A stretch of 64,000 nt of DNA, taken from contig JAKUTY010000006.1 of NCBI GenBank assembly GCA_022447825.1, positions 242 through 64,241 on the forward strand, written 5' to 3'. The position numbers were made by a program, and so were the translations under genes. Within the stretch, counting starts at the first letter, position 1. Every line of letters begins with the position of its first letter. This DNA is from SAR202 cluster bacterium. GTDB lineage: Bacteria > Chloroflexota > Dehalococcoidia > Lucifugimonadales > UBA826. The notes under the pieces are model-generated. The model was not told the origin of the DNA. It did not search any database and saw only the letters and a program-made list of their open reading frames with translations. Positions 1-64,000 of this stretch are shown piece after piece.

Positions 1-723
1 AGGAACTCTATTGTCTGGTCCAGAAATAGCTGCTAGCAATAAAGCACAATCCTCAATGTTTCTTGCCATAGGACCTTGAACTGAAGTTGGACTCCAACCA
101 GCATTTGATGGAAAAACTGGAACTCGACCAGGAGAAGTACGAAAACCAACCACATTACAATAATTAGCCGGATTCCTTAAAGAACCTCCTGTATCAGACC
201 CGTCAGCAATGGGCAACATTCTAGACGCTAATGAAACTGCTGCTCCTCCACTACTTCCTCCACAAGTCTTAGTCAAATCATAAGGATTTAATGTTTCCCC
301 AAAAACCTCATTATAGGTTTGAGATCCAGCCCCAAATTCAGGAGTATTAGTTTTTCCTATGGTTATAGCCCCAGCAGATTGCATTCTCTCAACAATTAGC
401 GAACTAAAGTCAGGAATGTAATCTTTATAGAGTGGAGATCCATAAGTTGTACGCATCCCCTTAGTGGGCACTAAATCTTTATGCGCAGTTGGCAAACCAT
501 GTAAAATTCCAACCGGGTGATTTTCGTTAAGTAATTTGTCAGATATTTTTGCTTGATTCATAGCTAAATCTGCATCAAGTGTAACAATAGCATTCACATG
601 AGGATTAACATCATTAATCTGATTCAAATGTGCTTCCATTAATTCCACAGAAGAAATTTGTTTATCAGAAATTAATTGTCGCATTTTAGTGGCAGTAAAA
701 TTTACTATCTCTTTATAAGACAT
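1..723 (-). CDS. amidase-signature family amidase (N-terminal ~241 codons; gene continues past the window start)
   Basis: Not in the ORF track because it runs off the edge. My minus-strand translation from ATG at 723..721 reads MSYKEIVNFTATKMRQLISDKQISSVELMEAHLNQINDVNPHVNAIVTLDADLAMNQAKISDKLL...DLTKTCGGSSGGAAVSLASRMLPIADGSDTGGSLRNPANYCNVVGFRTSPGRVP. The GGSSGG and GSDTGGS-R motifs are the amidase-signature hallmark. Confidence 0.8.
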   Translation of the reverse strand, partial: MSYKEIVNFTATKMRQLISDKQISSVELMEAHLNQINDVNPHVNAIVTLDADLAMNQAKISDKLLNENHPVGILHGLPTAHKDLVPTKGMRTTYGSPLYKDYIPDFSSLIVERMQSAGAITIGKTNTPEFGAGSQTYNEVFGETLNPYDLTKTCGGSSGGAAVSLASRMLPIADGSDTGGSLRNPANYCNVVGFRTSPGRVPVFPSNAGWSPTSVQGPMARNIEDCALLLAAISGPDNRVP

Positions 724-742
724 TTTGATTCCTTAAATTAGT

Positions 743-2098
743 TTAATTAGCCTCGGTTTTAGTTTCCAAAAATGATTTTTCCGCTTTCTTCCAATCAGGA
801 ATCAATAATTTTGAAGTGCTTTCTAAAAGCACAATGCTAATCGCTCCACCTAAACTAGCAACTACACTTATTGCCAAAGCCCAATTATATGAACCTGATA
901 TGTCATAAATTGGACCACCAACCCATCCACCAAGAGCCATTCCTATCCCAGCACCCAACATTTGAAATCCATGAGCCCTACCCATAGGTGCATGGCCAAA
1001 ATATTTTCTGTTCAAAATAGGAAATCCACCTGTTTCGCCACCATATCCAATCCCGAAGGTTATGGCAAATAAAATGAATACAAATGGAATAGATGTAAAA
1101 AATAAAATTAATACAGGCAAACCTTGTAAAACATAAAAAATAGTCATAACAGACCTAACTCCAAATCTTTCACACAACATTGGAGTTGCTAATCTAGTAG
1201 AAACACTAATCATAGCCATTAAACTTGAAATTAATGAGGCTTCTAGAACAGTTAATCCCTTTGTGGTAGCAAAAGGAATTATCCAAATTAATATAACCGC
1301 ATGGCCTACACAGCCCAAAAAATGTATAGAGCTCATATTCCAATATGCTGCAGTCTTCTTCATATGTCTATGAAATTCATTTAATAATACTATTGGAGGC
1401 AAAGAAGTACTAATTGGTTCGTCTCCTGGACGGCTTCCATATTCTAGGGCTCCAATATCAGAAGGACGATCACGAAAATAAAATACCATAATCATCATTA
1501 ATAAACTTGATCCAAACCCTATAGATAAAAATGCATTTCTCCATCCCATTGAATCAACTAAAATTGCTACCAAAGGTGTTGCTATTGCAGGACCAACTCC
1601 CCATGAAGTCATTATCAATCCCATCGCTAGTCCTAAATGTCTTCTGAACCAAATCATAGCAGCTGGAATTAACGGAACTAAGAATATAGATTGAGCTACA
1701 CCTAAAATAACTCCATAAGAAATCCAAAAATGCAATAAACCTAATGAAATTTGAATATTAAAAAAATTAAATTGCCAAGAAAACCATTCTCTAATAAATG
1801 CAGTCATGATCATTCCAACTAAAAAAAGAATGATTCCAAAGTACATAGTTTTTTTAGCACCTAATCTATCTCCAAGGTTTCCTGCCCAGGGAGATGAAAT
1901 TGCCGTAACTATCATTCCTACAGCATAAGCAATTCCAATATTAGACTGACTCCACGCAAATCTTTGTTCTAACGGATCTACAAACACTCCAAAAGCCATT
2001 CTTATAGAAGAGCCAACAATTTGCATTCCAAAAATTATAAAAACTATTACCCAAGCATAATGCCAATAAAATGTTTTATCTGAGTATTGAGTATTCAT
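743..2098 (-). CDS. MFS transporter
   Basis: Long ORF made of repeated hydrophobic helices typical of 12-TM major facilitator proteins. I moved the start to ATG 2098..2096 (MNTQYSDK...) because an upstream small ORF stops 1 nt before it. The track start at 2143 remains possible. Confidence 0.75.
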   Translation of the reverse strand: MNTQYSDKTFYWHYAWVIVFIIFGMQIVGSSIRMAFGVFVDPLEQRFAWSQSNIGIAYAVGMIVTAISSPWAGNLGDRLGAKKTMYFGIILFLVGMIMTAFIREWFSWQFNFFNIQISLGLLHFWISYGVILGVAQSIFLVPLIPAAMIWFRRHLGLAMGLIMTSWGVGPAIATPLVAILVDSMGWRNAFLSIGFGSSLLMMIMVFYFRDRPSDIGALEYGSRPGDEPISTSLPPIVLLNEFHRHMKKTAAYWNMSSIHFLGCVGHAVILIWIIPFATTKGLTVLEASLISSLMAMISVSTRLATPMLCERFGVRSVMTIFYVLQGLPVLILFFTSIPFVFILFAITFGIGYGGETGGFPILNRKYFGHAPMGRAHGFQMLGAGIGMALGGWVGGPIYDISGSYNWALAISVVASLGGAISIVLLESTSKLLIPDWKKAEKSFLETKTEAN

Positions 2099-2456
2099 AT
2101 TAATGTAAAGGACAGGCCCATAATGCAGCTTTTTCCCATGCATATGAGGACTGAGGATCGTTTGATTTAACTAAAGTATTTGAACGCTCTTCAATTCTAG
2201 AATCTGCTATTGCAGCAACAAAATAAACAAACAATACAAAACTTAATAGTGCTACTAAGAAGAATTGTATTGGAACTCCAAAAACCCAAGTTTTATTAAT
2301 TTCATCACCTTAAGATTATTGTTAGTAGCAGAATTATAGACTTATAAAAAAAATACACAATATATACAAATAAAAATAAAAGTATGATTTCTCAACAAGA
2401 TTTTCTGTTAACCTAGCAAAGCTTTACAAAAATTTATGTATCTGAAGGAGAAATTA

Positions 2457-3245
2457 ATGCGTGAAAACATTATCAGACAAAAATTAGAAGCAGGTGAACC
2501 AACATTAAGCACTCATATTCACAGTGTTTGGCCGGCTGAGATTGAAGCAATAGGATATACAGGCTTATATGATTATGTGGAATTCGTAGCAGAATATGGG
2601 CCATCTGATTTACACGATTTAGACAATATGTGCAGAACATCTGAACTTTTTAACATGGGAAGCATGTTAAAAATTGACCAAAGCTTAATGCCCTATCTAG
2701 CACAGAGGGGAATTGGAGCAGGATACCAAAGTATTTTATTCACTGACGTAAGGACTGTCGAAGAAGTACAAGAATGCATCAGGGCTGCAAGACCTGACCA
2801 TCCAGAACATAGAGGATTATATGGAGTAGCAACTAGAAGAAATTCATATATGGGATATGGAGGAAGCCAAGAATACGTAGATAACATAGCCGATGTAGTT
2901 TTAGCTTTTATGATTGAAAAGAAAGGTGCGGTAGACAATCTAGAAGAGATTCTTGAAAATCCTGCAGTTGAAATGGTTCAATGGGGAGGAGCTGACTTCT
3001 CAATGAATATTGGTAAACCTCGGCAAATGAATGATCCAGAGGTAGTAGAAGCTCAAATGAAAACTTTTAAAATGGCTCTGGAAAAAGGTGTCCATCCCAG
3101 AGCAGAAATAAATTCTTCTGACGAAACAAAAAAATATTTGGATATGGGAGTGAGACACTTTTCTGTAGGGACAGATATTACAATCCTTTATTCTTTTTGG
3201 AAAAATGAAGGTGAAAAAATCATAAGAGCTTTACAGGGTGAATAA
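2457..3245 (+). CDS. HpcH/HpaI family (class II) aldolase
   Basis: MRENIIRQKLEAGEPTLSTHIHSVWPAEIEAIGYTGLYDYVEFVAEYGP... matches the N-terminal layout of HpcH/HpaI aldolases. The start was chosen at ATG 2457 because GAAGGAG lies 7 nt upstream; the track start at 2436 has no SD. Confidence 0.7.
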   Translation: MRENIIRQKLEAGEPTLSTHIHSVWPAEIEAIGYTGLYDYVEFVAEYGPSDLHDLDNMCRTSELFNMGSMLKIDQSLMPYLAQRGIGAGYQSILFTDVRTVEEVQECIRAARPDHPEHRGLYGVATRRNSYMGYGGSQEYVDNIADVVLAFMIEKKGAVDNLEEILENPAVEMVQWGGADFSMNIGKPRQMNDPEVVEAQMKTFKMALEKGVHPRAEINSSDETKKYLDMGVRHFSVGTDITILYSFWKNEGEKIIRALQGE

Positions 3246-3247
3246 AT

Positions 3248-4042
3248 ATGGAATTAAATCTAAAAGGTAAAAAAGCAATCATCACAGGGGCTAGTAGAGG
3301 AATCGGAAAAGCAATAGCATATTCACTAGCTGAAGAAGGTGTAAGTTTATCGATTTGCTCTAGAAATCTCGAATCTATCAAACAGACTGCCCAAGAAATC
3401 AGTTCACGATTCGGAGTAGAAGTCAATTACTCTGTAACTGATACTTTAAATACTGAGGAAGTCAAAAAATTTATCGACGATTCTGCTAACTTTTTGGATG
3501 GAATCGAGATTGTTGTAAATAATGCTGCTGCTCCTGGCGGTTTAGTCATGGGTCCATTAGAAACTGCAAATGAATCAGATCTTCTTCAAGATATTGATAC
3601 TAAAGTAGTTGGATACCTTAGAGTGGCTAAATATTCAGCTCCATATTTAATTCAAAATGGTTGGGGAAGAATTATTAATATTGGTGGATTAGCGGCTCGA
3701 AGTGGAGGTGCTTTAAGTGGGATGAGAAATCTAGCATTAACTCATATGACAAAAACATTGTCCTCAGAATTAGGTCCTAAAGGCATCAATGTGAATATAA
3801 TTCATCCCGGGATTACTGTAACTGAGGCCACTGAACCCAAACAAGCACAACAAGCACAAGAAGAAGGTGTTCCAATCAAAGAAATTGAGACTCGTGCTTC
3901 TCAAGGATTAGATACCAGAAAAGTTCCTACTTCTGATGACATAGCAGCAGTAGCAACGTTCTTAGCATCTCCCATTTCATCATCTATTGCAGGTGAGGCT
4001 ATAGCAGCTGGAGGAGGAGTTGGTTCAGCTGTATTTATGTAA
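3248..4042 (+). CDS. short-chain dehydrogenase/reductase (SDR)
   Basis: TGASRGIGKAIA Rossmann motif near the N-terminus, NNAA motif, about 260 aa. Confidence 0.85.
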   Translation: MELNLKGKKAIITGASRGIGKAIAYSLAEEGVSLSICSRNLESIKQTAQEISSRFGVEVNYSVTDTLNTEEVKKFIDDSANFLDGIEIVVNNAAAPGGLVMGPLETANESDLLQDIDTKVVGYLRVAKYSAPYLIQNGWGRIINIGGLAARSGGALSGMRNLALTHMTKTLSSELGPKGINVNIIHPGITVTEATEPKQAQQAQEEGVPIKEIETRASQGLDTRKVPTSDDIAAVATFLASPISSSIAGEAIAAGGGVGSAVFM

Positions 4043-4058
4043 ATAATTAGGAGGAAAT

Positions 4059-4814
4059 ATGTACACTACAGATCAATTCGAAGGAATGATAGCTAATACA
4101 ACAACTATCAAAGGCTACAATGGAGATGAAATAAATGCATATTTTGCTAGACCAGAAGGCCCTGGCCCATTTCCGGCAATAGTTGTCATACACCATTTGC
4201 CAGGCTGGGATGAACTATATAGAGAATTTACAAGAAAATTCGCTCATCACGGTTATTTGGCTATAAGTCCAGATCTATATTCTAGAGAAGGAAAGGGAAC
4301 ACCTGAAGACGTAGCGGCGGCAGTTAGGGCGGAAGGTGGAGTTTCTGATGATCAATGCATGGGAGACCTCCAAGCTAGTGCAGAATTCATATTGTCCTTA
4401 CCTAATTCCAATGGAAAAGTAGGTACTTTTGGAACTTGCTCTGGTGGAAGGCATGCTTTTTTAGCTGGGTGTAAATTAGATATTTTCGATGCAATAGTAG
4501 AGTGCTGGGGTGGTAATGTAATTATGAATTCTAGTCAGTTAACAGAAAAACAACCAAAATCCCCAAATGAGTTTACTTCCCAACTTAATGCCCCATTATT
4601 AGGTTTATTTGGCGATTTAGATCAAAGCCCAACTCCCGACCAAGTTAATCAACATGAATCAGAGCTCAAATCTGCAAATAAAAATTATGAATTCCACAGG
4701 TACCCTGAAGCCGGTCATGGATTTATGTATTACGACAGACCCATTTACCACCAAAGCTCCTCAGTAGACGCCTGGCAAAAAGTTTTTACATTTTTAGAAA
4801 AAAATATTTCGTAG
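4059..4814 (+). CDS. dienelactone hydrolase family protein (carboxymethylenebutenolidase-like)
   Basis: GTCSGG nucleophile-elbow Cys and a C-terminal EAGHGF His motif, about 250 aa. Strong SD AGGAGG upstream. Confidence 0.75.
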   Translation: MYTTDQFEGMIANTTTIKGYNGDEINAYFARPEGPGPFPAIVVIHHLPGWDELYREFTRKFAHHGYLAISPDLYSREGKGTPEDVAAAVRAEGGVSDDQCMGDLQASAEFILSLPNSNGKVGTFGTCSGGRHAFLAGCKLDIFDAIVECWGGNVIMNSSQLTEKQPKSPNEFTSQLNAPLLGLFGDLDQSPTPDQVNQHESELKSANKNYEFHRYPEAGHGFMYYDRPIYHQSSSVDAWQKVFTFLEKNIS

Positions 4815-4821
4815 GTGATAT

Positions 4822-5103
4822 ATGTGTACTATGATTTGTGAACAAGCAAATATGACGGGAAGTGGAAAAGGTACAGAAGGTTGGTTTCCACTAGAGCAAG
4901 CAAACGTTTTTTATGATCACCCTTTTCATGCTCCCTGGGAATATGGTGTCAACATAGATTTTGTCAATAAATCTATGGGAGTAGGCTCTAGGGTTTCTGT
5001 TGAACTTAGTCCAGAGTCTGCAAAGTTACTTGCCGAAACAATCATCAAAGCTTTAGAGAAAGGCGAAAAAGATCCTCAAATAAAAATATCAGTCTTAGAC
5101 TAA
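4822..5103 (+). CDS. hypothetical protein (93 aa)
   Basis: ORF with AGGTGA SD, directly following the DLH gene. No family recognised. Confidence 0.4.
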   Translation: MCTMICEQANMTGSGKGTEGWFPLEQANVFYDHPFHAPWEYGVNIDFVNKSMGVGSRVSVELSPESAKLLAETIIKALEKGEKDPQIKISVLD

Positions 5104-5495
5104 AATTTTGTTGGTCTTGAAGCAATAAACCAAGTACCTATAGATGCTAGCGATATCAAAATGATTAACAAAATGTAGAAGTAATCATATTCGCTTAAAT
5201 AAATAGAAACAGTGGATATGAAAGAAGCTATCCAAATACATGAAATTGCTATGTACTTAATTTTTTGAGGTATAGCGCCGGTTTCTAAATAATCTTTTAC
5301 TAATGATCCAAACAACTTATGCTCAGTAACCCATTTATACATCCTATCGCTAGAGCGAATAAAACATGAAGCAGAAATAATTAAAAACACTGTGCCCGGC
5401 AATATAGGTAAATAGTAACCTGCAATACCAATTCCCAAGAATAAAAACCCTGCAAAATAATATAAATATTTTCGAATTGGATCTAATTGCTTCAT
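5100..5495 (-). CDS. DUF454 (YbaN-like) inner membrane protein
   Basis: GIAGYYLPILPGTVFLIISASCFIRSSDRMYKWVTEHKLFG is the characteristic YbaN/DUF454 N-terminal motif. About 130 aa with 3-4 TM segments. Confidence 0.7.
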   Translation of the reverse strand: MKQLDPIRKYLYYFAGFLFLGIGIAGYYLPILPGTVFLIISASCFIRSSDRMYKWVTEHKLFGSLVKDYLETGAIPQKIKYIAISCIWIASFISTVSIYLSEYDYFYILLIILISLASIGTWFIASRPTKF

Positions 5496-5581
5496 ATACA
5501 CCACTCTAAAAAATCATAACACGCAAAATGATAAATTTGTGGTAAGTTTATTTCCTAAATCTCATTAAAACCGTGTAACTT

Positions 5582-6853
5582 TTGTCAAATAATTCCCAAG
5601 AAACTAACAATATAAAAGCTTGGTCAGCTTTCTCTTTCAGAGACTTCAGACTTCTGTGGATTTCGGGATTATGTGCATCTGTAACTATGCAAACAAGAAT
5701 TCTCACATTTGGGGTTTGGTTATACCAAGAAACTGGGTCGGGCTTACAACTAGGTCTACTAGGACTAGTGCAATTAGCTGTTCAAATGCCTTCCAATCTA
5801 TTCGGCGGAGCATTTGCTGACCAATTAGATAGAAGAAAACTAATTGCATCTACACAATCCTTTAGTTTTTTCTTAATAGGATTAGCTACAATTTTATTTG
5901 TCACTGATAATTTACATCCATGGCATATATACTCAATCGTTGGAATTTTAGGATTAACTAGTACTTTAGGAGCTCCAGCCCGATCTGCTCTGACTGCAAA
6001 TGTCATACCTTCATCACACATGATGCATGCTGTAACTTCAAATACAGCAACTTTTCAAATCAGCATGATACTTACTCCTTTACTTTTTTCCTCAACTATT
6101 GAACTGATAGGGCTAGAGGGAGCATTTTTAACTGCTGTAATTTTTTCCGTACCTGCAACAATCTTCCCATTATTTGTACGCCTTAAATACAACATTGATG
6201 GAAATAAAAACACCCAAAATACATCTATGATCAAAAGAATTTATGAAGGTTTTAAATTTGTAAAAAACCATCCTATATTGCCGGGACTTTATGCTCTAGA
6301 CATCGGAGTTACAGTAGTAAGTTTTTATAGAGAAATCATGCCTTTAATAGTAGATAAATTATTCAGACAAGGTCCATGGGCTATTGGTCCTTTGTCAGCT
6401 GCCAACTCATTAGGAGGTGTTGCAGGTAGTTTCTTGGTTTTATCTCTAGCTAATTACAGATCAAAAGGAATGTTAGTATTGTATGCCACAGGAACATATG
6501 CATTATTGTTGTTTGCGTTCGGTTCCATACAATATTTAGACCTCAATACAATTTTCATACTTACTGTTGGATCAATCATTATAGCTGGACTTGGCGCTAC
6601 AGACGCTATAGGCATGACTACCAGGCAAACTACAGTACAACTAACAACCCCTGACAACATGAGAGGAAGAGCTGTTAGTTTCCATTCTTTTTGTGCTATG
6701 GGAGCAAACAATATAGGCACTTTTCACGTAGGTTTTATGTCCTCTAGAATAGGTGCAGGAAACACCATGATACTGGGAGGAGTAGTTTCTATATGTGTTG
6801 TATTAGCAATTTTTAAATTCGTTTCAGGATTAAGAAATTATCGCTACCCTTAA
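5582..6853 (+). CDS. MFS transporter (EntS/MFS_3-like)
   Basis: 423-aa polytopic ORF with a TTG start. FRDFRLLWISGLCAS... and DRRKL motifs are typical of this MFS subgroup. Confidence 0.7.
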   Translation: MSNNSQETNNIKAWSAFSFRDFRLLWISGLCASVTMQTRILTFGVWLYQETGSGLQLGLLGLVQLAVQMPSNLFGGAFADQLDRRKLIASTQSFSFFLIGLATILFVTDNLHPWHIYSIVGILGLTSTLGAPARSALTANVIPSSHMMHAVTSNTATFQISMILTPLLFSSTIELIGLEGAFLTAVIFSVPATIFPLFVRLKYNIDGNKNTQNTSMIKRIYEGFKFVKNHPILPGLYALDIGVTVVSFYREIMPLIVDKLFRQGPWAIGPLSAANSLGGVAGSFLVLSLANYRSKGMLVLYATGTYALLLFAFGSIQYLDLNTIFILTVGSIIIAGLGATDAIGMTTRQTTVQLTTPDNMRGRAVSFHSFCAMGANNIGTFHVGFMSSRIGAGNTMILGGVVSICVVLAIFKFVSGLRNYRYP

Positions 6854-7719
6854 ATCCCTATAGCCAATTTAGGTTCAGGTCTAGAAGGCACTAAACGATC
6901 TAAAATTAATAATTGATCACTACTTGAAAGATTATGAAATCTTGACGCAGAATCTAAAACGTTAGCCAGCAAATCATATTCACCACAAGTAGGTGCGGTA
7001 TGAATATCTTGAGAAAGTTGCCACCAAAGCGCATCGTCAATATCTGACTGAGTTCTAAATGGATCATACCAAGTTCCACATTCTTTTTTTGAATCTCCCC
7101 AACCACCCCTTGCAATCATTTTAATACATTGAATTCCTACATCTTTTCTATGGCATTCATCGATCAATTTTGTTGCATTACTCCTATAATCTATACCTCT
7201 ATACATGGCAACATTTACTGGAAACATAACTGTGTCAAAATCAAATCTATTTAGAGCTTCTAAATGAGTTTGTGCAACAGCAGGACCATGACCAGTAATT
7301 CCTAAATACTTTGTCAGTCCCTGATCTCTCATCTCGATTAAAGTTTGAATAGCTCCATTTGGACCCATTACGACGTCTAAAGTTTCTAAATCAATTACGG
7401 AATGTAATTGAAACAAATCAAAAGAATCAACATTCATTCTCCTCATAATATCTTCAACATTTCTCCAAGCTTCATCACGGGTTCTCATTGGAGTTTTACA
7501 GCCCAAAAACATTTGAGATCGCAAACTAGGCATCCATGGAGCAATTCTTTCCATAGAATCAGAATATCCTGGAGCTATATCGATGTGGTTTACACCATAA
7601 TCTAAACACATCTGAATTGCGCTATCAGCTTCATCCTGTGAAACTTTACCAATTGAATAAGCCCCAAATGTTACAACAGTACTGTGATGTTCAGTTTTTC
7701 CAAGTCTTCGTGTTTCCAT
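6850..7719 (-). CDS. aldo/keto reductase
   Basis: METRRLGKTEHHSTVVTFGAYSIG...DYGVNHIDIAPGYSDSME is an AKR N-terminal pattern. About 290 aa. Confidence 0.75.
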   Translation of the reverse strand: METRRLGKTEHHSTVVTFGAYSIGKVSQDEADSAIQMCLDYGVNHIDIAPGYSDSMERIAPWMPSLRSQMFLGCKTPMRTRDEAWRNVEDIMRRMNVDSFDLFQLHSVIDLETLDVVMGPNGAIQTLIEMRDQGLTKYLGITGHGPAVAQTHLEALNRFDFDTVMFPVNVAMYRGIDYRSNATKLIDECHRKDVGIQCIKMIARGGWGDSKKECGTWYDPFRTQSDIDDALWWQLSQDIHTAPTCGEYDLLANVLDSASRFHNLSSSDQLLILDRLVPSRPEPKLAIGI

Positions 7720-7803
7720 GTACTATTATTCCTACAAAATGTTATATTCTCACCATTGTTAAAATAAATGATTTTTACTTCAAAGGTCAATAAGGAGTTA
7801 CAT

Positions 7804-8769
7804 TTGCCTAAGTTCGTTTTTATGCCACCACAAGATGATTTAAAAAAAGAATTCGCTGCTAGACTTTCAGATACTCTTCCAGAATTCGAAGTTCATTCAC
7901 CTGAAACTGATGAAATTGCATTAGATCTGATTGTGGATGCAGACGCTGCAATGGGGTGGATTCCACCTGAAACATTAAAAAAAGCAGAGAAAATTAAATG
8001 GTTACATAATCCTGATGCAGGACCTTTTTTTGGATATTACTACGAAGATTTATGTAAACATGAATTAACGATTACTAATCCTAGAGGGATTTATTGGGAT
8101 CATATTTCACATCATATTATGATGTTTCTTTTAGGTCTTTCAAGAGGTTTACCTTGGTATTCAAAATCAAAATCTGAAAAAAAATGGAATAGAAATGCTA
8201 GAAAAACTCCATACGTTTTTCTAGGTGATTCAACTGTTTTAATAAATGGAGTGGGTGGTATAGGTCACGAAACAGCAAGGCTATGTAGAGAATTTGGTAT
8301 GAGAGTCATTGGAATTGACCCTCGACCAGAATATAAAATTGACGGAATAGAAATGCATCTACCTACAGATATAGATAAGTATTTACCAGAAGCTGATTTT
8401 GTAATTTCTACTGTCCCCCATACCCCTGAAACTGAATTCATGTTTAACACTAAAACATTTAAAATCATGAAAAACTCAGCATATTTTATTAATGTTGGAA
8501 GAGGCATGGTATGTAAATTAGATGATTTAGTTAATGCAATAGAATCTAATGAAATTGCAGGATGTGGTTTGGATGTATATGAAATTGAACCCTTGCCCGA
8601 TAATCATAAATTATGGTCTTTAGACAATGTAATGTTGACTCCTCATGTTGCAGTAGCTGAAGCTGCAAATCTGAATAATAGAAGATATGAAATTTTAGAA
8701 AACAACGCCAAATTATTTTTGAAAAACCAAGAATTAATTAATATTGTAGATAAGGAAAAGTGGTTTTAA
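7804..8769 (+). CDS. D-isomer-specific 2-hydroxyacid dehydrogenase family protein
   Basis: NAD-binding GVGGIGHETARL motif and the C-terminal NVMLTPHVA motif. The start is proposed at TTG 7804 because AAGGAG lies 6 nt upstream; the track start at 7768 is the alternative. Confidence 0.75.
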   Translation: MPKFVFMPPQDDLKKEFAARLSDTLPEFEVHSPETDEIALDLIVDADAAMGWIPPETLKKAEKIKWLHNPDAGPFFGYYYEDLCKHELTITNPRGIYWDHISHHIMMFLLGLSRGLPWYSKSKSEKKWNRNARKTPYVFLGDSTVLINGVGGIGHETARLCREFGMRVIGIDPRPEYKIDGIEMHLPTDIDKYLPEADFVISTVPHTPETEFMFNTKTFKIMKNSAYFINVGRGMVCKLDDLVNAIESNEIAGCGLDVYEIEPLPDNHKLWSLDNVMLTPHVAVAEAANLNNRRYEILENNAKLFLKNQELINIVDKEKWF

Positions 8770-8774
8770 AAGAT

Positions 8775-9524
8775 ATGAAAGAATTGAGGATTAATTTAAC
8801 AAAAGAAAAATTACATAACAGTGAAATTGTTAAAGTTCCATTGGGACCTTTTTCAAGTGACCTAATAGAACATTTTTCAACATTGAATCTTGATGGAATA
8901 TGGCTGGAGGGAGAACATGGACCTGTCGATTTCAGTAACATACCAGATCTTACTAGATCTTGTGACTTATCCAATCTAACTCCTATAGTTCGAGTACATC
9001 AAAACGACCCTGGAGTGATATACCGTACATTAGATTTAGGCGCACAAGGAATTGTAGTACCTCATGTAAACACAAAAGAAGAAGCGTTAGCAGTAGTAGA
9101 CGCAAGTAAATTTCACCCGATTGGCCAGAGAGGTTCATACACAAGTAGACAAGGAATTGGAGTAGAAAACTATTTTTCAAAAGCTAACGATCAAACACTA
9201 GTAATTGTTTTGATAGAAGATATTTTAGCTGTTAACAATATTGATGAAATTTTAGAAGTGGATAACATTGACGTGTTTTTTGTTGCACCAGGTGATTTAG
9301 CTCAAACTATGGGTTTTCTTGGTGGCGCAAGCAATCCTGAAGTCAAACAAGTTGTCAAAAATACTATCAAAAAAATAGTATCAAAAAACAAAATTGCCGG
9401 AACTTTATCTCCATTAAATGAAATCAATGATTTCATCGATCTAGGGGTTACTTTTATTGCATTTAGTTGGATTTCTTGGATTCAAACAGGTGCTAAAAGC
9501 TTAAATGAAAATATCAAAAAGTAG
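8775..9524 (+). CDS. HpcH/HpaI family aldolase
   Basis: DGIWLEGEHGPVD, VRVHQNDPGVIYRTLDLGAQGIVVPHVNTKEEA and FVAPGDLAQTMG match the HpcH/HpaI core. The start is ambiguous (GTG 8760 or ATG 8775). Confidence 0.7.
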   Translation: MKELRINLTKEKLHNSEIVKVPLGPFSSDLIEHFSTLNLDGIWLEGEHGPVDFSNIPDLTRSCDLSNLTPIVRVHQNDPGVIYRTLDLGAQGIVVPHVNTKEEALAVVDASKFHPIGQRGSYTSRQGIGVENYFSKANDQTLVIVLIEDILAVNNIDEILEVDNIDVFFVAPGDLAQTMGFLGGASNPEVKQVVKNTIKKIVSKNKIAGTLSPLNEINDFIDLGVTFIAFSWISWIQTGAKSLNENIKK

Positions 9525-9531
9525 GTAAAAA

Positions 9532-9852
9532 ATGTATAGAATTCGACGAGTATACAAAACACAACCCGGAGTTGCTTCTGACGTAGCAAAACTAGTATAC
9601 GAACAAGCCAAAATTTACAGAGATGCAGGACACAGAGGTGATTTTACCGTTTCCTACAATGGTTACACTCTTCCCGGAGAACAAAATATCGTAATACTAG
9701 AATGGCAAGATGAATCCATTCAATCTCCTAGTCGAGAAGGAAATAAAGTTCCAGCTGAAGCAATTGAAGTTGCTAAAAAATATAGGCCATTATTGGAAAG
9801 TCAACATATAGAATTTTATGAAATGGTAGATCCAAAAACTATGGGTGACTGA
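9532..9852 (+). CDS. hypothetical protein (106 aa)
   Basis: ORF with SD, in an operon between the aldolase and the amidohydrolase. No family recognised. Confidence 0.4.
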   Translation: MYRIRRVYKTQPGVASDVAKLVYEQAKIYRDAGHRGDFTVSYNGYTLPGEQNIVILEWQDESIQSPSREGNKVPAEAIEVAKKYRPLLESQHIEFYEMVDPKTMGD

Positions 9853-11225
9853 TGAAAAATAATCTGTCTATTATAAATGGTCAAATCATTGATCCAGAAA
9901 CAGAATTAATTGCATTTAAAAATGTTGGAATTACCAATGGAATTATTACTGAAATATCCGATGGTCACATTGATGCTGAAAAAACCATTGATGCTAAAAA
10001 TGAAATCATCTCTCCCGGTTTTATTGATCTCCACTCACACCCTCAGGACAATCAAATATTCGAACTACAAGCATTTGATGGGGTTACGACTACTCTAGAA
10101 TTAGAAGTTGGAACTGCCGACATTAAAAGCTTTTACAAAAAATGGGAAGGACAATCTAGGATAAATTTTGGAGCAAGTATAGGGCATATACCTGTAAGGA
10201 TGAAGGTGATGGATGATCCAGGAGATTTTGTTCCAGCAGGGGATGCAGGAAGTCGAGAAGCCTCTAATGAGGAAATCTTAAAAATGAAACATTTGATTAC
10301 TGAAGGATTAGAACAGGGTGCTTTAGCTGTAGGATTTGGCTTAGATTACACTAGAGCATGTACTAAATTAGAGGTGATTGAACTTTTTAAAATCGCTGCT
10401 GAATATAATGTGTCCTGTCATGTTCACTTGAGAGGAAAAGGGCATAGGGAACCTAACAACTCTATAGAAGCATTAGAGGAAGTGATAGCAGCATCTGCCG
10501 TTACCGGAGCTGCATTACACGTCGTGCATATCAATAGCACAGGAATGAAAGCTGTCCCAATACTGTTAGATATGATCCAAGGAGCAAAAAAATCCGGATT
10601 AGACGTTTCAACAGAGTGTTACCCTTACACTGCTGGAATGACTAAAATTGAATCTAAACTATTCGAAGAAGGGTGGCAATCACAATATGGAATTTCCTAT
10701 GACAAGCTGATGCGACCAGACACGGGAGAATATTTAACAGAAAGTACATTCCATACTTATAGAGAAACAGGAGGGTGGGTTATTGCATTTTCTACTCCTC
10801 AAAATGATTTAGATTATGCAGTTAAACATCCTCTCACAATGATTGCTACAGATAGCATTATTGAAAATGGAAAAGGTCATCCTAGAACTGCAGGAACTTT
10901 TTCAAAAATTCTAGGTGAATATGTCCGAGAAAAAAAACAAATTACTCTTATAGATGCTCTAAAAAAAATGACTATCATGCCTGCTCAAAGATTAGAAAAA
11001 AGAGCTCCAATTTTCAAAAAAAAGGGGAGACTTCAAGTAGGAGCTCATGCAGATATTGTGACATTTAATCCTAATACAATTATAGATACTTCTTCATACA
11101 CTAATCCCACTTCACCTCCTAATGGAATTTCAAACGTCCTAGTAGGAGGCAATCATCTAATTCACAACAAAACAATTATTACAAATCAATATCCAGGAAC
11201 AGGAATTCTATCAAGTTCAACATAA
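9852..11225 (+). CDS. amidohydrolase (N-acyl-D-amino-acid deacylase / D-aminoacylase-like)
   Basis: ISPGFIDLHSHP metal-binding HxH motif, about 457 aa, and an overall layout typical of D-aminoacylase-type amidohydrolases. Confidence 0.7.
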   Translation: MKNNLSIINGQIIDPETELIAFKNVGITNGIITEISDGHIDAEKTIDAKNEIISPGFIDLHSHPQDNQIFELQAFDGVTTTLELEVGTADIKSFYKKWEGQSRINFGASIGHIPVRMKVMDDPGDFVPAGDAGSREASNEEILKMKHLITEGLEQGALAVGFGLDYTRACTKLEVIELFKIAAEYNVSCHVHLRGKGHREPNNSIEALEEVIAASAVTGAALHVVHINSTGMKAVPILLDMIQGAKKSGLDVSTECYPYTAGMTKIESKLFEEGWQSQYGISYDKLMRPDTGEYLTESTFHTYRETGGWVIAFSTPQNDLDYAVKHPLTMIATDSIIENGKGHPRTAGTFSKILGEYVREKKQITLIDALKKMTIMPAQRLEKRAPIFKKKGRLQVGAHADIVTFNPNTIIDTSSYTNPTSPPNGISNVLVGGNHLIHNKTIITNQYPGTGILSSST

Positions 11226-11234
11226 GGAGATTTC

Positions 11235-11531
11235 ATGTCAGTTTATTCAATTACCAGTATTAATGTTAAAGATTGGGATGCATATAATGAATATATGAAA
11301 TTAGTTCCACCGATCATTAAAAAATTTGGTGGGAGATATATCGTCAGGGGTGGAGAAATTCACTCAGACACGACTACATGGAAGCCCAATAGGGTCGTAA
11401 TTTTGGAATTTCCTACTATAGAACAAATGAAAGAGTTTCGTGAATCAGAAGAATACAAACCAGTTGCAGCTATTCGTCAAGGAGCCTCAACTAGTGAAAG
11501 TTTTGTTGTAGAAGGATTTGATCAGAATTAA
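11235..11531 (+). CDS. DUF1330 domain protein
   Basis: 98 aa. The pattern Y.EY...VPPIIKKFGGRYIVRGG......W.P.RVVILEFP..E....F..S.EY is typical of DUF1330. Confidence 0.6.
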   Translation: MSVYSITSINVKDWDAYNEYMKLVPPIIKKFGGRYIVRGGEIHSDTTTWKPNRVVILEFPTIEQMKEFRESEEYKPVAAIRQGASTSESFVVEGFDQN

Positions 11532-12505
11532 CTCAGCAATTCTGGATTCAAACATGCTAGCATTTTCCCTTCTGTAAAGAAGTTGATTATATTATCTGCT
11601 GCCATAATTCCCATATTTCTTAAAGTAGCTGCACTTGCACTAGAAATATGGGGAGTAATTATCACATTTTCCATCGAAACTAACGGATCATCATGTGCAA
11701 TAGGTTCAGGATCCGTTACATCTAATGCAGCTCCTGAAATCTGATGGGTTTTTAATGCATTTGTCAAAGCTAGTTGGTCAATAGTTCCACCTCTAGAAGT
11801 ATTAATCAAAAAAGAATCGGATTTCATCAAATCTAGTTCACGTTTGCCAATAATTTTTTTTGTATCATCATTCAGAGGGACATGAACTGAAACATAATCA
11901 GCTTCTTGCAACATATCATCCAAACTTGATTTCCAAATTAATCCCAATTGATTTTCAAGATCAATCTTACGAGAACGAGAATGATAAATGATTTTCATAT
12001 TGAAACCGCTAGCTCTTTTCGCAACAGCACTGCCTATCATACCCACACCCAAAAGGCCTAAAGTTTTTCCATGTATATCATTTCCTAAATATGGAGTTTG
12101 ATCAAAAACTTTCCAGTTACCTTTTAAAACGTTGTAATGAGAATATGAAATTCTTCTCCCTAAAGTCAAAATAAGACCCATAGCAAAATCTGCACAAGAT
12201 TCATGTAAAATTCCGGGGGTATTTCCAATCAAAATACCCTTGGATGTAGCATATGACAAATCTATATTGTCATATCCAACAGCTCTAGTAGATACAATTT
12301 TTAAATTTTTGGCTGCATTAATCACATCGCTATCTATAGGATCATTAGCCTCAATCATAAAAGCATCACATTCAACAGATTTTTCTATAAGCACAGATTT
12401 GGGTGGAGGCGTAGTTTCATTCCAAACCTCAACTTGAAAAAAACTTTTAAGTTTATCAATCGCATCAGGAACTATTGGCCTAGTAACAAAAATTTTTTTA
12501 GTCAA
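11528..12505 (-). CDS. D-2-hydroxyacid dehydrogenase (glyoxylate/hydroxypyruvate reductase-like)
   Basis: GLLGVGMIGSAVAKRA NAD-binding motif, NTSRGG and ITPHISSAS motifs. TTG start with AGGTAG SD. Confidence 0.8.
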   Translation of the reverse strand: MTKKIFVTRPIVPDAIDKLKSFFQVEVWNETTPPPKSVLIEKSVECDAFMIEANDPIDSDVINAAKNLKIVSTRAVGYDNIDLSYATSKGILIGNTPGILHESCADFAMGLILTLGRRISYSHYNVLKGNWKVFDQTPYLGNDIHGKTLGLLGVGMIGSAVAKRASGFNMKIIYHSRSRKIDLENQLGLIWKSSLDDMLQEADYVSVHVPLNDDTKKIIGKRELDLMKSDSFLINTSRGGTIDQLALTNALKTHQISGAALDVTDPEPIAHDDPLVSMENVIITPHISSASAATLRNMGIMAADNIINFFTEGKMLACLNPELLS

Positions 12506-12511
12506 ATTAAT

Positions 12512-12997
12512 CTACCTACTCTTAAATTTTTCATAAACTTCTTCTTTTGTGGGAACACTATGCTTAATAAAAATATCTTTGCCATTTTCATCAAAAAACA
12601 CAAATGTTGGAATCATTTTAGTAGAAATCAAGTCAGTAATATGATTCCCTACAACGGAGTGAACATCAACTCTATATAACTTGTATTCATTTCTCAATTC
12701 AGACTCTAACCTATTCACGATAGGGTTCAACGTTAAACACCCCACTCAATAATCAGAATACATATAAAGAAGATAAGGTGAACCTGAAGAGCGAATATTT
12801 TCAAAACTTTGTACACTTGACATGTCTTGATTTGAATTTTTTTGAATTGACTGGAACAAAATCATGGCAATTAAACTTACGATAACAAAGACTAGTACAT
12901 ATTTTGCTGAAAAAAATCGTAATCCTATTAAAGAAAATATAATTACAAAAAAAACAGATGTGAAAATTAAAGAATACTGATTAATAAGGTTATACAA
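12512..12997 (-). CDS. membrane-anchored thioredoxin-fold protein, candidate selenoprotein (in-frame TGA at 12746..12748 read as Sec)
   Basis: Track ORFs 12746..12997 and 12512..12745 share one frame and are separated only by TGA. Joined, they read 2 TM helices, then ...SPYLLYMYSDY-[TGA]-VGCLTLNPIV...KMIPTFVFFDENGK... This gives a thioredoxin beta1 strand, a U-V-G-C motif where CxxC belongs, and the cis-Pro IPT motif. Confidence 0.55.
12708..12727 (-). promoter_or_regulatory. candidate bacterial SECIS-like hairpin downstream of the in-frame UGA
   Basis: Minus-strand RNA is AA-C-CCUAU-CGUGA-AUAGG-UU, a 5-bp stem (7 bp with one bulge) and a 5-nt loop containing GU. It starts about 21 nt 3' of the UGA. 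Confidence 0.35.
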
Positions 12998-13134
12998 ACT
13001 ACTCTCATTGTTTTAGACGTAAAAGAAAAGTCTATATTTCACAAAATTTTGTGTCAATCAACGTGTCTGTTAACATAGCAAATCTCAGACACCTAACCTG
13101 AGAATTAATCAATTACTTATACAAGGATCAAACC

Positions 13135-14049
13135 ATGCCTGATAAAGCATTAAAGGTAAGCTACGGTGAATATACCTACGAAAGTGTTCCAGAATGGGCC
13201 CCTTTACCAAAAGGGTGGGAATGGAATCATGTTGTTGGGGTTGCTGTAGATAAAGAAGATAGAATTTTTGCATATAACAGAAGTGAACACCCCATAATAG
13301 TTTTAGATAAATCTGGAAAAATTCTTGATTCTTGGGGTGAAGGACAATTTACAAGGGCTCATCACATAGAAATTGGCCCAGATGGATCAATCTGGACAAC
13401 AGATGTTGGAGACCATACTGTCCGGAAATGGACTATAGATGGAAAACAATTAATGATTCTTGGAACCCCTCATCAACCATCTGTAGAACAAAGTGGAGAG
13501 CCTTTTAATCAACCTACAGATATTGCTTTTGGTTTAGACGGATCTATATATATTTCAGATGGATACGGAAACTCTAGAGTGCATCATTACTCCCCTCAAG
13601 GAAAATTAATTAGATCATGGGGAGAAAGAGGTACTGGACCTGGTCAATTTATGCTACCCCATGGAGTAGCTGTAGATCCAACTGGACTTGTTTACGTATG
13701 CGACAGAGAAAATAATAGAATTCAAATTTTCACACCTGAAGGACAATATGTTTCTCATTGGAAGGGTGTACACAGACCTAATCAAATTGTTTTAGGTAAT
13801 GATGGAGCAGCATTTGTTTCAGAATTAGGACATCGCCAAGGCACTCGAGTTACTCCAAACTTAGTTTCTCCTAATTCAGGAGTAAAGATTTTAACTAAAA
13901 CCGGACAATGGCTAGGTGGTTGGGGACAAAGCACAAGAGAACATGGAGACATAATGGCTGCTCATGCTTTGGGAATAGATTCTGAAGGTAGCCTATATGT
14001 AGGGGAAACATTAGAAGGCGCAAGAATGCAAAAATTCGTTAGAGTATGA
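13135..14049 (+). CDS. NHL-repeat beta-propeller protein (peptidyl-alpha-hydroxyglycine lyase-like)
   Basis: Repeated D..G.IYV.D..N.RI..F modules (for example GLVYVCDRENNRIQIFTPEG and GSIYISDGYGNSRVHHYSPQG). Confidence 0.65.
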   Translation: MPDKALKVSYGEYTYESVPEWAPLPKGWEWNHVVGVAVDKEDRIFAYNRSEHPIIVLDKSGKILDSWGEGQFTRAHHIEIGPDGSIWTTDVGDHTVRKWTIDGKQLMILGTPHQPSVEQSGEPFNQPTDIAFGLDGSIYISDGYGNSRVHHYSPQGKLIRSWGERGTGPGQFMLPHGVAVDPTGLVYVCDRENNRIQIFTPEGQYVSHWKGVHRPNQIVLGNDGAAFVSELGHRQGTRVTPNLVSPNSGVKILTKTGQWLGGWGQSTREHGDIMAAHALGIDSEGSLYVGETLEGARMQKFVRV

Positions 14050-14052
14050 AAC

Positions 14053-14084
14053 AAAAGAGAGCTCTTTTTTTAGAGCTCTCTTTT
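14053..14084. terminator. bidirectional intrinsic terminator between convergent genes
   Basis: Perfect 12-bp inverted repeat AAAAGAGAGCTC / GAGCTCTCTTTT with a T-rich loop, and A/T runs on both sides. The right arm overlaps the last codons of the RND gene. Confidence 0.7.
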
Positions 14085-17000
14085 ATTTCTTCCAAATAGT
14101 TTGGGTAATGTAGAGTGCATGAACTCATAAGCTATTGGAACTATTAACAAAGTTAAAAAAGTTGAACTTGCTAACCCACCAATCACAACAGTAGCCAAAT
14201 CTTCACCGATAATTCCTCCTCCCTCATTACCTACAAATGCTGCCAAAGGTAGTAAAGCCAAACCAGTAGTAAAAGCTGTCATCAATATAGGCCTTAATCT
14301 GACAAGCCCTCCTTCAACAAGTGCTTCTCTTACTGAAAAATTCTCTTCACGCAATTGTTGAACAAATGCAATTAAAACAATCGCATTTGTTACAACTAAA
14401 CCAATGAGTAATAACAATCCCATCATTGCAGGTAACCCTAAAGATCGACCTGTTATTGCTAAACCAACAAATGCTCCAATGCTAGCTAAAGGTAAACTTA
14501 GAAGAATCACTAAAGAATCCCTCAAAGACCCCAAACTACCTGAAACTACCAAAAATACTAAAATAATACTGATCGCCATTGCTAAAAAGATATCTTGGAA
14601 ACCTTCCGCAATATCTGAAAAAATACCACCTGTCTGAATTTCAATTCCGTTTGGTAATTCAATAGCATCTATTTCTGCATCTATCGCCATTTGAACAGAA
14701 CGCGAATCTTCATTAATAATTTTTCCAGTAATAGTAGCTGAACGATTGGTGTCTGTTCTAGCAATAGTAATAGGTGATTCAACTCTGTTCATAGTAACTA
14801 ACTCACCTATTGTTGCAGAGCCTAAAGGACCGTTAATAGATAAATTGTTGAACCCCTGAAAGGGATCTTGAGTGCCATACATAGAAGCAGTAATTAATTT
14901 TAATTTCAAATTCACTTCTTCTTCATTTAAAACCAAATCCCCTAAATCTTGTCCTTTCATAGGGGCACTGATTGCCATAGCCACCTCTTGAGGTGTCATA
15001 CCAATAGTTGAAGCAATTGATGAATTTACAACTAAATTCATCTCTGGTCTTGTTCCAGTTAAGTCTGACTCAATATTATCTACTCCATCTAAACTTCTTA
15101 GAGATACTAATAATTCATCGTTTACTCTAGATAAATCCTCTAAATTATTACCTACTATTTTTACTTCTACTCCCGGTTGAGGTGGACCAGCTGCATTTAA
15201 TTCTTCAAATTCATATTGAGTTCCATAACTCTCTGAAGGGAATTGATTAGTTAGTACTTCTGCTACATCATCAGGAGCTTCAGAAGTAAGCCTAACGAAT
15301 ATACTCGCAAAACCTCCAACCTCATCAGGATTAGAAAAAACACCTGAACCACCTATTGTAGTAACAAAATTTTCTATCTCACCTTTATCTAATCTAGATT
15401 TCAATTCTTTCTCTAAATCTAAAACTTTAGATAGTTTTTGTTCCTCAGTAAGTATAGGAGGAACTGATATATCTACTGACAAAATTCTTGCAGGACCGGT
15501 AGGAAACAGAGTAACAGGAATCAGCCCTAATGCAGGCAAAGAAACGCTACCCATAGTGAGTATCAAAGCTATTAATATAGTAATAATTTTATGTTGTAAA
15601 GACCAAATGAGAGCAGGTTTATAAATTCTTTGTAGAAAAGATAAACTGCCCGTTTTCTCGGTATCTGGAATCATATCTCCGGGTCTTAGAATAGCCGCAC
15701 CTACTACTGGAACGAAAGTAATAGAAACGATTAAAGAGGCAAACAAAGCAGAAGAAACAGCAATACAAAAAGGTAAAAAGAAGGATCCTACTACCCCTTG
15801 AATGAAAGCCAAAGGAGCAAAAACAACTATTGTAGCTATTGTTGAAGAGGTAATAGCAGCAGCTACTTCTTTTGTAGCTGATAAAGCGGCATCAAATTTT
15901 GATTCCCCCATTTGCATATGCCTGTAAACATTTTCTAAAACGACAATGCTGTCATCCACTACTCGACCAACAGCTAAAGCTAGGCCTCCTAATGTCATCA
16001 CATTAAGTGTTAGGTCTGTAAAGCCCATGATCAATACGCCACCTAAAATACTTACCGGAATGGTTAAGGCAATAACTATGGTTGGTCTCAATGATAATGC
16101 TAAGCCTTTAATCAAACCTGGCTTAATATTTAACAAAAATATAAATACGCCACCAACAGCAAACAAAAATCCGTAAATCCCTTCACTGAACAAAGTTTGT
16201 AATTGACTTTCTATATCAGGACCTGCGTTATAAATCACTACAGTATCTAAACCTGCTTTATCGGCCTGAGAATTTGCGGAATTTAAAACTGCTTGAGTAA
16301 CATCTACAGTATTAGCTTCAGGATCTTTAAATACACTAACTCCGACACTTGGGTTCCCATTTGTTCTAGAAATAGAATTTGATGAAGATGGAATCTTGGA
16401 AATGGTAGCAACATCTCTTAATAAAACCGGATTTCCGTCTTTAGATCCAATAGCGATATTCTGTAAATCTTGTAAAGTAGAGACAGAATGAGATGTTCTT
16501 AGAGAAACAACTCCTGTTCCGTCGAAAATAAATCCAGAAGACATTGAAAAGTTCATTTCTTCAAAAATTTGAGAAATTTTATCTAAGCTTATATCGTTTT
16601 GAAAAAGTGATTCTGTGTCTGCATTGACTACAACATCAAATTTCTGAATTCCGCTTATTACTACATCACTAACTCCATCTATTCCTAATATAGAAGGTTC
16701 AATTTGAGTGGAAACTATATCTTGTAAAGAATTAATATCACCTTCAGTAATAAAACTAAATTCAAGAACTGCTTGTGCACCTGGATCTAATTTATTGACA
16801 GTTGGGGTTTCCATGATGCCAGGAAGATCCATAGACACTAAACGTGACTCAACCTCTTTTTTGGCAACATCCATATCAATTCCATAGTCATAAAACATCA
16901 ACAATAATGTTGAACCCTCAAAAGTAATAGATTGTACTGAATTTAAACCTTCAAGACCTGAAACTTGCTTCTCCAAAGGTTCGGTAACATATTGAACTAC

Positions 17001-17177
17001 ATCTTCAGATCCAGCATTCGGATAAGAAGCACTAACTGTTAATAGTGGAAATTGAACTCTAGGTAAAACTTCAACAGGTAATTGGCTAAATGTAAAAATC
17101 CCATATCCTAAAACCAACAAAAAAGCCAAAATAGTTACTGAAGCTCTTTTTAATGCTAATTCAGTAAAGTAAGTCAT
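14070..17177 (-). CDS. RND (AcrB/AcrD/AcrF family) efflux transporter permease
   Basis: 1035 aa with two large extracytoplasmic loops and 12 TM segments. Conserved GLALAVGRVVDDSIVVLENV-type motif. Confidence 0.85.
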   Translation of the reverse strand: MTYFTELALKRASVTILAFLLVLGYGIFTFSQLPVEVLPRVQFPLLTVSASYPNAGSEDVVQYVTEPLEKQVSGLEGLNSVQSITFEGSTLLLMFYDYGIDMDVAKKEVESRLVSMDLPGIMETPTVNKLDPGAQAVLEFSFITEGDINSLQDIVSTQIEPSILGIDGVSDVVISGIQKFDVVVNADTESLFQNDISLDKISQIFEEMNFSMSSGFIFDGTGVVSLRTSHSVSTLQDLQNIAIGSKDGNPVLLRDVATISKIPSSSNSISRTNGNPSVGVSVFKDPEANTVDVTQAVLNSANSQADKAGLDTVVIYNAGPDIESQLQTLFSEGIYGFLFAVGGVFIFLLNIKPGLIKGLALSLRPTIVIALTIPVSILGGVLIMGFTDLTLNVMTLGGLALAVGRVVDDSIVVLENVYRHMQMGESKFDAALSATKEVAAAITSSTIATIVVFAPLAFIQGVVGSFFLPFCIAVSSALFASLIVSITFVPVVGAAILRPGDMIPDTEKTGSLSFLQRIYKPALIWSLQHKIITILIALILTMGSVSLPALGLIPVTLFPTGPARILSVDISVPPILTEEQKLSKVLDLEKELKSRLDKGEIENFVTTIGGSGVFSNPDEVGGFASIFVRLTSEAPDDVAEVLTNQFPSESYGTQYEFEELNAAGPPQPGVEVKIVGNNLEDLSRVNDELLVSLRSLDGVDNIESDLTGTRPEMNLVVNSSIASTIGMTPQEVAMAISAPMKGQDLGDLVLNEEEVNLKLKLITASMYGTQDPFQGFNNLSINGPLGSATIGELVTMNRVESPITIARTDTNRSATITGKIINEDSRSVQMAIDAEIDAIELPNGIEIQTGGIFSDIAEGFQDIFLAMAISIILVFLVVSGSLGSLRDSLVILLSLPLASIGAFVGLAITGRSLGLPAMMGLLLLIGLVVTNAIVLIAFVQQLREENFSVREALVEGGLVRLRPILMTAFTTGLALLPLAAFVGNEGGGIIGEDLATVVIGGLASSTFLTLLIVPIAYEFMHSTLPKLFGRNKREL

Positions 17178-17232
17178 TTAATTCCCCAATAAAAAATATT
17201 TTTAAAACTATGTGCTTATAAATTATATGTAA

Positions 17233-17733
17233 TCAAGACTGAGAATAATATGACTTTAAATGCTTTAAAAAGTAATTCAATCCATTTTCAGTAAAAACAA
17301 ACATATTTTTTTCTCTATCAGACATCTCTGTTTCTAATGTCATAGATTCAGAAATAGGACCTACAATTCCGAAACATGAATGTCCTGCAGAATCCCCATA
17401 ACTATTTCCAGTTGGTCCGGCAGCTCCTGTCTCACTAAACCCCCAATCGGAATTCAATTTATTCTTAATTTTATTTGCATAAAGTAATGCACATTCTTCA
17501 GTAGAAGATCGAATTCCAACTCGATCATCATCAGTGATACCCAACAAAGAGTTTTGAGAACTTTTTGTATAAACTACTGACCCGCCTAAAAAATAAGCTG
17601 ACGACCCTGGAATGGCCAATAAAGAAGCTGAAATTAATCCTCCTGAAGAAGATTCAGCCACCGCTATAGTTTGTTTATGATTTTTTAAAATTTCACCTAT
17701 TTCCAAACATGTTTTTATAATTTTGGGGTTCAT
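17233..17733 (-). CDS. CinA C-terminal domain protein / nicotinamide-nucleotide amidohydrolase (PncC-like)
   Basis: IAVAESSSGGLISASLLAIPGSSAYFLGGSVVYT is the signature CinA_C motif. 166 aa. Confidence 0.8.
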   Translation of the reverse strand: MNPKIIKTCLEIGEILKNHKQTIAVAESSSGGLISASLLAIPGSSAYFLGGSVVYTKSSQNSLLGITDDDRVGIRSSTEECALLYANKIKNKLNSDWGFSETGAAGPTGNSYGDSAGHSCFGIVGPISESMTLETEMSDREKNMFVFTENGLNYFLKHLKSYYSQS

Positions 17734-17746
17734 TTTTACTCCTAAT

Positions 17747-18112
17747 TTACTTTACTCGAATCACTTGAAAATCAACTTTTCCATTTTCAACTAAATTGCG
17801 AATTTTACGTTGTTTAGTTGATAAATCACTATTTCCTGACTTAAATTCTAGTAAAATAATTTGATCTTCCTCAAATTGAATCCCATCAATTGGACTTCCC
17901 AAAAATCTAAATTGTTTTGAGTCCCAAGGGAACACTTTGTGTAATGGAATAAACTGTTCAGAAATTTGACCAAATTTCACGGACTGGCTTCTTAATTGCC
18001 TCTTATAAGAAACTATCACTTTGGAAAAAAAATACAAAAATACCAAACTGACTAAAAATGCCGTAATAATAATTATCAAAAATAATTCTGTGATCGAAAG
18101 GGGAATCTCCAT
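17747..18112 (-). CDS. membrane-anchored endonuclease related to archaeal Holliday junction resolvase (COG4741-like)
   Basis: N-terminal TM helix followed by FGQISEQFIPL...F.FLGSPIDGIQFEEDQIILLEFKSG...LSTKQRKIRNLVENGKV, resembling the Endonuc_Holl family. Confidence 0.5.
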   Translation of the reverse strand: MEIPLSITELFLIIIITAFLVSLVFLYFFSKVIVSYKRQLRSQSVKFGQISEQFIPLHKVFPWDSKQFRFLGSPIDGIQFEEDQIILLEFKSGNSDLSTKQRKIRNLVENGKVDFQVIRVK

Positions 18113-18133
18113 ATCACCGCCTTATCAAAAAGA

Positions 18134-19297
18134 TTATAAATTTGATGCACTTTGAGAGATAGAATCTCCAAATTCTTTTATTTGCCAATCACGAACTTCA
18201 GGTTGCTCACATTCTTCTTCAAAAGATTCAGGGAAACGTGACAATCTCGCTAAACTTGATGTAGGCCAAAGAAGACTAGGATCTAATTTCAATTCTTGAC
18301 CTAAATTTTTTCGCCATTCTTTTAATTGTTTAAGTCGAATATTTGCTTTTTCTCTTTCTTTGTTAGTCATACCTTTGAGTCTTTGTTTATTTTTTTGAGG
18401 CCTATACTGAGGATCCATATCCATACCTTTTTCAACAACCTCTTTAAGTCGTTGTAAATTAGGTCGATTTGCCCAATTTCCTATTCCAGAAATTTCAGAA
18501 AAATTCTGATGAGGTTCTCTAGAGATTTCAACTATTACTGAATCAGAGATAATTTTGAAGGGTGGCCTATCTTTACCTATAGCCTCATCTTCACGAAATT
18601 CATATAAACACTTTAATACAGCTAAACTTCTAGGATTTAAATCAATACTTCCTTTAACATCAAAAAAGGCATTAGTTTCATTTTTAGGTTGAAATTTAAT
18701 TTGAGACAGCCTAGTACATTCTTCTTTGACCCAATCTAATCGTGCTAATTCTGACAGCCTTTTTTCCATTACATTTCTAGTCTCACTTAAGTACAAAACA
18801 TCGTCAGCAGCGTACTCTATTGACTCATCCGGAAGTGGCCTAATCGTCCAATCACTTCTTTGGAATTTCTTATCTTTCTTAATTTCAACTTGCACATATT
18901 CATACAATATTGCATCTAAGCCCAATTTTTCAGACCCCAAAAATGCAGCACCAATACTCGTATCAAATACATTTTTAAAAGTAAAGGAATAATCTCTATT
19001 CAAACTACGAATATCATAGTCTCCAGCATGGAAAATTTTTGTAATGTCTGTATTCTCAAAGATTTTCCTCAATTCCATCAAATCATCAATTGCTAAAGGA
19101 TCTATAATATGAGCTTGATTATCAAAAGATACTTGAATCAAACATACTCGCTCTGGATATCTGAAAAACCCATTCCCTTCAATATCAATACTCAAATGAT
19201 TTTTGGATAGTGCATTTGATATCAGCTTACTTAAAGCTTCTTTACTAGTAATCGTATTAATAGATTGATTTGATTTAATTGTTTTTTGGGTAATCAC
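18134..19297 (-). CDS. rnd: ribonuclease D (DEDDy 3'-5' exonuclease + HRDC)
   Basis: Exo motifs LSIDIEGNG, HAGDYDIRSL and YAADDVLYL, with a C-terminal HRDC-like region. 387 aa. Confidence 0.8.
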   Translation of the reverse strand: MITQKTIKSNQSINTITSKEALSKLISNALSKNHLSIDIEGNGFFRYPERVCLIQVSFDNQAHIIDPLAIDDLMELRKIFENTDITKIFHAGDYDIRSLNRDYSFTFKNVFDTSIGAAFLGSEKLGLDAILYEYVQVEIKKDKKFQRSDWTIRPLPDESIEYAADDVLYLSETRNVMEKRLSELARLDWVKEECTRLSQIKFQPKNETNAFFDVKGSIDLNPRSLAVLKCLYEFREDEAIGKDRPPFKIISDSVIVEISREPHQNFSEISGIGNWANRPNLQRLKEVVEKGMDMDPQYRPQKNKQRLKGMTNKEREKANIRLKQLKEWRKNLGQELKLDPSLLWPTSSLARLSRFPESFEEECEQPEVRDWQIKEFGDSISQSASNL

Positions 19298-19414
19298 TTA
19301 AAAAAAGTATACATGAAGAGTGGGGATTTATTTGCAGAAATTATCCAAATTAGGTAACTTTCTTAAAATTCATTATCAACAGTTATTAGCAAATTAAATT
19401 ACAAGAGGAAAATC

Positions 19415-20539
19415 ATGAAAATCAAAAATATCAAAGTGAATAGAATCAAAGCTCCTCAAGAAGATAATGCTAGACCTTTTGTAGGAAGACCAGGACAATT
19501 AGTTTTGCAAGTAGAAACAGAAGAAGGGGTAACTGGAATTGCAGAGGCTGGAAGAAACTTAAAAGTTACTCAAGCATACTTAGATGAGTTAATTAATCCT
19601 TTACTTAAAGGTTTAGATCCCACTCGACCAAGACAAATTTGGGAAATGTTAACTCTTGGACATGGACAATATGCTACTAAGTTCCCTTCACAGATTGTTG
19701 GGGCAATAGATGTAGCACTTTGGGATATTTCAGGAAAATCTGCAAACTTGCCCATTTATCAATTATTGGGAGGGGCTGCTAGAACTGAAATACCATTGTA
19801 TTGGAGTAGAGGAAACGGATGGAATAAAACACCTGAAGAAATGTTAGAAGAGGTTCAAGAAGGTTACGACAAGGGATACCGAGCCTTTAAGGTCAGAATG
19901 GACTGGAGAGCTTATAGACAAGACTCAAATCCAGAAAAAGATTTTGCGATTTTCAAAAAATGTCGAGAATGGCTTCCAGATGATTGCCCATTAAGCTTTG
20001 ATGCAAATGCTGGATACTCTGTTCCTACAGCTATTGAACAGGGTAGAAAATTCGAAGAAATAGGAATAGCTCATTTTGAGGAACCACTTCCTCAATATGA
20101 TTTCCCTGGATTAAAACAAGTGGTAGATGCCCTAGATTGTGCTGTCTCCACAGGTGAACAAGAAATTTCTCCTTGGGCATTCAGAGATTTAATTAATTTA
20201 GGAAACCCAGATATACTTCAACCTGACATATTAAACATTGGTGGATTATCAGGAATGATGCGCGTATATGAATTGGCAGTTTTATATAATAAAATTGTGA
20301 TGCCACACGCACCTTATTCAGGTGCAAATTCGACTGCTAGCTTACACTTATATTCAACAATTTCAAATGCGGTACGACCTCACGAAATCTCTGAGGAATT
20401 TACTGGTCCAGTAGAACAAGTTGCTAAACTATTTAAAGAACCAATAGTTCCTAAAAATGGAACAATCACAATTCCCAACAGACCTGGATTAGGACTAGAA
20501 ATTGACGAAAAAGAATTCCAAAAAATGCTCGATGAATAA
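19415..20539 (+). CDS. enolase-superfamily enzyme (mandelate racemase / muconate lactonizing enzyme family)
   Basis: FKVRMDW, FDANAGY, HFEEP and STGEQE motifs, placing the metal ligands at barrel-strand ends. 374 aa. Confidence 0.8.
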   Translation: MKIKNIKVNRIKAPQEDNARPFVGRPGQLVLQVETEEGVTGIAEAGRNLKVTQAYLDELINPLLKGLDPTRPRQIWEMLTLGHGQYATKFPSQIVGAIDVALWDISGKSANLPIYQLLGGAARTEIPLYWSRGNGWNKTPEEMLEEVQEGYDKGYRAFKVRMDWRAYRQDSNPEKDFAIFKKCREWLPDDCPLSFDANAGYSVPTAIEQGRKFEEIGIAHFEEPLPQYDFPGLKQVVDALDCAVSTGEQEISPWAFRDLINLGNPDILQPDILNIGGLSGMMRVYELAVLYNKIVMPHAPYSGANSTASLHLYSTISNAVRPHEISEEFTGPVEQVAKLFKEPIVPKNGTITIPNRPGLGLEIDEKEFQKMLDE

Positions 20540-20557
20540 AGAATAAGGTTTTCAAAA

Positions 20558-22123
20558 ATGAAATATGACACAATTATTATTGGGGCAGGATCTGCTGGCT
20601 CAATTTTAGCAACTAGATTAAGTGAAGATCCCAATAAATCAATCCTGTTGCTAGAAGCTGGACCAGACTATCCAGATATAGATTCTTTACCTGACGAAGT
20701 AAAATTTGGGTACGCAACTGGCACTGAAATTTCCACAAGTGACCATAATTGGCAATATACTGCCCGAGCTACAGATGAAGCTGAAATAGATGTTCCAAGA
20801 GGAAAAGTTACAGGCGGATCAAGCGCTATAAATGGCCAAATATTTCTTAGGGGTATACCTGAAGATTATGACAATTGGTCTGAAATGGGAAATGATTTAT
20901 GGGATTATCAACAAATACTTCCTTATTTAAACAAAATTGAAACAGACACTACCTTTCAAGATAATCCTGGAGATTTTCATGGGAATGCAGGTCCTATTAT
21001 CTGTCATAGATTTCCTAGAAATACTTGGCTACCAGGATCCAATGCTTTTGAAAAAGCATGCCTAGATGCAGGACATCCTTTTTGTGAAGATGCTAACGCA
21101 CCAGGAAGCACCGGAGTAGGCCCTTTACCTTTAAACAATCCAAATGGAATTAGGTGGTCAACTGCTATTGGGTATTTAGGGCTATCCAGGCACAGATTAA
21201 ATTTAACAATTAAAGCAAACGTTGATGTTAAAAAAATTGTATTTGATACTAATGAAAAATGTCCAAAAGCAATAGGAGTTGAAGTAGTTTCTCAGGGCGA
21301 AACATTTTTCATCGAAGGGGAAAACATCATTCTAAGTGCAGGAGCAGTAGTCTCTCCTCAGCTTCTCATGCTGTCTGGAATAGGCCCTCAAACGCACTTG
21401 TCTGAACATAATATAGTCACCATAAAAGACTTACCAGGAGTTGGGCAAAATTTAGCAGACCACCCAATGTTGTATGTCACTTGGAAAACCAAACCAGAAA
21501 TCAATTTAGACCCCTTAGGTCCTAGAATTCAATTAACTTTGAGATACACTGCCCAAAATTCTGAACTTGAAAACGACATGATCGTATATCTGATGGCTGT
21601 AGCAAGTGATAGACCAGAAAGAGGAGGATTAAGATCTAATCCAATAGGTATGCAAGCGAACTTATGTATCAATCTTGCTAAAGGAAAAGGAGAGATTAAA
21701 CTCAATTCTTCTAATTATCAGGATCAACCCTATTTAGATTACAACTACCTCGAAGAAATAGATGACATTGAGCGATTCAAACATGGAATCAAAATGCTAG
21801 TAGATCTAGAAGAACATCCAGAAATGTCAAAAATGATAGAAAAAAGACTTACACCAACAAATCAAGATTTGGAATCAGATGAATCTCTTATTGCTTGGAT
21901 GAAAAAGGACATAACAACAGGCCATCATATTTCGTGTACTAACAAAATGGGCCCCTCATCAGACAAAATGTCTGTTGTAGACCAATTTGGTAAAGTTCAT
22001 GGAGTAGATAATCTGAGAGTAGTGGATGCTTCTATAATGCCAGAATGTGTCCGAGCCAATATAAATGTCACAGTGATGGCTATCGCAGAACGAATATCAG
22101 ATTTTATAAAAACAAATAAATAA
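20558..22123 (+). CDS. GMC family oxidoreductase (choline dehydrogenase-like)
   Basis: N-terminal YDTIIIGAGSAGSILATRLSED FAD fold, GGSSAINGQIF motif, and a C-terminal HHISCTNKMG active-site His region. Confidence 0.85.
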   Translation: MKYDTIIIGAGSAGSILATRLSEDPNKSILLLEAGPDYPDIDSLPDEVKFGYATGTEISTSDHNWQYTARATDEAEIDVPRGKVTGGSSAINGQIFLRGIPEDYDNWSEMGNDLWDYQQILPYLNKIETDTTFQDNPGDFHGNAGPIICHRFPRNTWLPGSNAFEKACLDAGHPFCEDANAPGSTGVGPLPLNNPNGIRWSTAIGYLGLSRHRLNLTIKANVDVKKIVFDTNEKCPKAIGVEVVSQGETFFIEGENIILSAGAVVSPQLLMLSGIGPQTHLSEHNIVTIKDLPGVGQNLADHPMLYVTWKTKPEINLDPLGPRIQLTLRYTAQNSELENDMIVYLMAVASDRPERGGLRSNPIGMQANLCINLAKGKGEIKLNSSNYQDQPYLDYNYLEEIDDIERFKHGIKMLVDLEEHPEMSKMIEKRLTPTNQDLESDESLIAWMKKDITTGHHISCTNKMGPSSDKMSVVDQFGKVHGVDNLRVVDASIMPECVRANINVTVMAIAERISDFIKTNK

Positions 22124-22135
22124 TAAGGAGAATAA

Positions 22136-22513
22136 ATGTCTGAACAATTTGATAAAGGATTTGAAATGAGGAAACAGGTTCTAGGAGATGATTATGTCAA
22201 TAAATCATTTGCCAATGCTTCTGAATTTGATAAACCTTTTCAAGAATTTGTAACCGAATCTGCGTGGGGAGAGGTATGGACTAGAAATGAATTAGACAAT
22301 AAAACAAAAAGTATAATTACAATGTCTGTATTACTTTCTCTAAGAGCAGAAAATGAAATAGCTTTGCATACAAGAGGTGCCGTAAATAATGGGGTTTCAG
22401 CTGAAGAATTAAGAGCAATAGCCATCCATGCCTCAGTATATGCAGGAGTCCCCTCTGCAATCTCTGGAATGAAAATCATCAAGCAAGTATTACAAGAAAT
22501 GGGGAAAATTTAA
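22136..22513 (+). CDS. carboxymuconolactone decarboxylase family protein (PcaC-like)
   Basis: 125 aa. ...WGEVWTRNELDNKTKSIITMSVLLSLRAENEIALHTRGAVNNGVSAEELRAIAIHASVYAGVP is the classic CMD-domain pattern. Confidence 0.8.
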   Translation: MSEQFDKGFEMRKQVLGDDYVNKSFANASEFDKPFQEFVTESAWGEVWTRNELDNKTKSIITMSVLLSLRAENEIALHTRGAVNNGVSAEELRAIAIHASVYAGVPSAISGMKIIKQVLQEMGKI

Positions 22514-22755
22514 TGGATAAAATCAAATTCTACGGAACAATGTGGTGCAGTGATTGCCACAGATCAAAAGAATTTCTTGATACCAATAAAATAGATTATG
22601 AATATACAGATGTAGACGAAAATCAGGAATTTGCAAAATATATAACGAAAATAAATAATGGATTACAAAGAGTTCCTACAATCATCTTCCCAGATGGATC
22701 TATTCTAGTAGAACCTACTAATCAACAACTTGCCGACAAATTACGTATATCTTAA
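22513..22755 (+). CDS. glutaredoxin-like protein (NrdH/mycoredoxin type)
   Basis: 80 aa. FYGTMWCSDCHRSKEFL CxxC motif and a VPTIIFPDG cis-Pro motif. The start overlaps the upstream stop (TAATG). Confidence 0.75.
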   Translation: MDKIKFYGTMWCSDCHRSKEFLDTNKIDYEYTDVDENQEFAKYITKINNGLQRVPTIIFPDGSILVEPTNQQLADKLRIS

Positions 22756-23021
22756 TTAATCAAATCAAATTTCATATCCACCATAGGAAATATTTGAAAA
22801 TTTGCAGGCATAATCTCTGATTGCTGATTCAAATATGTGTGTAGCATGTCATTATCTTCAACATCCCAAATAGCCGCCATTCCTCTACCTGGCCTACCAA
22901 AAAATGATTTGGCATGACCTAAATCTAAAATATTTTGAGCCCATGGCCACATTTTTCTTCTTTGTATAACTACATCAGATGGCCTAGTGGGTTCTGGAGT
23001 AGCAATTACCAAAAATAACAT
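22752..23021 (-). CDS. muconolactone isomerase-like small alpha/beta-barrel protein (paralog 2)
   Basis: 89 aa. MLFLV...GRGMAAIWDVEDNDMLHTYLN...MP..FQIFPMVD resembles the layout of muconolactone delta-isomerase by eye. Translationally coupled to the upstream paralog (TAATG). Confidence 0.45.
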   Translation of the reverse strand: MLFLVIATPEPTRPSDVVIQRRKMWPWAQNILDLGHAKSFFGRPGRGMAAIWDVEDNDMLHTYLNQQSEIMPANFQIFPMVDMKFDLIN

Positions 23022-23305
23022 TAATCATTGCTGCCCAAAAAAGCTGTGATCTGAGCAGTATCCAACAAAGGAAAAATTTCAAATGTAGCAGGCATAATAT
23101 CTGACCATTCATTTAATAATCTATGGAGAGTTTCATTACTATCAACGTCAAAAATCCCAACCCCACCTCTTCCAGTACGAGCATAAAATTCTCGGGCTAA
23201 TCCAGAATCTTTTTGTTTCTGTGCCCATGGCCAAAATTTTTTTCTTTGTTCTATTACTTCTGAAGGTCTTTGCAAAGCAGGAGAACTAACAACCAAAAAT
23301 ATCAT
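23021..23305 (-). CDS. muconolactone isomerase-like small alpha/beta-barrel protein (paralog 1)
   Basis: 94 aa. MIFLVV...GRGGVGIFDVDSNETLHRLLNEWSDIMPATFEIFPLLD, clearly paralogous to the ORF at 22752..23021. Confidence 0.45.
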   Translation of the reverse strand: MIFLVVSSPALQRPSEVIEQRKKFWPWAQKQKDSGLAREFYARTGRGGVGIFDVDSNETLHRLLNEWSDIMPATFEIFPLLDTAQITAFLGSND

Positions 23306-23347
23306 ATTAAATCCTTGTAATTTTTCGTCATAATATTGGATTTGAAA

Positions 23348-24097
23348 TTAAATAGAAATAGTTAATCCTTGCTCGCCAATAACTATTTCGCCAGAATACT
23401 TTTCTGAGGCTTCTTTTCTACACAATTCTCTATCACTAGTTGCCCAAAAATGAGTTAATACTAATTTTTTCACATTACATGACTGAGCTAATTCGCCAGC
23501 CTCTGAAGAAAACAAATGGTTAATAGGTTGATGAATTGGAGCCCCACCCCCCAAAGCATTTTCAGAAAGAAAAACATCTACATCTTTCAAGTTATGTCTT
23601 AACGAGTCACATAATTTTGTGTCAGAACTATAAACAAGGGTTTTATTATTATGAGTAACTTTCATTCCATGGGACAATACCGAATGTTCTACAAGAAATG
23701 GTTGAATAGTAATGTCATCAAAATGATATTCGCCTTCATCATATTCTTCTAAATTAAATGCCCTTTCAAAAAAAGGCTTTGTCTCAGATAAAGAAGATGA
23801 TAGTTGATTTAAATAATTAATAGCTGACTTAGGTACATAAACATTTAATCTATCTTTAAAATCACCATACCTCATCGCATATCTCATAGAGATCAAATCA
23901 ATAAAATGATCTGGGTGCATATGACTAATAAAAACAGCGTCTAATTCATTAAAATTCACAATTTTTTGTAAATAAGAAAAGACCCCACTTCCACAATCTA
24001 TAAGAATATTTTTATGTTTGGACTGAATCAAATATCCCGAACATGCATCACCTTTTAAAGGGTATGCTCCCGAAGTTCCTAATAAAGTGAGATTCAA
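23348..24097 (-). CDS. MBL-fold metallo-hydrolase
   Basis: FISHMHPDH (HxHxDH) motif, about 250 aa. TTG start. Confidence 0.8.
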   Translation of the reverse strand: MNLTLLGTSGAYPLKGDACSGYLIQSKHKNILIDCGSGVFSYLQKIVNFNELDAVFISHMHPDHFIDLISMRYAMRYGDFKDRLNVYVPKSAINYLNQLSSSLSETKPFFERAFNLEEYDEGEYHFDDITIQPFLVEHSVLSHGMKVTHNNKTLVYSSDTKLCDSLRHNLKDVDVFLSENALGGGAPIHQPINHLFSSEAGELAQSCNVKKLVLTHFWATSDRELCRKEASEKYSGEIVIGEQGLTISI

Positions 24098-24103
24098 TGA
24101 TGT

Positions 24104-25240
24104 CTACCACTGGACGAACATGGGCATTACTACATGAGTATATCCAGGCTTACTAATAGATCTTAAAACTCCTGGACTAGATGCCCCTGTCATTTCAAAA
24201 ACTACCTCACCATCACCCAACACATCTAAAACATCTGCTAAATATTTATTATTAAACGCAATCCGGGACTCCTCATCTACCTCGCCTTCGACTCTCGCAT
24301 CAATTTCTCCTTGATTTTCACCAAGTTCTTCAGCTCTCGAGGATATTGATAATCCTGCAGAGTCTCCATTATTAACAATTTGAATTCTGACAATTCCACT
24401 TCCATCTCTTGCAAAAATAGATGCTGTTTTGACAGCATTTGTAAAGTCAGACAGATCCGCCAATACTTGATTTTTATAATTTTCTGGAATTAATGATCGA
24501 TAATTAGGAAATGATCCCGGCATTAATTGGGACACTATTTCAACATTTCCAATGTTAAACAAAGCGTGAGTTCCAGCAGGAGTAACTATAAATTCAACTG
24601 GAGAAGAATCAGTTCCAATTAATCTTCCAATCTCCTGCATAGACCTAGCGGGAATGATGAATTCAAAATTATCATCAATTGAATCAACTAATTTACCTTG
24701 ATATACAGCCAATCTAAATCCATCGGCTGCAGCAAAAGTAAAATCATCATTGTTGACTTCAACCTTAATCCCAGTCAAAACAGGCCTAGAATCTTCAGTA
24801 GCAGCAGCAAAAGCAACATAATCAACTGTTTCTTTTAATATTTGGGGATCAATTTTAATAGTAGAACCTTCATCCACTGTAGGAATTGGGGGGAATTCTG
24901 CAGGATCAGTACCATTGATATTAGCTTCAAACCTCAAACACTTTAAACTGACACTCATCAAATCTGCAGATGATTCTATATCTATACGATCATCAGGAAG
25001 CGTATTCACAAAGTCTGTGAGCAATCTAGCTGGAATAGTAATTTCACCTTCTTCTTCAATCTGTGCACCAATCTTTGTAGTAATGGCGATATCCAAATTA
25101 GTTCCAGTCAAAACTAACATATCATTTTGAGTAGAAATTTTCACATTTTGAAGTACCGGCAAATTACTTCTAGTAGCTACAGCACGACCAACTATTGCTA
25201 ATCCTCTACTTAAGTTCTGTTGAAGGCAGGAAATCTTCAT
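24104..25240 (-). CDS. dnaN: DNA polymerase III beta sliding clamp
   Basis: MKISCLQQNLSRGLAIVGRAVATRSNLPVLQNVKI... with a three-domain length (378 aa) and a C-terminal ...VVMPMFV tail typical of DnaN. Confidence 0.9.
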   Translation of the reverse strand: MKISCLQQNLSRGLAIVGRAVATRSNLPVLQNVKISTQNDMLVLTGTNLDIAITTKIGAQIEEEGEITIPARLLTDFVNTLPDDRIDIESSADLMSVSLKCLRFEANINGTDPAEFPPIPTVDEGSTIKIDPQILKETVDYVAFAAATEDSRPVLTGIKVEVNNDDFTFAAADGFRLAVYQGKLVDSIDDNFEFIIPARSMQEIGRLIGTDSSPVEFIVTPAGTHALFNIGNVEIVSQLMPGSFPNYRSLIPENYKNQVLADLSDFTNAVKTASIFARDGSGIVRIQIVNNGDSAGLSISSRAEELGENQGEIDARVEGEVDEESRIAFNNKYLADVLDVLGDGEVVFEMTGASSPGVLRSISKPGYTHVVMPMFVQW

Positions 25241-25350
25241 AATAACCTCAATTATATTGAGAATAGTATATTGATGGAAATATACATCGTCAACGATTAC
25301 ACAACATATTGTTTTAAGATTTTTTTAAACCACTATGTAAAGCATTTTAA

Positions 25351-26133
25351 CTAATAAATATAAGCTAGAAACTCAATCTCTAATGTAATTTCATCTTCTA
25401 ATGAAATAATAAATGGGAATGTAGGTTTTGATAAATTAAATTCATCCCATGTGATCACAGTTGAACCTAATCCAGAAACTTCAGAAGCATTAAATATCAA
25501 ATCAGTTTCCCATTGGGTAGTTTTTGAAATACCAGAAATTGTTAAATCACCAATAATTTCAATAGTCTCTGTACCATCGTCGGGTAACGGCCATGGTAAA
25601 CCAGAAATTTGTTGGATTTGTAATGACACTTCTTGGCCTATGCCAGAGTTTCTTAATACCCACCTGTCTCTTCTATCTTCATCACTTTTAAGAGCAGTAA
25701 CATCAACCAATATATTGGATTGATTTGAAACTTTACCTGTCTTATCTAAATATATTGATCCGGAAACTGAACCTGTTTCTCCCGTAGCAGTGATTGGCAA
25801 AGGCAACCTTACAAGTTCTTCACCAATTTTATACCTAGCCTTAGAGGAAGGGTCTATTGAAATTTCAATATTATCCTGCAATTTACTAGCAATTTCTTCT
25901 ATTTGTGAAGATTGATCTGCAATAACAACATCGATAGTAGGAGTTGGGATTATTTTTTCAACAGTTGGTATTACCGTTTCTAAAGGTGAATTTAGAGGCA
26001 ATATTGTAGAAACTGGTTCACTTTGATCAGCAGTGCTTACTTGTGGATTACTATCAATTTCAGAACATGAAACTAACAATATTCCCAACAAGAAATTGAT
26101 TAACAAGAAATTACTAATATTTTTAGTTTTCAA
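25351..26133 (-). CDS. YceI-like domain lipoprotein
   Basis: Signal peptide with an LLVSC lipobox. C-terminal domain carries VDVTALKSDEDRRDRWVL and GDLTISGISKTTQWE, resembling YceI motifs. Confidence 0.55.
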   Translation of the reverse strand: MKTKNISNFLLINFLLGILLVSCSEIDSNPQVSTADQSEPVSTILPLNSPLETVIPTVEKIIPTPTIDVVIADQSSQIEEIASKLQDNIEISIDPSSKARYKIGEELVRLPLPITATGETGSVSGSIYLDKTGKVSNQSNILVDVTALKSDEDRRDRWVLRNSGIGQEVSLQIQQISGLPWPLPDDGTETIEIIGDLTISGISKTTQWETDLIFNASEVSGLGSTVITWDEFNLSKPTFPFIISLEDEITLEIEFLAYIY

Positions 26134-26144
26134 TTCAATCCTAT

Positions 26145-26633
26145 TTACTGAACTGTAATTGTACCAACCATTCCTAATGTCTCATGAGGAACACAAATCA
26201 ATGTATAAACACCGGGTTTATCAAAAGTGAAAGTTAATGTGTCTGTCTCACCACCTTCAACTTCAACTTCAATTCCTAAATCATCCACAACAAAAGAATG
26301 GAATTCAGTTTCAGAAGATATGTTAAATTGAACTGTTTCACCAGTAGAAAATGTTAAATCACCTGGTTCAAATACATAATTTCCACCTGCATCATTCATT
26401 GCTACATCAACAACTTTATCAGCTGTGGCCGTAGAACCAGATGTTGATGAACTAGAAACAGATGTTGATGGTGCAGGAGCCGGAGGAGGAGCCATAGCTG
26501 AAGCAGAAGAAGTGCTTGTTTGAGGAATCGGATCTGGATCTACAGCATCATGGTCATCATTTTGAGGAACACATGCCGCAAAAATCATTAAAATACTCAT
26601 CAAAGAAATTACACTAAACAACTTTGTCATCAA
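26145..26633 (-). CDS. cupredoxin (plastocyanin/amicyanin-like type-1 copper) lipoprotein
   Basis: Signal peptide with an IFAAC lipobox, a Ser/Pro/Ala-rich linker, an upstream His (EFHSF), and C-terminal type-1 Cu ligands in LICVPHETLGM (C-x2-H-x4-M). Confidence 0.8.
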   Translation of the reverse strand: MMTKLFSVISLMSILMIFAACVPQNDDHDAVDPDPIPQTSTSSASAMAPPPAPAPSTSVSSSSTSGSTATADKVVDVAMNDAGGNYVFEPGDLTFSTGETVQFNISSETEFHSFVVDDLGIEVEVEGGETDTLTFTFDKPGVYTLICVPHETLGMVGTITVQ

Positions 26634-26739
26634 TTACTCCTTAGTAATAACTGTCATGTAAATAGCGTAGCATCAAAGTTTTTAAGTGGTCAACGAAGAA
26701 ATTTGGAATATTAAGTATCTAAAAGAGTGTATAAAGAGG

Positions 26740-26768
26740 TTGAATACGCACTTATGTTCTGATAATAT
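26740..26768 (+). promoter_or_regulatory. putative sigma70-type promoter of lexA
   Basis: TTGAAT (26740..26745), a 17-nt spacer, then TAATAT (26763..26768), about 45 nt upstream of the lexA ATG. Confidence 0.35.
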
Positions 26769-26779
26769 GTTCCGAACAT
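26767..26779. promoter_or_regulatory. perfect palindrome ATGTTC-C-GAACAT, candidate LexA operator
   Basis: 13-bp perfect inverted repeat overlapping the end of the putative -10 element. It contains the GTTC/GAAC tetranucleotides found in known SOS boxes. Confidence 0.4.
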
Positions 26780-26811
26780 TAGTGCTTAAATTATATATTT
26801 TGGAGAAAATA

Positions 26812-27456
26812 ATGAAAAGACCTCTGTCCAAAAGACAACAAGAAATGCTCGCATATATTAAAAATTTTATGCAAACCAACAATTATCCTCCTACAGTAAG
26901 AGACATACAAAATGGGTGCGAAATCAGTTCGACTTCAGTAGTTGATTACAACCTTCAAATCTTACAAAGAGAAGGTCATTTAGCAAGAAAACGAGACGTA
27001 TCAAGAGGCTTAGAATTACTAGGTGAAGCTGCAAGCCACTCGTTGAGAAGTTTAGTTAATGTCCCAATTCTTGGAAATATAGCTGCCGGAGAACCTCTAT
27101 CATTGCAGGGAACTGGTCCATGGAATAATGAGGATTTTGATAATGTCGATATTCCACCATTTTTGACTAAAAATAAAGAAAATGTATTCGGTCTACGAGT
27201 CAAAGGAGAATCGATGATTGATGCGTTAGTTGGAGACGGTGACTTAGTCTTATTAGAGCCAATCACAAAGCCTAACAATGGTGATATGGTAGCTGCATGG
27301 CTTGAAGATAGAGAAGAAGCAACCCTAAAGCACTTTTATTTGGAAGGGAATAAAGTCAGGCTTGTACCTGCCAATTCTATGATGCAACCCATTACTGTTT
27401 CAGCATCTAATGTAGCAGTAAAAGGTAGAGTAGTTGGAGTAATGAGAACGATGTAA
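26812..27456 (+). CDS. lexA: LexA repressor
   Basis: MKRPLSKRQQEMLAYIKNFMQTNNYPPTVRDIQ winged-helix N-terminus, VKGESMIDALVGDGDLVLL catalytic Ser region, and a downstream Lys (ATLKHF). The start was chosen at ATG 26812 with a GGAG SD. Confidence 0.9.
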   Translation: MKRPLSKRQQEMLAYIKNFMQTNNYPPTVRDIQNGCEISSTSVVDYNLQILQREGHLARKRDVSRGLELLGEAASHSLRSLVNVPILGNIAAGEPLSLQGTGPWNNEDFDNVDIPPFLTKNKENVFGLRVKGESMIDALVGDGDLVLLEPITKPNNGDMVAAWLEDREEATLKHFYLEGNKVRLVPANSMMQPITVSASNVAVKGRVVGVMRTM

Positions 27457-27519
27457 ATAATTCCATCACTTTTACACAAATGTTTTTTGTAAAAACTTAT
27501 TTTATAATGAACACCTTGT

Positions 27520-27605
27520 GCCGAAGTGGCGGAATGGTAGACGCGCCGGTCTCAAACACCGGTGAGGTAACACTCGTGTGAGTTCGAGTCTCACCTTCGG
27601 CACCA
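27520..27605 (+). tRNA. tRNA-Leu (anticodon CAA), CCA encoded
   Basis: Hand-folded. Acceptor GCCGAAG/CTTCGGC, anticodon stem CCGGT/ACCGG with loop CTCAAAC, a long variable arm, T-arm GTGAG-TTCGAGT-CTCAC, and a 3' ACCA. Confidence 0.9.
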
Positions 27606-27630
27606 AATAAATTAAAGTAACGGAGGTAAA

Positions 27631-28386
27631 ATGAATTCAATTAAAGAACTTATCAAATCAGGAAAAACTGCAATTGGTACTAGCGGAACCCCTAACGCTG
27701 AAAATGCTGCAATGCTTGCAGATTCAGGATTAGACTTTATCTTATTTGATACACAACATTCACCAGTATCAGACCCCAAACAATACGCAGAAGCAGTTAA
27801 AGCAATGTCAGGGAAAAAAGCTGCACCAATTGTAAGGGTAAGTACTAATCAACCAAATCAAATTTGTTTTGCTCTAGATATAGGCGCTAGAGGAATTATT
27901 GTACCTATGGTTAACACTAAGGAACAAATGGTAGCTATGATGAGAGCCTGCCAATATTCTCCTCTCGGAGATAGAAGTAATGCAGGAGTTAGAGGAGAAT
28001 GGGGAGAAACTTCTAATTACAAAGAATATATTGACAGAGTCAATGAAGAACTTTTAATAGTCCCTATGATTGAAACACAACAAGCTATCAATAATATTGA
28101 TGAAATTTTAAGCGTTCCGGGAGTTGATGTATTACTAATCGGACCTTCAGATTTATCTATTGAATTAGGAGTCCCATTAGAATACGAAAGTGATACTTAC
28201 CAAGCTGGTTTAGATAAAATTGCTGCAGCTTGTAAAAAACATAATGTAGTTCCTGGCATGTACTTCATTCCTCCTGAAATGGATCCTAACTTTTTTGTAG
28301 AAAAAGGATTTAAATTCTTTACTATGCCTTGGGCCACATGGGCTTCACAAGGAATTCAAAATGGAATTAGTTCCATCAATAGATAA
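27631..28386 (+). CDS. HpcH/HpaI family aldolase
   Basis: DFILFDTQHSP, IVRVSTNQPNQICFALDIGARGIIVPMVNTKEQ and LLIGPSDLSIELG motifs. 251 aa. Confidence 0.75.
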   Translation: MNSIKELIKSGKTAIGTSGTPNAENAAMLADSGLDFILFDTQHSPVSDPKQYAEAVKAMSGKKAAPIVRVSTNQPNQICFALDIGARGIIVPMVNTKEQMVAMMRACQYSPLGDRSNAGVRGEWGETSNYKEYIDRVNEELLIVPMIETQQAINNIDEILSVPGVDVLLIGPSDLSIELGVPLEYESDTYQAGLDKIAAACKKHNVVPGMYFIPPEMDPNFFVEKGFKFFTMPWATWASQGIQNGISSINR

Positions 28387-28401
28387 TTTTTACTGAATAT
28401 C

Positions 28402-28434
28402 ATCGACAGCGTATTTTAAAAATACGCTGTCGAT
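28402..28434. other. perfect 16-bp inverted repeat (hairpin) downstream of the aldolase gene
   Basis: ATCGACAGCGTATTTT-A-AAAATACGCTGTCGAT. No T-tract follows, so it is not a canonical terminator. Confidence 0.6.
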
Positions 28435-28480
28435 CTAGTCATTAACACTATAAAAATACATTTCTTTCAATATCAAATTA

Positions 28481-28511
28481 AAAACCCTCTAGATTCACTA
28501 GAGGGTTTTTT
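28481..28511 (+). terminator. intrinsic terminator
   Basis: AAAACCCTCTAG-ATTCA-CTAGAGGGTTTT followed by TT, that is, a stem followed by a U-run. Confidence 0.7.
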
Positions 28512-28575
28512 GATTAGAAGAAGAATAAAAAATGTGATAGAGTCCCGCTACAGATAAAGAAAGCTAGAGGTGAAT

Positions 28576-28983
28576 ATGTCAAAACAAGGCGTGAACCCTG
28601 ACGAATTAAGTCAACCATTTTGGGATGCTGCTAACAATAATAAACTGATGATCCAAAACTGCATTACATGCGATAGGCTTCAACATCCTCCTGAATCAGA
28701 ATGTCGCGACTGTGAAAATGGCGAACTAGAGTGGAAGGAAATGAGCGGAAAAGGAAAAATATACAATTATGTAGTTGTATATGACTGCCCTGTAAGGATG
28801 CTACAAGAAGACCAACCTTTTAACGTTGCTGTAGTAATGTTAGACGAGGACCCAGGAATTCAAATGTACTCTCATTTACCTGGCGTTCCTGCAGACGAGG
28901 TTCCAGTCGGAGCAAATGTTGAAGTGATTTTTGAAAAATTACCTAATGGTCAAAACGTACCAGAATGGAAAATATCTAATTAA
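28576..28983 (+). CDS. DUF35 OB-fold / Zn-ribbon protein (thiolase partner)
   Basis: FWDAANNNKLMIQNCITCDRLQHPPESECRDCENGELEWKEMSGKGKIYNYVV shows a 4-Cys rubredoxin-like ribbon followed by an OB fold. ATG 28576 follows an AGAGGTGA SD. Confidence 0.75.
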   Translation: MSKQGVNPDELSQPFWDAANNNKLMIQNCITCDRLQHPPESECRDCENGELEWKEMSGKGKIYNYVVVYDCPVRMLQEDQPFNVAVVMLDEDPGIQMYSHLPGVPADEVPVGANVEVIFEKLPNGQNVPEWKISN

Positions 28984-29006
28984 GTAATTCTAAAAGGAGT
29001 GATTGT

Positions 29007-30329
29007 ATGGCTACAGAAAATGCACCACAATCAATGTATCGATCTGAAGAAGGTTTAGGAATTTGGGAACACAGAGGTAAAGTTGCAGCTGTTGGAATTG
29101 GACACTCTCCTACCGAAAGAAGGTGGGATGGCAGCAGAGATACTTCAGTGGGAGCCCTAAGTATTCTTGCTTTAAGAAAAGCAATGGAAGATGCTGGAGT
29201 GACACCTGACCAAGTAGATGGGTTAGTGATCACACCTGTGACTACCACTGGAGCTTTTTGGCCCGAGGAAGATCCTCTACCATGGGATGTCATTAAGTCA
29301 TATAACCAAACAGATGATCCGTTAGATGGAATTGCTAAATTAAGCGCAGAATGGCTATTAAAAAATATGCCAGAACTTACTAACGTCAAATACACTCAAT
29401 ACGGTCCAACATGTATGTCTAACGCATTAAATGTTGCCTCTCAAGCAGTAGGAGATGGCCTTACCAATGTTTGTCTAGTATTGAAAGCGTGGCATAACTT
29501 ACCGGGTAGATACTACCAAAGCGGACCAAACGCGCACGATGCAATACAAGGCACATCAGCCATAAGAACACTATGGGGAGCACCTGCATGCTCAGGTACA
29601 GCCTTACAGTTTGCTGAATACTGCAGAAAATACGGTAAAACTCACGACATGATGGCTCCATTTATGATCAATTCAAGAAGAAATGGACTAATGATGCCTG
29701 AGGGATACTGGTACCAACATAGACCTGAAGAATTAACAGCAGAAGATTATGAATATGCTAGATGGATTGCTAAACCTGCTAATCTTTTTGACAATGATAT
29801 TCCTATCATGATGGCAGGAGCATACTTGTTTGCTACATCAGAAAGAGCAAAGGATATGAAGCAAAAACCTGTGTATATTTTAAATCACGCATCAAGTGAG
29901 GCTATCCCTAGAAGCCTTACTCCTTCATTAGATGAAGTTGAAGCAGAAACTGCTAGTACAGCCAGAAAAATTTACGAAGGTGCTGGCATTACAGCTGCTG
30001 ACTTATCTTTTGAGAACATGTACGATGGGTTCCCTCAATTTCATCAATTCCATATCGAAGGTCTTGGATATAGAGGAATTAAATTTGGTGAAGCTTTAGA
30101 TTTTTACCAAACTGATATTAGCATTGAAGGACCAAACCCAGTTTCTCCTAGCGGAGGAAACATTGGTGCAGGTAGAAGCAGAGTTTGGCTACACACTGAT
30201 AGTATCCAACAAATTCAAGGTAGAGCTGGTGCTAGAGCAGTAACTGGAGTAAAACCTGAAATTGCTGTGTCTGGAGGCCCAATGCCTCTTGGAGGAAATT
30301 ATACTGTTTGGAGTGCGACACCTGACTAA
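29007..30329 (+). CDS. thiolase-fold protein (SCP-x/non-specific lipid-transfer type), non-canonical active site
   Basis: 440 aa with SD AAAGGAG. N-terminal GKVAAVGIGHSP, a Cys in GPTCMSNALNVA at the nucleophile position, but YDGF where SCP2-type thiolases have HDCF, and no GHP motif. Confidence 0.65.
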   Translation: MATENAPQSMYRSEEGLGIWEHRGKVAAVGIGHSPTERRWDGSRDTSVGALSILALRKAMEDAGVTPDQVDGLVITPVTTTGAFWPEEDPLPWDVIKSYNQTDDPLDGIAKLSAEWLLKNMPELTNVKYTQYGPTCMSNALNVASQAVGDGLTNVCLVLKAWHNLPGRYYQSGPNAHDAIQGTSAIRTLWGAPACSGTALQFAEYCRKYGKTHDMMAPFMINSRRNGLMMPEGYWYQHRPEELTAEDYEYARWIAKPANLFDNDIPIMMAGAYLFATSERAKDMKQKPVYILNHASSEAIPRSLTPSLDEVEAETASTARKIYEGAGITAADLSFENMYDGFPQFHQFHIEGLGYRGIKFGEALDFYQTDISIEGPNPVSPSGGNIGAGRSRVWLHTDSIQQIQGRAGARAVTGVKPEIAVSGGPMPLGGNYTVWSATPD

Positions 30330-30332
30330 ATC

Positions 30333-30686
30333 ATGACAAAAAGAATTCTAATCAGCTTAGATATAGATGGTACATTAGAGGTCGGGGATCCTCCCGGCGA
30401 TTTGACTATGGAAATGGTCAGAATCGCAAAAAGTAAAGGTTACATTATAGGAACCTGTTCAGACCGACCTTTAAGTACTCAAAGGAAAATACTCACTCAA
30501 TACAACATAGAAATTGAGTTTGCTGTGTCAAAACATATGCTACCAGATGTTAAAGAGAAATTCGACGCAGATGTCTATTGCCATATAGGGGACAGAGATG
30601 ATTTAGACAGGCAATATGCTATTAAAGCTGATTTTGACTTTATGTGGCCTGATGAAGCAGCAGCCCACCATTGGTTCCATAAATAA
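30333..30686 (+). CDS. small HAD-superfamily hydrolase
   Basis: ISLDIDGTLE (DxDxT motif I), GTCSD (motif II-like) and GDRDDLD (motif IV). 117 aa. Confidence 0.55.
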   Translation: MTKRILISLDIDGTLEVGDPPGDLTMEMVRIAKSKGYIIGTCSDRPLSTQRKILTQYNIEIEFAVSKHMLPDVKEKFDADVYCHIGDRDDLDRQYAIKADFDFMWPDEAAAHHWFHK

Positions 30687-30690
30687 ACTT

Positions 30691-31485
30691 TTAATGTTTA
30701 GCAAAAATTGAATATTTCTCAATAATCTGTGAAGGCAATATAAATGGTTCTGGAGAGGTTGATAAAAGCCAATTAAGTACAGATAACCCATACCCTTTTG
30801 GATAAGTCCTCGAACCATCAGAATTGTCTGCTATTTCTATTCCCCATCCCGAATTCATAATATCTACAGGTATAATTGAACCGTCACTTATTTTTGAGAT
30901 GTATGAATTCATATTTGATTGAGAAATCCAAGGTTTATACATTAACCACATGTCCAAATCACTTCGTAAAATATCAGTCTTATTAATGATTGAAAACAAG
31001 TCTCTAACAAAAAATTGATCCCCAATTATCTGCCTATCAGTAGCATTAACAATTGAGTCGGAAAAGTACTCATTAACATATGCCCACCATTTCAAACTTC
31101 TGTAAGTGGGAGAAATCGGATCTACCCCAACATCCATACACATTTTTTGAATAAATTCATTCATTTCAAATAGTTGTTTAAATTGAGATTGAGGAATCCC
31201 ATATTTATTTAGCATTTCAAAATCCCCCCAGTCCACTACTAAATGTTCTGATCCCAAAATTTGATCTGAATAATTTCTCAGTCGTCGTTTATATGCAGAT
31301 AAAGTTCTGACAGGTAATGTGATTTTATATCTAGTTTTAAGAAAATCACTTCCAGAAGAATTTTTCCAATTATTTTGTTGCCAAGCTAACATCAATCCAA
31401 TTTGCTGGCAGTTATTGAGAGCAGATTGAAATCCTTTTTTTCCATCTTTCCAATTACTAACACCTTTAGGATTTATAGTTGCCAT
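30691..31485 (-). CDS. hypothetical protein (264 aa, Trp-rich, no recognisable family)
   Basis: Clean ORF with no TM segment or signal peptide. I recognise no motif. Confidence 0.5.
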   Translation of the reverse strand: MATINPKGVSNWKDGKKGFQSALNNCQQIGLMLAWQQNNWKNSSGSDFLKTRYKITLPVRTLSAYKRRLRNYSDQILGSEHLVVDWGDFEMLNKYGIPQSQFKQLFEMNEFIQKMCMDVGVDPISPTYRSLKWWAYVNEYFSDSIVNATDRQIIGDQFFVRDLFSIINKTDILRSDLDMWLMYKPWISQSNMNSYISKISDGSIIPVDIMNSGWGIEIADNSDGSRTYPKGYGLSVLNWLLSTSPEPFILPSQIIEKYSIFAKH

Positions 31486-31567
31486 AAAATAAATAAATGT
31501 TGCTTTTTTAATAAATATTTTTAAATATTATAAATTTAATGTTGCATACATTCAATTTAAATTTATA

Positions 31568-33235
31568 CTAATAGTCTCTAAATGCGTCACCGGGCTTTGA
31601 AGGCATTGCGTAACCTCCACTCAAACCAGCAGGAGACCCATCGGCTCTATGACATGCAGACCCCACCATCAAATCATTTTCAAACATAATTGCATTTAAT
31701 CCACCTGCGACTCGATTGACACTGGTAACTTCATGTCCCAAAAACTCCAATGATTTTTTTATATCTGAATCAAATTCATACTCTAATTCCAATACTCCAC
31801 CATCAGTCCAAATGCGCGGGGCTTCAACTGAAGCCTGCAAGGATAAATCATTGTTAATCAACGCCAATAAAGCCTGAGCTACAGCTCCAAAAATCTTACG
31901 TCCTCCGGGAGTACCTAATACTAAATACGGTTTAGATTTTTTAGTAATTATCGTAGGAGTCATAGATGACAAACATCTTTTAAAAGGCTGAATTGAATTT
32001 GCCATACCTGGATTAGGGTCAAATAATTCCATACAATTATTTAATAACATACCCGTATCTTTTAATGCTACTTTACTTCCAAAAGCATTATTAATAGTTT
32101 GTGTCATAGAAACTATGTTTCCCTCAGAATCAGTAACGTTGAAGTGAGTAGTATTTTCACTATCATTTAGTTTAAATTTGTGTGTAAACTCATATGACTG
32201 TGCTCTATCTAAATTTATTTCTTTTGACCTCTCCAAAGCATATTTTTTAGAAATCAAACCATCTAAAGGTATTTGAACATATTCAGGATCACCAATATAT
32301 TCATATCTATCAGCAAAAACTATCTTAAACACCTCGGAAAGAATATGAATTCTTTTAGAATCTGTAATTGAATATTGCTCAAGATCAAAATTTTCCAATA
32401 TATTCAACATCTGAATTAAGCAAATCCCTCCACTACTTACAGGTCCAACAGAATTAATTTCATAATCTTTATATGTACCTGAGACAGAATCACGATAAAA
32501 AAATCTTTGCTTTTTTAAATCATCAAGCGATATCAATCCATCATTTTTTTTCATTTCATCTTCTACGTGTTGGCCTAATTCCCCGTCATACAAATAAGAT
32601 GACCCATATCTTGAAATTCCTTCTAAAACCAATGCGAAATTAGGGTTTCTTATAATTTGTCCTTTTTGGGGCACAATCTTATTAGGTAAATAAATATCAG
32701 AACTTTCTGAATGTTTTAATAGTTCAGTAGAATTGTCACGAATATTATTAGAAAGATAATCAGAAACTTGAAATCCATTTCTAGCAATTTGAATAGCAGG
32801 AAAAATAACATCTTTTAGTGGAAATTTTCCATATTTTTCTACCAAATGAGTCCATACTTGAAGGTTACCAGGTGTGCCAACAGCGAGATAACCATTTTGA
32901 TTAAGTTTACCTTCAACTTCAAACATACCTGAAGGACTATTATCAACTTCTATAGGGTTATACATTGTTTCTGAAGCTTTTCCCGGTGCAGAAACATACC
33001 CATCAATAGTAAAAAAACCTTTGTCAGGTATATAAAAATTAGTAAAACCTCCACCAAATGGACCAACCATCATTGGTTCTACTACTGACAAAGCAAAAGC
33101 TGTGCCCGCAGCAGCGTCAAAAGCATTCCCACCTGCAGCTAATATAGAAAGACCTACTGAAGACGCTAAAGGATGATTTGAAGTAACCATTCCCATTGAC
33201 GATGTAAGTGACTGTTTCCTAGTAACTTGTTTCAT
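31568..33235 (-). CDS. ggt: gamma-glutamyltranspeptidase family protein
   Basis: ENTTHFNVTDSEGNIVSMTQTINNAFGS (autoprocessing Thr region) and GTPGGRKI motifs. 555 aa. No obvious N-terminal signal peptide. Confidence 0.85.
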   Translation of the reverse strand: MKQVTRKQSLTSSMGMVTSNHPLASSVGLSILAAGGNAFDAAAGTAFALSVVEPMMVGPFGGGFTNFYIPDKGFFTIDGYVSAPGKASETMYNPIEVDNSPSGMFEVEGKLNQNGYLAVGTPGNLQVWTHLVEKYGKFPLKDVIFPAIQIARNGFQVSDYLSNNIRDNSTELLKHSESSDIYLPNKIVPQKGQIIRNPNFALVLEGISRYGSSYLYDGELGQHVEDEMKKNDGLISLDDLKKQRFFYRDSVSGTYKDYEINSVGPVSSGGICLIQMLNILENFDLEQYSITDSKRIHILSEVFKIVFADRYEYIGDPEYVQIPLDGLISKKYALERSKEINLDRAQSYEFTHKFKLNDSENTTHFNVTDSEGNIVSMTQTINNAFGSKVALKDTGMLLNNCMELFDPNPGMANSIQPFKRCLSSMTPTIITKKSKPYLVLGTPGGRKIFGAVAQALLALINNDLSLQASVEAPRIWTDGGVLELEYEFDSDIKKSLEFLGHEVTSVNRVAGGLNAIMFENDLMVGSACHRADGSPAGLSGGYAMPSKPGDAFRDY

Positions 33236-33332
33236 TTAATAACCTCATTAGAAGGCATTAAAACAGATAAAATAAAAAAACAAAATACGGAAATCAATTT
33301 CTCAGTAACAGCTACTTGGTTTCTTGATAAAT

Positions 33333-33371
33333 AATAAAGCGCTACTTAGTCATAATAAGTAGCGCTTTATT
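33333..33371 (-). terminator. hairpin terminator after the coiled-coil lipoprotein operon
   Basis: Perfect 16-bp inverted repeat AATAAAGCGCTACTTA / TAAGTAGCGCTTTATT with a 7-nt loop, 20 nt downstream of the stop at 33391. A T-rich stretch follows on the minus strand. Confidence 0.6.
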
Positions 33372-33390
33372 AAGTTTTTGTGAACTGAAT

Positions 33391-36372
33391 TTAGTTCCCT
33401 GAACCTGAAAGAGATGTTGCAATATCCAATACTGAAGACAAATTACTTACATCGACAGCAGGTGCACTATCAAGTTGATCAACATTCTCAATAGCACCAT
33501 TGATTACACTCAATAGTCCGTATTCAGCCTGTCGATCCAATTCTTGAACTCTAGCTTGAATTTCTGTCAATTGTTGTCTCAATTCTTCGTGTTCAGCGTA
33601 TAAATCTTCTATTTCATCCCACTTCACAGAAATTTGATTTTGAATATCATCTGCCACAGATTGAAGAGGAAGAATATGATCAGCAATTCTGGCTTCCTTT
33701 TCTAGTTCTAATTGTTCGATTTGAGCATTGATTTGATCTTCAAAAGCAGTTTCAGCTTCTTGTCTTTTAGCATCAAGAGCTCTAAATTCATCATTTATCT
33801 CTTGATCTAAAGCTCTAAACCTAGCTTCTTCTTGGTCACTATAATTATCCCAAGCATCGTCCATGGCATCATGAATCGCTTTTTCTTGCTCATGTCTCCA
33901 ATCTTCAAACTCACTCCATAAATTATCGTTGAAAGAATCCCTCTCCTGATCTCTCTGTTCTTTCATTTGATTCAAACCAATACGTTGTTTATCCAACATT
34001 TGGTATTCTCTATCAAGAGCTTTAAATTGTTTATGAATAGGCTTTCTTAACTTCTCAACTTCTCTCCATTCATCATGAATAGTATCTAATTTCTGTTGAA
34101 CTTGTCGTAATTCTTTTTCTATAACCTCTCTACCTTTTTTGTCCTCTTTATGAGAATTTTCTCTTTCCTCATTTAGTTGTTTGATAGATAGTTCTACTGC
34201 TTGAATTTGATTTTGCAACGTTTCTTCTATAGCAACGTTAGCATTACTAGCTCCATAGTATTTTTCATCAATTTTAGCTATTTCATTAATACGAGTATTC
34301 TCAGCATCTAATTTCTGTTGTTCTAATTGTTGCTCTAATGCATTCACATCAACAGAAGATTCATTAGAACCCATTAGTTTGACTTCCTGAACATCACCTT
34401 CCCAGAAATTTTCCCAGGGAGTTGTGCCTAGAGTATAAGAATGAGCGAGCCATTCTCCAGCTACAGGTTGAACAGGTTGCAAAACCCAAAGCCCCTCTTT
34501 ATGTGAATAAATGTAACAAAATTCATATTGTGAACCCTGTTCGCCACAATCTTTTTTAACCCACATTGGGTGTCCGTTAAATTCACCTTGTTCTACATAA
34601 TCCCCTGCATAGTGTGTAGCACCACCCTCAAAAATAGCTCTTATCCATTTTCCATTTGTAGATGAATTTTTCTGATGATTAATTAATTGAATATTATGTT
34701 CCAATTCATTATTCAACTGATTAATTATGTTCTGGTACTCTTCTAACCTTGAGTATGCAGCAGTAATTTCTGGACCAGATACATTTGCAGCACCTCCCGT
34801 AGTAGCAGCCGATTGCTGTAATTCTTGTAATCTACCCTCTAATGGCTGCAGATCTTGAGTAAGCATATTTATTTGATCTACTATAGCGAGGTGTTGTGGA
34901 TTATCAGTAGTAACTTCTGAACCAGCCACAAATTGTGGTACCTGAGTCAATTGAGCTTCTAAATCAGATATTCCAAGAGTAATCTCGGCAATCTGTGGAT
35001 TATCTACCATAATTATACTGACTCCTGATGATCCAAAACCTGTCATTTCTATTTGTTGAGGCATATTAGCTAAGATAGCTTTTTTATTTTCAATCTCTGC
35101 TAGCAAACTAGTATATTGATTGTTCGGCTGGGGATCTGAAGTATATGTAGCTGGAATTGTTGTTAAGCTTTGATTAAGCAAATCTATTTCGGCAGATCGA
35201 TTATCAATTTCGGCAATTAATTGGCTTATTTCCACATTTATATTCGCATTAGCTTGTGTATCAGCCTGTGCATCACTTTCTAATTGCATAACAAAATTGT
35301 GCTCATTTTGTACCATATTTTCATAATAAGCTATTTGTTCTGATGTAGAAGCTTTAAGTGCTTCTATTTGCGCCAAATTTGATGAGGAATCATCAGCTGC
35401 TGAATTTGTTTCATAAGCCGTGTCTCTCTGGGATTCGATTTGTTGAATTGTAGCGTGGTAATCATTCCAAACTGCTTCAACTTCCTGGTCATACATATCC
35501 CAATCTAATTGCTGTGTGCTAGAAGTATTTGTAGTAGATGTTCCAGCAGCAGACGACCATACCGTTTCTAATTGATGATACAAATCATCTAATTCTTTTT
35601 GTTTTTCTTCAAATTTATCATCGTAATAATCCATTGATTTTGCATCAGAATTATTTCTCCAATCTTGCTGATCTAATTGATCATGTAATTCTCTTTCTTT
35701 ATCATGCAAAAGTTCTCTTCTGTCATCAATTTCCATCATCTGATCATCAAACACCATATTTTGTTCATCTAATGAAATTCTAATTTGATCTAATTTAAAA
35801 TAAGCTTCCTTAATAGCATTCTTCTGTAATCTATATTCGCTATTTTTATCCCAATCATCCATAGCAATATGATTTTGTTTTTCTCTTTGATGACGTTCAT
35901 CGTCAAAAGCTTCCCATATCTCGTGATTTTGTTGATCTAATTGATCTCTAATTAGTTCTAATTCTTCATCAAGTGCATCATACCTAGCATCTATAGAGTT
36001 CTCAAAAGCCTCGAATTCTTCTTCAACCATCTGTTCAAATTTTTCTCTGGCTTCATCCTCGTCCAAGAAAAGATTTTGATGTTCAGCTTCCATATCTCTC
36101 TCGAATTCATTCCCTATAATCTCAGCTTGCTGATTAATAATTTCCAATTCTTCTTCTAATGATTCGATTTCTTGTTCAATTGGTTTAATTCTTGAATCTA
36201 CCTCAGCAATTTGCTGAACCAATGGATCTACTTCATTGGTCTGTATCTCTAAAATTTGAGCTCGCATATCCAAAACAGATTGGGCAGCCTCTGCATCAAC
36301 AATTCCACAAGCAACCATAGAGAAACTAATAGATAAAATTCCAATAATCCTCAAGCCTATCTTATTTAACAT
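33391..36372 (-). CDS. giant acidic coiled-coil lipoprotein, paralog A (unknown family)
   Basis: Signal peptide plus lipobox (SMVAC), then about 950 aa of D/E/Q-rich heptad-like sequence. An aromatic-rich globular insert of about 95 aa is present. The ATG at 36372 follows a GGAG SD. Confidence 0.75.
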   Translation of the reverse strand: MLNKIGLRIIGILSISFSMVACGIVDAEAAQSVLDMRAQILEIQTNEVDPLVQQIAEVDSRIKPIEQEIESLEEELEIINQQAEIIGNEFERDMEAEHQNLFLDEDEAREKFEQMVEEEFEAFENSIDARYDALDEELELIRDQLDQQNHEIWEAFDDERHQREKQNHIAMDDWDKNSEYRLQKNAIKEAYFKLDQIRISLDEQNMVFDDQMMEIDDRRELLHDKERELHDQLDQQDWRNNSDAKSMDYYDDKFEEKQKELDDLYHQLETVWSSAAGTSTTNTSSTQQLDWDMYDQEVEAVWNDYHATIQQIESQRDTAYETNSAADDSSSNLAQIEALKASTSEQIAYYENMVQNEHNFVMQLESDAQADTQANANINVEISQLIAEIDNRSAEIDLLNQSLTTIPATYTSDPQPNNQYTSLLAEIENKKAILANMPQQIEMTGFGSSGVSIIMVDNPQIAEITLGISDLEAQLTQVPQFVAGSEVTTDNPQHLAIVDQINMLTQDLQPLEGRLQELQQSAATTGGAANVSGPEITAAYSRLEEYQNIINQLNNELEHNIQLINHQKNSSTNGKWIRAIFEGGATHYAGDYVEQGEFNGHPMWVKKDCGEQGSQYEFCYIYSHKEGLWVLQPVQPVAGEWLAHSYTLGTTPWENFWEGDVQEVKLMGSNESSVDVNALEQQLEQQKLDAENTRINEIAKIDEKYYGASNANVAIEETLQNQIQAVELSIKQLNEERENSHKEDKKGREVIEKELRQVQQKLDTIHDEWREVEKLRKPIHKQFKALDREYQMLDKQRIGLNQMKEQRDQERDSFNDNLWSEFEDWRHEQEKAIHDAMDDAWDNYSDQEEARFRALDQEINDEFRALDAKRQEAETAFEDQINAQIEQLELEKEARIADHILPLQSVADDIQNQISVKWDEIEDLYAEHEELRQQLTEIQARVQELDRQAEYGLLSVINGAIENVDQLDSAPAVDVSNLSSVLDIATSLSGSGN

Positions 36373-36399
36373 CAACTGCTCCTATCCTTTTTCTATTTT

Positions 36400-38865
36400 C
36401 TAATCGTTATTAGTAGGTAAATCCAATAATGAATCAAATCCTATAGCTCGACCAGTGCCTCCAGCATCTAATTGTTCTACATTGGAAATAGCATCATTTA
36501 TTACGCTAAGAAGTCCAAATTCAGCCTGTCTATCTAACTGTTGAACTCTTGCTTGTAGAGATTCAAGTTGGGATTTGTAATTTTCTTGAGTCTCATATAA
36601 AGAATCTAATTCTGCAAATTTTGCATCAATTTGAGACTCTAGATCTTTTGCTTGAGCTTCTAATGGAGCAAGAACTTCTTCAAAAATTCTGTCTTGTTCA
36701 TTTTCTATTTCAATTCTTGCAGTTTTTTCCAGGTCCTTAAATGCTTTTTCACTATCTTTTCTCTTTTGATCCAGAGCATCTCTCTCATCTTCCATATTTC
36801 GTTCTAAATTTTTCCTGAGAGCTTTGGCTTCATCCTCAAAGTTATCCCAATTCTGCTTTGTCAAATCTTCAATTTCATCCTGTCGAATTTTGATCCATTT
36901 ATCAAATTCACCCCATGTTTGATCACGAATTGCATCATCATCAGCACCTTCAGATTGCTGCCTCTGCATTTCAAGCATCATACTTTCTTTGTCTAATGCC
37001 ATTTGCTGTTTTCTAATAGGTCGTTCTTGTCGCTCTAATTCTTTTTGTTGATCCCTGAGGGGGTCAATTTGAGCTTCTAAATTTCGAATCCTAGTTTGCA
37101 TTTCTTTAGCACGTTGTTCACGGTTCTTATGAAATTTATGCATTTTATCTTCCATTGCTTCAATTTCATCTTCCAGTGCTTTAATTTGTGATTTCAATCC
37201 TTCAGCTGCAGGAGGCTCATTTGAATTATTTGTTCCATAATATGAATTATCTATAGCAGCAATAGCATTTTCTCTCTTTGATAGTGCATTAGATTCAAGT
37301 ATAGCTAACTCATTTTCTAACGCTGTCAAATCAACAGTACCTTGATTCGAAAAATCAGTAGACTGTGCAGCAGCTTCATCTTTTTTACTTTGAAGTTCTG
37401 TATTTAGTTCATTTATCACTGCATTCAATTCGTCTCGCTTAGAAATAAGGGCAGTTAATTCTGGATTAGAATCTGATGAATTTTCATTTAGTTGATTCAA
37501 CTCATTATTCTTTGTTGAAATTTGAGAATCTTTAAAATTAATATCCTGTTCTATACCGACAATTGTATTCTCTTTATCAGCAATTTCTGCGATTAATGAA
37601 GCATACTCAGGATTATCAATCAAATCATTTCTTCCGTCTCCGTCCGAATCTACAGTACCTTCAATTTGTTGGGGAGTAGAAACTAATGCATCTTGTGCAG
37701 CAGTTTTAGCATTTCTCAATTCAGTTAAGTTAATACGTGCATTTTCTATTTCAATATTCAAAGCTTCAATATCAGAAATTAATGCACTTTTTGCACCAGC
37801 AGTAGAGTTACCTGATGATGACAAAGCATCTATCTCAGCCTGTATTTGAATAACTTGATTATTGTAGTCTGAAATTTTTGATACATATTCTTGTTCTATT
37901 ACCGAAATATCTTTCACAGATGCGGCAGCATCAGCATCATTTTGAGCTGAATATGCTTGAGATCTACGATTCTGAATAGAATCGATTTCGGCATGATAAG
38001 CATTCCATGCATTATCTATTTCAGAATCATAATTACTCCAATCTTTAGCAGGAGCGAAACTTGTACTTGATTGATTAAAAGAATCCCAAGCTAACTGTAA
38101 TTGATCGTGCAAACTATCTAAAAGTTTCCTTCTGTTCCTAATGTCTTCATCCCTCCCCTCAAAACTCCTATCGTCCCAAATATCACTATTTTGCCTATGG
38201 AAATCCTCTATTTGATCAAACACAGGCTGTAGTTGCTCGTCGAGCATCATTCGCTGTTCTTGAATTTCCATGCTTTGGAAATTTAATTCCATCCTGACAG
38301 CTTCAAGCTTCTTTCTTGCTATCCTGTTAGGATCCTGATCTCTTAATTCATTTTCTAAATTTCTAGTCTCATCTTCCTTATCTCTCCTCTCATCATCCCA
38401 AGCATCCCATATCATTTCATTTTGATCGTCAATTAATTCTCGTCTGTCATCAATCTCATCATCCAGACGATCCCATTGATCTTTATGGTCATCATCCATT
38501 TGTCTCCATTGATTGTCTAATTCCTCATAAAATGCTTCTCTAGCTTCGTCCTGGTTCATAAACGCCAAATCGAATTTTTCACGCATTTCATCTTCGAAAC
38601 CTCTCCCCACCTCTTCACCTTGCCTATACAAATCTTCACGTTGATCTTCTAGGGCTTCAATTTCAGCTTCGATAGGATCAATTTGGTCTTGCAAAGCTTT
38701 CATCTGTTCCATCAGAGGATCAACCTCTGTTGTTTGAATCTCTAAAATTTGTGCTCGAGTGTCAACAACACTCTGAGCAGCCTCAGAATCAACAATTCCA
38801 CAGGCCATAAAAGCACCAGAAATCATTAGCGAACCAACAATCTTCAAAATTGCGTTCTTCAACAT
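36400..38865 (-). CDS. giant acidic coiled-coil lipoprotein, paralog B (unknown family)
   Basis: Signal peptide plus lipobox (AFMAC). The N-terminal 40 aa and C-terminal 30 aa are nearly identical in pattern to paralog A. The ATG at 38865 follows an AGGAGA SD; the track TTG start at 38889 is less likely. Confidence 0.75.
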   Translation of the reverse strand: MLKNAILKIVGSLMISGAFMACGIVDSEAAQSVVDTRAQILEIQTTEVDPLMEQMKALQDQIDPIEAEIEALEDQREDLYRQGEEVGRGFEDEMREKFDLAFMNQDEAREAFYEELDNQWRQMDDDHKDQWDRLDDEIDDRRELIDDQNEMIWDAWDDERRDKEDETRNLENELRDQDPNRIARKKLEAVRMELNFQSMEIQEQRMMLDEQLQPVFDQIEDFHRQNSDIWDDRSFEGRDEDIRNRRKLLDSLHDQLQLAWDSFNQSSTSFAPAKDWSNYDSEIDNAWNAYHAEIDSIQNRRSQAYSAQNDADAAASVKDISVIEQEYVSKISDYNNQVIQIQAEIDALSSSGNSTAGAKSALISDIEALNIEIENARINLTELRNAKTAAQDALVSTPQQIEGTVDSDGDGRNDLIDNPEYASLIAEIADKENTIVGIEQDINFKDSQISTKNNELNQLNENSSDSNPELTALISKRDELNAVINELNTELQSKKDEAAAQSTDFSNQGTVDLTALENELAILESNALSKRENAIAAIDNSYYGTNNSNEPPAAEGLKSQIKALEDEIEAMEDKMHKFHKNREQRAKEMQTRIRNLEAQIDPLRDQQKELERQERPIRKQQMALDKESMMLEMQRQQSEGADDDAIRDQTWGEFDKWIKIRQDEIEDLTKQNWDNFEDEAKALRKNLERNMEDERDALDQKRKDSEKAFKDLEKTARIEIENEQDRIFEEVLAPLEAQAKDLESQIDAKFAELDSLYETQENYKSQLESLQARVQQLDRQAEFGLLSVINDAISNVEQLDAGGTGRAIGFDSLLDLPTNND

Positions 38866-39091
38866 CGAAAATCTCCTGTAAGAAATCAATATATTAAATA
38901 ATCATTTATCGTGACAATTCTACTCTCAAATGCGTCATGATTCTAGATACTACACAATTATTCCAGTAATAAGTTTTTTTGTGGTGAGTATGAATACGCA
39001 AAACCAACACGTAAAACCACTTGTATTAAGATTTTGTTGATAATAAACAACCTTTATTTTATAGTTTTTTAATCATTAACTGGATAACAAT

Positions 39092-39526
39092 TTGACTGAA
39101 TACAAAGAAAAATTCAAATATACAGTAAGAGTACGTTGGAGCGAATGTGACGTTCAAGGTGTAGTGTATTACGGAACCTACCTAGACTACATTCACGTAG
39201 TCATGGATGAATATTTCAGAAATATGGGTTTTCTTTTAATGATGGAAGAGGAAAGAAAAATCCTTGATTTAGCTGCAGTAAAAGTTTTACTAGAATATAA
39301 ACATTCGGCAAGAATTGATGACCTAGTAGACCTCAGGTTTGCAATCACTAAAATTGGCAATACCAGCGTCTCTACATCCATCAGTTTTCTGCGAACTGCT
39401 GACCAAAAACTCCTGACCACAGGAGAGGTTATATATGTTAACTTTGATTCTGAGTCTGGAGAAGCAAAACAAGTTCCTCAAAAAATCCGAGAAATAGTTA
39501 ATGAATATGAAGGCACAAATTTCTAA
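39092..39526 (+). CDS. acyl-CoA thioesterase (4HBT/YbgC-like hotdog fold)
   Basis: FKYTVRVRWSECDVQGVVYYGTYLDY is the typical 4HBT N-terminus with a catalytic Asp. 144 aa, TTG start. Confidence 0.7.
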   Translation: MTEYKEKFKYTVRVRWSECDVQGVVYYGTYLDYIHVVMDEYFRNMGFLLMMEEERKILDLAAVKVLLEYKHSARIDDLVDLRFAITKIGNTSVSTSISFLRTADQKLLTTGEVIYVNFDSESGEAKQVPQKIREIVNEYEGTNF

Positions 39527-39538
39527 TTAGGAGTTCAA

Positions 39539-40066
39539 ATGACTGACAAACAATACAAACAAGCACCAGAAATGCAAATAGACCCGTCCAAAAAATATCA
39601 GGCGATTTTAGAATTGGAAAAAGGCGGAACTATTACTATAGAACTTTTAGCTGCAGAGGCGCCAAAAACAGTGAACAATTTTGTTTTTCTATCTAGGGAT
39701 GGTTACTATGACGGTGTAACCTTTCATAGAGTAATCCCAGGATTCATGGCTCAGGGTGGTGACCCTACTGGCACAGGAATGGGTGGACCGGGATATCAAT
39801 TTGATGATGAATTTCACCCAAGCGCCAGACACGATTCTCCAGGAATTTTATCAATGGCAAATGCTGGCACCAGAAATGGAATGGGTACAAATGGAAGTCA
39901 ATTTTTCATAACTTTTGTACCTACTCCCCATTTGGATAATGCACATTCAGTTTTCGGAAGAGTAATAGATGGCATGGATGTGGTTATGGCAATATCGGAA
40001 AGAGATCCAGGGTCATCTAACACGCCTGGAGATGCGATTAAATCCATATCTATTTCAGAAGAATAA
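39539..40066 (+). CDS. peptidyl-prolyl cis-trans isomerase (cyclophilin type)
   Basis: [25 protein letters not shown] and GSQFFIT motifs. Strong SD. Confidence 0.9.
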
Positions 40067-40068
40067 CA

Positions 40069-40881
40069 TTATTCAAATTCAGTCCCAGAAAAGTTCACAC
40101 CATTAGTATCTGCAGCTAAAAACAGAGTTCCTTTAAGTTTGGAATTTGTAAAATCTGCAAACGTTAAATCCGAACCCTCAAAATCTGAAAAATCTAAAAT
40201 TGATTCAGTAAAATCGGACATTTGGAAACTGGAAAATTTAAAGACACACCTTCTTAAATCTGATTTCTGGAAATTTACATGATCAAATCTACAGTTTATA
40301 AATTCAACTCCTTCAGACTTGATATCTGATAATTCAGATCCAGAAAAATCACATTGACTCATGTGAGACCCTGTAAAAACACATGAATTCATCTTCACTT
40401 GATGAAAAGTAGATTGATTCAAATTTACATTTCTAATTCTAGCAAGAGTAAGGTCAGATTTAGAAAAATTGGCCATACTCAAATCTGCACCCCTTAAATT
40501 CACATTAACTAGTGATGAATCAAGAATTGCTGCTCCACCAGATATAAATGATCCACTCAAATTAGAATTAGTGAAATCAACTTTCAAGAATTCTGCCCCA
40601 TACATCACAGCGTCCATTAAGTAACATGAGCTCATGTCAGAAAAAGACATTCTTGATTGGCGTAAATTAACCTGAGCCCAATTTGATTCTGAAGCTTTTA
40701 TGTTATCTAATTTGGCTCCACTTAAATTTGCACCACGAAAATTAGTGCCCCTGAGATCAGAATTCGACAAATCGGCACCTGGCAAAACAATCCTACTCAA
40801 ATTTAAACCACTTAAATCTAGAGAATCTAGAGGAATATCCTCTTTATACATTTCTAATACTTCTTGTTTAGTTAATCCCAT
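40069..40881 (-). CDS. pentapeptide repeat protein
   Basis: About 50 consecutive A(D/N)LXX-type pentapeptides (for example ADLSNSDLRGTNFRGANLSGAKL). Confidence 0.85.
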   Translation of the reverse strand: MGLTKQEVLEMYKEDIPLDSLDLSGLNLSRIVLPGADLSNSDLRGTNFRGANLSGAKLDNIKASESNWAQVNLRQSRMSFSDMSSCYLMDAVMYGAEFLKVDFTNSNLSGSFISGGAAILDSSLVNVNLRGADLSMANFSKSDLTLARIRNVNLNQSTFHQVKMNSCVFTGSHMSQCDFSGSELSDIKSEGVEFINCRFDHVNFQKSDLRRCVFKFSSFQMSDFTESILDFSDFEGSDLTFADFTNSKLKGTLFLAADTNGVNFSGTEFE

Positions 40882-40983
40882 AAAAATATCTTACAAAATC
40901 GGTGAATAAGAAATAAAATATCATGATGCTATTAATTTTTACTACCCAATTATTTTTAACAGACACTCATTACGAAGTTTTTA

Positions 40984-42378
40984 ATGATTAAAACTTTAAT
41001 GTACAACTTGTGGTCCAGAAAAAATGGGTACAAAGATTTGTTATGGATAGCATATCCACTCATTCTCAGTACAAGTGCTTTCACCATTCAAGTTTTCGTA
41101 GATAGAATGTTTTTGTCTTGGTACTCTCCTCAGGCTTTAGCTGCAGCACTTCCTACTGGGGTTTTAAGCTTCAACATCGTAAGTTTTTTCATGGGAACTT
41201 CTCAATATGTAGGCACTTTTGTCGCTCAATACGTCGGAGCAAAATCTCCTGAAAAAATAGGTAATATTCTTTGGCAGGGTATATATTTTTCAGCTATAGG
41301 GGGATCGATCTTAGTAACTTTATCCTTTTTTTCAGAAACAATTTTCAATTTCATTGGTCATGATCCTTTAGTCAGAGAAGAACAATTTAAGTATTGGAGA
41401 TACTTAACAATAGCTGGAATTTTTCAAATTCAACTCGGAGCTTTAAGTTCATTTTTTAGCGGTCGAAATAAAACCTATCCGATCATGTGGGCAAGCTTTA
41501 CTGCTACATTTGTAAACATTTGTTTAAATTATTGTTTGATATTTGGCAATTTCGGATTCCCTGAAATGGGAATTTCAGGAGCGGGATTATCTACTATAGT
41601 AGCAACAATAACAAATGTAACAATTCTGTCTTATTTAATATTTAAACCAAAAAACAATACTCAATATCAAGTAATTTCAGGATTTCATTTCAATCGCAAA
41701 GTTTTTTATCGATTGATAAAATTTGGAATGCCAAATGGCTTCACATTCTTTTTAAACATGACAGTTTTCAGCATATTTGTGTTACTAATAGGCAGAATCG
41801 GAATCATAGAATTAGCAGCGGCCAACATAGCTATGAATGTCGCGATGCTAGCATTTATGCCCATGGTTGGACTTGGAATATCTGTAATGGTATCTGTTGG
41901 ACAGGCTATTGGAGCAAAAACTCCTGATTTAGCTAAAAGAGCGACATATTCAGGACTTCAAATTTCATGGATTTATTTAAGTTTTTTATCCATATTTTAT
42001 ATATTTTTACCACAAATTTTGATCTTCCCTTTTGAATCAAATGCTTCATCAGAAAATTTCAATGAAATTGCTGATTTAACTAAAAATATTCTTAAACTAG
42101 TTGCACTATGGTCATTTTTTGACGCTCTAGGCATCATGATTTCTTCAGGTTTAAAAGGGGCTGGTGATACGAAGTTTATTATGTTGTCTGTAGGAGTAAT
42201 CGGAACTTTTGTTGCAGCAATACCAGTTTATATAGTGCTAGAAATATTCTCTATGGGTATATACGCTGCATTCATAAATGGGACAATATTTCTTGCAGTG
42301 TTAGGTATCACATACTTAATAAGATTCAGAAATGGAAAATGGCAAAATATGAGAGTGATAGAAACAGAAAGTAATTAA
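40984..42378 (+). CDS. MATE family efflux transporter
   Basis: 464 aa, 12 TM. N-terminal [26 protein letters not shown] is typical of NorM/MATE. Confidence 0.8.
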
Positions 42379-42776
42379 TCTTCTCTCTTAAGATTTAAAG
42401 AGGCTGAATTAATACAATACCTCAACCCAGTTGGGGCAGGACCATCAGGAAAAACATGACCTAAATGTGCTCCACAATTTTTACACATTACCTCAGTTCT
42501 AATCATTCCATATGAAGTGTCAGATTCTTCAACTATATTTTTTAAATCAAGTGCGTCAAAAAAACTAGGCCATCCACACATAGAATCGAATTTAGTTTCA
42601 GAAGAAAACAACTCAATTTCACAACATATACATTTATAAACACCAGAATCAGTTACATTCCAATATTCTCCAGTAAAAGCACGCTCAGTTGCCTTATTTC
42701 TTGTAACTTCATACTGAATTGGAGTAAGAAGATTTTTGTACTCTTCATCTGATAATGGTTGTTGATTCTGTGACAT
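42375..42776 (-). CDS. msrB: peptide-methionine (R)-S-oxide reductase
   Basis: [13 protein letters not shown]...CGWPSF...[16 protein letters not shown]...RYCINS shows two CxxC Zn motifs and the catalytic RYCINS Cys. Confidence 0.92.
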
Positions 42777-42800
42777 TTGAATTTTCAGGCCTCATACTCT

Positions 42801-43883
42801 TTAATTTTCATATTTATACACTTTTTCTCTTAACATTGGAATTAAATCTTTACCCCAATATTTTGCATCATTAATTGGATCAAATCCTCTGATCAATAAT
42901 GTAGATGCCCCTAATTTATAATATTCAAGTAATGCGTCTGAGACTTGGTCAGCTGTTCCTACCAACGCTGTTGAATTACCTGTTCCGCCTGTAGCTGCAG
43001 CAATAGGCATAAATAACCGCTGATCAAGAACTTCACCTCGTTTTGCAAAATCAACTAATCTCTGTGAACCCGTCGCTGAAACTGCAGAAATATTAGAGTT
43101 AGTTTTAGGATCAACAGATTCCAAAACAGAATAAGCGCGATCCCATGCCTCTGCTTCTGTATCAGCAACAATAGGTCTAGTGGAAACTGAAAATCTTATT
43201 TCATCAGGATTTCGGCCTGATTTTTTTGCTCTTAATCTAAAATCATAAATCTTTTTTTCTACCTCTGCTAACGGTTCTCCAAAAGTCGCATACACATCAC
43301 ATTCTCTAGCACCAACATTTAATGCCGCTTCAGAAGATCCTCCAAAATAAATGGGAATTCTAGGTTGTTGGTAACATTTAATTGAACTTACAGCATTTCT
43401 GAACTGATAATGAATCCCATTAAAATCAAAGGGGGAGTCTTCTGTCCAAATTCTTTTTAAAATGTACATAAACTCACCAGATCTATCATATCTAGAAGAT
43501 TTATCTAAATAATCTCCATCCATCATTTGTTGATCATCTGATCCACCTGAAATAATGTGGATGGCAATTCTTCCGTTTGTTAACTGATCAAATGTAGCCG
43601 CCTTTCTAGCCAAAACCGTCGGGCTAACAAAACCGGGACGGTGTGCAATCAAAAATCCCACTTTTTTTGTATGAGCAGCTGCATGCATTGCTACTATAAA
43701 ACCATCGGCTGAATTTGAAGAATAACCAACCAATACTTTGTCAAAACCACTATCATCGTGTGCTTTAGCAAAATCTATGATGTGATCGCCGTCAATACCA
43801 GAACCAATTACACTAACCTGACTCTTGGATGATACGTTTTTCTCGGGTGCCGCACCAATCATTCCTATGATTTCTAAACTCAT
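42801..43883 (-). CDS. LLM-class (luciferase-like) flavin-dependent monooxygenase
   Basis: 360 aa. GFDKVLVGYSS..., NGRIAIHIISGG and IPIYFGGSSEAALNVGAR patterns are typical of SsuD/SfnG-like LLM enzymes. Confidence 0.8.
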   Translation of the reverse strand: MSLEIIGMIGAAPEKNVSSKSQVSVIGSGIDGDHIIDFAKAHDDSGFDKVLVGYSSNSADGFIVAMHAAAHTKKVGFLIAHRPGFVSPTVLARKAATFDQLTNGRIAIHIISGGSDDQQMMDGDYLDKSSRYDRSGEFMYILKRIWTEDSPFDFNGIHYQFRNAVSSIKCYQQPRIPIYFGGSSEAALNVGARECDVYATFGEPLAEVEKKIYDFRLRAKKSGRNPDEIRFSVSTRPIVADTEAEAWDRAYSVLESVDPKTNSNISAVSATGSQRLVDFAKRGEVLDQRLFMPIAAATGGTGNSTALVGTADQVSDALLEYYKLGASTLLIRGFDPINDAKYWGKDLIPMLREKVYKYEN

Positions 43884-43895
43884 TTTTTCCTCCCC

Positions 43896-43931
43896 AAAAA
43901 AAAAGGCCCCACCCTTTGAAAGAGTGGGGCC
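43896..43931 (-). terminator. strong intrinsic-terminator-like hairpin plus U9, immediately 5' of the LLM gene's SD
   Basis: Minus-strand RNA is GGCCCCACUCUUUCAAAGGGUGGGGCC-UUUUUUUUU-GGGGAGGAAAAA-AUG. The stem is GC-rich in an AT-rich genome. Confidence 0.6.
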
Positions 43932-43936
43932 ATTAA

Positions 43937-43952
43937 TTAACTAACTAGTTAA
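43937..43952. promoter_or_regulatory. 7-2-7 palindrome TTAACTA-AC-TAGTTAA in the divergent LLM / FMN-reductase intergenic region
   Basis: Perfect inverted repeat between divergent genes, so a candidate operator. No regulator gene is adjacent. Confidence 0.25.
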
Positions 43953-44084
43953 TATTCCCACCTATATTTTTGACAACAACAACTAAAACTAAATTGCTGA
44001 GAACATTCAATTGTGAGAATTTTTAACATGATGGGATAATATACAATTCTTCTCGATTGTCAAATTTTTTCAGGAGAATTTAAT

Positions 44085-44600
44085 ATGAAAAAAGTATCCA
44101 CACTTATTCTTGCTAGCCCATTTCCACAATCATCTTCAGAAAAAATTGCACGTCAATTAGAAAAATCATTGGGTACGGATTGGGCTTTTGAAGAAATTGA
44201 TTTATCCACCCTACCTGCAGATGATTTACTTTTAAGAACCAAAACTCCTAGTGAAAAATTTAATCATTCAGTTAAAAAAATTATGGATTCTGATCTAATA
44301 ATTATTGCTACACCAACTTATAGAGCTACCTATACAGGACTACTAAAGGTTTTTTTTGATCTGTTACCCCAAGATTGCCTAAAGGGAAAAACCAGTATGC
44401 TTATTCAAACTGGCGGTAGCCCAGACCATTTTCTCTCTATAGAAATGGGTTTAATCCCATTAGTAAGAAGCTTGGGATCAAATATAATTTCTCAAACTAT
44501 TTATTCATCACCTTCAGATTGGGACAAAAGCGGTGAAATTAGCATTGAATTATCTTCAAAAATTTCTTCAGCCTCAATAGAAATACAAAAACAAATTTGA
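44085..44600 (+). CDS. NAD(P)H-dependent FMN reductase (SsuE-like)
   Basis: 171 aa. ...LILASPFPQSSSEKIAR... and IIATPTYRATYTGLLKVFFDLL are typical of the FMN_red family. Divergent from the LLM monooxygenase. Confidence 0.65.
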   Translation: MKKVSTLILASPFPQSSSEKIARQLEKSLGTDWAFEEIDLSTLPADDLLLRTKTPSEKFNHSVKKIMDSDLIIIATPTYRATYTGLLKVFFDLLPQDCLKGKTSMLIQTGGSPDHFLSIEMGLIPLVRSLGSNIISQTIYSSPSDWDKSGEISIELSSKISSASIEIQKQI

Positions 44601-45497
44601 TCAAATAATTCCTAATTTTTTACACATTTCCAACATTTCTATCGCGGTTTTTTCATGAGCAATATCAACCATTCCTCCCTGAAAATTCACTGCAGCTCCA
44701 CCCTCTGATCTAACTTGATCCATAGCAGAAACTAAATATTGCCAGTCTTCAATTTCTTGTCTCGATGGAGTAAAAACATCGTTAACTATAGGAACATGAG
44801 ATGGATGAATCACCGTCATGCCTGTATAGCCAATATTACGAGATTGTATTGCAAAATTTCTTAATCCATCATGATCATTTATATCTTGCCACAAACCTGT
44901 TACTGGATATTGAATACCAGCAGCTTTAGAATCTAATAAAACCTTAGATCTCAAATACAAAGTTTCTTGTCCGTCTGGAGTCCATCTGTACCCTACGGCT
45001 CTAGCAATATCACCACCTCTACCTCCAGCAGCACCCATATGAGCAATCCTTTTAGATGAAACTGCTATTTCATATGCAAATCTCAGAGCAAAAGCAGTCT
45101 CTAATATAGGATCAATAAATATAGAGCCCTGAGGTAACCCTTTCTTTTCTTCTTCAAGACTCAACATTTCATCTAATTGTTTTACATCATCTAAACTTTT
45201 CACCATAGGTAAAGTGATTCCATATAATCCTTTCTGAACTACATGTGTAATATCATCTTGGGTTAGGCCACTACCAATTTCATTCACTCGTACAAATACA
45301 GATACTCCAGTAAGAGAAATTTCTTCAATTAAATTGGAAGCATTTTTTCTAGCTTTACTTTTTTCATCTAAAGGAACGGAATCTTCAATATCTAAAATCA
45401 AAGCATCAGAACCATATTTAGGTGCTTTTCTAATCCAGTCTTCTTTATTAGCAGGAACATACATTACTGTTCTAAGCGGTTTTGGAAGATTTTCCAT
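44601..45497 (-). CDS. HpcH/CitE-like acyl-CoA lyase (citrate lyase beta / malyl- or citramalyl-CoA lyase family)
   Basis: RTVMYVPANKEDWIRKAPKYGSDALILDIEDSVP is the CitE-type N-terminus. 298 aa. Lies immediately downstream of a CaiB-type CoA-transferase. Confidence 0.75.
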   Translation of the reverse strand: MENLPKPLRTVMYVPANKEDWIRKAPKYGSDALILDIEDSVPLDEKSKARKNASNLIEEISLTGVSVFVRVNEIGSGLTQDDITHVVQKGLYGITLPMVKSLDDVKQLDEMLSLEEEKKGLPQGSIFIDPILETAFALRFAYEIAVSSKRIAHMGAAGGRGGDIARAVGYRWTPDGQETLYLRSKVLLDSKAAGIQYPVTGLWQDINDHDGLRNFAIQSRNIGYTGMTVIHPSHVPIVNDVFTPSRQEIEDWQYLVSAMDQVRSEGGAAVNFQGGMVDIAHEKTAIEMLEMCKKLGII

Positions 45498-45499
45498 AT

Positions 45500-46735
45500 T
45501 TAAATTACCCCGTCATTTTTTAATTGATTTATAGTTTCTATATCTAAATTGAGCAATTTCCTAAATATTTCCTCATTATGCATTCCTAAAGTTGGAGCTC
45601 CATCTGAATCCGGAAGGTCTACACCTGAAAATTTTACTGGAAAACCTGTAGAGATCCCCGGAACAGAATTTTTAAAAGCAGCATTTTTCATATTTCTTAA
45701 CGTTCCCCTATCCCAATAATGCTGATCTTTAATAACTTCTTCTACTGATCTTACTGGTCCACAGGGAATACCACCATTTTCTAATCGCTCTAAAGCTTCA
45801 GACCTAGTGAATTTAGATAAAATTTGCTGAATTGAAGCTACAGCCTTATTGATATTTTTGTTTCTAGCAAAAAAAGTAGAAAAATCAGGATTTTCTACTA
45901 ATTCAGGAGCATTTAGGGCTTTAGATAAATTTGCCCATTGATCATCACTAGCTGCAGTAATAGTTATTTCTCCATCTTTAGTTGAAAAGTTACCAGAAGG
46001 ACTTCCCCTAAGAATATTTCCCATTCTTACTGGCTCTCCATTCATAAGATCTTCTTCCAAAGTGTCCATCATGATTAGAGAGGTCAAAGTATCCATCATT
46101 GAAACATCTAAATATTGACCTTCTCCTGTTTTTTCCTTCTGCCTTAAGGCAGCTAATATCGAATAACAAGCAAATAACGGGGTTACTAAATCTCCAATTA
46201 AAAATCCAACTTTTGTAGGAGGGCCATCAGTAAATCCGTTAATGTCCATCAATCCACTCATTCCTTGAATCTGTGGATCTTGAGCTCTTTTTTTAGAATA
46301 AGGCCCAGTTTGACCATATCCAGAAATGGACGCGTAAATTATTTCTGGATTTTCTTTTACAACATCTTCATAACCCAATCCTAATCTCTTCATAGCGCCA
46401 GGAGCTAAATTTTCTACCAAAACATCGCTTTCTTTTGCTAACTCCAAAAACATTTGCTTACCTTTTGGATTTTTCAAATTTAATGTAATGCTTTTTAAAC
46501 CTTCAGACCTTTTAATAAATCTAGTAGACAAATGATTGTCAGATTCTTGATTTTCAAAATAACCATCCGGAGTTACAAAAGGACCATTTTGTCTCGTCGG
46601 ATCTCCAGATCCGGGTACCTCTACTTTAATAGATTCTGCTCCTAATCTTGCTAAATTAAGAAGAGTGTAAGGCCCAGCCAAAAAAACTGTGACACCCAAA
46701 ACTCTTACATCTCCTAGCAAAGATTGATTATTCAA
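45500..46735 (-). CDS. CaiB/BaiF family-III CoA-transferase
   Basis: LGDVRVLGVTVFLAGPYTLLNLARLGAESIKVE... and LENLAPGAMKRLGLGYEDV motifs. 411 aa. Confidence 0.85.
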   Translation of the reverse strand: MNNQSLLGDVRVLGVTVFLAGPYTLLNLARLGAESIKVEVPGSGDPTRQNGPFVTPDGYFENQESDNHLSTRFIKRSEGLKSITLNLKNPKGKQMFLELAKESDVLVENLAPGAMKRLGLGYEDVVKENPEIIYASISGYGQTGPYSKKRAQDPQIQGMSGLMDINGFTDGPPTKVGFLIGDLVTPLFACYSILAALRQKEKTGEGQYLDVSMMDTLTSLIMMDTLEEDLMNGEPVRMGNILRGSPSGNFSTKDGEITITAASDDQWANLSKALNAPELVENPDFSTFFARNKNINKAVASIQQILSKFTRSEALERLENGGIPCGPVRSVEEVIKDQHYWDRGTLRNMKNAAFKNSVPGISTGFPVKFSGVDLPDSDGAPTLGMHNEEIFRKLLNLDIETINQLKNDGVI

Positions 46736-46834
46736 ATTTTTCTCCCGTACGATATTTTTTATTTTCTGTATGATTGTGCAAACTTGTAGTATTTAATCAA
46801 CTTTTTCTATCGATCACAAATTTAGAGGAATACA

Positions 46835-47752
46835 ATGAGAATAGTTCTAATAGGTCAAGCTGCATTTGCAAAAGATACTTTATCAGCTTTAATCGAAAAC
46901 AAAGAAAATGTTGTAGGTGTTTTTTGCCCTCCAGACAAAGATTCTAGTAAACCAGATCCAGTAAAATCCCTATCCTTAGAACACTCGATCAATGTACTTC
47001 AATTCAATAGAATGAGATCTGAAGATGCCATCAATGCATTCAAAGAATTAGAACCAGATTTGTGTGTAATGGCATTTGTCACAGACATTGTTCCAAATCA
47101 AATGCTTGAGTATCCAAAGTTTGGAACAATCCAATATCACCCTTCTCTTCTTCCTGAACATCGTGGACCTAGTTCAATCAACTGGCCTATTATTCAAGGT
47201 AAAAAAACTACAGGTTTAAGTATTTTTTGGCCTGATGAGGGATTAGATACAGGACCAATTTTATTACAGAAAAAAGTTTCAATTGAAAAAGATGACACTT
47301 TAGGCACTTTATACTTTAATAAATTATACCCAATAGGAATTGATGCAATACTGGAATCAATCGATTTAATTAGATCAGGAAAAGCCCCTAAAAACCCCCA
47401 AAATCACGCCTTAGCAACATATGAAGGTTGGTGCAAATCTGATGATGTAAAAATTGATTGGAATGCAGATAAAAATTCTGTTTTTGACCTAATCAGAGGA
47501 AGTGACCCTAGTCCAGGTGCGAACACAAAATTTGAAAATCATATAGTGTCTTTATTTGATTCCCAACTTCAAGATCAAAATCCTAATCTACCTCCAGGAA
47601 CAATCAACTTAATAACAGACAATTCGTTTTCAATAGCTGTACGAAATGGAAACATTAAGGTATCAAGAGTTAAAATTGACTCAGGCAGAAAAATTAACAG
47701 TAGTGACTTTATAAAAGACTTCAATATTATTGAAGGAAATAGTTTTATTTAA
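46835..47752 (+). CDS. formyltransferase-fold protein resembling the N-terminal hydrolase domain of 10-formyl-THF dehydrogenase (not a typical Fmt)
   Basis: IGQAAF..., VVGVFCPPDK, YHPSLLPEHRGPSSINW, IFWPDEGLDTGPILLQK and GKAPKNPQ...ATYEG. The formyl_trans_N and _C layout is present. From memory, the motif variants match the FDH N-terminal domain better than E. coli Fmt. Confidence 0.6.
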   Translation: MRIVLIGQAAFAKDTLSALIENKENVVGVFCPPDKDSSKPDPVKSLSLEHSINVLQFNRMRSEDAINAFKELEPDLCVMAFVTDIVPNQMLEYPKFGTIQYHPSLLPEHRGPSSINWPIIQGKKTTGLSIFWPDEGLDTGPILLQKKVSIEKDDTLGTLYFNKLYPIGIDAILESIDLIRSGKAPKNPQNHALATYEGWCKSDDVKIDWNADKNSVFDLIRGSDPSPGANTKFENHIVSLFDSQLQDQNPNLPPGTINLITDNSFSIAVRNGNIKVSRVKIDSGRKINSSDFIKDFNIIEGNSFI

Positions 47753-47754
47753 AC

Positions 47755-48675
47755 TTATTCAGGATCATTTTCAAATTTTTCACCCATCTGGTTCAAAAAA
47801 TCTTCTACATCCGCTGAGAGATTGACTGAAGAGGTTCCAGCGTCATCTTTTTCATCAGACTCGGCTGTCTTAGACAGAACTCTGTCATAATACGTTTCTA
47901 ATTGTTTTATCAATGTGCCAACTTCACCAGTATAGTCGATAGATTTATCTATATCTTTATACTGTTGTATTCCAAAATCTTTATTAATAATTTCATCAGA
48001 AAATCCATACACAGCACACAAAACCTCTAATAACCTTGCTGCGCCCAAATGATCTCTATCTAATTGAACATATTGAGGTAAATGAGCCATCAAGGTTGAA
48101 TTAGGAATGTTATTCTCAGAAAAATGTTGATTTACTAAATTTAGAATTGATGTAGGACCCTGATAAGTACTTTTTCTGGCTTTTAATACATCTGATGCAG
48201 CTTTCTCTTGCTCAGGCTTCATGGATCCAGTGACTAAAATTGGTCGAGTATGTGGAACTGAATCATACATACCTCCAATTCGAACAAACTCTGAAACGTT
48301 CGCAAATTTGAACAAAGCTAAAATTGAATCCACATATTCTTCAGCATTTTGGTGAGGTTCTCTAATATGTAAAAACAGCAAATTTTTCTTTAAAGTAGGA
48401 TCATAACAATGATAAACATACGTATTGGGTACATTCAAAACTCTTTGACCATTTTTCACTTGTGCCCTGGGCCTATACCTAGTGAAATCAAAATATTTGC
48501 CTGGTTTTAAAAGCTTACCGATTTCTTTAGCTTCTAAATTCTCTTGTAATTTATTTAACGCAACTGTTCCAACTCGACCAACATCAATCCATGGCCTGAG
48601 CATAGCAAAAGCAATTGTTTCAGAGTCTGAAAAATCAGGTACTGTTTCTATTAATTCAAAATCCCCTACGTTCAT
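47755..48675 (-). CDS. PAC2 (proteasome assembly chaperone 2-like) family protein
   Basis: AFAMLRPWIDVGRVG...GKYFDFTRYRPR... is the pattern I associate with bacterial PAC2-family proteins. Acidic C-terminal tail. Confidence 0.6.
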   Translation of the reverse strand: MNVGDFELIETVPDFSDSETIAFAMLRPWIDVGRVGTVALNKLQENLEAKEIGKLLKPGKYFDFTRYRPRAQVKNGQRVLNVPNTYVYHCYDPTLKKNLLFLHIREPHQNAEEYVDSILALFKFANVSEFVRIGGMYDSVPHTRPILVTGSMKPEQEKAASDVLKARKSTYQGPTSILNLVNQHFSENNIPNSTLMAHLPQYVQLDRDHLGAARLLEVLCAVYGFSDEIINKDFGIQQYKDIDKSIDYTGEVGTLIKQLETYYDRVLSKTAESDEKDDAGTSSVNLSADVEDFLNQMGEKFENDPE

Positions 48676-48805
48676 ACTTAAATTTTCCTAAAATTTCAGC
48701 GATTATACAACAGTAGAATTATCTCAAAAATTTACTATTGCAATTATATTTGCGTTTCCTTGTATAATCCCAATATTTCTAGAACATAAATCAAGGATGC
48801 TCATT

Positions 48806-50050
48806 ATGGTTAAACTACCTTTGGACAAACAAGCATTATCCGGGTTAAGAGTAATAGATTTCTCTTGGATTGTTGCAGGACCTCAAAATACCCGAATACT
48901 AGCTGATTTCGGTGCTGAAGTCATAAAAATAGAAAATGAGGCTAGCTTGGATTATGCCCGTCATATTGCATCCCCTTTTGCGAATGGGTCTCCAAATAAA
49001 AGCCCTCTACACTCGACTCTAAACAGAAACAAAAAAAGTATCACTCTCAATGTCATGCATCCAGAAGGAATGGAGTATTTAAAAGAATTAATCTCAATTT
49101 CAGATGTGATTGTAGAGAACTTTAGTGCCAAAGTTTTAGAAAAATGGGGATTAGGATACGAAGAACAGAAAAAAATTAGACCCGACATTATCTACTGCAG
49201 CATGTCAGGTTTTGGTCACAGTGGTAGGGATAAAGGTTATGTAACTTGGGGGCCTACAGCACAGGCAATTTCTGGCCTAACCTACATGTCTGGACTTCCT
49301 GAAGAAGAATCTGCTGGATGGGGATTTTCTTACATGGACCATACGGGTGGATTTTATGGCTGTATGGCTATACTCATGGCAGTTCTCCACAGAAATAAAA
49401 CAGGGGAAGGGCAACATTTAGACCTATCACAAGTTGAAGCAGGTATAGGATTAACCGGAACAGCAATACTAGATTACACAGTGAACAATAGACCATTTAG
49501 GCGTTCAGAAATGCCTCCTGGAAATAGAGCTCCTGAAAGAAGAATTGCTCCTCATAATTCATATAAATGTAAAGGGGAAGATCGTTGGTGTGTGATTTCA
49601 GTCACTACTGATGTTGAATGGGACTTACTAGTTGATTCAATGGAAAATCCAAATTGGGCTCAAGACCCTAAATTTTCATCTATGGAATCACGGGTAACTA
49701 ACCAAGATGAGCTTGATGACAAAATCAACCAGTGGACCCAACAATTTACACCACAAGAAATCATGAAATTTCTTCAGGAAAAAGGAGTCCCTTGCGGTGC
49801 AGTTCAAACACCCAGCGAAAGAGTAGAACAAGACCAACAACTGAAACATAGAAATTTCATTGCTACAGCTCCTCACGCTGAGTTAGAGACTTCTCGAGTA
49901 GAGTCGATTCCTATGAACATGTCTGAAACACCATGGCAAATGAAAACTTCAGCTCCTCTTCTAGGGGAACATTCTGCAGACATTTATTTAGATCTCCTTG
50001 GAGTACCAGGAGAAGAGCTTGGAAGACTTTTTGAGGAGGGAATAGCATAA
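48806..50050 (+). CDS. CaiB/BaiF family-III CoA-transferase
   Basis: LSGLRVIDFSWIVAGPQNTRILADFGAEVIKIE and VENFSAKVLEKWGLGYEE motifs. The ATG at 48806 follows an AAGGA SD. Confidence 0.85.
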   Translation: MVKLPLDKQALSGLRVIDFSWIVAGPQNTRILADFGAEVIKIENEASLDYARHIASPFANGSPNKSPLHSTLNRNKKSITLNVMHPEGMEYLKELISISDVIVENFSAKVLEKWGLGYEEQKKIRPDIIYCSMSGFGHSGRDKGYVTWGPTAQAISGLTYMSGLPEEESAGWGFSYMDHTGGFYGCMAILMAVLHRNKTGEGQHLDLSQVEAGIGLTGTAILDYTVNNRPFRRSEMPPGNRAPERRIAPHNSYKCKGEDRWCVISVTTDVEWDLLVDSMENPNWAQDPKFSSMESRVTNQDELDDKINQWTQQFTPQEIMKFLQEKGVPCGAVQTPSERVEQDQQLKHRNFIATAPHAELETSRVESIPMNMSETPWQMKTSAPLLGEHSADIYLDLLGVPGEELGRLFEEGIA

Positions 50051-51312
50051 TGGCAAAAGCATTAGATGGAATTACAGTTTTAGAGCTATGTGGTGAAAGA
50101 GGTCAATTAATGGGCAAGCTCATGGGTGATATGGGAGCCCGAGTAATTAAAGTTGAACCAATTGGAGGGTCTGAAACAAGAAACATAGGCCCCTTTAAAG
50201 ATGATGAAATAAATAAAAATCAAAGTTTGTATTTTTGGTCCAATAATACTTCTAAAGAGAGTATAGAAGTAGATATCAATTCCCCGGAAGGAATTCAAAT
50301 TATCAAGTCTTTATCTAAAATTTGCGATGTAGTTTTTGAGGATTTTGAACCTGGGTATCTAACATCTCTTGGTTTAGGGTATGACGAATTGTCAAAGAAT
50401 CACCAAGAACTCGTTATGACATCATTAACAGAATTTGGTCAGGACGGACCCTATAGAGATTACAAGTCAACAGATCTAGTTGCATTAGCAATGGGTGGAC
50501 AAATGCACTCATGCGGATACGATGATCTCCCAGGAGCACCACCTATAAGGCCCTATGGCGACCATGGAAACTATATAGCCGCTCACTACGGATTAATGGG
50601 AACATTATCTGCACTAATCTATCGAGATTTTTCAGGAAAAGGCCAATATATTGATGCTTCAGCACATGAGGCTTGCTCTTCAACCACAGAAGTAGCATTA
50701 CCCGCGTACTTGTATCCTCCAAACAAAGAAGTTTTCAGGCAAACTGGAAGACATGCTGGAACTTTCCCAACAGCAAAAACATTATGTAAAACTGTAGACA
50801 ACAAATATCTAATTGTATTCAGAATTTTTATGGATTTAAGTTCATGGATAGCTTTAGTTAAATGGATGGATCTCCATGGAATGGCAGAAGATTTAGCAGA
50901 CCAGAAATTCAAAGACATGGCTGCTAACAGAACGGCAGGTACAGAAGATGGCGACTACGCTATGGAAGTATTAAGAAAATTTATTGCCACTCGACCAGCT
51001 GAAGAAGTTTATAGGAAATCTCAAGAACTTAGATTCCCTTGGGGTGTAGTGAGATCTCCAGAAGAAAATATTGATGATCCTCATTTCAATGAAGATAGAG
51101 GTATGTTTACAGATATTGAACATCCTGAAATAGGAAACGGTGTTTCATACAAGTATGTAGGAAGACCATACAATTTCAAAGGGACGCCCTGGAGTGCGTC
51201 AAGGCCCCCTTTATTAGCAGAAAATACTGAAAAAATTTTACTAGAAGACCTAAATTTTTCTAATGAAAAAATATCTGACTTAATTTCTTCAGGTGTAATT
51301 GGAGTAAGTTAA
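50050..51312 (+). CDS. CaiB/BaiF family-III CoA-transferase
   Basis: LDGITVLELCGERGQLMGKLMGDMGARVIKVE and FEDFEPGYLTSLGLGYDEL motifs. The start overlaps the upstream stop (ATAATGG), indicating translational coupling with 48806..50050. Confidence 0.85.
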   Translation: MAKALDGITVLELCGERGQLMGKLMGDMGARVIKVEPIGGSETRNIGPFKDDEINKNQSLYFWSNNTSKESIEVDINSPEGIQIIKSLSKICDVVFEDFEPGYLTSLGLGYDELSKNHQELVMTSLTEFGQDGPYRDYKSTDLVALAMGGQMHSCGYDDLPGAPPIRPYGDHGNYIAAHYGLMGTLSALIYRDFSGKGQYIDASAHEACSSTTEVALPAYLYPPNKEVFRQTGRHAGTFPTAKTLCKTVDNKYLIVFRIFMDLSSWIALVKWMDLHGMAEDLADQKFKDMAANRTAGTEDGDYAMEVLRKFIATRPAEEVYRKSQELRFPWGVVRSPEENIDDPHFNEDRGMFTDIEHPEIGNGVSYKYVGRPYNFKGTPWSASRPPLLAENTEKILLEDLNFSNEKISDLISSGVIGVS

Positions 51313-51314
51313 GA

Positions 51315-51734
51315 ATGAATAATTCCGAAAAAGAAGCTATTGAAACGGCACTTTTATGGAACGAAGAAGGATTCAATAAACGAGATCGAAAAATTTCAGT
51401 AGATTTGATGCATTTTCCTCATGTCAGATTATGGAATAATCAATTTTCAATATTTAATTCTGAAGAGGAGTTTTTAAAAGGATTTGATCTGCAAACACAA
51501 AAACTCGAGCAAGAGGGATGGACACACACTGTTACTAAAGATATTCAAGCAGTACAATCTGATGAATCCAAAGTTCACCTACTGCTTCTACAATCTAGAC
51601 GAAACAAAGATGACATTGAGATTGAAAATTTTCAAACATTATGGATTATGACAAAAATTGATGGAAAATGGGGCATTAAATTTAGATCATCATTTGTTGC
51701 AGGATCATCTCAAATTTCAGAAATCACTATTTAA
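51315..51734 (+). CDS. hypothetical protein, possibly NTF2-like fold
   Basis: 139 aa, third gene of the tandem CoA-transferase operon. The pattern resembles SnoaL/DUF4440-like proteins only loosely. Confidence 0.35.
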   Translation: MNNSEKEAIETALLWNEEGFNKRDRKISVDLMHFPHVRLWNNQFSIFNSEEEFLKGFDLQTQKLEQEGWTHTVTKDIQAVQSDESKVHLLLLQSRRNKDDIEIENFQTLWIMTKIDGKWGIKFRSSFVAGSSQISEITI

Positions 51735-51820
51735 ATTAAAAATTCTTAACAAAACTAGTACCCAATAAAGGTATCTTTATGGATAATGTAAACAAATTAC
51801 TATAAAGACAATTTAAAATT

Positions 51821-52861
51821 ATGCGTATAGAAACCGACATCAAATTAGATTATCAGGATGTATTACTCAAACCTAAAAGATCAAAACTATCTTCTCGCAA
51901 AGAAGTTTTGATGGAACGGGAATTTAAATTCCCACATTCAGGTTTAAAATTCACTACACTTCCTATTATGGCCTCCAACATGGATGGGGTAGGAACTTTT
52001 GCTATGGCAAAAGTTCTACAAAAAAGAAAAATGCTCACTGTAATTAGAAAACATTATTCTCTCGACGACTGGAAAAACGCGTTTGAAAATGAATTAGACC
52101 CGCAATATATCTCTGTGTGTACAGGAATTAATCAAATGTGGGAAGAAGACGCAATCGACTTTAATACCCTCAAAAAAGTTCTTGATGAATTTCCAGAAAT
52201 TCCGTTTATAACCATTGATGTAGCAAATGGATATCATCAAAATTTTGTGGACTTCATCAAACAAGTAAGAGACTCATTTCCCAATAAAACTATTATTGCA
52301 GGAAATGTCATTACTGCTGAAATGACAGAAGAATTAATTCTAAACGGTGTAGATATTGTGAAATGCGGAATAGGACCAGGTTCTGTTTGTACTACAAGAC
52401 TAATGACCGGAGTAGGTATTCCACAATTATCAGGAATGATTGAATGTGCAGATGCTGCTCACGGTGTTGGCGGATTAGTAATAGCTGATGGTGGGTGTGT
52501 TTACCCAGGAGATGTTGCAAAAGCATTCGGTGCTGGATCTGACTTTGTAATGCTTGGAGGCATGTTAGCAGGCCATGACGAATCTGAGGGTGTAGTAAAA
52601 AATGGACAAATAGAATTTTACGGAATGAGTTCAGACACTGCTATGTCTATTCACGGATCTGGAAAAGCAGGGTATCGGGGCTCTGAAGGAAAATTAGTAA
52701 CACTTCAACATAGAGGTTCAGTAGAAGATACATTAGTAGAAATCATAGGCGGAGTTAGGTCAGCTTGTACTTATATAGGTGCCAAAAGAATCAAAGATAT
52801 GCCCAAATGCTCTACTTTTGTAAGAGTAAACCAACAAGTCAATACCGTTTTTGACAACTAA
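51821..52861 (+). CDS. guaC: GMP reductase
   Basis: MRIETDIKLDYQDVLLKPKRS..., IDVANGY, VKCGIGPGSVCTTR, IECADAAHG and GGCVYPGDVAKAFGAGSDFVMLGGMLAGH are collinear with E. coli GuaC over its full length (346 aa). Confidence 0.92.
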   Translation: MRIETDIKLDYQDVLLKPKRSKLSSRKEVLMEREFKFPHSGLKFTTLPIMASNMDGVGTFAMAKVLQKRKMLTVIRKHYSLDDWKNAFENELDPQYISVCTGINQMWEEDAIDFNTLKKVLDEFPEIPFITIDVANGYHQNFVDFIKQVRDSFPNKTIIAGNVITAEMTEELILNGVDIVKCGIGPGSVCTTRLMTGVGIPQLSGMIECADAAHGVGGLVIADGGCVYPGDVAKAFGAGSDFVMLGGMLAGHDESEGVVKNGQIEFYGMSSDTAMSIHGSGKAGYRGSEGKLVTLQHRGSVEDTLVEIIGGVRSACTYIGAKRIKDMPKCSTFVRVNQQVNTVFDN

Positions 52862-53031
52862 AAGTAATGAAAATTAAATTTTCTTCAATTTCATACAATA
52901 TTGGTTTTTTTGGCTGTCTAATACCTTTAATAATTTTATTCCTGATATTTTTTGGTTTTTGCAGAGCAGGTAACGTTTTATAAAAGGCTATATAATGCCC
53001 GCAATTTAACTATTCAAATATAGGATTTAAA

Positions 53032-54066
53032 ATGAAAGCTGCTTTTTATGTCGCACCCAATCAAATGGAAATACACGAATACGAAACTCCGGCTCCAGAA
53101 CCTGGTGAAGCACTAGTCAGAATCCGGGCAACTGGAATTTGTGGATCAGATTTAAACATGAATTTAGCAAAAACTGGACCAGATATTGCTCCTTCAGGCC
53201 ATGAAATTGCCGGTGAAATCGTTGATGTTGGTAAAGGGGTAAGCTCTGAAAATATTGGTAAAAAGGTCGCGGTTGACGGTATAGGAACCGGTAAAGCTTG
53301 TTTTCAATGCTGGTATTGTAGACAAGGACAATATATCCATTGTCCAGATAAAAATACTAGAAGTAGCGGTGGGTTTGCTGAATATGTTTCGAAGGATCTT
53401 AGAGGATGTTTTGAAATTAACGATTCAATGAACTGGGAAGAGGCAGCTTTGGTCGAGCCATTAGCTGTTTCAGTCCACGGTGCAAGAATCGGAAATTTAA
53501 AAGGGGGCGAAACAGTAGCAATTGTAGGATCAGGGACAATTGGACTAACATCCATTACTGCAGCCAAAGAATTAGGAGCAGGACAAATTTTTGTATCTGC
53601 AAGACATAAACAACAAGAAGAAATGGCACTAAAACTTGGAGCCACTGCGGTTTCAAGTTCTGAAGAAAATCAACTAGAAGAATTAGTTTTAGATCATACT
53701 AATGGCCGAGGTGCTGATCTCACCCTAGAAACAGTAGGAGGCAGTACATCAGCTACCTTATCTCAATCTATGAATGTCACCAGAAGACAAGGTAGAGTAG
53801 TAATTTTGGGAGTTTTTTATGGAAATCAGGCTATAGACTGGAATGGTCCTGTTCTTAAAGAACTTACTGTTCAAGGTTCTAGTTGTTATGGGCTAGTTGA
53901 TGGGATCCATGATTATGAGGCTTCTGTAGAAATACTTTCTAGACCACACGTTAACTTAAAAGAAATAGTTACTCATAGATTTTCACTCGATGAAATTCAA
54001 AAAGGTTTTGAAGCCGCTTATGACAAAAAAACAGGATCCCTCAAAGTACAAATACTTCAAAATTAA
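53032..54066 (+). CDS. zinc-binding medium-chain alcohol/polyol dehydrogenase
   Basis: GICGSDL, GHEIAGEIV, a structural Zn Cys cluster CFQCWYCRQGQYIHC, and GSGTIGL NAD motif. Confidence 0.85.
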   Translation: MKAAFYVAPNQMEIHEYETPAPEPGEALVRIRATGICGSDLNMNLAKTGPDIAPSGHEIAGEIVDVGKGVSSENIGKKVAVDGIGTGKACFQCWYCRQGQYIHCPDKNTRSSGGFAEYVSKDLRGCFEINDSMNWEEAALVEPLAVSVHGARIGNLKGGETVAIVGSGTIGLTSITAAKELGAGQIFVSARHKQQEEMALKLGATAVSSSEENQLEELVLDHTNGRGADLTLETVGGSTSATLSQSMNVTRRQGRVVILGVFYGNQAIDWNGPVLKELTVQGSSCYGLVDGIHDYEASVEILSRPHVNLKEIVTHRFSLDEIQKGFEAAYDKKTGSLKVQILQN

Positions 54067-54078
54067 AAAGGTCACTCT

Positions 54079-55662
54079 ATGGAATATGATTATGTAGTAA
54101 TCGGTTCAGGTTCAGCTGGATCTATTATAGCTTCAAGATTATCTGAAAATCCCAATAATACGGTTTTATTGTTAGAAGGTGGACCTGATTATCAAAATTT
54201 TGACGAAATACCTGAAGATATCAAATTAGGATATGCAACTGGAACTCACCTAGCAATTTATGAACATCACGATTGGGGCCACACTGGATTAGTGGGAGAC
54301 TATGATGAAGTCAAAGATAGAGAAATCAGGTTACCTAGAGGCAAAATCACAGGTGGCAGCAGCTCGATCAACGGTCAGATTTTCCTTAGAGGCCTGACTC
54401 ATGATTTCGAATTATGGAATCAAAAGGGACTTGATCAATGGAAATATGAAGATGTACTTCCTTATTTCAACAAACTAGAAAACGATTTAGACTTTTCAGA
54501 TGATTTCCATGGTTCTGATGGACCAATTCTTGCCCAACGTTTCCCTGAAAAAGAATGGACAGAACCACAAAAACTGTTTTTTGATGCTTGCATTAATGAA
54601 GGATACCCAATGGCAAAGGATTTTAATTTGCCTGATGCAACAGGTGTAGGACCATTTCCATGTAATAACTATCAGGGCATAAGAATGAGCACAGCTATAG
54701 GGTATTTATCAGATGCTCGACATAGATTAAATCTAACCATTAGATCCAATTGCTATGTAACAAAATTAGTAGTTAACAATCAACAAATTCAGGGTGTAGA
54801 CGTAGAAAGCAATGGTGAGCAATTTAGGGTTTATGGCAATAAAGTAATTTTATCTGCAGGAACTATTTCAAGCCCTCATATTTTACTTTTATCTGGAATA
54901 GGTCCAGAAGATGAATTAAAAAAACATGGCATCCAACAAACTATTAACCTGCCTGGAGTAGGTAAAAACTTAAGAGATCACCCAATGAATTACGTCAAAA
55001 TGGGTGTAAAAGATATAAAACAATTAGACACATCTAAGCCCATGTTGCAAGTTGGTTTAAGGTATTCTTCTTCATCTGCACCTGAAATGCCTGACGATAT
55101 GATTCTATACATGAATTCATATGCTTCTGAAGGAGACTACAGAGATATTCTGTTTGATAGAGAAAAAAACCATAATTCTGAATTAACCGGCATCCAAATT
55201 GCAGTTTTGCTATATCTTGCCACTAGCCAAGGATCTGTCACATTAAAATCTAGCAATCCTCACGATAAACCTAATGTCACCCTAAACTTACTAAAAAGCG
55301 AACTCGATGTAAAAAGAATGGCAGAAGGAATTAGAAAAGCAGATGAAATCATGCACAATTCAAAATTATCTGATTTTGTTACACAAAGACAAAGCCCCTC
55401 TGATGAAATTTTAAGTGATGAAGAAAAATTTCACTCTTGGTTGAGACGCTCAACCCTTACCGGAAACCACATGACAAGCTCTTGCTCAATGGGAATAGAA
55501 TCTAATGAAATGGCTGTTGTAGATCAAAATTGTAAAGTTTATGGAATAGATAACCTATATATTGCCGATGCATCAGTCATGCCAGATGCTGTAAGAGCCA
55601 ACACAAACGTAACAACAATGATGGTTGCAGAAAGAGTTTCTGATTTATTATCTAAACTTTAA
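54079..55662 (+). CDS. GMC family oxidoreductase (second copy)
   Basis: YDYVVIGSGSAGSIIASRLSEN, GGSSSINGQIF and a C-terminal GNHMTSSCSMG. Paralogous to 20558..22123. Confidence 0.85.
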   Translation: MEYDYVVIGSGSAGSIIASRLSENPNNTVLLLEGGPDYQNFDEIPEDIKLGYATGTHLAIYEHHDWGHTGLVGDYDEVKDREIRLPRGKITGGSSSINGQIFLRGLTHDFELWNQKGLDQWKYEDVLPYFNKLENDLDFSDDFHGSDGPILAQRFPEKEWTEPQKLFFDACINEGYPMAKDFNLPDATGVGPFPCNNYQGIRMSTAIGYLSDARHRLNLTIRSNCYVTKLVVNNQQIQGVDVESNGEQFRVYGNKVILSAGTISSPHILLLSGIGPEDELKKHGIQQTINLPGVGKNLRDHPMNYVKMGVKDIKQLDTSKPMLQVGLRYSSSSAPEMPDDMILYMNSYASEGDYRDILFDREKNHNSELTGIQIAVLLYLATSQGSVTLKSSNPHDKPNVTLNLLKSELDVKRMAEGIRKADEIMHNSKLSDFVTQRQSPSDEILSDEEKFHSWLRRSTLTGNHMTSSCSMGIESNEMAVVDQNCKVYGIDNLYIADASVMPDAVRANTNVTTMMVAERVSDLLSKL

Positions 55663-55757
55663 TTCCTTGACTTGATTTATTCATTCAAAGAAAATATATC
55701 CCTTAGATTTGCATTAAAATTCCATTTCATTGGTATGATGCATAGAGATTAAGATTT

Positions 55758-55832
55758 TCCGCAGTAGCTCAGTGGTAGAGCAATCGGCTGTTAACCGATC
55801 GGTCGCTGGTTCGAATCCAGCCTGCGGAGCCA
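55758..55832 (+). tRNA. tRNA-Asn (anticodon GTT), CCA encoded
   Basis: Hand-folded. Acceptor TCCGCAG/CTGCGGA, D-arm GCTC-AGTGGTA-GAGC, anticodon stem ATCGG/CCGAT with loop CTGTTAA, T-arm GCTGG-TTCGAAT-CCAGC, and a 3' GCCA. Confidence 0.9.
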
Positions 55833-55846
55833 ATCATGGAGACAAA

Positions 55847-56374
55847 ATGTCACAAGATAAGACGAATGAAAATCCTGCTTTTGAACTAGCTGAAGAAGTT
55901 CCAAATTCAGCAAGGATATATAAACAATCTCACGCAGCCTGGATTCTTCCTGCTTTAACATGGTCAGTAGTACTGTTTTTGATAGCTACTTTTACTGGAA
56001 TATTTTCTACAGATCCAACCGGCGGACTACTTCCATTTTTATTTGCTGCAGGAATAGCAATTCCTAGATATTACAAGTGGACTCAAACAGTATTCTATAT
56101 TTCTGATGATTCATTTTATCTAAAAGGTTCTGGAATGCCATTTCAAAAAAGAAAAATTTTCAGAATCCCATTGAATACAATTGAATCTATCAAAACAAAT
56201 TTTGGAATGTTTGGTAGAACACTAGGATACGGGGATGTTGTAATCAGTTTTGTAGATAAGCGACAATCAAGACTTCAATTCATAGAAAAATCCACCCAAA
56301 TGAGTGAAGACATTGCTTCAAAAACTGGTTTAAATGTTAATGAAGTAGATGAAAATGACGAAAATGAGAGTTAG
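55847..56374 (+). CDS. membrane protein with bacterial PH-like (bPH_2/YdbT-like) domain
   Basis: Two TM helices followed by FYISDDSFYLKGSGMPFQKRKIFRIPLNTIESIKTNFGMFGRTLGYGDVVISF. The start was moved to ATG 55847 because the track start lies inside tRNA-Asn. Confidence 0.5.
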   Translation: MSQDKTNENPAFELAEEVPNSARIYKQSHAAWILPALTWSVVLFLIATFTGIFSTDPTGGLLPFLFAAGIAIPRYYKWTQTVFYISDDSFYLKGSGMPFQKRKIFRIPLNTIESIKTNFGMFGRTLGYGDVVISFVDKRQSRLQFIEKSTQMSEDIASKTGLNVNEVDENDENES

Positions 56375-56598
56375 TTAAAAATTCCAGACTTATCTGCGGC
56401 AAGTTTCACGTCATCTGACCTAAAAGCGCTCAATACACGCTTAATTGATACTTCATCATTTCCTTGATAAAGACCAATTATTCTAGTCACTTTATCTGAT
56501 TTTGATCCTGAAACTGGCAAATCCAACTGCTTCAAAGCGTAAGATAAATCATCTCCACGAAATTCTGATAAGAACTGTTCAAAATTCTCAACAGCCAT
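56371..56598 (-). CDS. small hypothetical protein (possible SAP-like motif)
   Basis: The ATG at 56598 follows a GGGAG SD. LSYALKQLDLPVSGSKSDKVTRIIGL resembles a SAP helix-extended-helix motif. Confidence 0.35.
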   Translation of the reverse strand: MAVENFEQFLSEFRGDDLSYALKQLDLPVSGSKSDKVTRIIGLYQGNDEVSIKRVLSAFRSDDVKLAADKSGIFN

Positions 56599-56728
56599 AT
56601 ATAACTCCCGTCTTTTTAGTGTTAATGTAAGGTTTAACAACTAATTTTATCATGACTTTTCTGAAATTTTACAAGTTTGATTAAATAATGAAGTTGGAAT
56701 ATCTTGCAAGAATTGGAAGGAGTTAACA

Positions 56729-57574
56729 ATGGCAATCAAAATAGTGACTGACAGTACATGTGATTTAGACAAAAAAACAGCTCAAGATCTTTCTATTGAA
56801 ATAGTCCCATTAAACGTTCATTTTGGTGATGAGGTGTACAAAGATGGAATAGAAATTAATTCTGATAATTTTTTTGACAAATTAATCAATGGAAGTATAT
56901 ATCCCAAAACATCTCAACCTTCTGTAGGTGAATTTATAGATGTGTACGAAAAACTAGGAAACGATGGAAGTGATATTGTTTCTATCCATATATCAGACCA
57001 GCTAAGCGGAACAATCAATTCAGCAAGACAAGCTGCTAAACATTTAGAAGGTAAAGTAAAAGTCCACATTATCGACTCAAAACAAATTTCAATATCTTTA
57101 GGTTTGATAACTATTTCTGCGGCTACAGCTGTAAAAGAAGGCAAAGAACTTAACGAGGTATTAGATTTAATAGCTAGCTTGATAGCTAGAAGTCATGTTT
57201 TCACTGCATTAGACACACTAGAATACCTAGAAAAAGGTGGAAGAATAGGAAAAGCAAAATCTCTTGTAGGAAAAATCCTAAACTTTAAACCTATTATAGG
57301 CTCTGCTGACGGGATCATTGATGCATTTGGACGAGGCCGATCAAATACTGCTTGCATGATTAAATTAGAGGAATTAGTTAAGTCAACTGGAGAAATTGAA
57401 AGTATTGGAATTGTGTATAGCACTGATAAATCTTTAGCTGATAAGTTTTCTGAGCAAATTACGCAAAACCTCAAACTTGAAAAACCACCAAAATCGTATC
57501 AAATAGGTCCTGTGATAGGTGTTTATGGAGGACCAAACGTAATTGGAGTAGGAATTATTTCAAAAAATCTTTAA
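56729..57574 (+). CDS. DegV family fatty-acid-binding protein
   Basis: IKIVTDSTCDL N-terminus, TSQPSVGEF and HISDQLSGT motifs. 281 aa. Confidence 0.85.
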   Translation: MAIKIVTDSTCDLDKKTAQDLSIEIVPLNVHFGDEVYKDGIEINSDNFFDKLINGSIYPKTSQPSVGEFIDVYEKLGNDGSDIVSIHISDQLSGTINSARQAAKHLEGKVKVHIIDSKQISISLGLITISAATAVKEGKELNEVLDLIASLIARSHVFTALDTLEYLEKGGRIGKAKSLVGKILNFKPIIGSADGIIDAFGRGRSNTACMIKLEELVKSTGEIESIGIVYSTDKSLADKFSEQITQNLKLEKPPKSYQIGPVIGVYGGPNVIGVGIISKNL

Positions 57575-57635
57575 AAAATCATTTAATTAGGTTATTATGC
57601 CTAAAAATGATAAACACAATTCGTAAAGGCTATAA

Positions 57636-58736
57636 ATGAGCTTAAGAGGCAGAGCAGCAATAGTAGGTATAGGAGAAGTACCTACAAAACGTGTTCATGA
57701 AGGCAGAACTATGGTTGGTCTTTGTGCTGAAGCTGCTGAATTAGCAATTAAAGATTCCGGATTACGAAAAGAAGATATTAATGGTTTAGTTACTGATGGA
57801 GTAACACCCCCTCCGGGGCTTGCAGAATACATTGGAATTCAACCCAATTTTGCCACTGGCGTCACTATGCAAGGTGCAAGTGGAGCAACAGCCACTATGG
57901 TAGCTACTGCCGCAATTAATGGAGGTATTTGCCATACTGCATTAGTTGTAATGGGAAATGCAAGAACAGATAGGCCAGACCCAGGAAGAGGTTTATCTGG
58001 AGCAAGTATCAGGTCAGAATGGGAAGAACCCTATGGCATGGCACCAGGAGCTAATACTGGATATGGTCTAATTTATCAAAGACATATGCACGAATATGGA
58101 ACTACAGAAGAACAGTTAGCTAAAATGGCTGCAGACCAAAGATTTAATGCTCAAAAAAATGAAAATGCAGTATTTCACGGACAACCAGCTAGTAAAGAAG
58201 ATATCTTAAACTCTAGATATATCAATGAACCCATCAAATTACTAGAATCAGTCATGCCTTGCGATGGAGCAGCAGCTTTAATAATTACTACTCCAGAAAG
58301 AGCAAAAACCCTTAAAAATAAACCTGCTTACATTTTGGGAACCGGACTTAAACAAGGCGAAGCCAATATTTGGCAGAGAGATAGAATAACTGAAACTCCA
58401 GCAGTTGAATCTGTAAGAAGGGCTTTAGAAATGTCTGGGTACTCTCCAGGGGATATTGAATTTGCTGAATTTTATGATTGTTACACTATTTTAGCTGCCG
58501 TATGCATTGAAGACGCTGGTTTGGTAGAAAAGGGTGAAATTGGCCCCTTTTACGAGTCGACAGACACTACTTACAAAGGTACATTTCCAATTAACACTGA
58601 CGGAGGCCAGCTTTCTGGCGGACAGCCTGGTTTAGCAGGCGGATTCCGACATGTAATTGAAGGAGCTAGGCAAGTAATGGGTAAAGCGGGTCCAAGGCAG
58701 GTACCCAATAGTGACCTCTGCCTCGTAAATGGTTGA
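57636..58736 (+). CDS. thiolase-fold protein (SCP-x type) with non-canonical active site; ORF ends at a TGA inside the conserved C-terminal Gly-rich motif (in-frame continuation to 58793)
   Basis: GRAAIVGIGEVP N-terminus, QGASG where the nucleophile CxSG is expected, YDCY (HDCF-like), and NTDGGQLSGGQPG (GQP instead of GHP). The ORF ends ...CLVNG-TGA-GGTASEMCSIVLGSEDTL-TAA. Confidence 0.7.
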   Translation: MSLRGRAAIVGIGEVPTKRVHEGRTMVGLCAEAAELAIKDSGLRKEDINGLVTDGVTPPPGLAEYIGIQPNFATGVTMQGASGATATMVATAAINGGICHTALVVMGNARTDRPDPGRGLSGASIRSEWEEPYGMAPGANTGYGLIYQRHMHEYGTTEEQLAKMAADQRFNAQKNENAVFHGQPASKEDILNSRYINEPIKLLESVMPCDGAAALIITTPERAKTLKNKPAYILGTGLKQGEANIWQRDRITETPAVESVRRALEMSGYSPGDIEFAEFYDCYTILAAVCIEDAGLVEKGEIGPFYESTDTTYKGTFPINTDGGQLSGGQPGLAGGFRHVIEGARQVMGKAGPRQVPNSDLCLVNG

Positions 58737-58746
58737 GGGGGCACAG

Positions 58747-58784
58747 CGAGCGAAATGTGCTCGATAGTTCTCGGGTCCGAGGAC
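58747..58784 (+). other. two GC-rich hairpins immediately 3' of the in-frame TGA (SECIS-like or intercistronic structure)
   Basis: CGAGC-GAAAUGU-GCUCG (58747..58763) starts 10 nt after the UGA. GUUCUCG-GGUC-CGAGGAC follows at 58767..58784. Local GC content and G/C-ending codons are atypical for this window. Confidence 0.4.
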
Positions 58785-58803
58785 ACACTTTAAGGAAAAA
58801 ATA

Positions 58804-59220
58804 ATGGCATCTGCTTACGATAAACCACTACCAGTTCCATCTAATCCAACTCTAACTAAACCTTTCTGGGAAGCTACCCGAAAAGAAGAGTTATTACTGC
58901 CTAGATGTAATACCTGTTCTGCTCTATTCTTTTACCCTAGGGAGGTTTGTCCGAAATGTCCATCAATGGATCTAGGATGGCAAAAAGCTTCCGGACTAGG
59001 AAAAGTTTATTCTTACACTAAAGTTAAACAGGCTGCACATCCGTCTTTTCAATCCGCTGACGGACACATTTATGCAATTATTCAATTAAACGAAGGTATG
59101 AAAATTCCTTCAAACATAGTTGGAATTGATGCGGATGATGTAAAAATAGATATGGATGTCGTAGCAGTATTTGAGAAAGTCACAGATGAAGTTACCTTAG
59201 TGAAATTCAAACCTATTTAA
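58804..59220 (+). CDS. DUF35 OB-fold / Zn-ribbon protein (thiolase partner)
   Basis: FWEATRKEELLLPRCNTCSALFFYPREVCPKCPSMDLGWQKASGLGKVYSYT shows a 4-Cys ribbon followed by an OB fold. Confidence 0.75.
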   Translation: MASAYDKPLPVPSNPTLTKPFWEATRKEELLLPRCNTCSALFFYPREVCPKCPSMDLGWQKASGLGKVYSYTKVKQAAHPSFQSADGHIYAIIQLNEGMKIPSNIVGIDADDVKIDMDVVAVFEKVTDEVTLVKFKPI

Positions 59221-59227
59221 ATTTAAA

Positions 59228-59785
59228 TTAATTAAAAATAGTTCCTACGTAATTTAATCCTCTAAATTTACCTTTATAATCCATGCCATACCCAACTACC
59301 CAGCTTTTGTCATTTAAGCTAAAACAATAATAATCAGGTTCTATAACGTGTTTTCTTTTACCGTGTTTATTAAGAAGAACAGCCGTCAATATCTCTTGAT
59401 CAGAAATTTTTGCGACACTTTGACTCACTTCCAATAAAGTTTCTCCGGTATCCATTAAATCATCTACAACAATAGTTGGTGAATCTAAATCTAAACTATC
59501 TTTCAAAAATTCATCCCCATAAATTTTTGTACCTTGGGATTCCAATTCATTCCCATACGATTTCACTATTAAAGGAAACATTTTATAAAAACCAGGACGC
59601 AAATTTTCCAACTGTGACATTAAATCTGATACAAACATCACACTTCCAGACAAAATTGGAATCAAATTTACAGAATCATAATTTTTAACTCTATTATCAA
59701 TTGCTTTAGCAATTCTAGATATTTCATTATCTATCTGATTTTTATCCCACAAAACTTGAATATCTGAAACAGTTATATCTTTCAT
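59228..59785 (-). CDS. hpt: hypoxanthine(-guanine) phosphoribosyltransferase
   Basis: PRPP-binding loop TIVVDDLMDTGETL and a C-terminal VVGYGMDYKGKFRGLNYVGTI typical of Hpt. Confidence 0.8.
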   Translation of the reverse strand: MKDITVSDIQVLWDKNQIDNEISRIAKAIDNRVKNYDSVNLIPILSGSVMFVSDLMSQLENLRPGFYKMFPLIVKSYGNELESQGTKIYGDEFLKDSLDLDSPTIVVDDLMDTGETLLEVSQSVAKISDQEILTAVLLNKHGKRKHVIEPDYYCFSLNDKSWVVGYGMDYKGKFRGLNYVGTIFN

Positions 59786-60738
59786 TTAATCTCTTCCGGT
59801 AATTTTTTCCCTAAAGATTGAGGTTGATTTCCGCCTAGAATTGCAACAATCCACTTGGGAACATTTTTTATTTCATCTCGATTAATGTATTGGATAAATA
59901 TTAATATAAAAATCATCAATGGGAAGGGTAGTAAAGGAAGAATTTGAGATAAAGCTAAAGTTACAGACTGAGCTTTGATAGCTAAGACTTGAAGTAACCC
60001 AAAGGAATAAGCTCCAACAGCAGCTCTAAAAGGATTCCATCCTCCAAAAATTACAATCGCCAAAACAATCCAACCATAATTAGTGGTATGCCCTTCAGAC
60101 CATCCATACTTTGTATAAAGAGAAAAACTAGCTCCTGCTAAGCCCAAAAGGCTACCTCCCATCACACAAGATAACAACCTCATGCGCTTCACATTTATTC
60201 CTCTTGAACTAGCTGAACTAGGATTTTCTCCTGAGGCTCTAATAGCCAAACCATATGAAGTTTTGTTTAAAAATAACCAAGATAATGGAATTAAAACTAT
60301 AGACAGATAAGTGATCAATGAATGATTAAATAGTACAGATCCAAAAAAAGGTATGTCAGACAAAAAAGGAATTGAGAACTTTGTGATCAAAGGGCCATTA
60401 ATCCTGACATAATCTTGGCCTAAAAAATTGCTTAAATTTATACATAAAATTGTCAAAACAAAGCCTACTGCTATTTGATCCATACGAAGATTGATATCAC
60501 AATAAGAGATAAAAAAGGATATTCCAGCTCCTAGTACCATTGCACACAAAAAACCTACAACAGCAAAATCTGTTTCATATGCCCCAATGAATCCAAATAA
60601 GGCACAAATCATAATTGTGCCCTCAGCTGACAAATTAATCACACCACCTTTTTCAGAAATGGTTTCACCAATCACGGCAATAATTAATGGAGTGCTTAAA
60701 GAAATAACTGTAACTAAAGTGTTTTCTAATAAAATCAT
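59782..60738 (-). CDS. ABC transporter permease (BMP/nucleoside-type, YufQ/NupQ-like)
   Basis: 318-aa polytopic protein in an operon with a BMP-family binding protein. Its ends overlap the neighbouring genes by 4 nt. Confidence 0.75.
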   Translation of the reverse strand: MILLENTLVTVISLSTPLIIAVIGETISEKGGVINLSAEGTIMICALFGFIGAYETDFAVVGFLCAMVLGAGISFFISYCDINLRMDQIAVGFVLTILCINLSNFLGQDYVRINGPLITKFSIPFLSDIPFFGSVLFNHSLITYLSIVLIPLSWLFLNKTSYGLAIRASGENPSSASSRGINVKRMRLLSCVMGGSLLGLAGASFSLYTKYGWSEGHTTNYGWIVLAIVIFGGWNPFRAAVGAYSFGLLQVLAIKAQSVTLALSQILPLLPFPLMIFILIFIQYINRDEIKNVPKWIVAILGGNQPQSLGKKLPEEIK

Positions 60739-61781
60739 TTTGCAAACATCTTTGAAATTTGTTTATACGTAATTTTCTCTATTTCAATCTTTTGTAAAAC
60801 CAACCAACTTAATACAAAAGTAGCTTGAATAATTCCTATCAAACTATGATCTAACCCTAATTTAATTTGTAGCTGACTACCTCCAACAATTAATGCTGCG
60901 AAGAGAAAGCTCACAATAAAAGTAAAATAAATATTCCTAGAACAAATTAAAACTATCAATATAGATAAAAATCCAAAGCCACCTGAAACAGATGGTACAA
61001 GTTTATGATAAGCACCCGATGATTGAGAAAATCCTGCTATTCCGGCGATTGCTCCAGCAATCAAAAATGAAAAAACAATGTACTTTTCGGAACTAAAATT
61101 AAATCTATTAGTCGCAAAAGTATTAATACCAGTTGCCTTTAATCTAATTCCCAAAGAAGTATAGCGAAATATAATTAGACTGAATATATATAAAAACAAA
61201 ACAAGAATAATTAAAAATATTGGGAAATTTGAATCCCCAACAGTTGGAACCCAAGAAGCCTTGTGAAATATATCCGTACCACTGGTAGAAGCAATACCAG
61301 CTCTTTTCCAAGGACCAATAATTAAGTAAATAACTATTCCGGAAGCAACAAAATCTAAGCCCAATCCACTAAAAATTTCATGGACCTTACCTTTGATTTT
61401 TAAAATCGCACAAATCAGACCCCAAAATCCACCAAAAAACATTGCCATCAATATTTGTAAATATGGTGATATGAGATCATCTCCTAAAAAGGATCTCGCT
61501 ACAAAAGTAGCACCAACAGCCCCCATAATAATTTGACCTTCAATTCCAATATTCCACATACCTGCAGAAAAGGTATAAATTAAAGCTAAAGCTGAAAGGC
61601 ACAATGGCGTCCAAACTATTAATGTTCGAATAAATTTCGAATAACTGCCTAAAGACCCATACAAAATCGACTCAAACACATCAAAAGGTGATACGCCAAA
61701 AATAATTAAAGTTAAAAAAATAATTACAAAAGTCAAAAGTAATCGAATTACCTGAAGTAACAAATTATTCAAATTCAACAT
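60735..61781 (-). CDS. ABC transporter permease (BMP/nucleoside-type, YufP/NupP-like)
   Basis: 348-aa polytopic protein, same operon. Confidence 0.75.
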   Translation of the reverse strand: MLNLNNLLLQVIRLLLTFVIIFLTLIIFGVSPFDVFESILYGSLGSYSKFIRTLIVWTPLCLSALALIYTFSAGMWNIGIEGQIIMGAVGATFVARSFLGDDLISPYLQILMAMFFGGFWGLICAILKIKGKVHEIFSGLGLDFVASGIVIYLIIGPWKRAGIASTSGTDIFHKASWVPTVGDSNFPIFLIILVLFLYIFSLIIFRYTSLGIRLKATGINTFATNRFNFSSEKYIVFSFLIAGAIAGIAGFSQSSGAYHKLVPSVSGGFGFLSILIVLICSRNIYFTFIVSFLFAALIVGGSQLQIKLGLDHSLIGIIQATFVLSWLVLQKIEIEKITYKQISKMFAK

Positions 61782-61782
61782 T

Positions 61783-63219
61783 TCAAACTAACCCTGAAAC
61801 AAATCGAGCAATAGAATCTTTGGTTAAAATATTTTTGTTACTCACATCAATAATTGTTTCCCCATGAACTGAAATTACTACGTCAGAATATTCCCATATT
61901 TCATCTATATCAGTAGAGGAAAATAAAACTGCTATATCCTGATTTTTACGGGCTAATATCATTTCCCACACATTATGTGCTGAATTAACATCAAGGCCCC
62001 TAGTAGGTTGCTCAAGTAAAAGTATGGATTTTTCTTGGGGCATTAAAGACAGCATAACTCTTTGTTGATTTCCTCCTGACAACTCATGCATTTTACTCTC
62101 AGGTGTAGCTTTAATGTTAAATTCCCCAATTTTTGAATCAACATGTTTTCTAACTGACTTCCAATTTAAAATATTTTTCTTTGATGCTTCAGATAAGCCA
62201 AAATGTTCAAGTAAAGTCATTTCACCAAAAAGGCCTCTTTCGAGCCTATCTGCAGGCATATAATAAAATTCATTTTTCAGTAAACTTGTAGACGAATTTA
62301 TCCTTATAAAAGATAAATTTTTGTCAGAACTAAAAAAATCTTGCAAAAATTTATCATTACTTGAACCTTGTAATCCTGCAAATCCAATTACCGTTCCCTG
62401 AGAAAAATCATATGAATTAGAAATATCTACCTGTGGAGATATATCTTTATCCAAAAAATTGATAGAAAAATTATCTAGTCTTTCATTGTGTTCAACATCT
62501 ATTGAACTTTTTTCAAACTGATCAAACATCACAGAAAAAATTTGATCAGAATCAAAAGGCTGAACAAGATTTTCTACAATTTCTCCATATTTCAAAATAC
62601 TCGCAGAATCACAAATCTCAAAAACCTCATCTAATTTATGTGAAACAAAAATGATAATGATCCCTTCTTGAGACAATTGCCTTAAAGTTTGGAACATATT
62701 TTTTTTCTGATCTAAAGAAAACGCACTAGTGGGCTCGTCTAAAATAATTAATTTAGCACCGTTATAAAGAAGCCTTAACAATTCTACTTGTTGTCTTTCA
62801 CCAATAGATAAACTTCGAGTTTTAGTATCTAAATCAATTTTAATTTCATATTTCTCTAATAAAGATGAGATTTTTTTTCGAATATCTTTAAGATGTCTAT
62901 ATGGAGCATTTTCATTAATCCCAACTAAAAAACTTTCTAAAATTGATAAATTAAAAAAATCTAAGGGATCTTGATTAAGTAAACCGATACCATTGCTGAT
63001 AGATTCTTTGGGAGAACCTAATTGAATTGGAGTTTCATTAATCAAAATTTGACCGTTATCAGGTGCAAATTGACCAGAAATTATTTTGACTAAAGTGGAT
63101 TTACCAGCTCCATTTTCACCTAAAAGAGCATGTATACCTGATTTAATTTCTAAATCAATATTTTTATTGGCGTGGACATTACCAAATGATTTGGAAATAT
63201 TTTTTATCTGAATTTTCAT
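61783..63219 (-). CDS. ABC transporter ATP-binding protein (tandem ATPase domains)
   Basis: GENGAGKST Walker A, LSIGERQQVELLR and LSGGNQQRVMLS signature motifs, and LILDEPTS Walker B. The start was set at MKIQIKN (63219) so that the upstream hairpin is intergenic. Confidence 0.85.
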   Translation of the reverse strand: MKIQIKNISKSFGNVHANKNIDLEIKSGIHALLGENGAGKSTLVKIISGQFAPDNGQILINETPIQLGSPKESISNGIGLLNQDPLDFFNLSILESFLVGINENAPYRHLKDIRKKISSLLEKYEIKIDLDTKTRSLSIGERQQVELLRLLYNGAKLIILDEPTSAFSLDQKKNMFQTLRQLSQEGIIIIFVSHKLDEVFEICDSASILKYGEIVENLVQPFDSDQIFSVMFDQFEKSSIDVEHNERLDNFSINFLDKDISPQVDISNSYDFSQGTVIGFAGLQGSSNDKFLQDFFSSDKNLSFIRINSSTSLLKNEFYYMPADRLERGLFGEMTLLEHFGLSEASKKNILNWKSVRKHVDSKIGEFNIKATPESKMHELSGGNQQRVMLSLMPQEKSILLLEQPTRGLDVNSAHNVWEMILARKNQDIAVLFSSTDIDEIWEYSDVVISVHGETIIDVSNKNILTKDSIARFVSGLV

Positions 63220-63230
63220 AAAATATCTCA

Positions 63231-63261
63231 AGCTTCATGGCCATTATATAGCCATGAAGCT
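63231..63261 (-). other. intercistronic hairpin between the binding-protein and ATPase genes
   Basis: Perfect 11-bp inverted repeat AGCTTCATGGC / GCCATGAAGCT with a 9-nt loop. Confidence 0.6.
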
Positions 63262-63277
63262 CAAAAATTTTACTCAT

Positions 63278-64000
63278 TTATTCGCTATCGCCTGTCATTC
63301 CTTCCAATAATTGAGGTGTATACCAAATTTGATAGTCTGTTGCTTCCACACCATCAGCAAGGTATTCACTGCCATCTTGGAAATTCAATGGACCCGTAAA
63401 CAGGTTTTTACTTCCATCCATCAACTCATTCATTAAAGAATCTAATTTAGTAACCTCATCATCAGTTAAAATATCGCTCTTTTTAAAACCAATAGTTGAA
63501 GTGTCATGATTATTCCAATCCCTAGCATCGGGACCTGCCCAAACAAATTGTGGGGCAAATGTACCGTCAACAACATTCTCTGCAGCATTAAGATATTCTG
63601 GGCCCCAATTAAAGTACGGAACACCCAGACAAACTTCTGGAGCTGTTGCACACGAATCCTCATAGTCATATCCAACTACAAACACATCTTCACCTTCAGC
63701 TGCTCTTTGACTAGTCACAACCAAAGCTTCAGGAGTGTCAATATGAGAAATTATCACATCTGCGCCAGCATCAAAAAATTCGTTAGCAACTTGTGTTGGA
63801 TCTGATGTAACTCCAGGTATATGGAACCAAAAACCAATCCAAACTACATCAAATTTTAATTCTGCGTCTCCCTCATAACATGCCTTTGCTCCCAAATAAG
63901 CAGCATTAGTTAATCTCCGAGTTTCATCATTAATTAATGGACCTAAAAATCCTATATGGCCTGTAGTAGTTCTCAAAGCTGCAGCACAACCTGCAAGCAT
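63278..64000 (-). CDS. BMP-family (Med/PnrA-like) ABC substrate-binding protein, C-terminal 240 aa; N-terminus lies beyond the window end
   Basis: GHIGFLGPLINDETRRLTNAAYLGAKA, DVVWIGFWFHIPG and ADVIISHIDTPEA match the BMP/PnrA nucleoside-binding lipoprotein layout. Confidence 0.75.
   Translation of the reverse strand: MLAGCAAALRTTTGHIGFLGPLINDETRRLTNAAYLGAKACYEGDAELKFDVVWIGFWFHIPGVTSDPTQVANEFFDAGADVIISHIDTPEALVVTSQRAAEGEDVFVVGYDYEDSCATAPEVCLGVPYFNWGPEYLNAAENVVDGTFAPQFVWAGPDARDWNNHDTSTIGFKKSDILTDDEVTKLDSLMNELMDGSKNLFTGPLNFQDGSEYLADGVEATDYQIWYTPQLLEGMTGDSE

Follow-up and report, generated by a model that had tools for sequence, protein, structure and literature searches.

The minus-strand interval 12997..12512 of the window (the whole 64,000-nucleotide stretch of DNA analysed here, from the low-GC genome of a marine SAR202 bacterium of the Chloroflexota) is best explained as one SAR202 gene, which with a probability of roughly 0.87 encodes a 161-residue thioredoxin-fold oxidoreductase with two transmembrane helices and selenocysteine (Sec) as its attacking residue (U84-V-G-C87). 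The gene is interrupted by an in-frame UGA, whose decoding as Sec had been proposed from the sequence of the window alone. This selenoprotein reading is now well supported, because the same TGA is conserved in 90 GTDB species, homologs carry Cys at the same position and a covarying SECIS-like hairpin follows the UGA. Judged by its conservation, the UGA is under selection.

Direct reading and translation of the minus strand showed that the TGA is the sole interruption of the 161-codon frame. It separates an upstream ORF of 83 amino acids with a TTG start (12746..12997) from a downstream ORF of 77 amino acids (12512..12745) in one shared frame, in agreement with the sequence-only reading, which had joined both ORFs into a single protein. 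The stop lies in the context ...GSPYLLYMYSDY-TGA-VGCLTLNPIVNRLE..., and the predicted junction stretch of the joined protein is ...YMYSDY-U-VGCLTLNPIVNR. The N-terminus, MYNLINQYS, agrees with those of full-length homologs such as P0012 and P0018. Amongst same-frame ORF pairs with at least 45 codons per side, this is the single TGA-split pair of the window that does not merely shadow another gene on the opposite strand. Where public annotation was inspected, the gene appears either as two 'hypothetical proteins' or as one mistranslated product that has Trp in its active site. The features of the locus are collected in Table 1.

Table 1. Features of the selenoprotein gene and its downstream neighbour (window coordinates).
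Feature	Position	Strand	Details and evidence
Complete gene	12512..12997	minus	161 codons; TTG start 12997..12995; codon 84 is the in-frame UGA; TAG stop 12514..12512
Predicted transmembrane helix 1, residues 9-28	12914..12973	minus	AlphaFold2 helix and hydropathy
Predicted transmembrane helix 2, residues 31-52	12842..12907	minus	AlphaFold2 helix
Thioredoxin-fold domain, residues 62-159	12521..12814	minus	Pfam, PDB profile, AlphaFold2, Foldseek
In-frame UGA, residue 84, read as selenocysteine	12746..12748	minus	Same UGA in relatives; Cys column in homologs
Active-site motif U-V-G-C (TGA GTG GGG TGT)	12737..12748	minus	Counterpart of thioredoxin C-G-P-C by PDB profile alignment
SECIS-like hairpin	12708..12726	minus	Alignment A4 columns 23-41; covariation
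Invariant cis-Pro-type Pro130	12610..12608	minus	Inside the thioredoxin-fold domain
D-2-hydroxyacid dehydrogenase	11528..12505	minus	Starts 6 nt past the stop; Pfam E = 1e-59

To survey the distribution of the UGA form, a degenerate DNA pattern was built by hand and run against a single genome for each GTDB species. This returned 92 matches, compared with approximately four expected by chance (our own estimate), and 90 of them are true family members that share the in-frame TGA and are conserved at the protein level on both flanks. The 90 species span 31-73% GC and nearly all belong to the Chloroflexota: carriers include SAR202, other Dehalococcoidia, Anaerolineae, Roseiflexaceae and Thermoflexus, together with a few bins of other phyla. 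The reading frame is intact in every one of them. The same UGA occurs in close relatives from many samples, and a homolog with only 31% identity (L012-L014) likewise features the TGA, while protein-level conservation of both halves persists down to ~25-30% identity. In a public contig collection, index entries for the downstream half-protein cover 174 blocks, with synteny kept in all 10 of the places shown.

A word-indexed search with the joined protein yielded one cluster only, and the wider homolog set was therefore taken from an exhaustive HMMER search. The sequence-only reading had named Cys homologs at the UGA column as a check, and these are plentiful: across 122 aligned representatives the column holds Cys in 76, 'W' in 19, Ser in five and Tyr in one, while the 21 representatives that are empty at this column are short products starting just past it plus the upstream half (P0022). 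The Cys forms are single proteins of ~160 residues. A genuine Trp homolog at the Sec column would favour a TGG-to-TGA nonsense mutation. This candidate was rejected in the two cases checked at the DNA level, where the 'W' is a TGA translated with code 4; given the TGA in the DNA and no re-translation under table 11, the 'W' in these two products is a gene-caller artefact.

The hairpin downstream of the UGA has a 5-bp core in which CCUAU (12724..12720) pairs with AUAGG (12714..12710) around the apical loop CGUGA (12719..12715), with an outer A-U pair (12726/12708) beyond a C.U mismatch. Direct reading thus bears out the hairpin described earlier, with GU in its loop, and places exactly 21 nt between the A of the UGA and the core. 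To assess it comparatively, the structure was specified by hand and pairs were then counted in a 91-sequence alignment (A4). The hairpin positions pair in 83.6% of cells, versus 24-45% when the 3' partner is slid, and none of 500 shuffles (75.1 +/- 0.7% paired, in a control that ignores sequence relatedness) reached the observed value. Compensatory changes occur in four hairpin pairs; for example, pair 27-37 is CG in 44 sequences, UA in 33 and GC in three, and pair 28-36 is GC in 41 and AU in 37. Loop positions G31 and U32 are invariant (91/91). In addition, the wobble base of the Pro codon covaries with a GGG, AGG or CGG codon, a pattern that, on the evidence of the alignment, is beyond what coding constraint alone explains.

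The hairpin is also reflected in the protein. Val is found at position +10 in 90/90 Sec forms versus 33/76 Cys forms, and position +12 is Gly, Arg or Trp in 86/90 Sec forms; of those three residues, Arg (17 sequences) is alone in being among the seven commonest at +12 in the 76 Cys forms, where the remaining common residues are mostly Ala, Gln, Glu, Ser, Lys or Asp. A DNA-level control was assembled from metagenomes, which provided nine Cys-form loci, six of them usable. These six pair at 4.3 of eight hairpin positions, compared with 6.7 of eight for the 91 Sec forms (p = 4e-5). As far as these comparisons indicate, Sec forms alone bear this imprint of the hairpin.

Viewed in isolation, the window's own copy of the hairpin is weak (5 bp, -3.3 kcal/mol), and folding of the 59 nt after the UGA was no better than that of shuffled sequence (z = -0.27). 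As the local fold is no better than chance, the case for a real hairpin rests on the comparative evidence. A review gives criteria for bacterial SECIS elements: a position 16-37 nt after the UGA, a loop of 3-9 nt with G within its first two positions, a stem of 4-16 bp and a minimum free energy of -7.5 kcal/mol or lower (PMC13188914). The energy limit is passed by 53 of the 91 family members but not by the window copy, which agrees with three of four criteria, namely loop size, a G within the first two loop nucleotides with U after it, and spacing (26 nt). [quoted passage not shown] The earlier proposal that the hairpin sits where bacterial SECIS elements lie is thus upheld by family-wide covariation and by geometry, but not by energy. 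A covariance-model search, suggested at the time as a check, gave no support: no Rfam SECIS family matched, either at gathering thresholds or at E <= 10. RNAalifold, also when run in ViennaRNA, likewise returned no consensus structure for the 91-sequence alignment.

The Sec machinery was searched for in the window and 0.9 Mb of related loci, which is far too little DNA to imply absence. No homologs of selA, selB or selD were detected there by tblastn with the E. coli proteins, nor any tRNA-Sec by ARAGORN, and Pfam analysis of the rest of the window revealed no CcdA, DsbD, DsbB or sel genes. A literature search on SAR202 with selenocysteine, selenoprotein or selenium turned up nothing relevant. 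Among the carriers of the Sec form is Dehalococcoidia bacterium UBA1141 (L033), for which BSepDB lists 49 selenoprotein genes and which is included among the species judged to possess the Sec pathway (PMC13326102). The undetected machinery, the weak window hairpin and the lack of an Rfam SECIS match would all suit an alternative in which the UGA is read through without Sec, by a Trp or Cys tRNA that is near-cognate or by some other form of recoding, with the hairpin slowing termination and the product being a WxxC or CxxC protein. We consider this unlikely. The aligned column is predominantly Cys, and the apparent Trp residues were TGA under code 4 in both cases checked; hairpin geometry and the loop G-U are as in bacterial SECIS elements; UBA1141 is recorded as rich in selenoproteins; and it would be pointless to keep a UGA over 90 species to encode Cys when TGY is available.

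The joined protein (U replaced by C) matches Pfam Thioredoxin (PF00085) over residues 65-140, across the stop, with 33.1 bits against a cut-off of 23.5. A PDB profile match (E = 5e-15) places U on the first Cys of WCGPC, and AlphaFold2 models the joined chain as one domain (pLDDT 93.5), in which U84 lies at the N-terminus of helix 85-101 and Pro130 precedes strand 131-135. Pro130 is unchanged throughout a 46-sequence alignment, and the second Cys of the motif is kept in 90/90 genomic Sec forms. The best Foldseek matches are classical thioredoxins (target-normalised TM-score ~0.75). The score exceeds the gathering threshold, the redox motif sits where helix alpha-1 begins and a cis-Pro loop is present, which places the protein in PF00085. 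The collinear fold over the stop, the replacement of C-G-P-C by U-V-G-C and the cis-Pro followed by a beta strand, all of which had been read from the translated sequence, therefore withstand structural comparison.

This continuity across the stop bears on a second alternative, that of two separate genes encoding an 83-residue membrane peptide and a 77-residue truncated thioredoxin-like protein starting from GTG 12745. Exactly these products are called by gene callers, but the downstream one would have neither strand beta-1 nor the first redox residue, as the sequence-only reading had pointed out in arguing that neither half makes sense alone. Furthermore, all 90 species preserve the frame, the Cys forms are uninterrupted, and the AlphaFold2 model of the joined chain is a single confident domain. 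In Sec forms the UGA is followed by L, I, M or V, and many homologs therefore lack a start codon there. Two genes are thus very improbable. There is a minimal chance that the locus is a pseudogene or that sequencing or assembly went wrong, with a Cys (TGY) or Trp (TGG) codon turned into a stop: TGT, TGC and TGG are each one base from TGA, but this reading is refuted by the TGA in contigs of the 174 blocks from several independent samples, in the 31%-identical homolog and in 90 species-level genomes, as well as by the conservation of both halves. Equally negligible is a genome-wide use of UGA as a sense codon (table 4 or 25), which public translations with W at this position (P0001, P0012, P0018) might suggest but which is refuted by the ORFs that end in TGA (nine of 59 long ORFs in the window, versus 42 in TAA and eight in TAG) and by the ORF-pair survey, there being no other genes riddled with TGA, a normal coding density under table 11 (coding fraction 0.91) and, in both 'W' products checked, a TGA in the DNA. 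The genetic code of the window is standard.

Two N-terminal transmembrane helices had been proposed for the protein and are predicted here as well (Table 1). Neither segment contains cysteines. The loop between them is short and rich in Lys and Arg, with a mean of 2.4 Lys+Arg versus 0.4 at the N-terminus across 55 homologs. By the positive-inside rule, these counts suggest that the loop is cytoplasmic, and therefore that the short N-terminus and the thioredoxin domain lie on the outer face of the membrane. This predicted orientation, whose basis is the charge counts only, is held with moderate confidence.

In the selenoprotein reading, a ribosome reaching the UGA would meet the hairpin, which, by the standard bacterial mechanism, would recruit SelB with Sec-tRNA(Sec), so that Sec is inserted and termination avoided. 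Lying within the coding sequence, the hairpin would also impose a protein motif, P-x-V-[DN]-[GR]. Fold and motif suggest a function in thiol/selenol-disulfide exchange, where Sec84 would attack a substrate disulfide, or a sulfenic or otherwise oxidised cysteine, and the resulting selenenylsulfide would be resolved by Cys87.

The gene adds to a bacterial selenoprotein class that is already common, the thioredoxin-like UxxC proteins. Such proteins have been catalogued in marine metagenomes from the Sargasso Sea (PMC1088965) and the GOS data, as 'Trx-like 1' and 'Trx-like 3' (PMC2398784), and form the category 'Thioredoxin PF00085 UxxC' in a review (PMC13188914). The family described here shares with them the thioredoxin fold, Sec in place of the N-terminal attacking Cys of CxxC, a marine habitat, comparably numerous Cys homologs and a SECIS hairpin in the coding region. 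It differs in its two-helix anchor and its Chloroflexota-centred distribution, neither of which is mentioned in the passages of the three catalogues found by term search. GOS 'Trx-like 3', compared by its table entry only (UxxC, Sec:Cys 212:183; PMC2398784), would fit this family, because it has a weak match to a TxlA-type domain (cd02950) and our family weakly matches the TxlA-type NCBIfam model slr1796.

The protein does not fall within better-known thioredoxin-like families. Unlike canonical TrxA, it is membrane-anchored and has no WCGPC motif, and it scores 31.9 bits against the equivalog cut-off of 96.8 for NCBIfam TIGR01068. Like TlpA, ResA, CcmG/DsbE and HCF164/TxlA (slr1796), it would be a membrane-tethered, outward-facing thioredoxin domain, but those proteins have one N-terminal helix and CxxC instead of two helices and UxxC. 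Homologs score only 13-24 bits with the TlpA, DsbE and slr1796 NCBIfam models (cut-offs 123-230), which do not match the window protein itself, and the window gene has no cytochrome-maturation or CcdA neighbour, as assessed by Pfam and in the 90-locus neighbourhood. DsbD-gamma and the DsbD-like part of TsoB (NF045694) resemble the protein in having a thioredoxin domain directly behind transmembrane helices. The DsbD-gamma motif is CVAC, which the commonest motif of our family, [C/U]-[VIL]-A-C, also resembles. However, alignment to the DsbD and TsoB models is confined to the gamma-domain region and scores are low (18-24 bits; DsbD 17.8 versus a cut-off of 330, TsoB 18.2 versus 805), and the window protein lacks both the eight-helix core with its membrane cysteines and the alpha domain. 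In PDB profile and Foldseek comparisons, classical thioredoxins match it better than DsbD-gamma (target-normalised TM-score 0.59).

The sequence-only reading had also placed the gene in an operon with the 2-hydroxyacid dehydrogenase that follows it after 6 nt. The neighbour is co-directional, but this is adjacency only, kept in 11 of 90 loci, and co-transcription with the dehydrogenase is inferred from it. No conserved partner gene was found across the 90 loci, and no redox partner is indicated.

A second conserved in-frame TGA in the window, followed by conserved hairpins, was observed in a thiolase-like gene (57636..58793) and counts in favour of the selenoprotein reading of 12512..12997. 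Its product has an SCP2/Ltp-type thiolase fold and is paired with a DUF35 (ChsH2-type) partner. The conserved UGA lies in an active-site loop, V-N-G-U-G-G, within the junction stretch ...DLCLVNG-U-GGTASEMCSIVLGSEDTL. Some relatives feature a second UGA in place of the Cys of a YDCY motif, which we equate with the 'HDCF' motif; in homolog L128, where this TGA (YD-U-Y) is the first one, no obvious SECIS-like hairpin was seen for it. We tentatively suggest, at somewhat less than even odds, that low-GC SAR202 recode about two genes per 64 kb and that 57636..58793 represents an undescribed selenoprotein family with a possible Sec/Cys or Sec/Sec pair. If this were true, and if the UGA and YDCY positions were spatially close, the two residues might act together in a carbon-carbon-bond enzyme, as a redox or catalytic pair of Sec with Cys or of two Sec. 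This enzyme class is absent from the selenoprotein inventory of a 2026 review, and within the window the thiolase-like gene is probably more novel than the gene at 12512..12997.

No fewer than 90 species-level genomes carry the thioredoxin-like gene, which also occurs in public contigs spread over 174 blocks of the indexed collection. As no NCBIfam selenoprotein model recognises its family, selenoprotein counts for the Chloroflexota are probably too low. The family also provides a natural experiment, in that Sec and Cys forms differ in the residues forced by the SECIS-like hairpin (Val at +10, Gly or Arg at +12), a contrast that is therefore of use in training predictors of SECIS elements and selenoproteins for genomes of low GC, whose hairpins are weak. 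In the dark ocean, SAR202 is one of the more abundant bacterial clades. For this oligotrophic marine lineage, the gene points to selenium dependence and adds an apparently outward-facing, membrane-tethered Sec oxidoreductase.

Direct reading and translation of the minus strand from 12997 to 12512 gave a single 161-codon frame in which the sole internal stop is a TGA (12748..12746, codon 84). The two half-ORFs proposed by the sequence-only reading match the ORF list exactly, and sequence and Pfam confirm its 6-nt gap between the TAG stop of this gene and a co-directional D-2-hydroxyacid dehydrogenase gene. When the window was screened for same-frame ORFs split by TGA and no shorter than 45 codons on either side, every pair but this one proved to be an antisense shadow of a real gene. 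The stops of the 59 long ORFs (TAA 42, TGA 9 and TAG 8) and a coding fraction of 91%, both under table 11, indicate that UGA is an ordinary stop in this genome. The window has a GC content of ~35%, and proteins closely related to the two halves carry the NCBI names 'SAR202 cluster bacterium' or 'Chloroflexota bacterium'. Among the gene families in the rest of the window that are expanded in SAR202 are CoA-transferase III, HpcH/HpaI aldolases, GMC oxidoreductases, a luciferase-like monooxygenase, enolase-superfamily enzymes and thiolase-like/DUF35 pairs. Two adjacent large minus-strand ORFs, 33391..36375 (994 aa) and 36400..38889 (829 aa), lack significant Pfam domains; the latter gives only weak coiled-coil-type matches.

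Coordinates of the recoded genes and their associated hairpins in the window
Feature	Coordinates	Strand	Details
Upstream half ORF	12746..12997	-	83 aa, TTG start; ORF list
Downstream half ORF	12512..12745	-	77 aa, GTG; ORF list
SECIS-like hairpin	12726..12708	-	columns 23-30 and 34-41 of the 91-sequence alignment
Thiolase-like (SCP2/Ltp-type) gene	57636..58793	+	called end 58736; TGA 58734..58736 within V-N-G-TGA-G-G
Thiolase-like downstream hairpins	58745..58765 and 58767..58784	+	second with loop GGUC; kept in eight lineages

Once Cys was substituted for the stop, the protein matched Pfam Thioredoxin (PF00085; score 33.1 against a gathering threshold of 23.5) over residues 65-140, running across the stop. 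AlphaFold2 with the family alignment (pLDDT 93.5, pTM 0.84) predicted helices at 9-28 and 31-52, in agreement with the two N-terminal transmembrane (TM) helices anticipated from sequence, and a thioredoxin fold thereafter. Helix 85-101 has residue 84 at its N-terminus, and strand 131-135 is preceded by Pro130, which is invariant across a 46-sequence alignment. Classical thioredoxins were the top matches of both Foldseek (target-normalised TM-score ~0.75) and a PDB profile search (E = 5e-15), with U aligned to the first Cys of WCGPC, in line with the collinear fold across the TGA that had been proposed. DsbD-gamma was also matched, at a TM-score of 0.59. NCBIfam gave sub-threshold matches only (TrxA, the DsbD-gamma region and TsoB; slr1796 and TlpA for homologs), with no model for this family and no match to its selenoprotein-specific models. 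Over 55 full-length homologs, Lys+Arg averaged 2.4 in the TM1-TM2 loop, 0.4 at the N-terminus and 1.25 in the 15 residues after TM2, which by the positive-inside rule suggests that the thioredoxin domain faces outward. The window protein has no Cys in its TM helices. No conserved gene neighbour was found across 90 loci; the dehydrogenase is seen again in 11 of them.

The first homolog, P0001 (97% identical), carries 'W' at the Sec column, yet its contig DNA reads TGA; the W stems from a gene caller that used code 4. Public collections likewise contain Trp translations as P0012 and P0018 (grouped with P0001 and loci L001 and L012-L014), gene callers having chosen code 4 for short low-GC contigs; a homology check may then take such a translation for a 'Trp homolog'. 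In an exhaustive HMMER search, clustering at 50% identity left 157 representatives, of which 122 were aligned. Cys occupies the column in 76, while 19 show 'W', five Ser and one Tyr; the remaining 21 have no residue there (20 short products starting just after the column and the upstream half-protein P0022). TGA also stands in all three contigs of a 'W' representative that shares only 31% identity with the query, and a genuine Trp occurs at another place in that protein. A public contig collection has the downstream half in 174 indexed blocks; 23 of its contigs, from many samples, were read, and 10 loci with 20 kb of context showed full synteny with the window and an identical split of the gene.

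One genome per GTDB species was then scanned with a degenerate DNA pattern for the motif P-x5-Y-S-[DNEK]-[YF]-TGA-x-[GA]-C-x4-P. This gave 92 matches, against ~4 expected by chance (our own estimate from pattern information content), and 90 of them are true family members with protein conserved on both sides of the TGA. These species range from 31% to 73% GC and belong to SAR202, other Dehalococcoidia (including UBA1141), Anaerolineae, Roseiflexaceae and other Chloroflexia, Ardenticatenia and Thermoflexus, with a few bins labelled Myxococcota, Acidobacteriota, KSB1 or Cytophagia. One Sec-form gene, in an 'uncultured Klebsiella sp.' MAG (CAYXXK010000014.1, L042), is close to those of Roseiflexaceae-type and Chloroflexota MAGs (L018, L086), so this label looks wrong, through mis-binning or contamination. 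A sequencing or assembly error, a pseudogene and a pair of separate genes do not survive as explanations in the face of this evidence.

The 66 nt from the TGA onward align without gaps in 91 sequences, and the hairpin predicted by the sequence-only reading coincides with one that covaries across the family. Its positions pair in 83.6% of cells, compared with 75.1 +/- 0.7 in column shuffles (0/500 reach the observed value), falling to 24-45% when the 3' partner is slid, and two-sided changes number 101 cells versus 37.6 +/- 10.1 in shuffles. Pair 27-37 is CG in 44 sequences, UA in 33 and GC in three, pair 28-36 is GC in 41 and AU in 37, and pair 24-40 shows six pair types, while loop positions G31 and U32 are invariant (91/91). 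In pair 27-37 the wobble position of a Pro codon is joined to the opening base of a GGG, AGG or CGG codon, so the RNA pairing sets Gly versus Arg, and coding constraint would not account for its covariation. Consistent with a hairpin specific to Sec forms, Val at +10 is found in 90/90 Sec forms versus 33/76 Cys forms, and Gly, Arg or Trp at +12 in 86/90 Sec forms, the Cys forms having mostly Arg (17), Ala, Gln, Glu, Ser, Lys or Asp. Of eight paired positions, the 91 Sec forms average 6.7 and six metagenome Cys-form genes 4.3 (Mann-Whitney p = 4e-5, a small sample). A KSB1/Cytophagia-labelled subgroup appears to form the hairpin one register over, in which case the fixed-register count understates pairing. 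Its members (L058, L065, L068, L069, L084 and L089, labelled KSB1, Cytophagia or 'bacterium'; hairpin CCCAU-CGUGAA-AUGGG) carry UGG (Trp) at +12 where others have GGG, AGG or CGG, a further case in which the RNA pairing governs the protein sequence.

The bacterial SECIS model, as outlined in PMC13188914, has a loop of 3-9 nt with G within its first two positions, spacing of 16-37 nt, a stem of 4-16 bp and MFE <= -7.5 kcal/mol. In geometry and loop the hairpin family fits this model: the window hairpin has a 5-nt loop (CGUGA), 26-nt spacing and a 5 bp stem, agreeing in the first four respects, but its energy is only -3.3 kcal/mol, and just 53/91 family members pass the energy limit. Rfam SECIS models gave no match to the hairpin, RNAalifold returned no consensus structure for the family alignment and the local fold of the window was no better than shuffled sequence, so the argument for this element is a comparative one.

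No type of bacterial selenoprotein is commoner than the thioredoxin-fold UxxC proteins. Marine surveys catalogue several 'Trx-like' families, among them GOS 'Trx-like 3', with a weak TxlA-type domain match, a UxxC motif and 212 Sec versus 183 Cys sequences (PMC2398784), which could be the present family. Nothing on SAR202 and selenium turned up in the papers searched, NCBIfam has no model for the family and the inspected public gene calls are either split or mistranslated, so we rate the gene as a new, or at least undescribed, probable selenoprotein of known type.

The thiolase-like gene is likely a second selenoprotein of the window. Its frame runs on for 18 codons past the TGA (GGTASEMCSIVLGSEDTL) to a TAA at 58791..58793, just before a DUF35/ChsH2-type partner gene at 58804. 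This extension corresponds to the normal C-terminal segment of the fold, which solved homologs need; these have Thr or Ile at the TGA column. Among the best 120 homologs, 83 end at ...VNG and 26 at ...EFYD, stopping one residue short of the Cys in a YDCY motif, which we take to be HDCF-like (Cys283 in ...EFYDCYTIL... of the window protein); eight of the other 11 are readable at the TGA column (Asn 6, Ser 1, Cys 1). At the DNA level, the TGA and extension are conserved in 8/8 lineages at 55-98% protein identity, and 89% of cells in the downstream hairpins pair versus 27-58% when slid; with just eight sequences, covariation is not significant. A 78%-identical homolog, L128:1201-2370, has two in-frame TGAs, one in V-N-G-U-G-G and one, the first along the gene, in place of the YDCY Cys, with no clear hairpin after the latter; it and homologs called as ending ...EFYD would be double-Sec thiolase-fold proteins. 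A term search of the 2026 review of prokaryotic selenoproteins found no thiolase-type proteins. A second DUF35 (ChsH2-type) and thiolase-like pair, at 28570..30329 (+), has the reverse gene order and no internal TGA. CMD/AhpD-like, glutaredoxin and MsrB (SelR domain) families are selenoproteins in other marine bacteria; in the window, their genes (22136..22513 (+) with a small ORF after it, and 42375..42776 (-); the glutaredoxin identified from syntenic locus L002) are uninterrupted ORFs.

A search of the window and of 0.9 Mb of related loci found no selA, selB, selC or selD, a result that says nothing about whole genomes. Sec decoding in this genome is backed indirectly by this second conserved recoded UGA and by the Sec-form carrier UBA1141 (L033), which is listed in BSepDB with 49 selenoprotein genes and among the species credited with the Sec pathway (PMC13326102). 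Together, the conserved UGA where a thioredoxin fold has its attacking Cys, the Cys-bearing homologs and a downstream hairpin that has SECIS geometry and is specific to Sec forms support the proposed selenoprotein. By the standard bacterial pathway, SelB with Sec-tRNA(Sec) would bind the hairpin and insert Sec at the UGA; by thioredoxin chemistry, Sec84 would attack substrate disulfides or oxidised thiols and Cys87 would resolve the selenenylsulfide. The thiolase-like gene may be the more novel item of the window.

What the first reader, a model, noticed from the sequence alone, without database searches (positions are those of the whole stretch)
33391..38865. Co-transcribed tandem pair of giant, highly acidic coiled-coil lipoproteins with conserved termini and no recognisable family
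Seen in sequence. Two adjacent minus-strand genes are separated by 24 nt, each has its own SD, and a 16-bp-stem terminator follows only the second (33333..33371). They encode proteins of about 821 and 993 aa.

Both begin with a signal peptide ending in a lipobox Cys (FMAC|G and MVAC|G). A near-identical module follows: GIVD(S/A)EAAQSV(V/L)D(T/M)RAQILEIQT(T/N)EVDPL. Both end with another shared module: (Q)ARVQ(Q/E)LDRQAE(F/Y)GLLSVIN(D/G)AI(S/E)NV(E/D)QLD.

Between the termini are hundreds of residues of D/E/Q/N/R-rich heptad-like sequence with recurring Trp-acidic motifs, for example EIWEAFDDERHQRE, MIWDAWDDERRDKED and DDAWDNYSDQEE. Internally the N-terminal and C-terminal thirds resemble each other, suggesting an ancient internal duplication. 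The centre is Ser/Thr/Asn/Ala-rich and divergent between the paralogs.

I recognise no Pfam-type motif. They are not SMC, not M-protein-like LPXTG proteins, and not an S-layer SLH protein.

Inference: these are surface- or membrane-tethered fibrous proteins, possibly forming a heterodimer through the conserved ends. Such a strongly polyanionic, Trp-studded surface could be a structural envelope layer or a cation/metal or polymer-binding matrix. At about 5.5 kb in an otherwise extremely compact genome, this is a large investment, which argues for an important function. A signal-peptide-less GGT gene lies immediately downstream (31568..33235), but the terminator separates it.
Basis: partly seen in the sequence, partly recalled or inferred. 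Interest (0 to 1): 0.7.

Follow-up and report, generated by a model that had tools for sequence, protein, structure and literature searches.

The report
SAR202 giant acidic hairpin-rod lipoproteins
Two adjacent genes in this marine SAR202 (Chloroflexota) genome encode very large, very acidic, lipid-anchored proteins that most likely fold into about 55-60 nm helical hairpin rods standing on the surface of a bacterium with no cell wall; the family has no known relatives and its function is untested.

Summary
Two minus-strand genes, A (36400..38865, 821 aa) and B (33391..36372, 993 aa), are full-length paralogs. Each has a signal peptide with a lipobox Cys22, a pI of 4.3, a net charge of -99 (A) or -130 (B), and almost all-helical AlphaFold models. 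No Pfam, NCBIfam, PADLOC, PHROG or PDB family is matched above coiled-coil noise.

The host is SAR202 (Dehalococcoidia). Cultured SAR202 is a single-membrane bacterium with no peptidoglycan genes and an S-layer-like outer layer.

The family is small and confined to SAR202/Dehalococcoidia, usually as a single copy. The A-B tandem recurs in two close genomes and in one distant contig. Both genes are under purifying selection (dN/dS 0.13-0.17).

New here:
- **Hairpin fold.** The protein is best read as one symmetric antiparallel hairpin. Its N and C halves match in length across clades (r about 0.92), indels are mirrored, and model helix breaks are mirrored.
- **Foot.** The conserved N- and C-terminal modules meet at the membrane.
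- **Tip.** The tip is a constant 22-23-residue loop flanked by prolines. In A it carries a DxDxDGxxDxxD calcium-type motif.

Function, inferred only: an envelope spacer or fibril coat.

The parts
36400..38865 (-). Gene A: 821-aa acidic helical lipoprotein (mature protein about 92 kDa, pI 4.28, net charge -99)
   Evidence: ORF. Composition and lipobox. AlphaFold2 model: pLDDT 78, almost all helix. Orthologues at 89% and 81% identity in L005 and L006; dN/dS 0.14-0.16.
33391..36372 (-). Gene B: 993-aa paralog (mature protein about 112 kDa, pI 4.26, net charge -130)
   Evidence: ORF. Paralogy to A. Composition. AlphaFold2 model: pLDDT 69.8. dN/dS 0.13-0.17.
38800..38865 (-). A signal peptide plus lipobox (MLKNAILKIVGSLMISGAFMA|C22)
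   Evidence: The lipobox rule is met. Cys22 and Gly23 are invariant in 13 family members.
36307..36372 (-). B signal peptide plus lipobox (MLNKIGLRIIGILSISFSMVA|C22)
38710..38799 (-). A N-terminal conserved module (residues 23-52, GIVDSEAAQSVVDTRAQILEIQTTEVDPL); proposed membrane-proximal foot
   Evidence: Invariant residues G23 V25 D26 E28 A30 L41 I43 Q44 T45 D49 P50 L51. Residues 22-52 (lipobox Cys22 plus this module) are 26/31 identical to B, but only 14 of those 26 share a codon, so the similarity reflects selection rather than gene conversion.
36217..36306 (-). B N-terminal conserved module (residues 23-52)
37603..37677 (-). A tip loop (residues 397-421, TPQQIEGTVDSDGDGRNDLIDNPEY) between invariant P398 and P419; contains the motif DxDxDGxxDxxD
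   Evidence: Loop length is constant at 22-23 residues in nearly all clades. The motif is expected by chance in about 0.002 of shuffled sequences. AlphaFold2 places a short beta-hairpin at 400-417 between helices of 42 and 44 residues.
34990..35064 (-). B tip loop (residues 437-461, MPQQIEMTGFGSSGVSIIMVDNPQI); same length as in A but the Asp-rich motif is lost in this genome
   Evidence: B orthologues in L005 and L006 keep DLDGDGRNDMVE and DTDGDGRNDMID. Beta-hairpin at 440-457 in the model.
34348..34665 (-). B-specific insert domain of about 105 aa (residues about 570-675): beta-rich, two Cys, five Trp; sits at a joint on the C-terminal strand of the rod
   Evidence: Absent from A and from all other clades. 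dN/dS is 0.013 and 0.049, the most constrained part of B. No Pfam hit, no significant PDB hit, and no homologue found by the word-index search. Model pLDDT is below 50 with five short strands.
36466..36558 (-). A C-terminal conserved module (residues 770-800, LQARVQQLDRQAEFGLLSVINDAISNVEQLD); proposed to pack against the N module at the membrane
   Evidence: Invariant residues V774 L777 D778 A781 E782 G784 L786 S787 V788 I789 A792. It contains the most hydrophobic stretch outside the signal peptide, but this is not of transmembrane grade: Kyte-Doolittle score 0.64. dN/dS 0.03-0.05.
33469..33561 (-). B C-terminal conserved module (residues 938-968)
38873..38877 (-). AGGAG ribosome-binding site of A
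   Evidence: Sequence shown.
36379..36383 (-). AGGAG ribosome-binding site of B, in the 24-27-nt A-B spacer
   Evidence: Sequence shown.
33332..33372 (-). 17-bp hairpin after B; probable terminator separating the pair from the GGT gene
   Evidence: scored on the + strand; the stem is palindromic. The minus-strand tail is T-rich.

Best explanation
A and B are extracytoplasmic lipoproteins of a SAR202 bacterium, which has one membrane and no peptidoglycan.

**Processing.** After Sec export and lipidation of Cys22, each chain folds back on itself into one long two-stranded antiparallel alpha-helical hairpin. The geometry resembles an SMC arm without heads or hinge. Each strand has about 370 (A) or 410 (B) helical residues, giving a segmented rod of roughly 55-60 nm.

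**Foot.** The conserved N-terminal module (GIVD..AAQ..ILEIQT..DPL) and C-terminal module (LD..AEFGLLSVI.GAI) lie side by side next to the lipid anchor and form the foot.

**Tip.** The distal tip is a 22-23-residue, Asp-rich loop flanked by prolines. In A it has a calcium-type DxDxDGxxDxxD motif.

**Side domain.** B also displays a strongly conserved beta-rich domain of about 105 aa at a joint about two-thirds of the way up the rod.

**Proposed role.** The rods form a dense polyanionic fibril layer. This layer would set and fill the space between the membrane and the S-layer-like coat seen on cultured SAR202, acting as a spacer or scaffold that partly replaces a wall. The tip and the B domain would make the outward contacts.

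**Status of each step**
- Shown by computation: gene structure, lipobox, composition, helicity, family distribution, purifying selection.
- Strongly inferred: the hairpin.
- Inferred: surface location.
- Hypothesis: the spacer or scaffold role, calcium binding, and A/B co-assembly.
For: **Export and anchoring**
- The lipobox rule is met in both proteins, and Cys22-Gly23 are invariant family-wide.
- There is no further transmembrane-grade segment, no LPXTG motif and no Walker A motif.
- Two other typical extracytoplasmic proteins in the window, a cupredoxin and a YceI protein, carry lipoboxes, so the lineage uses this anchor.

**Helical rod**
- The AlphaFold2 models are almost all helix, with single helices of up to 250 residues.
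- Amphipathic periodicity of 3.5-3.67 residues has z = 5-7.

**Hairpin**
- N-arm and C-arm lengths across 11 clades correlate at r = 0.915, slope 0.96, permutation p = 9e-4. The length of the centre is uncorrelated.
- Whole N half versus C half, measured around the conserved loop: r = 0.92. Examples are 247/240, 330/322, 376/359 and 474/456. B exceeds the trend by about the size of its insert.
- Indels are mirrored. In the P0004 clade, N-arm insertions of 11, 22, 7 and 12 residues lie at +117, +128, +158 and +213 from Cys22. C-arm insertions of 7, 22, 6 and 4 residues lie at -86, -105, -142 and -231 from D778.
- Model helix breaks mirror each other. In A: 176-178 with 636-642, 267-275 with 544-551, and 351-354 with 463-467. 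In B: 404-417 with 478-491, 369-374 with 525-533, and 275-290 with the insert.
- The best Foldseek matches for both models are antiparallel-arm proteins: MukB, condensin, Smc5/6, JetC, Rad50 and the surface stalk protein PrgA.

**Function is real and important to the cell**
- dN/dS is 0.13-0.17. The foot modules and the B insert are the most constrained parts.
- The terminal modules of A and B are kept similar by selection, not by gene conversion.
- The family was found in 24 SAR202/Dehalococcoidia loci.

**Envelope context.** Cultured SAR202 has a single-membrane envelope, no peptidoglycan synthesis genes, and a layer outside the membrane reminiscent of an S-layer (PMC10444878).
Against: - No experimental evidence of expression, lipidation or location was found in the literature.
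- pTM is only 0.29-0.30, and Foldseek TM-scores are only 0.1-0.15.
- A monomer prediction can only pack helices intramolecularly, so the models cannot exclude inter-chain pairing.
- PAE and model coordinates could not be inspected.
- One N-arm break (A 232-237) and one C-arm break (A 505-512) have no mirror partner.
- Length covariation was not corrected for phylogeny beyond taking one sequence per clade.
- No S-layer gene or any other conserved partner lies next to the family gene.
- The family was not detected in the cultured SAR202 genus, but the genome scan needed exact motifs and could miss it.
- The calcium-type motif is present in only some clades and is lost in this genome's B. Pfam did not score it.
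- SignalP and LipoP were not available.
Confidence: 0.5

Rival explanations
1. **Parallel, fully extended coiled-coil fibre** (like M protein or Lpp). Two or three chains, A/A, B/B or A/B, align in parallel. The lipid anchor sits at one end and the conserved C module sits at the far end, about 120-145 nm away, as a distal binding or bundling knob.
For: - Heptad-like periodicity.
- Very long uninterrupted helices.
- Both paralogs share near-identical end modules, which could register a heterodimer.
- The tandem pair is old.
Against: - A parallel fibre gives no reason for the N and C halves to stay equal in length with slope about 1, including in short forms.
- It also gives no reason for indels and helix breaks to be mirrored about a constant-length central loop.
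- Most SAR202 clades have one copy only, so no heterodimer is required.
- A rod of 120-145 nm would be about a third of the diameter of a 0.4-0.5 um cell (cell size from PMC10444878).
Confidence: 0.15
2. **Adhesin or ligand-capture fibril.** The rod serves mainly to hold the tip loop and the B insert domain away from the cell. These would bind particles, polymers, cations or other cells. Any structural role in the envelope would be secondary.
For: - The tip loop has constant length and is flanked by prolines. It carries a calcium-type DxDxDGxxDxxD motif in several clades.
- The B insert is the most constrained part of B, with dN/dS 0.013-0.049.
- The architecture resembles PrgA, a stalk carrying a distal domain.
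- The region of B around the tip evolves fastest, with dN/dS 0.25-0.31.
Against: - The insert has no detectable relatives or fold assignment.
- The Asp-rich motif is degenerate in many clades and lost in this B.
- Most family members have no globular domain at all.
- No ligand is suggested by the neighbouring genes.
Confidence: 0.2
3. **Protective barrier or surface-exclusion coat.** A brush of long anionic rods would keep phages, grazers' lectins or conjative partners away from the naked membrane. The variable mid-region would evolve under an arms race.
For: - Foldseek similarity to the surface-exclusion protein PrgA.
- The central regions are the most divergent between paralogs and clades, and show expansions, for example a 166-residue repetitive tip region in L022.
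- Weak matches to the arms of LmuB and JetC.
Against: - The PADLOC matches are 13-25 bits and fall on coiled-coil arms only.
- dN/dS is well below 1 everywhere.
- The gene sits in a conserved chromosomal context, not in a defence island.
Confidence: 0.1
4. **Cytoplasmic SMC-like or Rad50-like protein.** One source names a relative (P0013) 'chromosome segregation ATPase', and the apparent signal peptide would be fortuitous.
For: - Sub-threshold hits to the coiled-coil parts of SMC, Rad50, SbcC, LmuB and JetC models.
- The JGI name for P0013.
- Foldseek top hits are MukB and SMC proteins.
Against: - There is no Walker A motif.
- No ATPase head or hinge domain was detected. The SMC score is 42 bits against a cut-off of 567, and only the arm regions match.
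- The n-region, h-region and lipobox Cys are invariant across the family.
- The net charge of -100 to -130 is unsuited to DNA binding.
Confidence: 0.02

Closest known systems
PrgA, the surface-exclusion protein of Enterococcus faecalis plasmid pCF10 (PDB 6z9l)
   Same: It is a surface-anchored protein of a single-membrane bacterium, built as a long antiparallel helical hairpin stalk that holds a distal element far from the cell. It is recovered by Foldseek for both models.
   Different: - There is no sequence homology.
- From general knowledge, PrgA is anchored to peptidoglycan by LPXTG and carries a globular protease-like (CAP) domain at its tip.
- Here the anchor is an N-terminal lipid, the host has no wall, the tip is a 22-residue loop, and only B has a globular domain, which sits on the side of the rod.
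- TM-scores are only about 0.11-0.13.
Coiled-coil arms of SMC, MukB, Rad50 and JetC
   Same: - Two long helices from the N and C halves of one chain pair antiparallel.
- Arm lengths co-vary.
- There are mirrored discontinuities (joints or elbows).
- These are the top Foldseek hits, with probability up to 1.0.
   Different: - There are no ATPase heads, no hinge and no Walker A motif.
- The protein is exported and lipidated.
- It is extremely acidic.
- The two arms are themselves an internal duplication.
- HMM scores are far below the family cut-offs.
Envelope spacer rods: Thermotoga Omp-alpha, Staphylothermus tetrabrachion, Sulfolobus SlaB, and E. coli Lpp as a periplasm ruler
   Same: This is an analogy from general knowledge. 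These are membrane-anchored coiled-coil rods tens of nanometres long that hold an outer layer (toga, S-layer or outer membrane) at a fixed distance. Their hosts include organisms without peptidoglycan.
   Different: - Those proteins are parallel oligomeric coiled coils, anchored by a transmembrane helix or SLH domain, or by a lipid in the case of Lpp (78 aa).
- None is homologous: the SlaB hit has E 0.52 and the Lpp hit E 0.53, both noise.
- Contact with an S-layer is not shown here.
Helix-rich surface lipoproteins of wall-less Mollicutes (for example NCBIfam TIGR04523, Mplasa_alph_rch)
   Same: These are large helical proteins lipid-anchored on the naked membrane of a wall-less bacterium.
   Different: The score is 29 bits against a cut-off of 270. 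The phylum, the composition and the terminal modules all differ.

Membership tests
Bacterial lipoprotein (PROSITE PS51257-type signal) | K/R in the n-region, an uncharged h-region, and a [LIVMFWSTAG](2)-[LIVMFYSTAGCQ]-[AGS]-C lipobox with Cys at position 15-35 | tested here: met
   A has SLMISGAFMAC and B has ILSISFSMVAC, each with Cys22. The Cys is invariant in the family.
Bacterial lipoprotein (PROSITE PS51257-type signal) | Actual lipidation and cleavage by Lgt and LspA | not testable with these tools
   No lgt or lspA gene was seen among the window ORFs scanned. The rest of the genome was not available. Two other lipobox proteins in the window suggest the pathway is in use.
SMC/MukB/Rad50 superfamily | N- and C-terminal ABC-type ATPase head halves (Walker A, Walker B, signature motif) | tested here: not met
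   No G....GK[ST] motif. TIGR02168 scores 42 bits against a cut-off of 567, and only arm regions align. There is no Pfam SMC_N hit.
SMC/MukB/Rad50 superfamily | A central hinge or zinc-hook dimerisation domain | tested here: not met
   No SMC_hinge hit. The centre of the protein is a 22-23-residue loop.
SMC/MukB/Rad50 superfamily | An intramolecular antiparallel coiled-coil arm | tested here: inconclusive
   Matched arm lengths, mirrored indels and mirrored helix breaks support it. No contact map or multimer model could be obtained.
LPXTG-anchored fibrillar proteins (M protein, PrgA) | A C-terminal LPXTG sorting signal followed by a hydrophobic segment and a basic tail | tested here: not met
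   There is no LP.[TSA]G motif and no C-terminal hydrophobic segment. The host lineage lacks peptidoglycan synthesis genes (PMC10444878).
SLH-domain S-layer or spacer proteins (for example Omp-alpha) | An SLH domain | tested here: not met
   No SLH hit in Pfam at E <= 1.
Braun lipoprotein (Lpp) | Membership of the short trimeric Lpp family (NF011925) | tested here: not met
   10.6 bits against a cut-off of 108.
ClyA-family alpha-pore-forming toxins (AhlB, SmhB, NheA, XaxB, MakA) | A helical bundle of about 300-370 aa with a hydrophobic beta-tongue head; structural match at fold level | tested here: not met
   Foldseek TM-scores are 0.05-0.10 (query-normalised) and at most 0.26 (target-normalised), with E above 0.01. 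The protein is 2-3 times longer. The tip of A is Asp-rich rather than hydrophobic.
DxDxDG calcium-binding loop (EF-hand or thrombospondin type 3-like) | A D-x-[DN]-x-[DN]-G-x-x-[DN]-x-x-[DE] loop | tested here: met
   A has DSDGDGRNDLID at residues 406-417. The motif is also at the tip loop of the L005 A orthologue, the L005 and L006 B orthologues, and L013. Chance is about 0.002 per sequence. It is not present in the window's B.
DxDxDG calcium-binding loop (EF-hand or thrombospondin type 3-like) | A Pfam-level domain match (TSP_3 or EF-hand), or demonstrated Ca2+ binding | tested here: not met
   No such Pfam hit at E <= 1. Binding cannot be tested here.
Beta/gamma-crystallin fold (for the B insert) | Significant sequence or structure match | tested here: not met
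   The best PDB hits are gamma-crystallin S at E 1.1-3.7, which is not significant. Pfam gives nothing at E <= 10. Model pLDDT is below 50.

The most novel reading that the evidence does not exclude
These rods are the main load-bearing or spacing element of the SAR202 envelope. In this reading they are an exported, lipid-anchored, head-less protein with SMC-arm geometry. Cross-bridged by seawater Ca2+/Mg2+, the rods would form a polyanionic exoskeletal brush of about 55 nm. That brush would carry the S-layer-like coat and stand in for a cell wall in one of the most abundant bacterial clades of the dark ocean. In the surface-ocean lineage, A and B would co-assemble so that the B side domain docks the outer layer.
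Probability: 0.12. Interest if true: 0.8.

Novelty: new variant of a known kind. Interest (0 to 1): 0.55.

Why it matters
SAR202 is among the most abundant bacterial groups in the deep ocean. It has only recently been cultured, and its envelope is essentially uncharacterised: one membrane, no peptidoglycan, and an unexplained outer layer.

This work identifies a clade-restricted, strongly conserved and very large surface lipoprotein with a predictable rod geometry. That gives a concrete candidate for what sits between the membrane and the outer layer. It is directly testable by cryo-electron tomography, proteomics and recombinant biophysics.

The protein would also be an example of an antiparallel long-arm coiled coil used outside the cell with a lipid anchor. 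Its length is tunable through paired indels, which would make it a natural molecular ruler.

If it turns out to be an ordinary surface fibril of unknown ligand, it still corrects the database label 'chromosome segregation ATPase' and defines a new family signature.

Tried and rejected
1. **Library scans.** Pfam, NCBIfam, PADLOC, PHROGs and PDB sequence searches of A, B and the family profile gave only sub-threshold matches to coiled-coil regions: SMC, Rad50, SbcC, LmuB, JetC, apolipoprotein and designed helical bundles. These were rejected as evidence of homology.
2. **B insert.** Pfam gave nothing at E <= 10. PDB gave only gamma-crystallin at E about 1. AlphaFold2 confidence was below 50. The fold remains unassigned.
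3. **Gene neighbourhood.** The divergent genes for a 4HBT thioesterase, a cyclophilin and a pentapeptide-repeat protein are conserved in only one clade. The GGT gene is adjacent only in the three closest genomes. No partner recurs across clades. An operon-based functional link, including to GGT, was rejected.
4. **Gene conversion between A and B.** This was considered as the reason for the near-identical ends. It was rejected because about 40-45% of the identical residues use different codons.
5. **Recent lineage-specific duplication.** Rejected. A and B are as distant from each other as from other clades, and a distant contig (L029) keeps the tandem.
6. **ClyA-type toxin reading of the Foldseek list.** Rejected on TM-scores and size.
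7. **Literature.** Searches for SAR202 or Dehalococcoidia combined with lipoprotein, coiled-coil, metaproteome or S-layer found nothing on this family.
8. **Model coordinates.** PAE and coordinates of the models could not be accessed, so the hairpin could not be read directly from the models.

Full report
**Observation**

The region holds two co-oriented minus-strand ORFs.
- A is 36400..38865 from the ATG (821 aa). The open frame runs back to a TTG at 38889.
- B is 33391..36372 from the ATG (993 aa). A TTG lies one codon upstream.
- Each ATG is preceded by AGGAG at a proper spacing, and the spacer between the genes is 24-27 nt.
- The only strong hairpin is a 17-bp stem at 33332..33372 after B. 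None lies between A and B. Co-transcription is therefore plausible but not shown.

A and B are paralogs over their whole length. Identity is 31% over the first 560 residues (E 1e-56) and 38% over the last 320 (E 2e-53). The N and C modules are nearly identical.

Both proteins pass a PROSITE-type lipobox rule with Cys22. Mature pI is 4.3. D+E is 24% (A) and 21% (B). Net charge is -99 (A) and -130 (B). There is no second hydrophobic segment of transmembrane grade, no LPXTG motif, no Walker A motif and no twin-arginine motif.

The similarity between the N and C thirds is real. hhalign gives probability 96.9, E 1.6e-10 and score 76, against scores of 35-39 for reversed controls.

**No known family**

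Pfam, NCBIfam, PADLOC, PHROGs and PDB sequence searches return only sub-threshold hits to the coiled-coil parts of SMC, Rad50, SbcC, LmuB, JetC and apolipoprotein. The best is SMC at 42 bits against a cut-off of 567.

**Host and distribution**

- A scan of one genome per GTDB species found 24 loci. All are from SAR202, Dehalococcoidia or Chloroflexota MAGs and SAGs. The one exception is a 3.3-kb contig binned as Gemmatimonadales, which is probably a mis-bin.
- The closest loci are a Tara MAG (L005, 89% identity) and the single-cell genome SAR202 AG-426-M11 (L006, 81%).
- An exhaustive profile search of 1.84 billion representative proteins found only 96 hits at E <= 1e-3. About a dozen are full length. 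The set includes short forms of 555-580 aa that keep the lipobox, the N module and the C module.
- The window's other genes fit SAR202: three family-III CoA-transferases, a luciferase-like monooxygenase, GMC oxidoreductases, HpcH aldolases and an enolase-superfamily protein.
- Cultured SAR202 has a single-membrane envelope, no peptidoglycan synthesis genes, and a layer outside the membrane reminiscent of an S-layer (PMC10444878).

**Copy number and age of the pair**

- Most loci carry a single copy. The A-B tandem, together with the downstream GGT gene, occurs in the window, L005 and L006.
- In a neighbour-joining tree, A and B are as far from each other as from any other clade.
- The sister of B, P0019 (900 aa), sits on a JGI contig 25 nt downstream of the C-terminus of an A-type gene. 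The tandem is therefore old.
- The near-identical end modules of A and B are maintained by selection, not by gene conversion. Only 14 of 26 and 16 of 25 identical residues share a codon.
- Against their orthologues, both genes have dN/dS of 0.13-0.17. The end modules score 0.03-0.14.

**Neighbourhood**

The divergent upstream genes (4HBT thioesterase, cyclophilin and a pentapeptide-repeat protein) are conserved in one clade only. No gene recurs next to the family gene across clades. GGT (Pfam E 3e-135) is adjacent only in the three closest genomes. I see no functional link to it.

**Architecture**

The AlphaFold2 models are almost entirely helical. B has pLDDT 69.8 and A has pLDDT 78; pTM is about 0.3 for both. 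Hydrophobic periodicity of 3.5-3.67 residues is significant.

Four independent lines indicate that each chain is one symmetric antiparallel hairpin.
1. **Matched arms.** Between conserved landmarks, N-arm and C-arm lengths across 11 clades correlate at r = 0.915, with slope 0.96, intercept about 0 and permutation p = 9e-4. The length of the centre is uncorrelated.
2. **Matched halves.** Measured around a central loop bounded by the invariant prolines P398 and P419 (A numbering), the whole N and C halves are equal in every clade, including the short forms. Examples are 247/240, 330/322, 376/359 and 474/456 (r = 0.92). B is the exception: its C half is longer by roughly the size of its extra domain.
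3. **Mirrored indels.** In the P0004 clade, insertions of 11, 22, 7 and 12 residues lie at +117, +128, +158 and +213 from Cys22. They are matched by insertions of 7, 22, 6 and 4 residues at -86, -105, -142 and -231 from D778. Other clades show similar pairs. The outer pairs do not fit the alternative in which indels fall at equivalent positions of the internal repeat.
4. **Mirrored helix breaks.** In A, 176-178 mirrors 636-642, 267-275 mirrors 544-551, and 351-354 mirrors 463-467. In B, 404-417 mirrors 478-491 exactly, 369-374 mirrors 525-533, and the 275-290 loop faces the insert.

Foldseek's best matches for both models are proteins with antiparallel arms: MukB, condensin, Smc5/6, JetC, Rad50 and the enterococcal surface stalk PrgA. 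TM-scores are low (0.1-0.15), as expected for long flexible rods.

With about 370 (A) and 410 (B) helical residues per strand, and about 0.15 nm per residue (general knowledge), the rods would be about 55-60 nm long. Relatives would range from about 37 to 70 nm.

In this geometry the conserved C module (LD..AEFGLLSVI.GAI) lies beside the lipidated Cys and the N module. That explains why both ends are the most conserved parts in single-copy relatives too.

**Tip and side domain**

- The tip loop has a constant length of 22-23 residues. In A it reads TPQQIEGTVDSDGDGRNDLIDNPEY.
- The DxDxDGxxDxxD pattern is a calcium-loop type motif, as in EF-hands and thrombospondin type 3 repeats (general knowledge). 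It recurs at the same place in the L005 A orthologue, the L005 and L006 B orthologues, and L013. Chance is about 0.002 per sequence.
- The motif is degenerate in other clades and replaced in the window's own B by MTGFGSSGVSIIMVD.
- Flanking the tip are 2-5 helices capped by [ND]Px(Y/W/F) motifs.
- B carries a beta-rich insert of about 105 aa (residues about 570-675, with 2 Cys and 5 Trp) at a joint of the C strand. It is absent from A and from every other clade.
- The insert is the most constrained segment of B, with dN/dS 0.013-0.049. It has no detectable relatives or fold assignment.

**Interpretation**

The best-supported reading is a lipid-anchored, surface-exposed, polyanionic hairpin rod. 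I propose that it acts as a spacer, scaffold or fibril coat in the wall-less SAR202 envelope. The tip, and in B the side domain, would make the outward contacts.

My estimates for each step are:
- localisation: about 0.8;
- hairpin: about 0.7;
- specific envelope-spacer role: about 0.3, a hypothesis resting on analogy with Omp-alpha, tetrabrachion, SlaB and Lpp, and on the published description of the envelope.

The rivals are a parallel extended fibre, an adhesin or ligand-capture fibril, and a protective exclusion coat. A cytoplasmic SMC-like protein is excluded by the lack of ATPase motifs and by the invariant lipoprotein signal.

**Novelty**

Surface coiled-coil fibrils are a known kind of protein. 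This family has no homology to any of them. It combines an N-terminal lipid anchor with geometry like a head-less SMC arm, and it is confined to a major, poorly understood marine clade. I rate it a new variant of a known kind, with interest 0.55.

Noticed in passing
window 34348..34665 (B residues about 570-675): An orphan beta-rich domain of about 105 aa is inserted in the rod of B only. It is 94-99% identical in orthologues whose overall identity is 81-88%, with dN/dS of 0.013-0.049. It has no Pfam hit, no significant PDB hit and no homologue from the word-index search.
   Followed up: partly
window 37603..37677 (A) and 34990..35064 (B); L005, L006, L013: The tip loop carries a calcium-type DxDxDGxxDxxD motif in A, in the L005 A orthologue, in the B orthologues of L005 and L006, and in L013. 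The window's own B has replaced it with a hydrophobic, Gly/Ser-rich loop of the same length.
   Followed up: partly
L022 about 278..3532: One SAR202 relative has expanded the tip region to 166 residues with repetitive AQTAVADAQQAVTDAQQAVTD-type units, plus what look like duplicated tip loops.
   Followed up: no
L029 3..173 and 199..2901: A short JGI contig keeps the A-type/B-type tandem with a 25-nt spacer in a lineage only distantly related to the window. This shows that the pair is ancient.
   Followed up: yes
window 14070..17177 (-): A full-length AcrB/AcrD/AcrF-type RND transporter (Pfam 610 bits) sits in a single-membrane organism. Its immediate neighbours are an NHL-repeat protein and CinA, not an adaptor or outer-membrane channel gene.
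   Followed up: no
window 25351..26133 and 26145..26633 (-): Two further lipobox proteins, a YceI-like protein and a cupredoxin, lie next to dnaN (24104..25240). The same cupredoxin-YceI-dnaN block lies about 6 kb downstream of the single-copy family gene in L001-L004. Long-range synteny is therefore kept between this low-GC surface lineage and its relatives.
   Followed up: partly
window 30691..31485 (-): A 264-aa protein with no Pfam or PHROG match recurs downstream of the family gene in L006, L007 and L026 at 53-88% identity.
   Followed up: partly
window 31568..33235 (-): The gamma-glutamyltranspeptidase homologue (Pfam E 3e-135) has no obvious signal peptide. It is adjacent to the pair only in the window, L005 and L006.
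   Followed up: partly
P0013 (JGI) and L023: JGI names one family member 'chromosome segregation ATPase', which the sequence does not support. One family fragment sits on a 3.3-kb contig binned as Gemmatimonadales UBA1120, probably a binning error.
   Followed up: no
window 45500..46735, 48797..50050, 50050..51312; 2436..3245, 8760..9524, 44601..45497: There are three family-III CoA-transferase paralogs and three HpcH/HpaI aldolase paralogs within 64 kb, alongside a luciferase-like monooxygenase and two GMC oxidoreductases. This is the catabolic paralog expansion described for SAR202.
   Followed up: no
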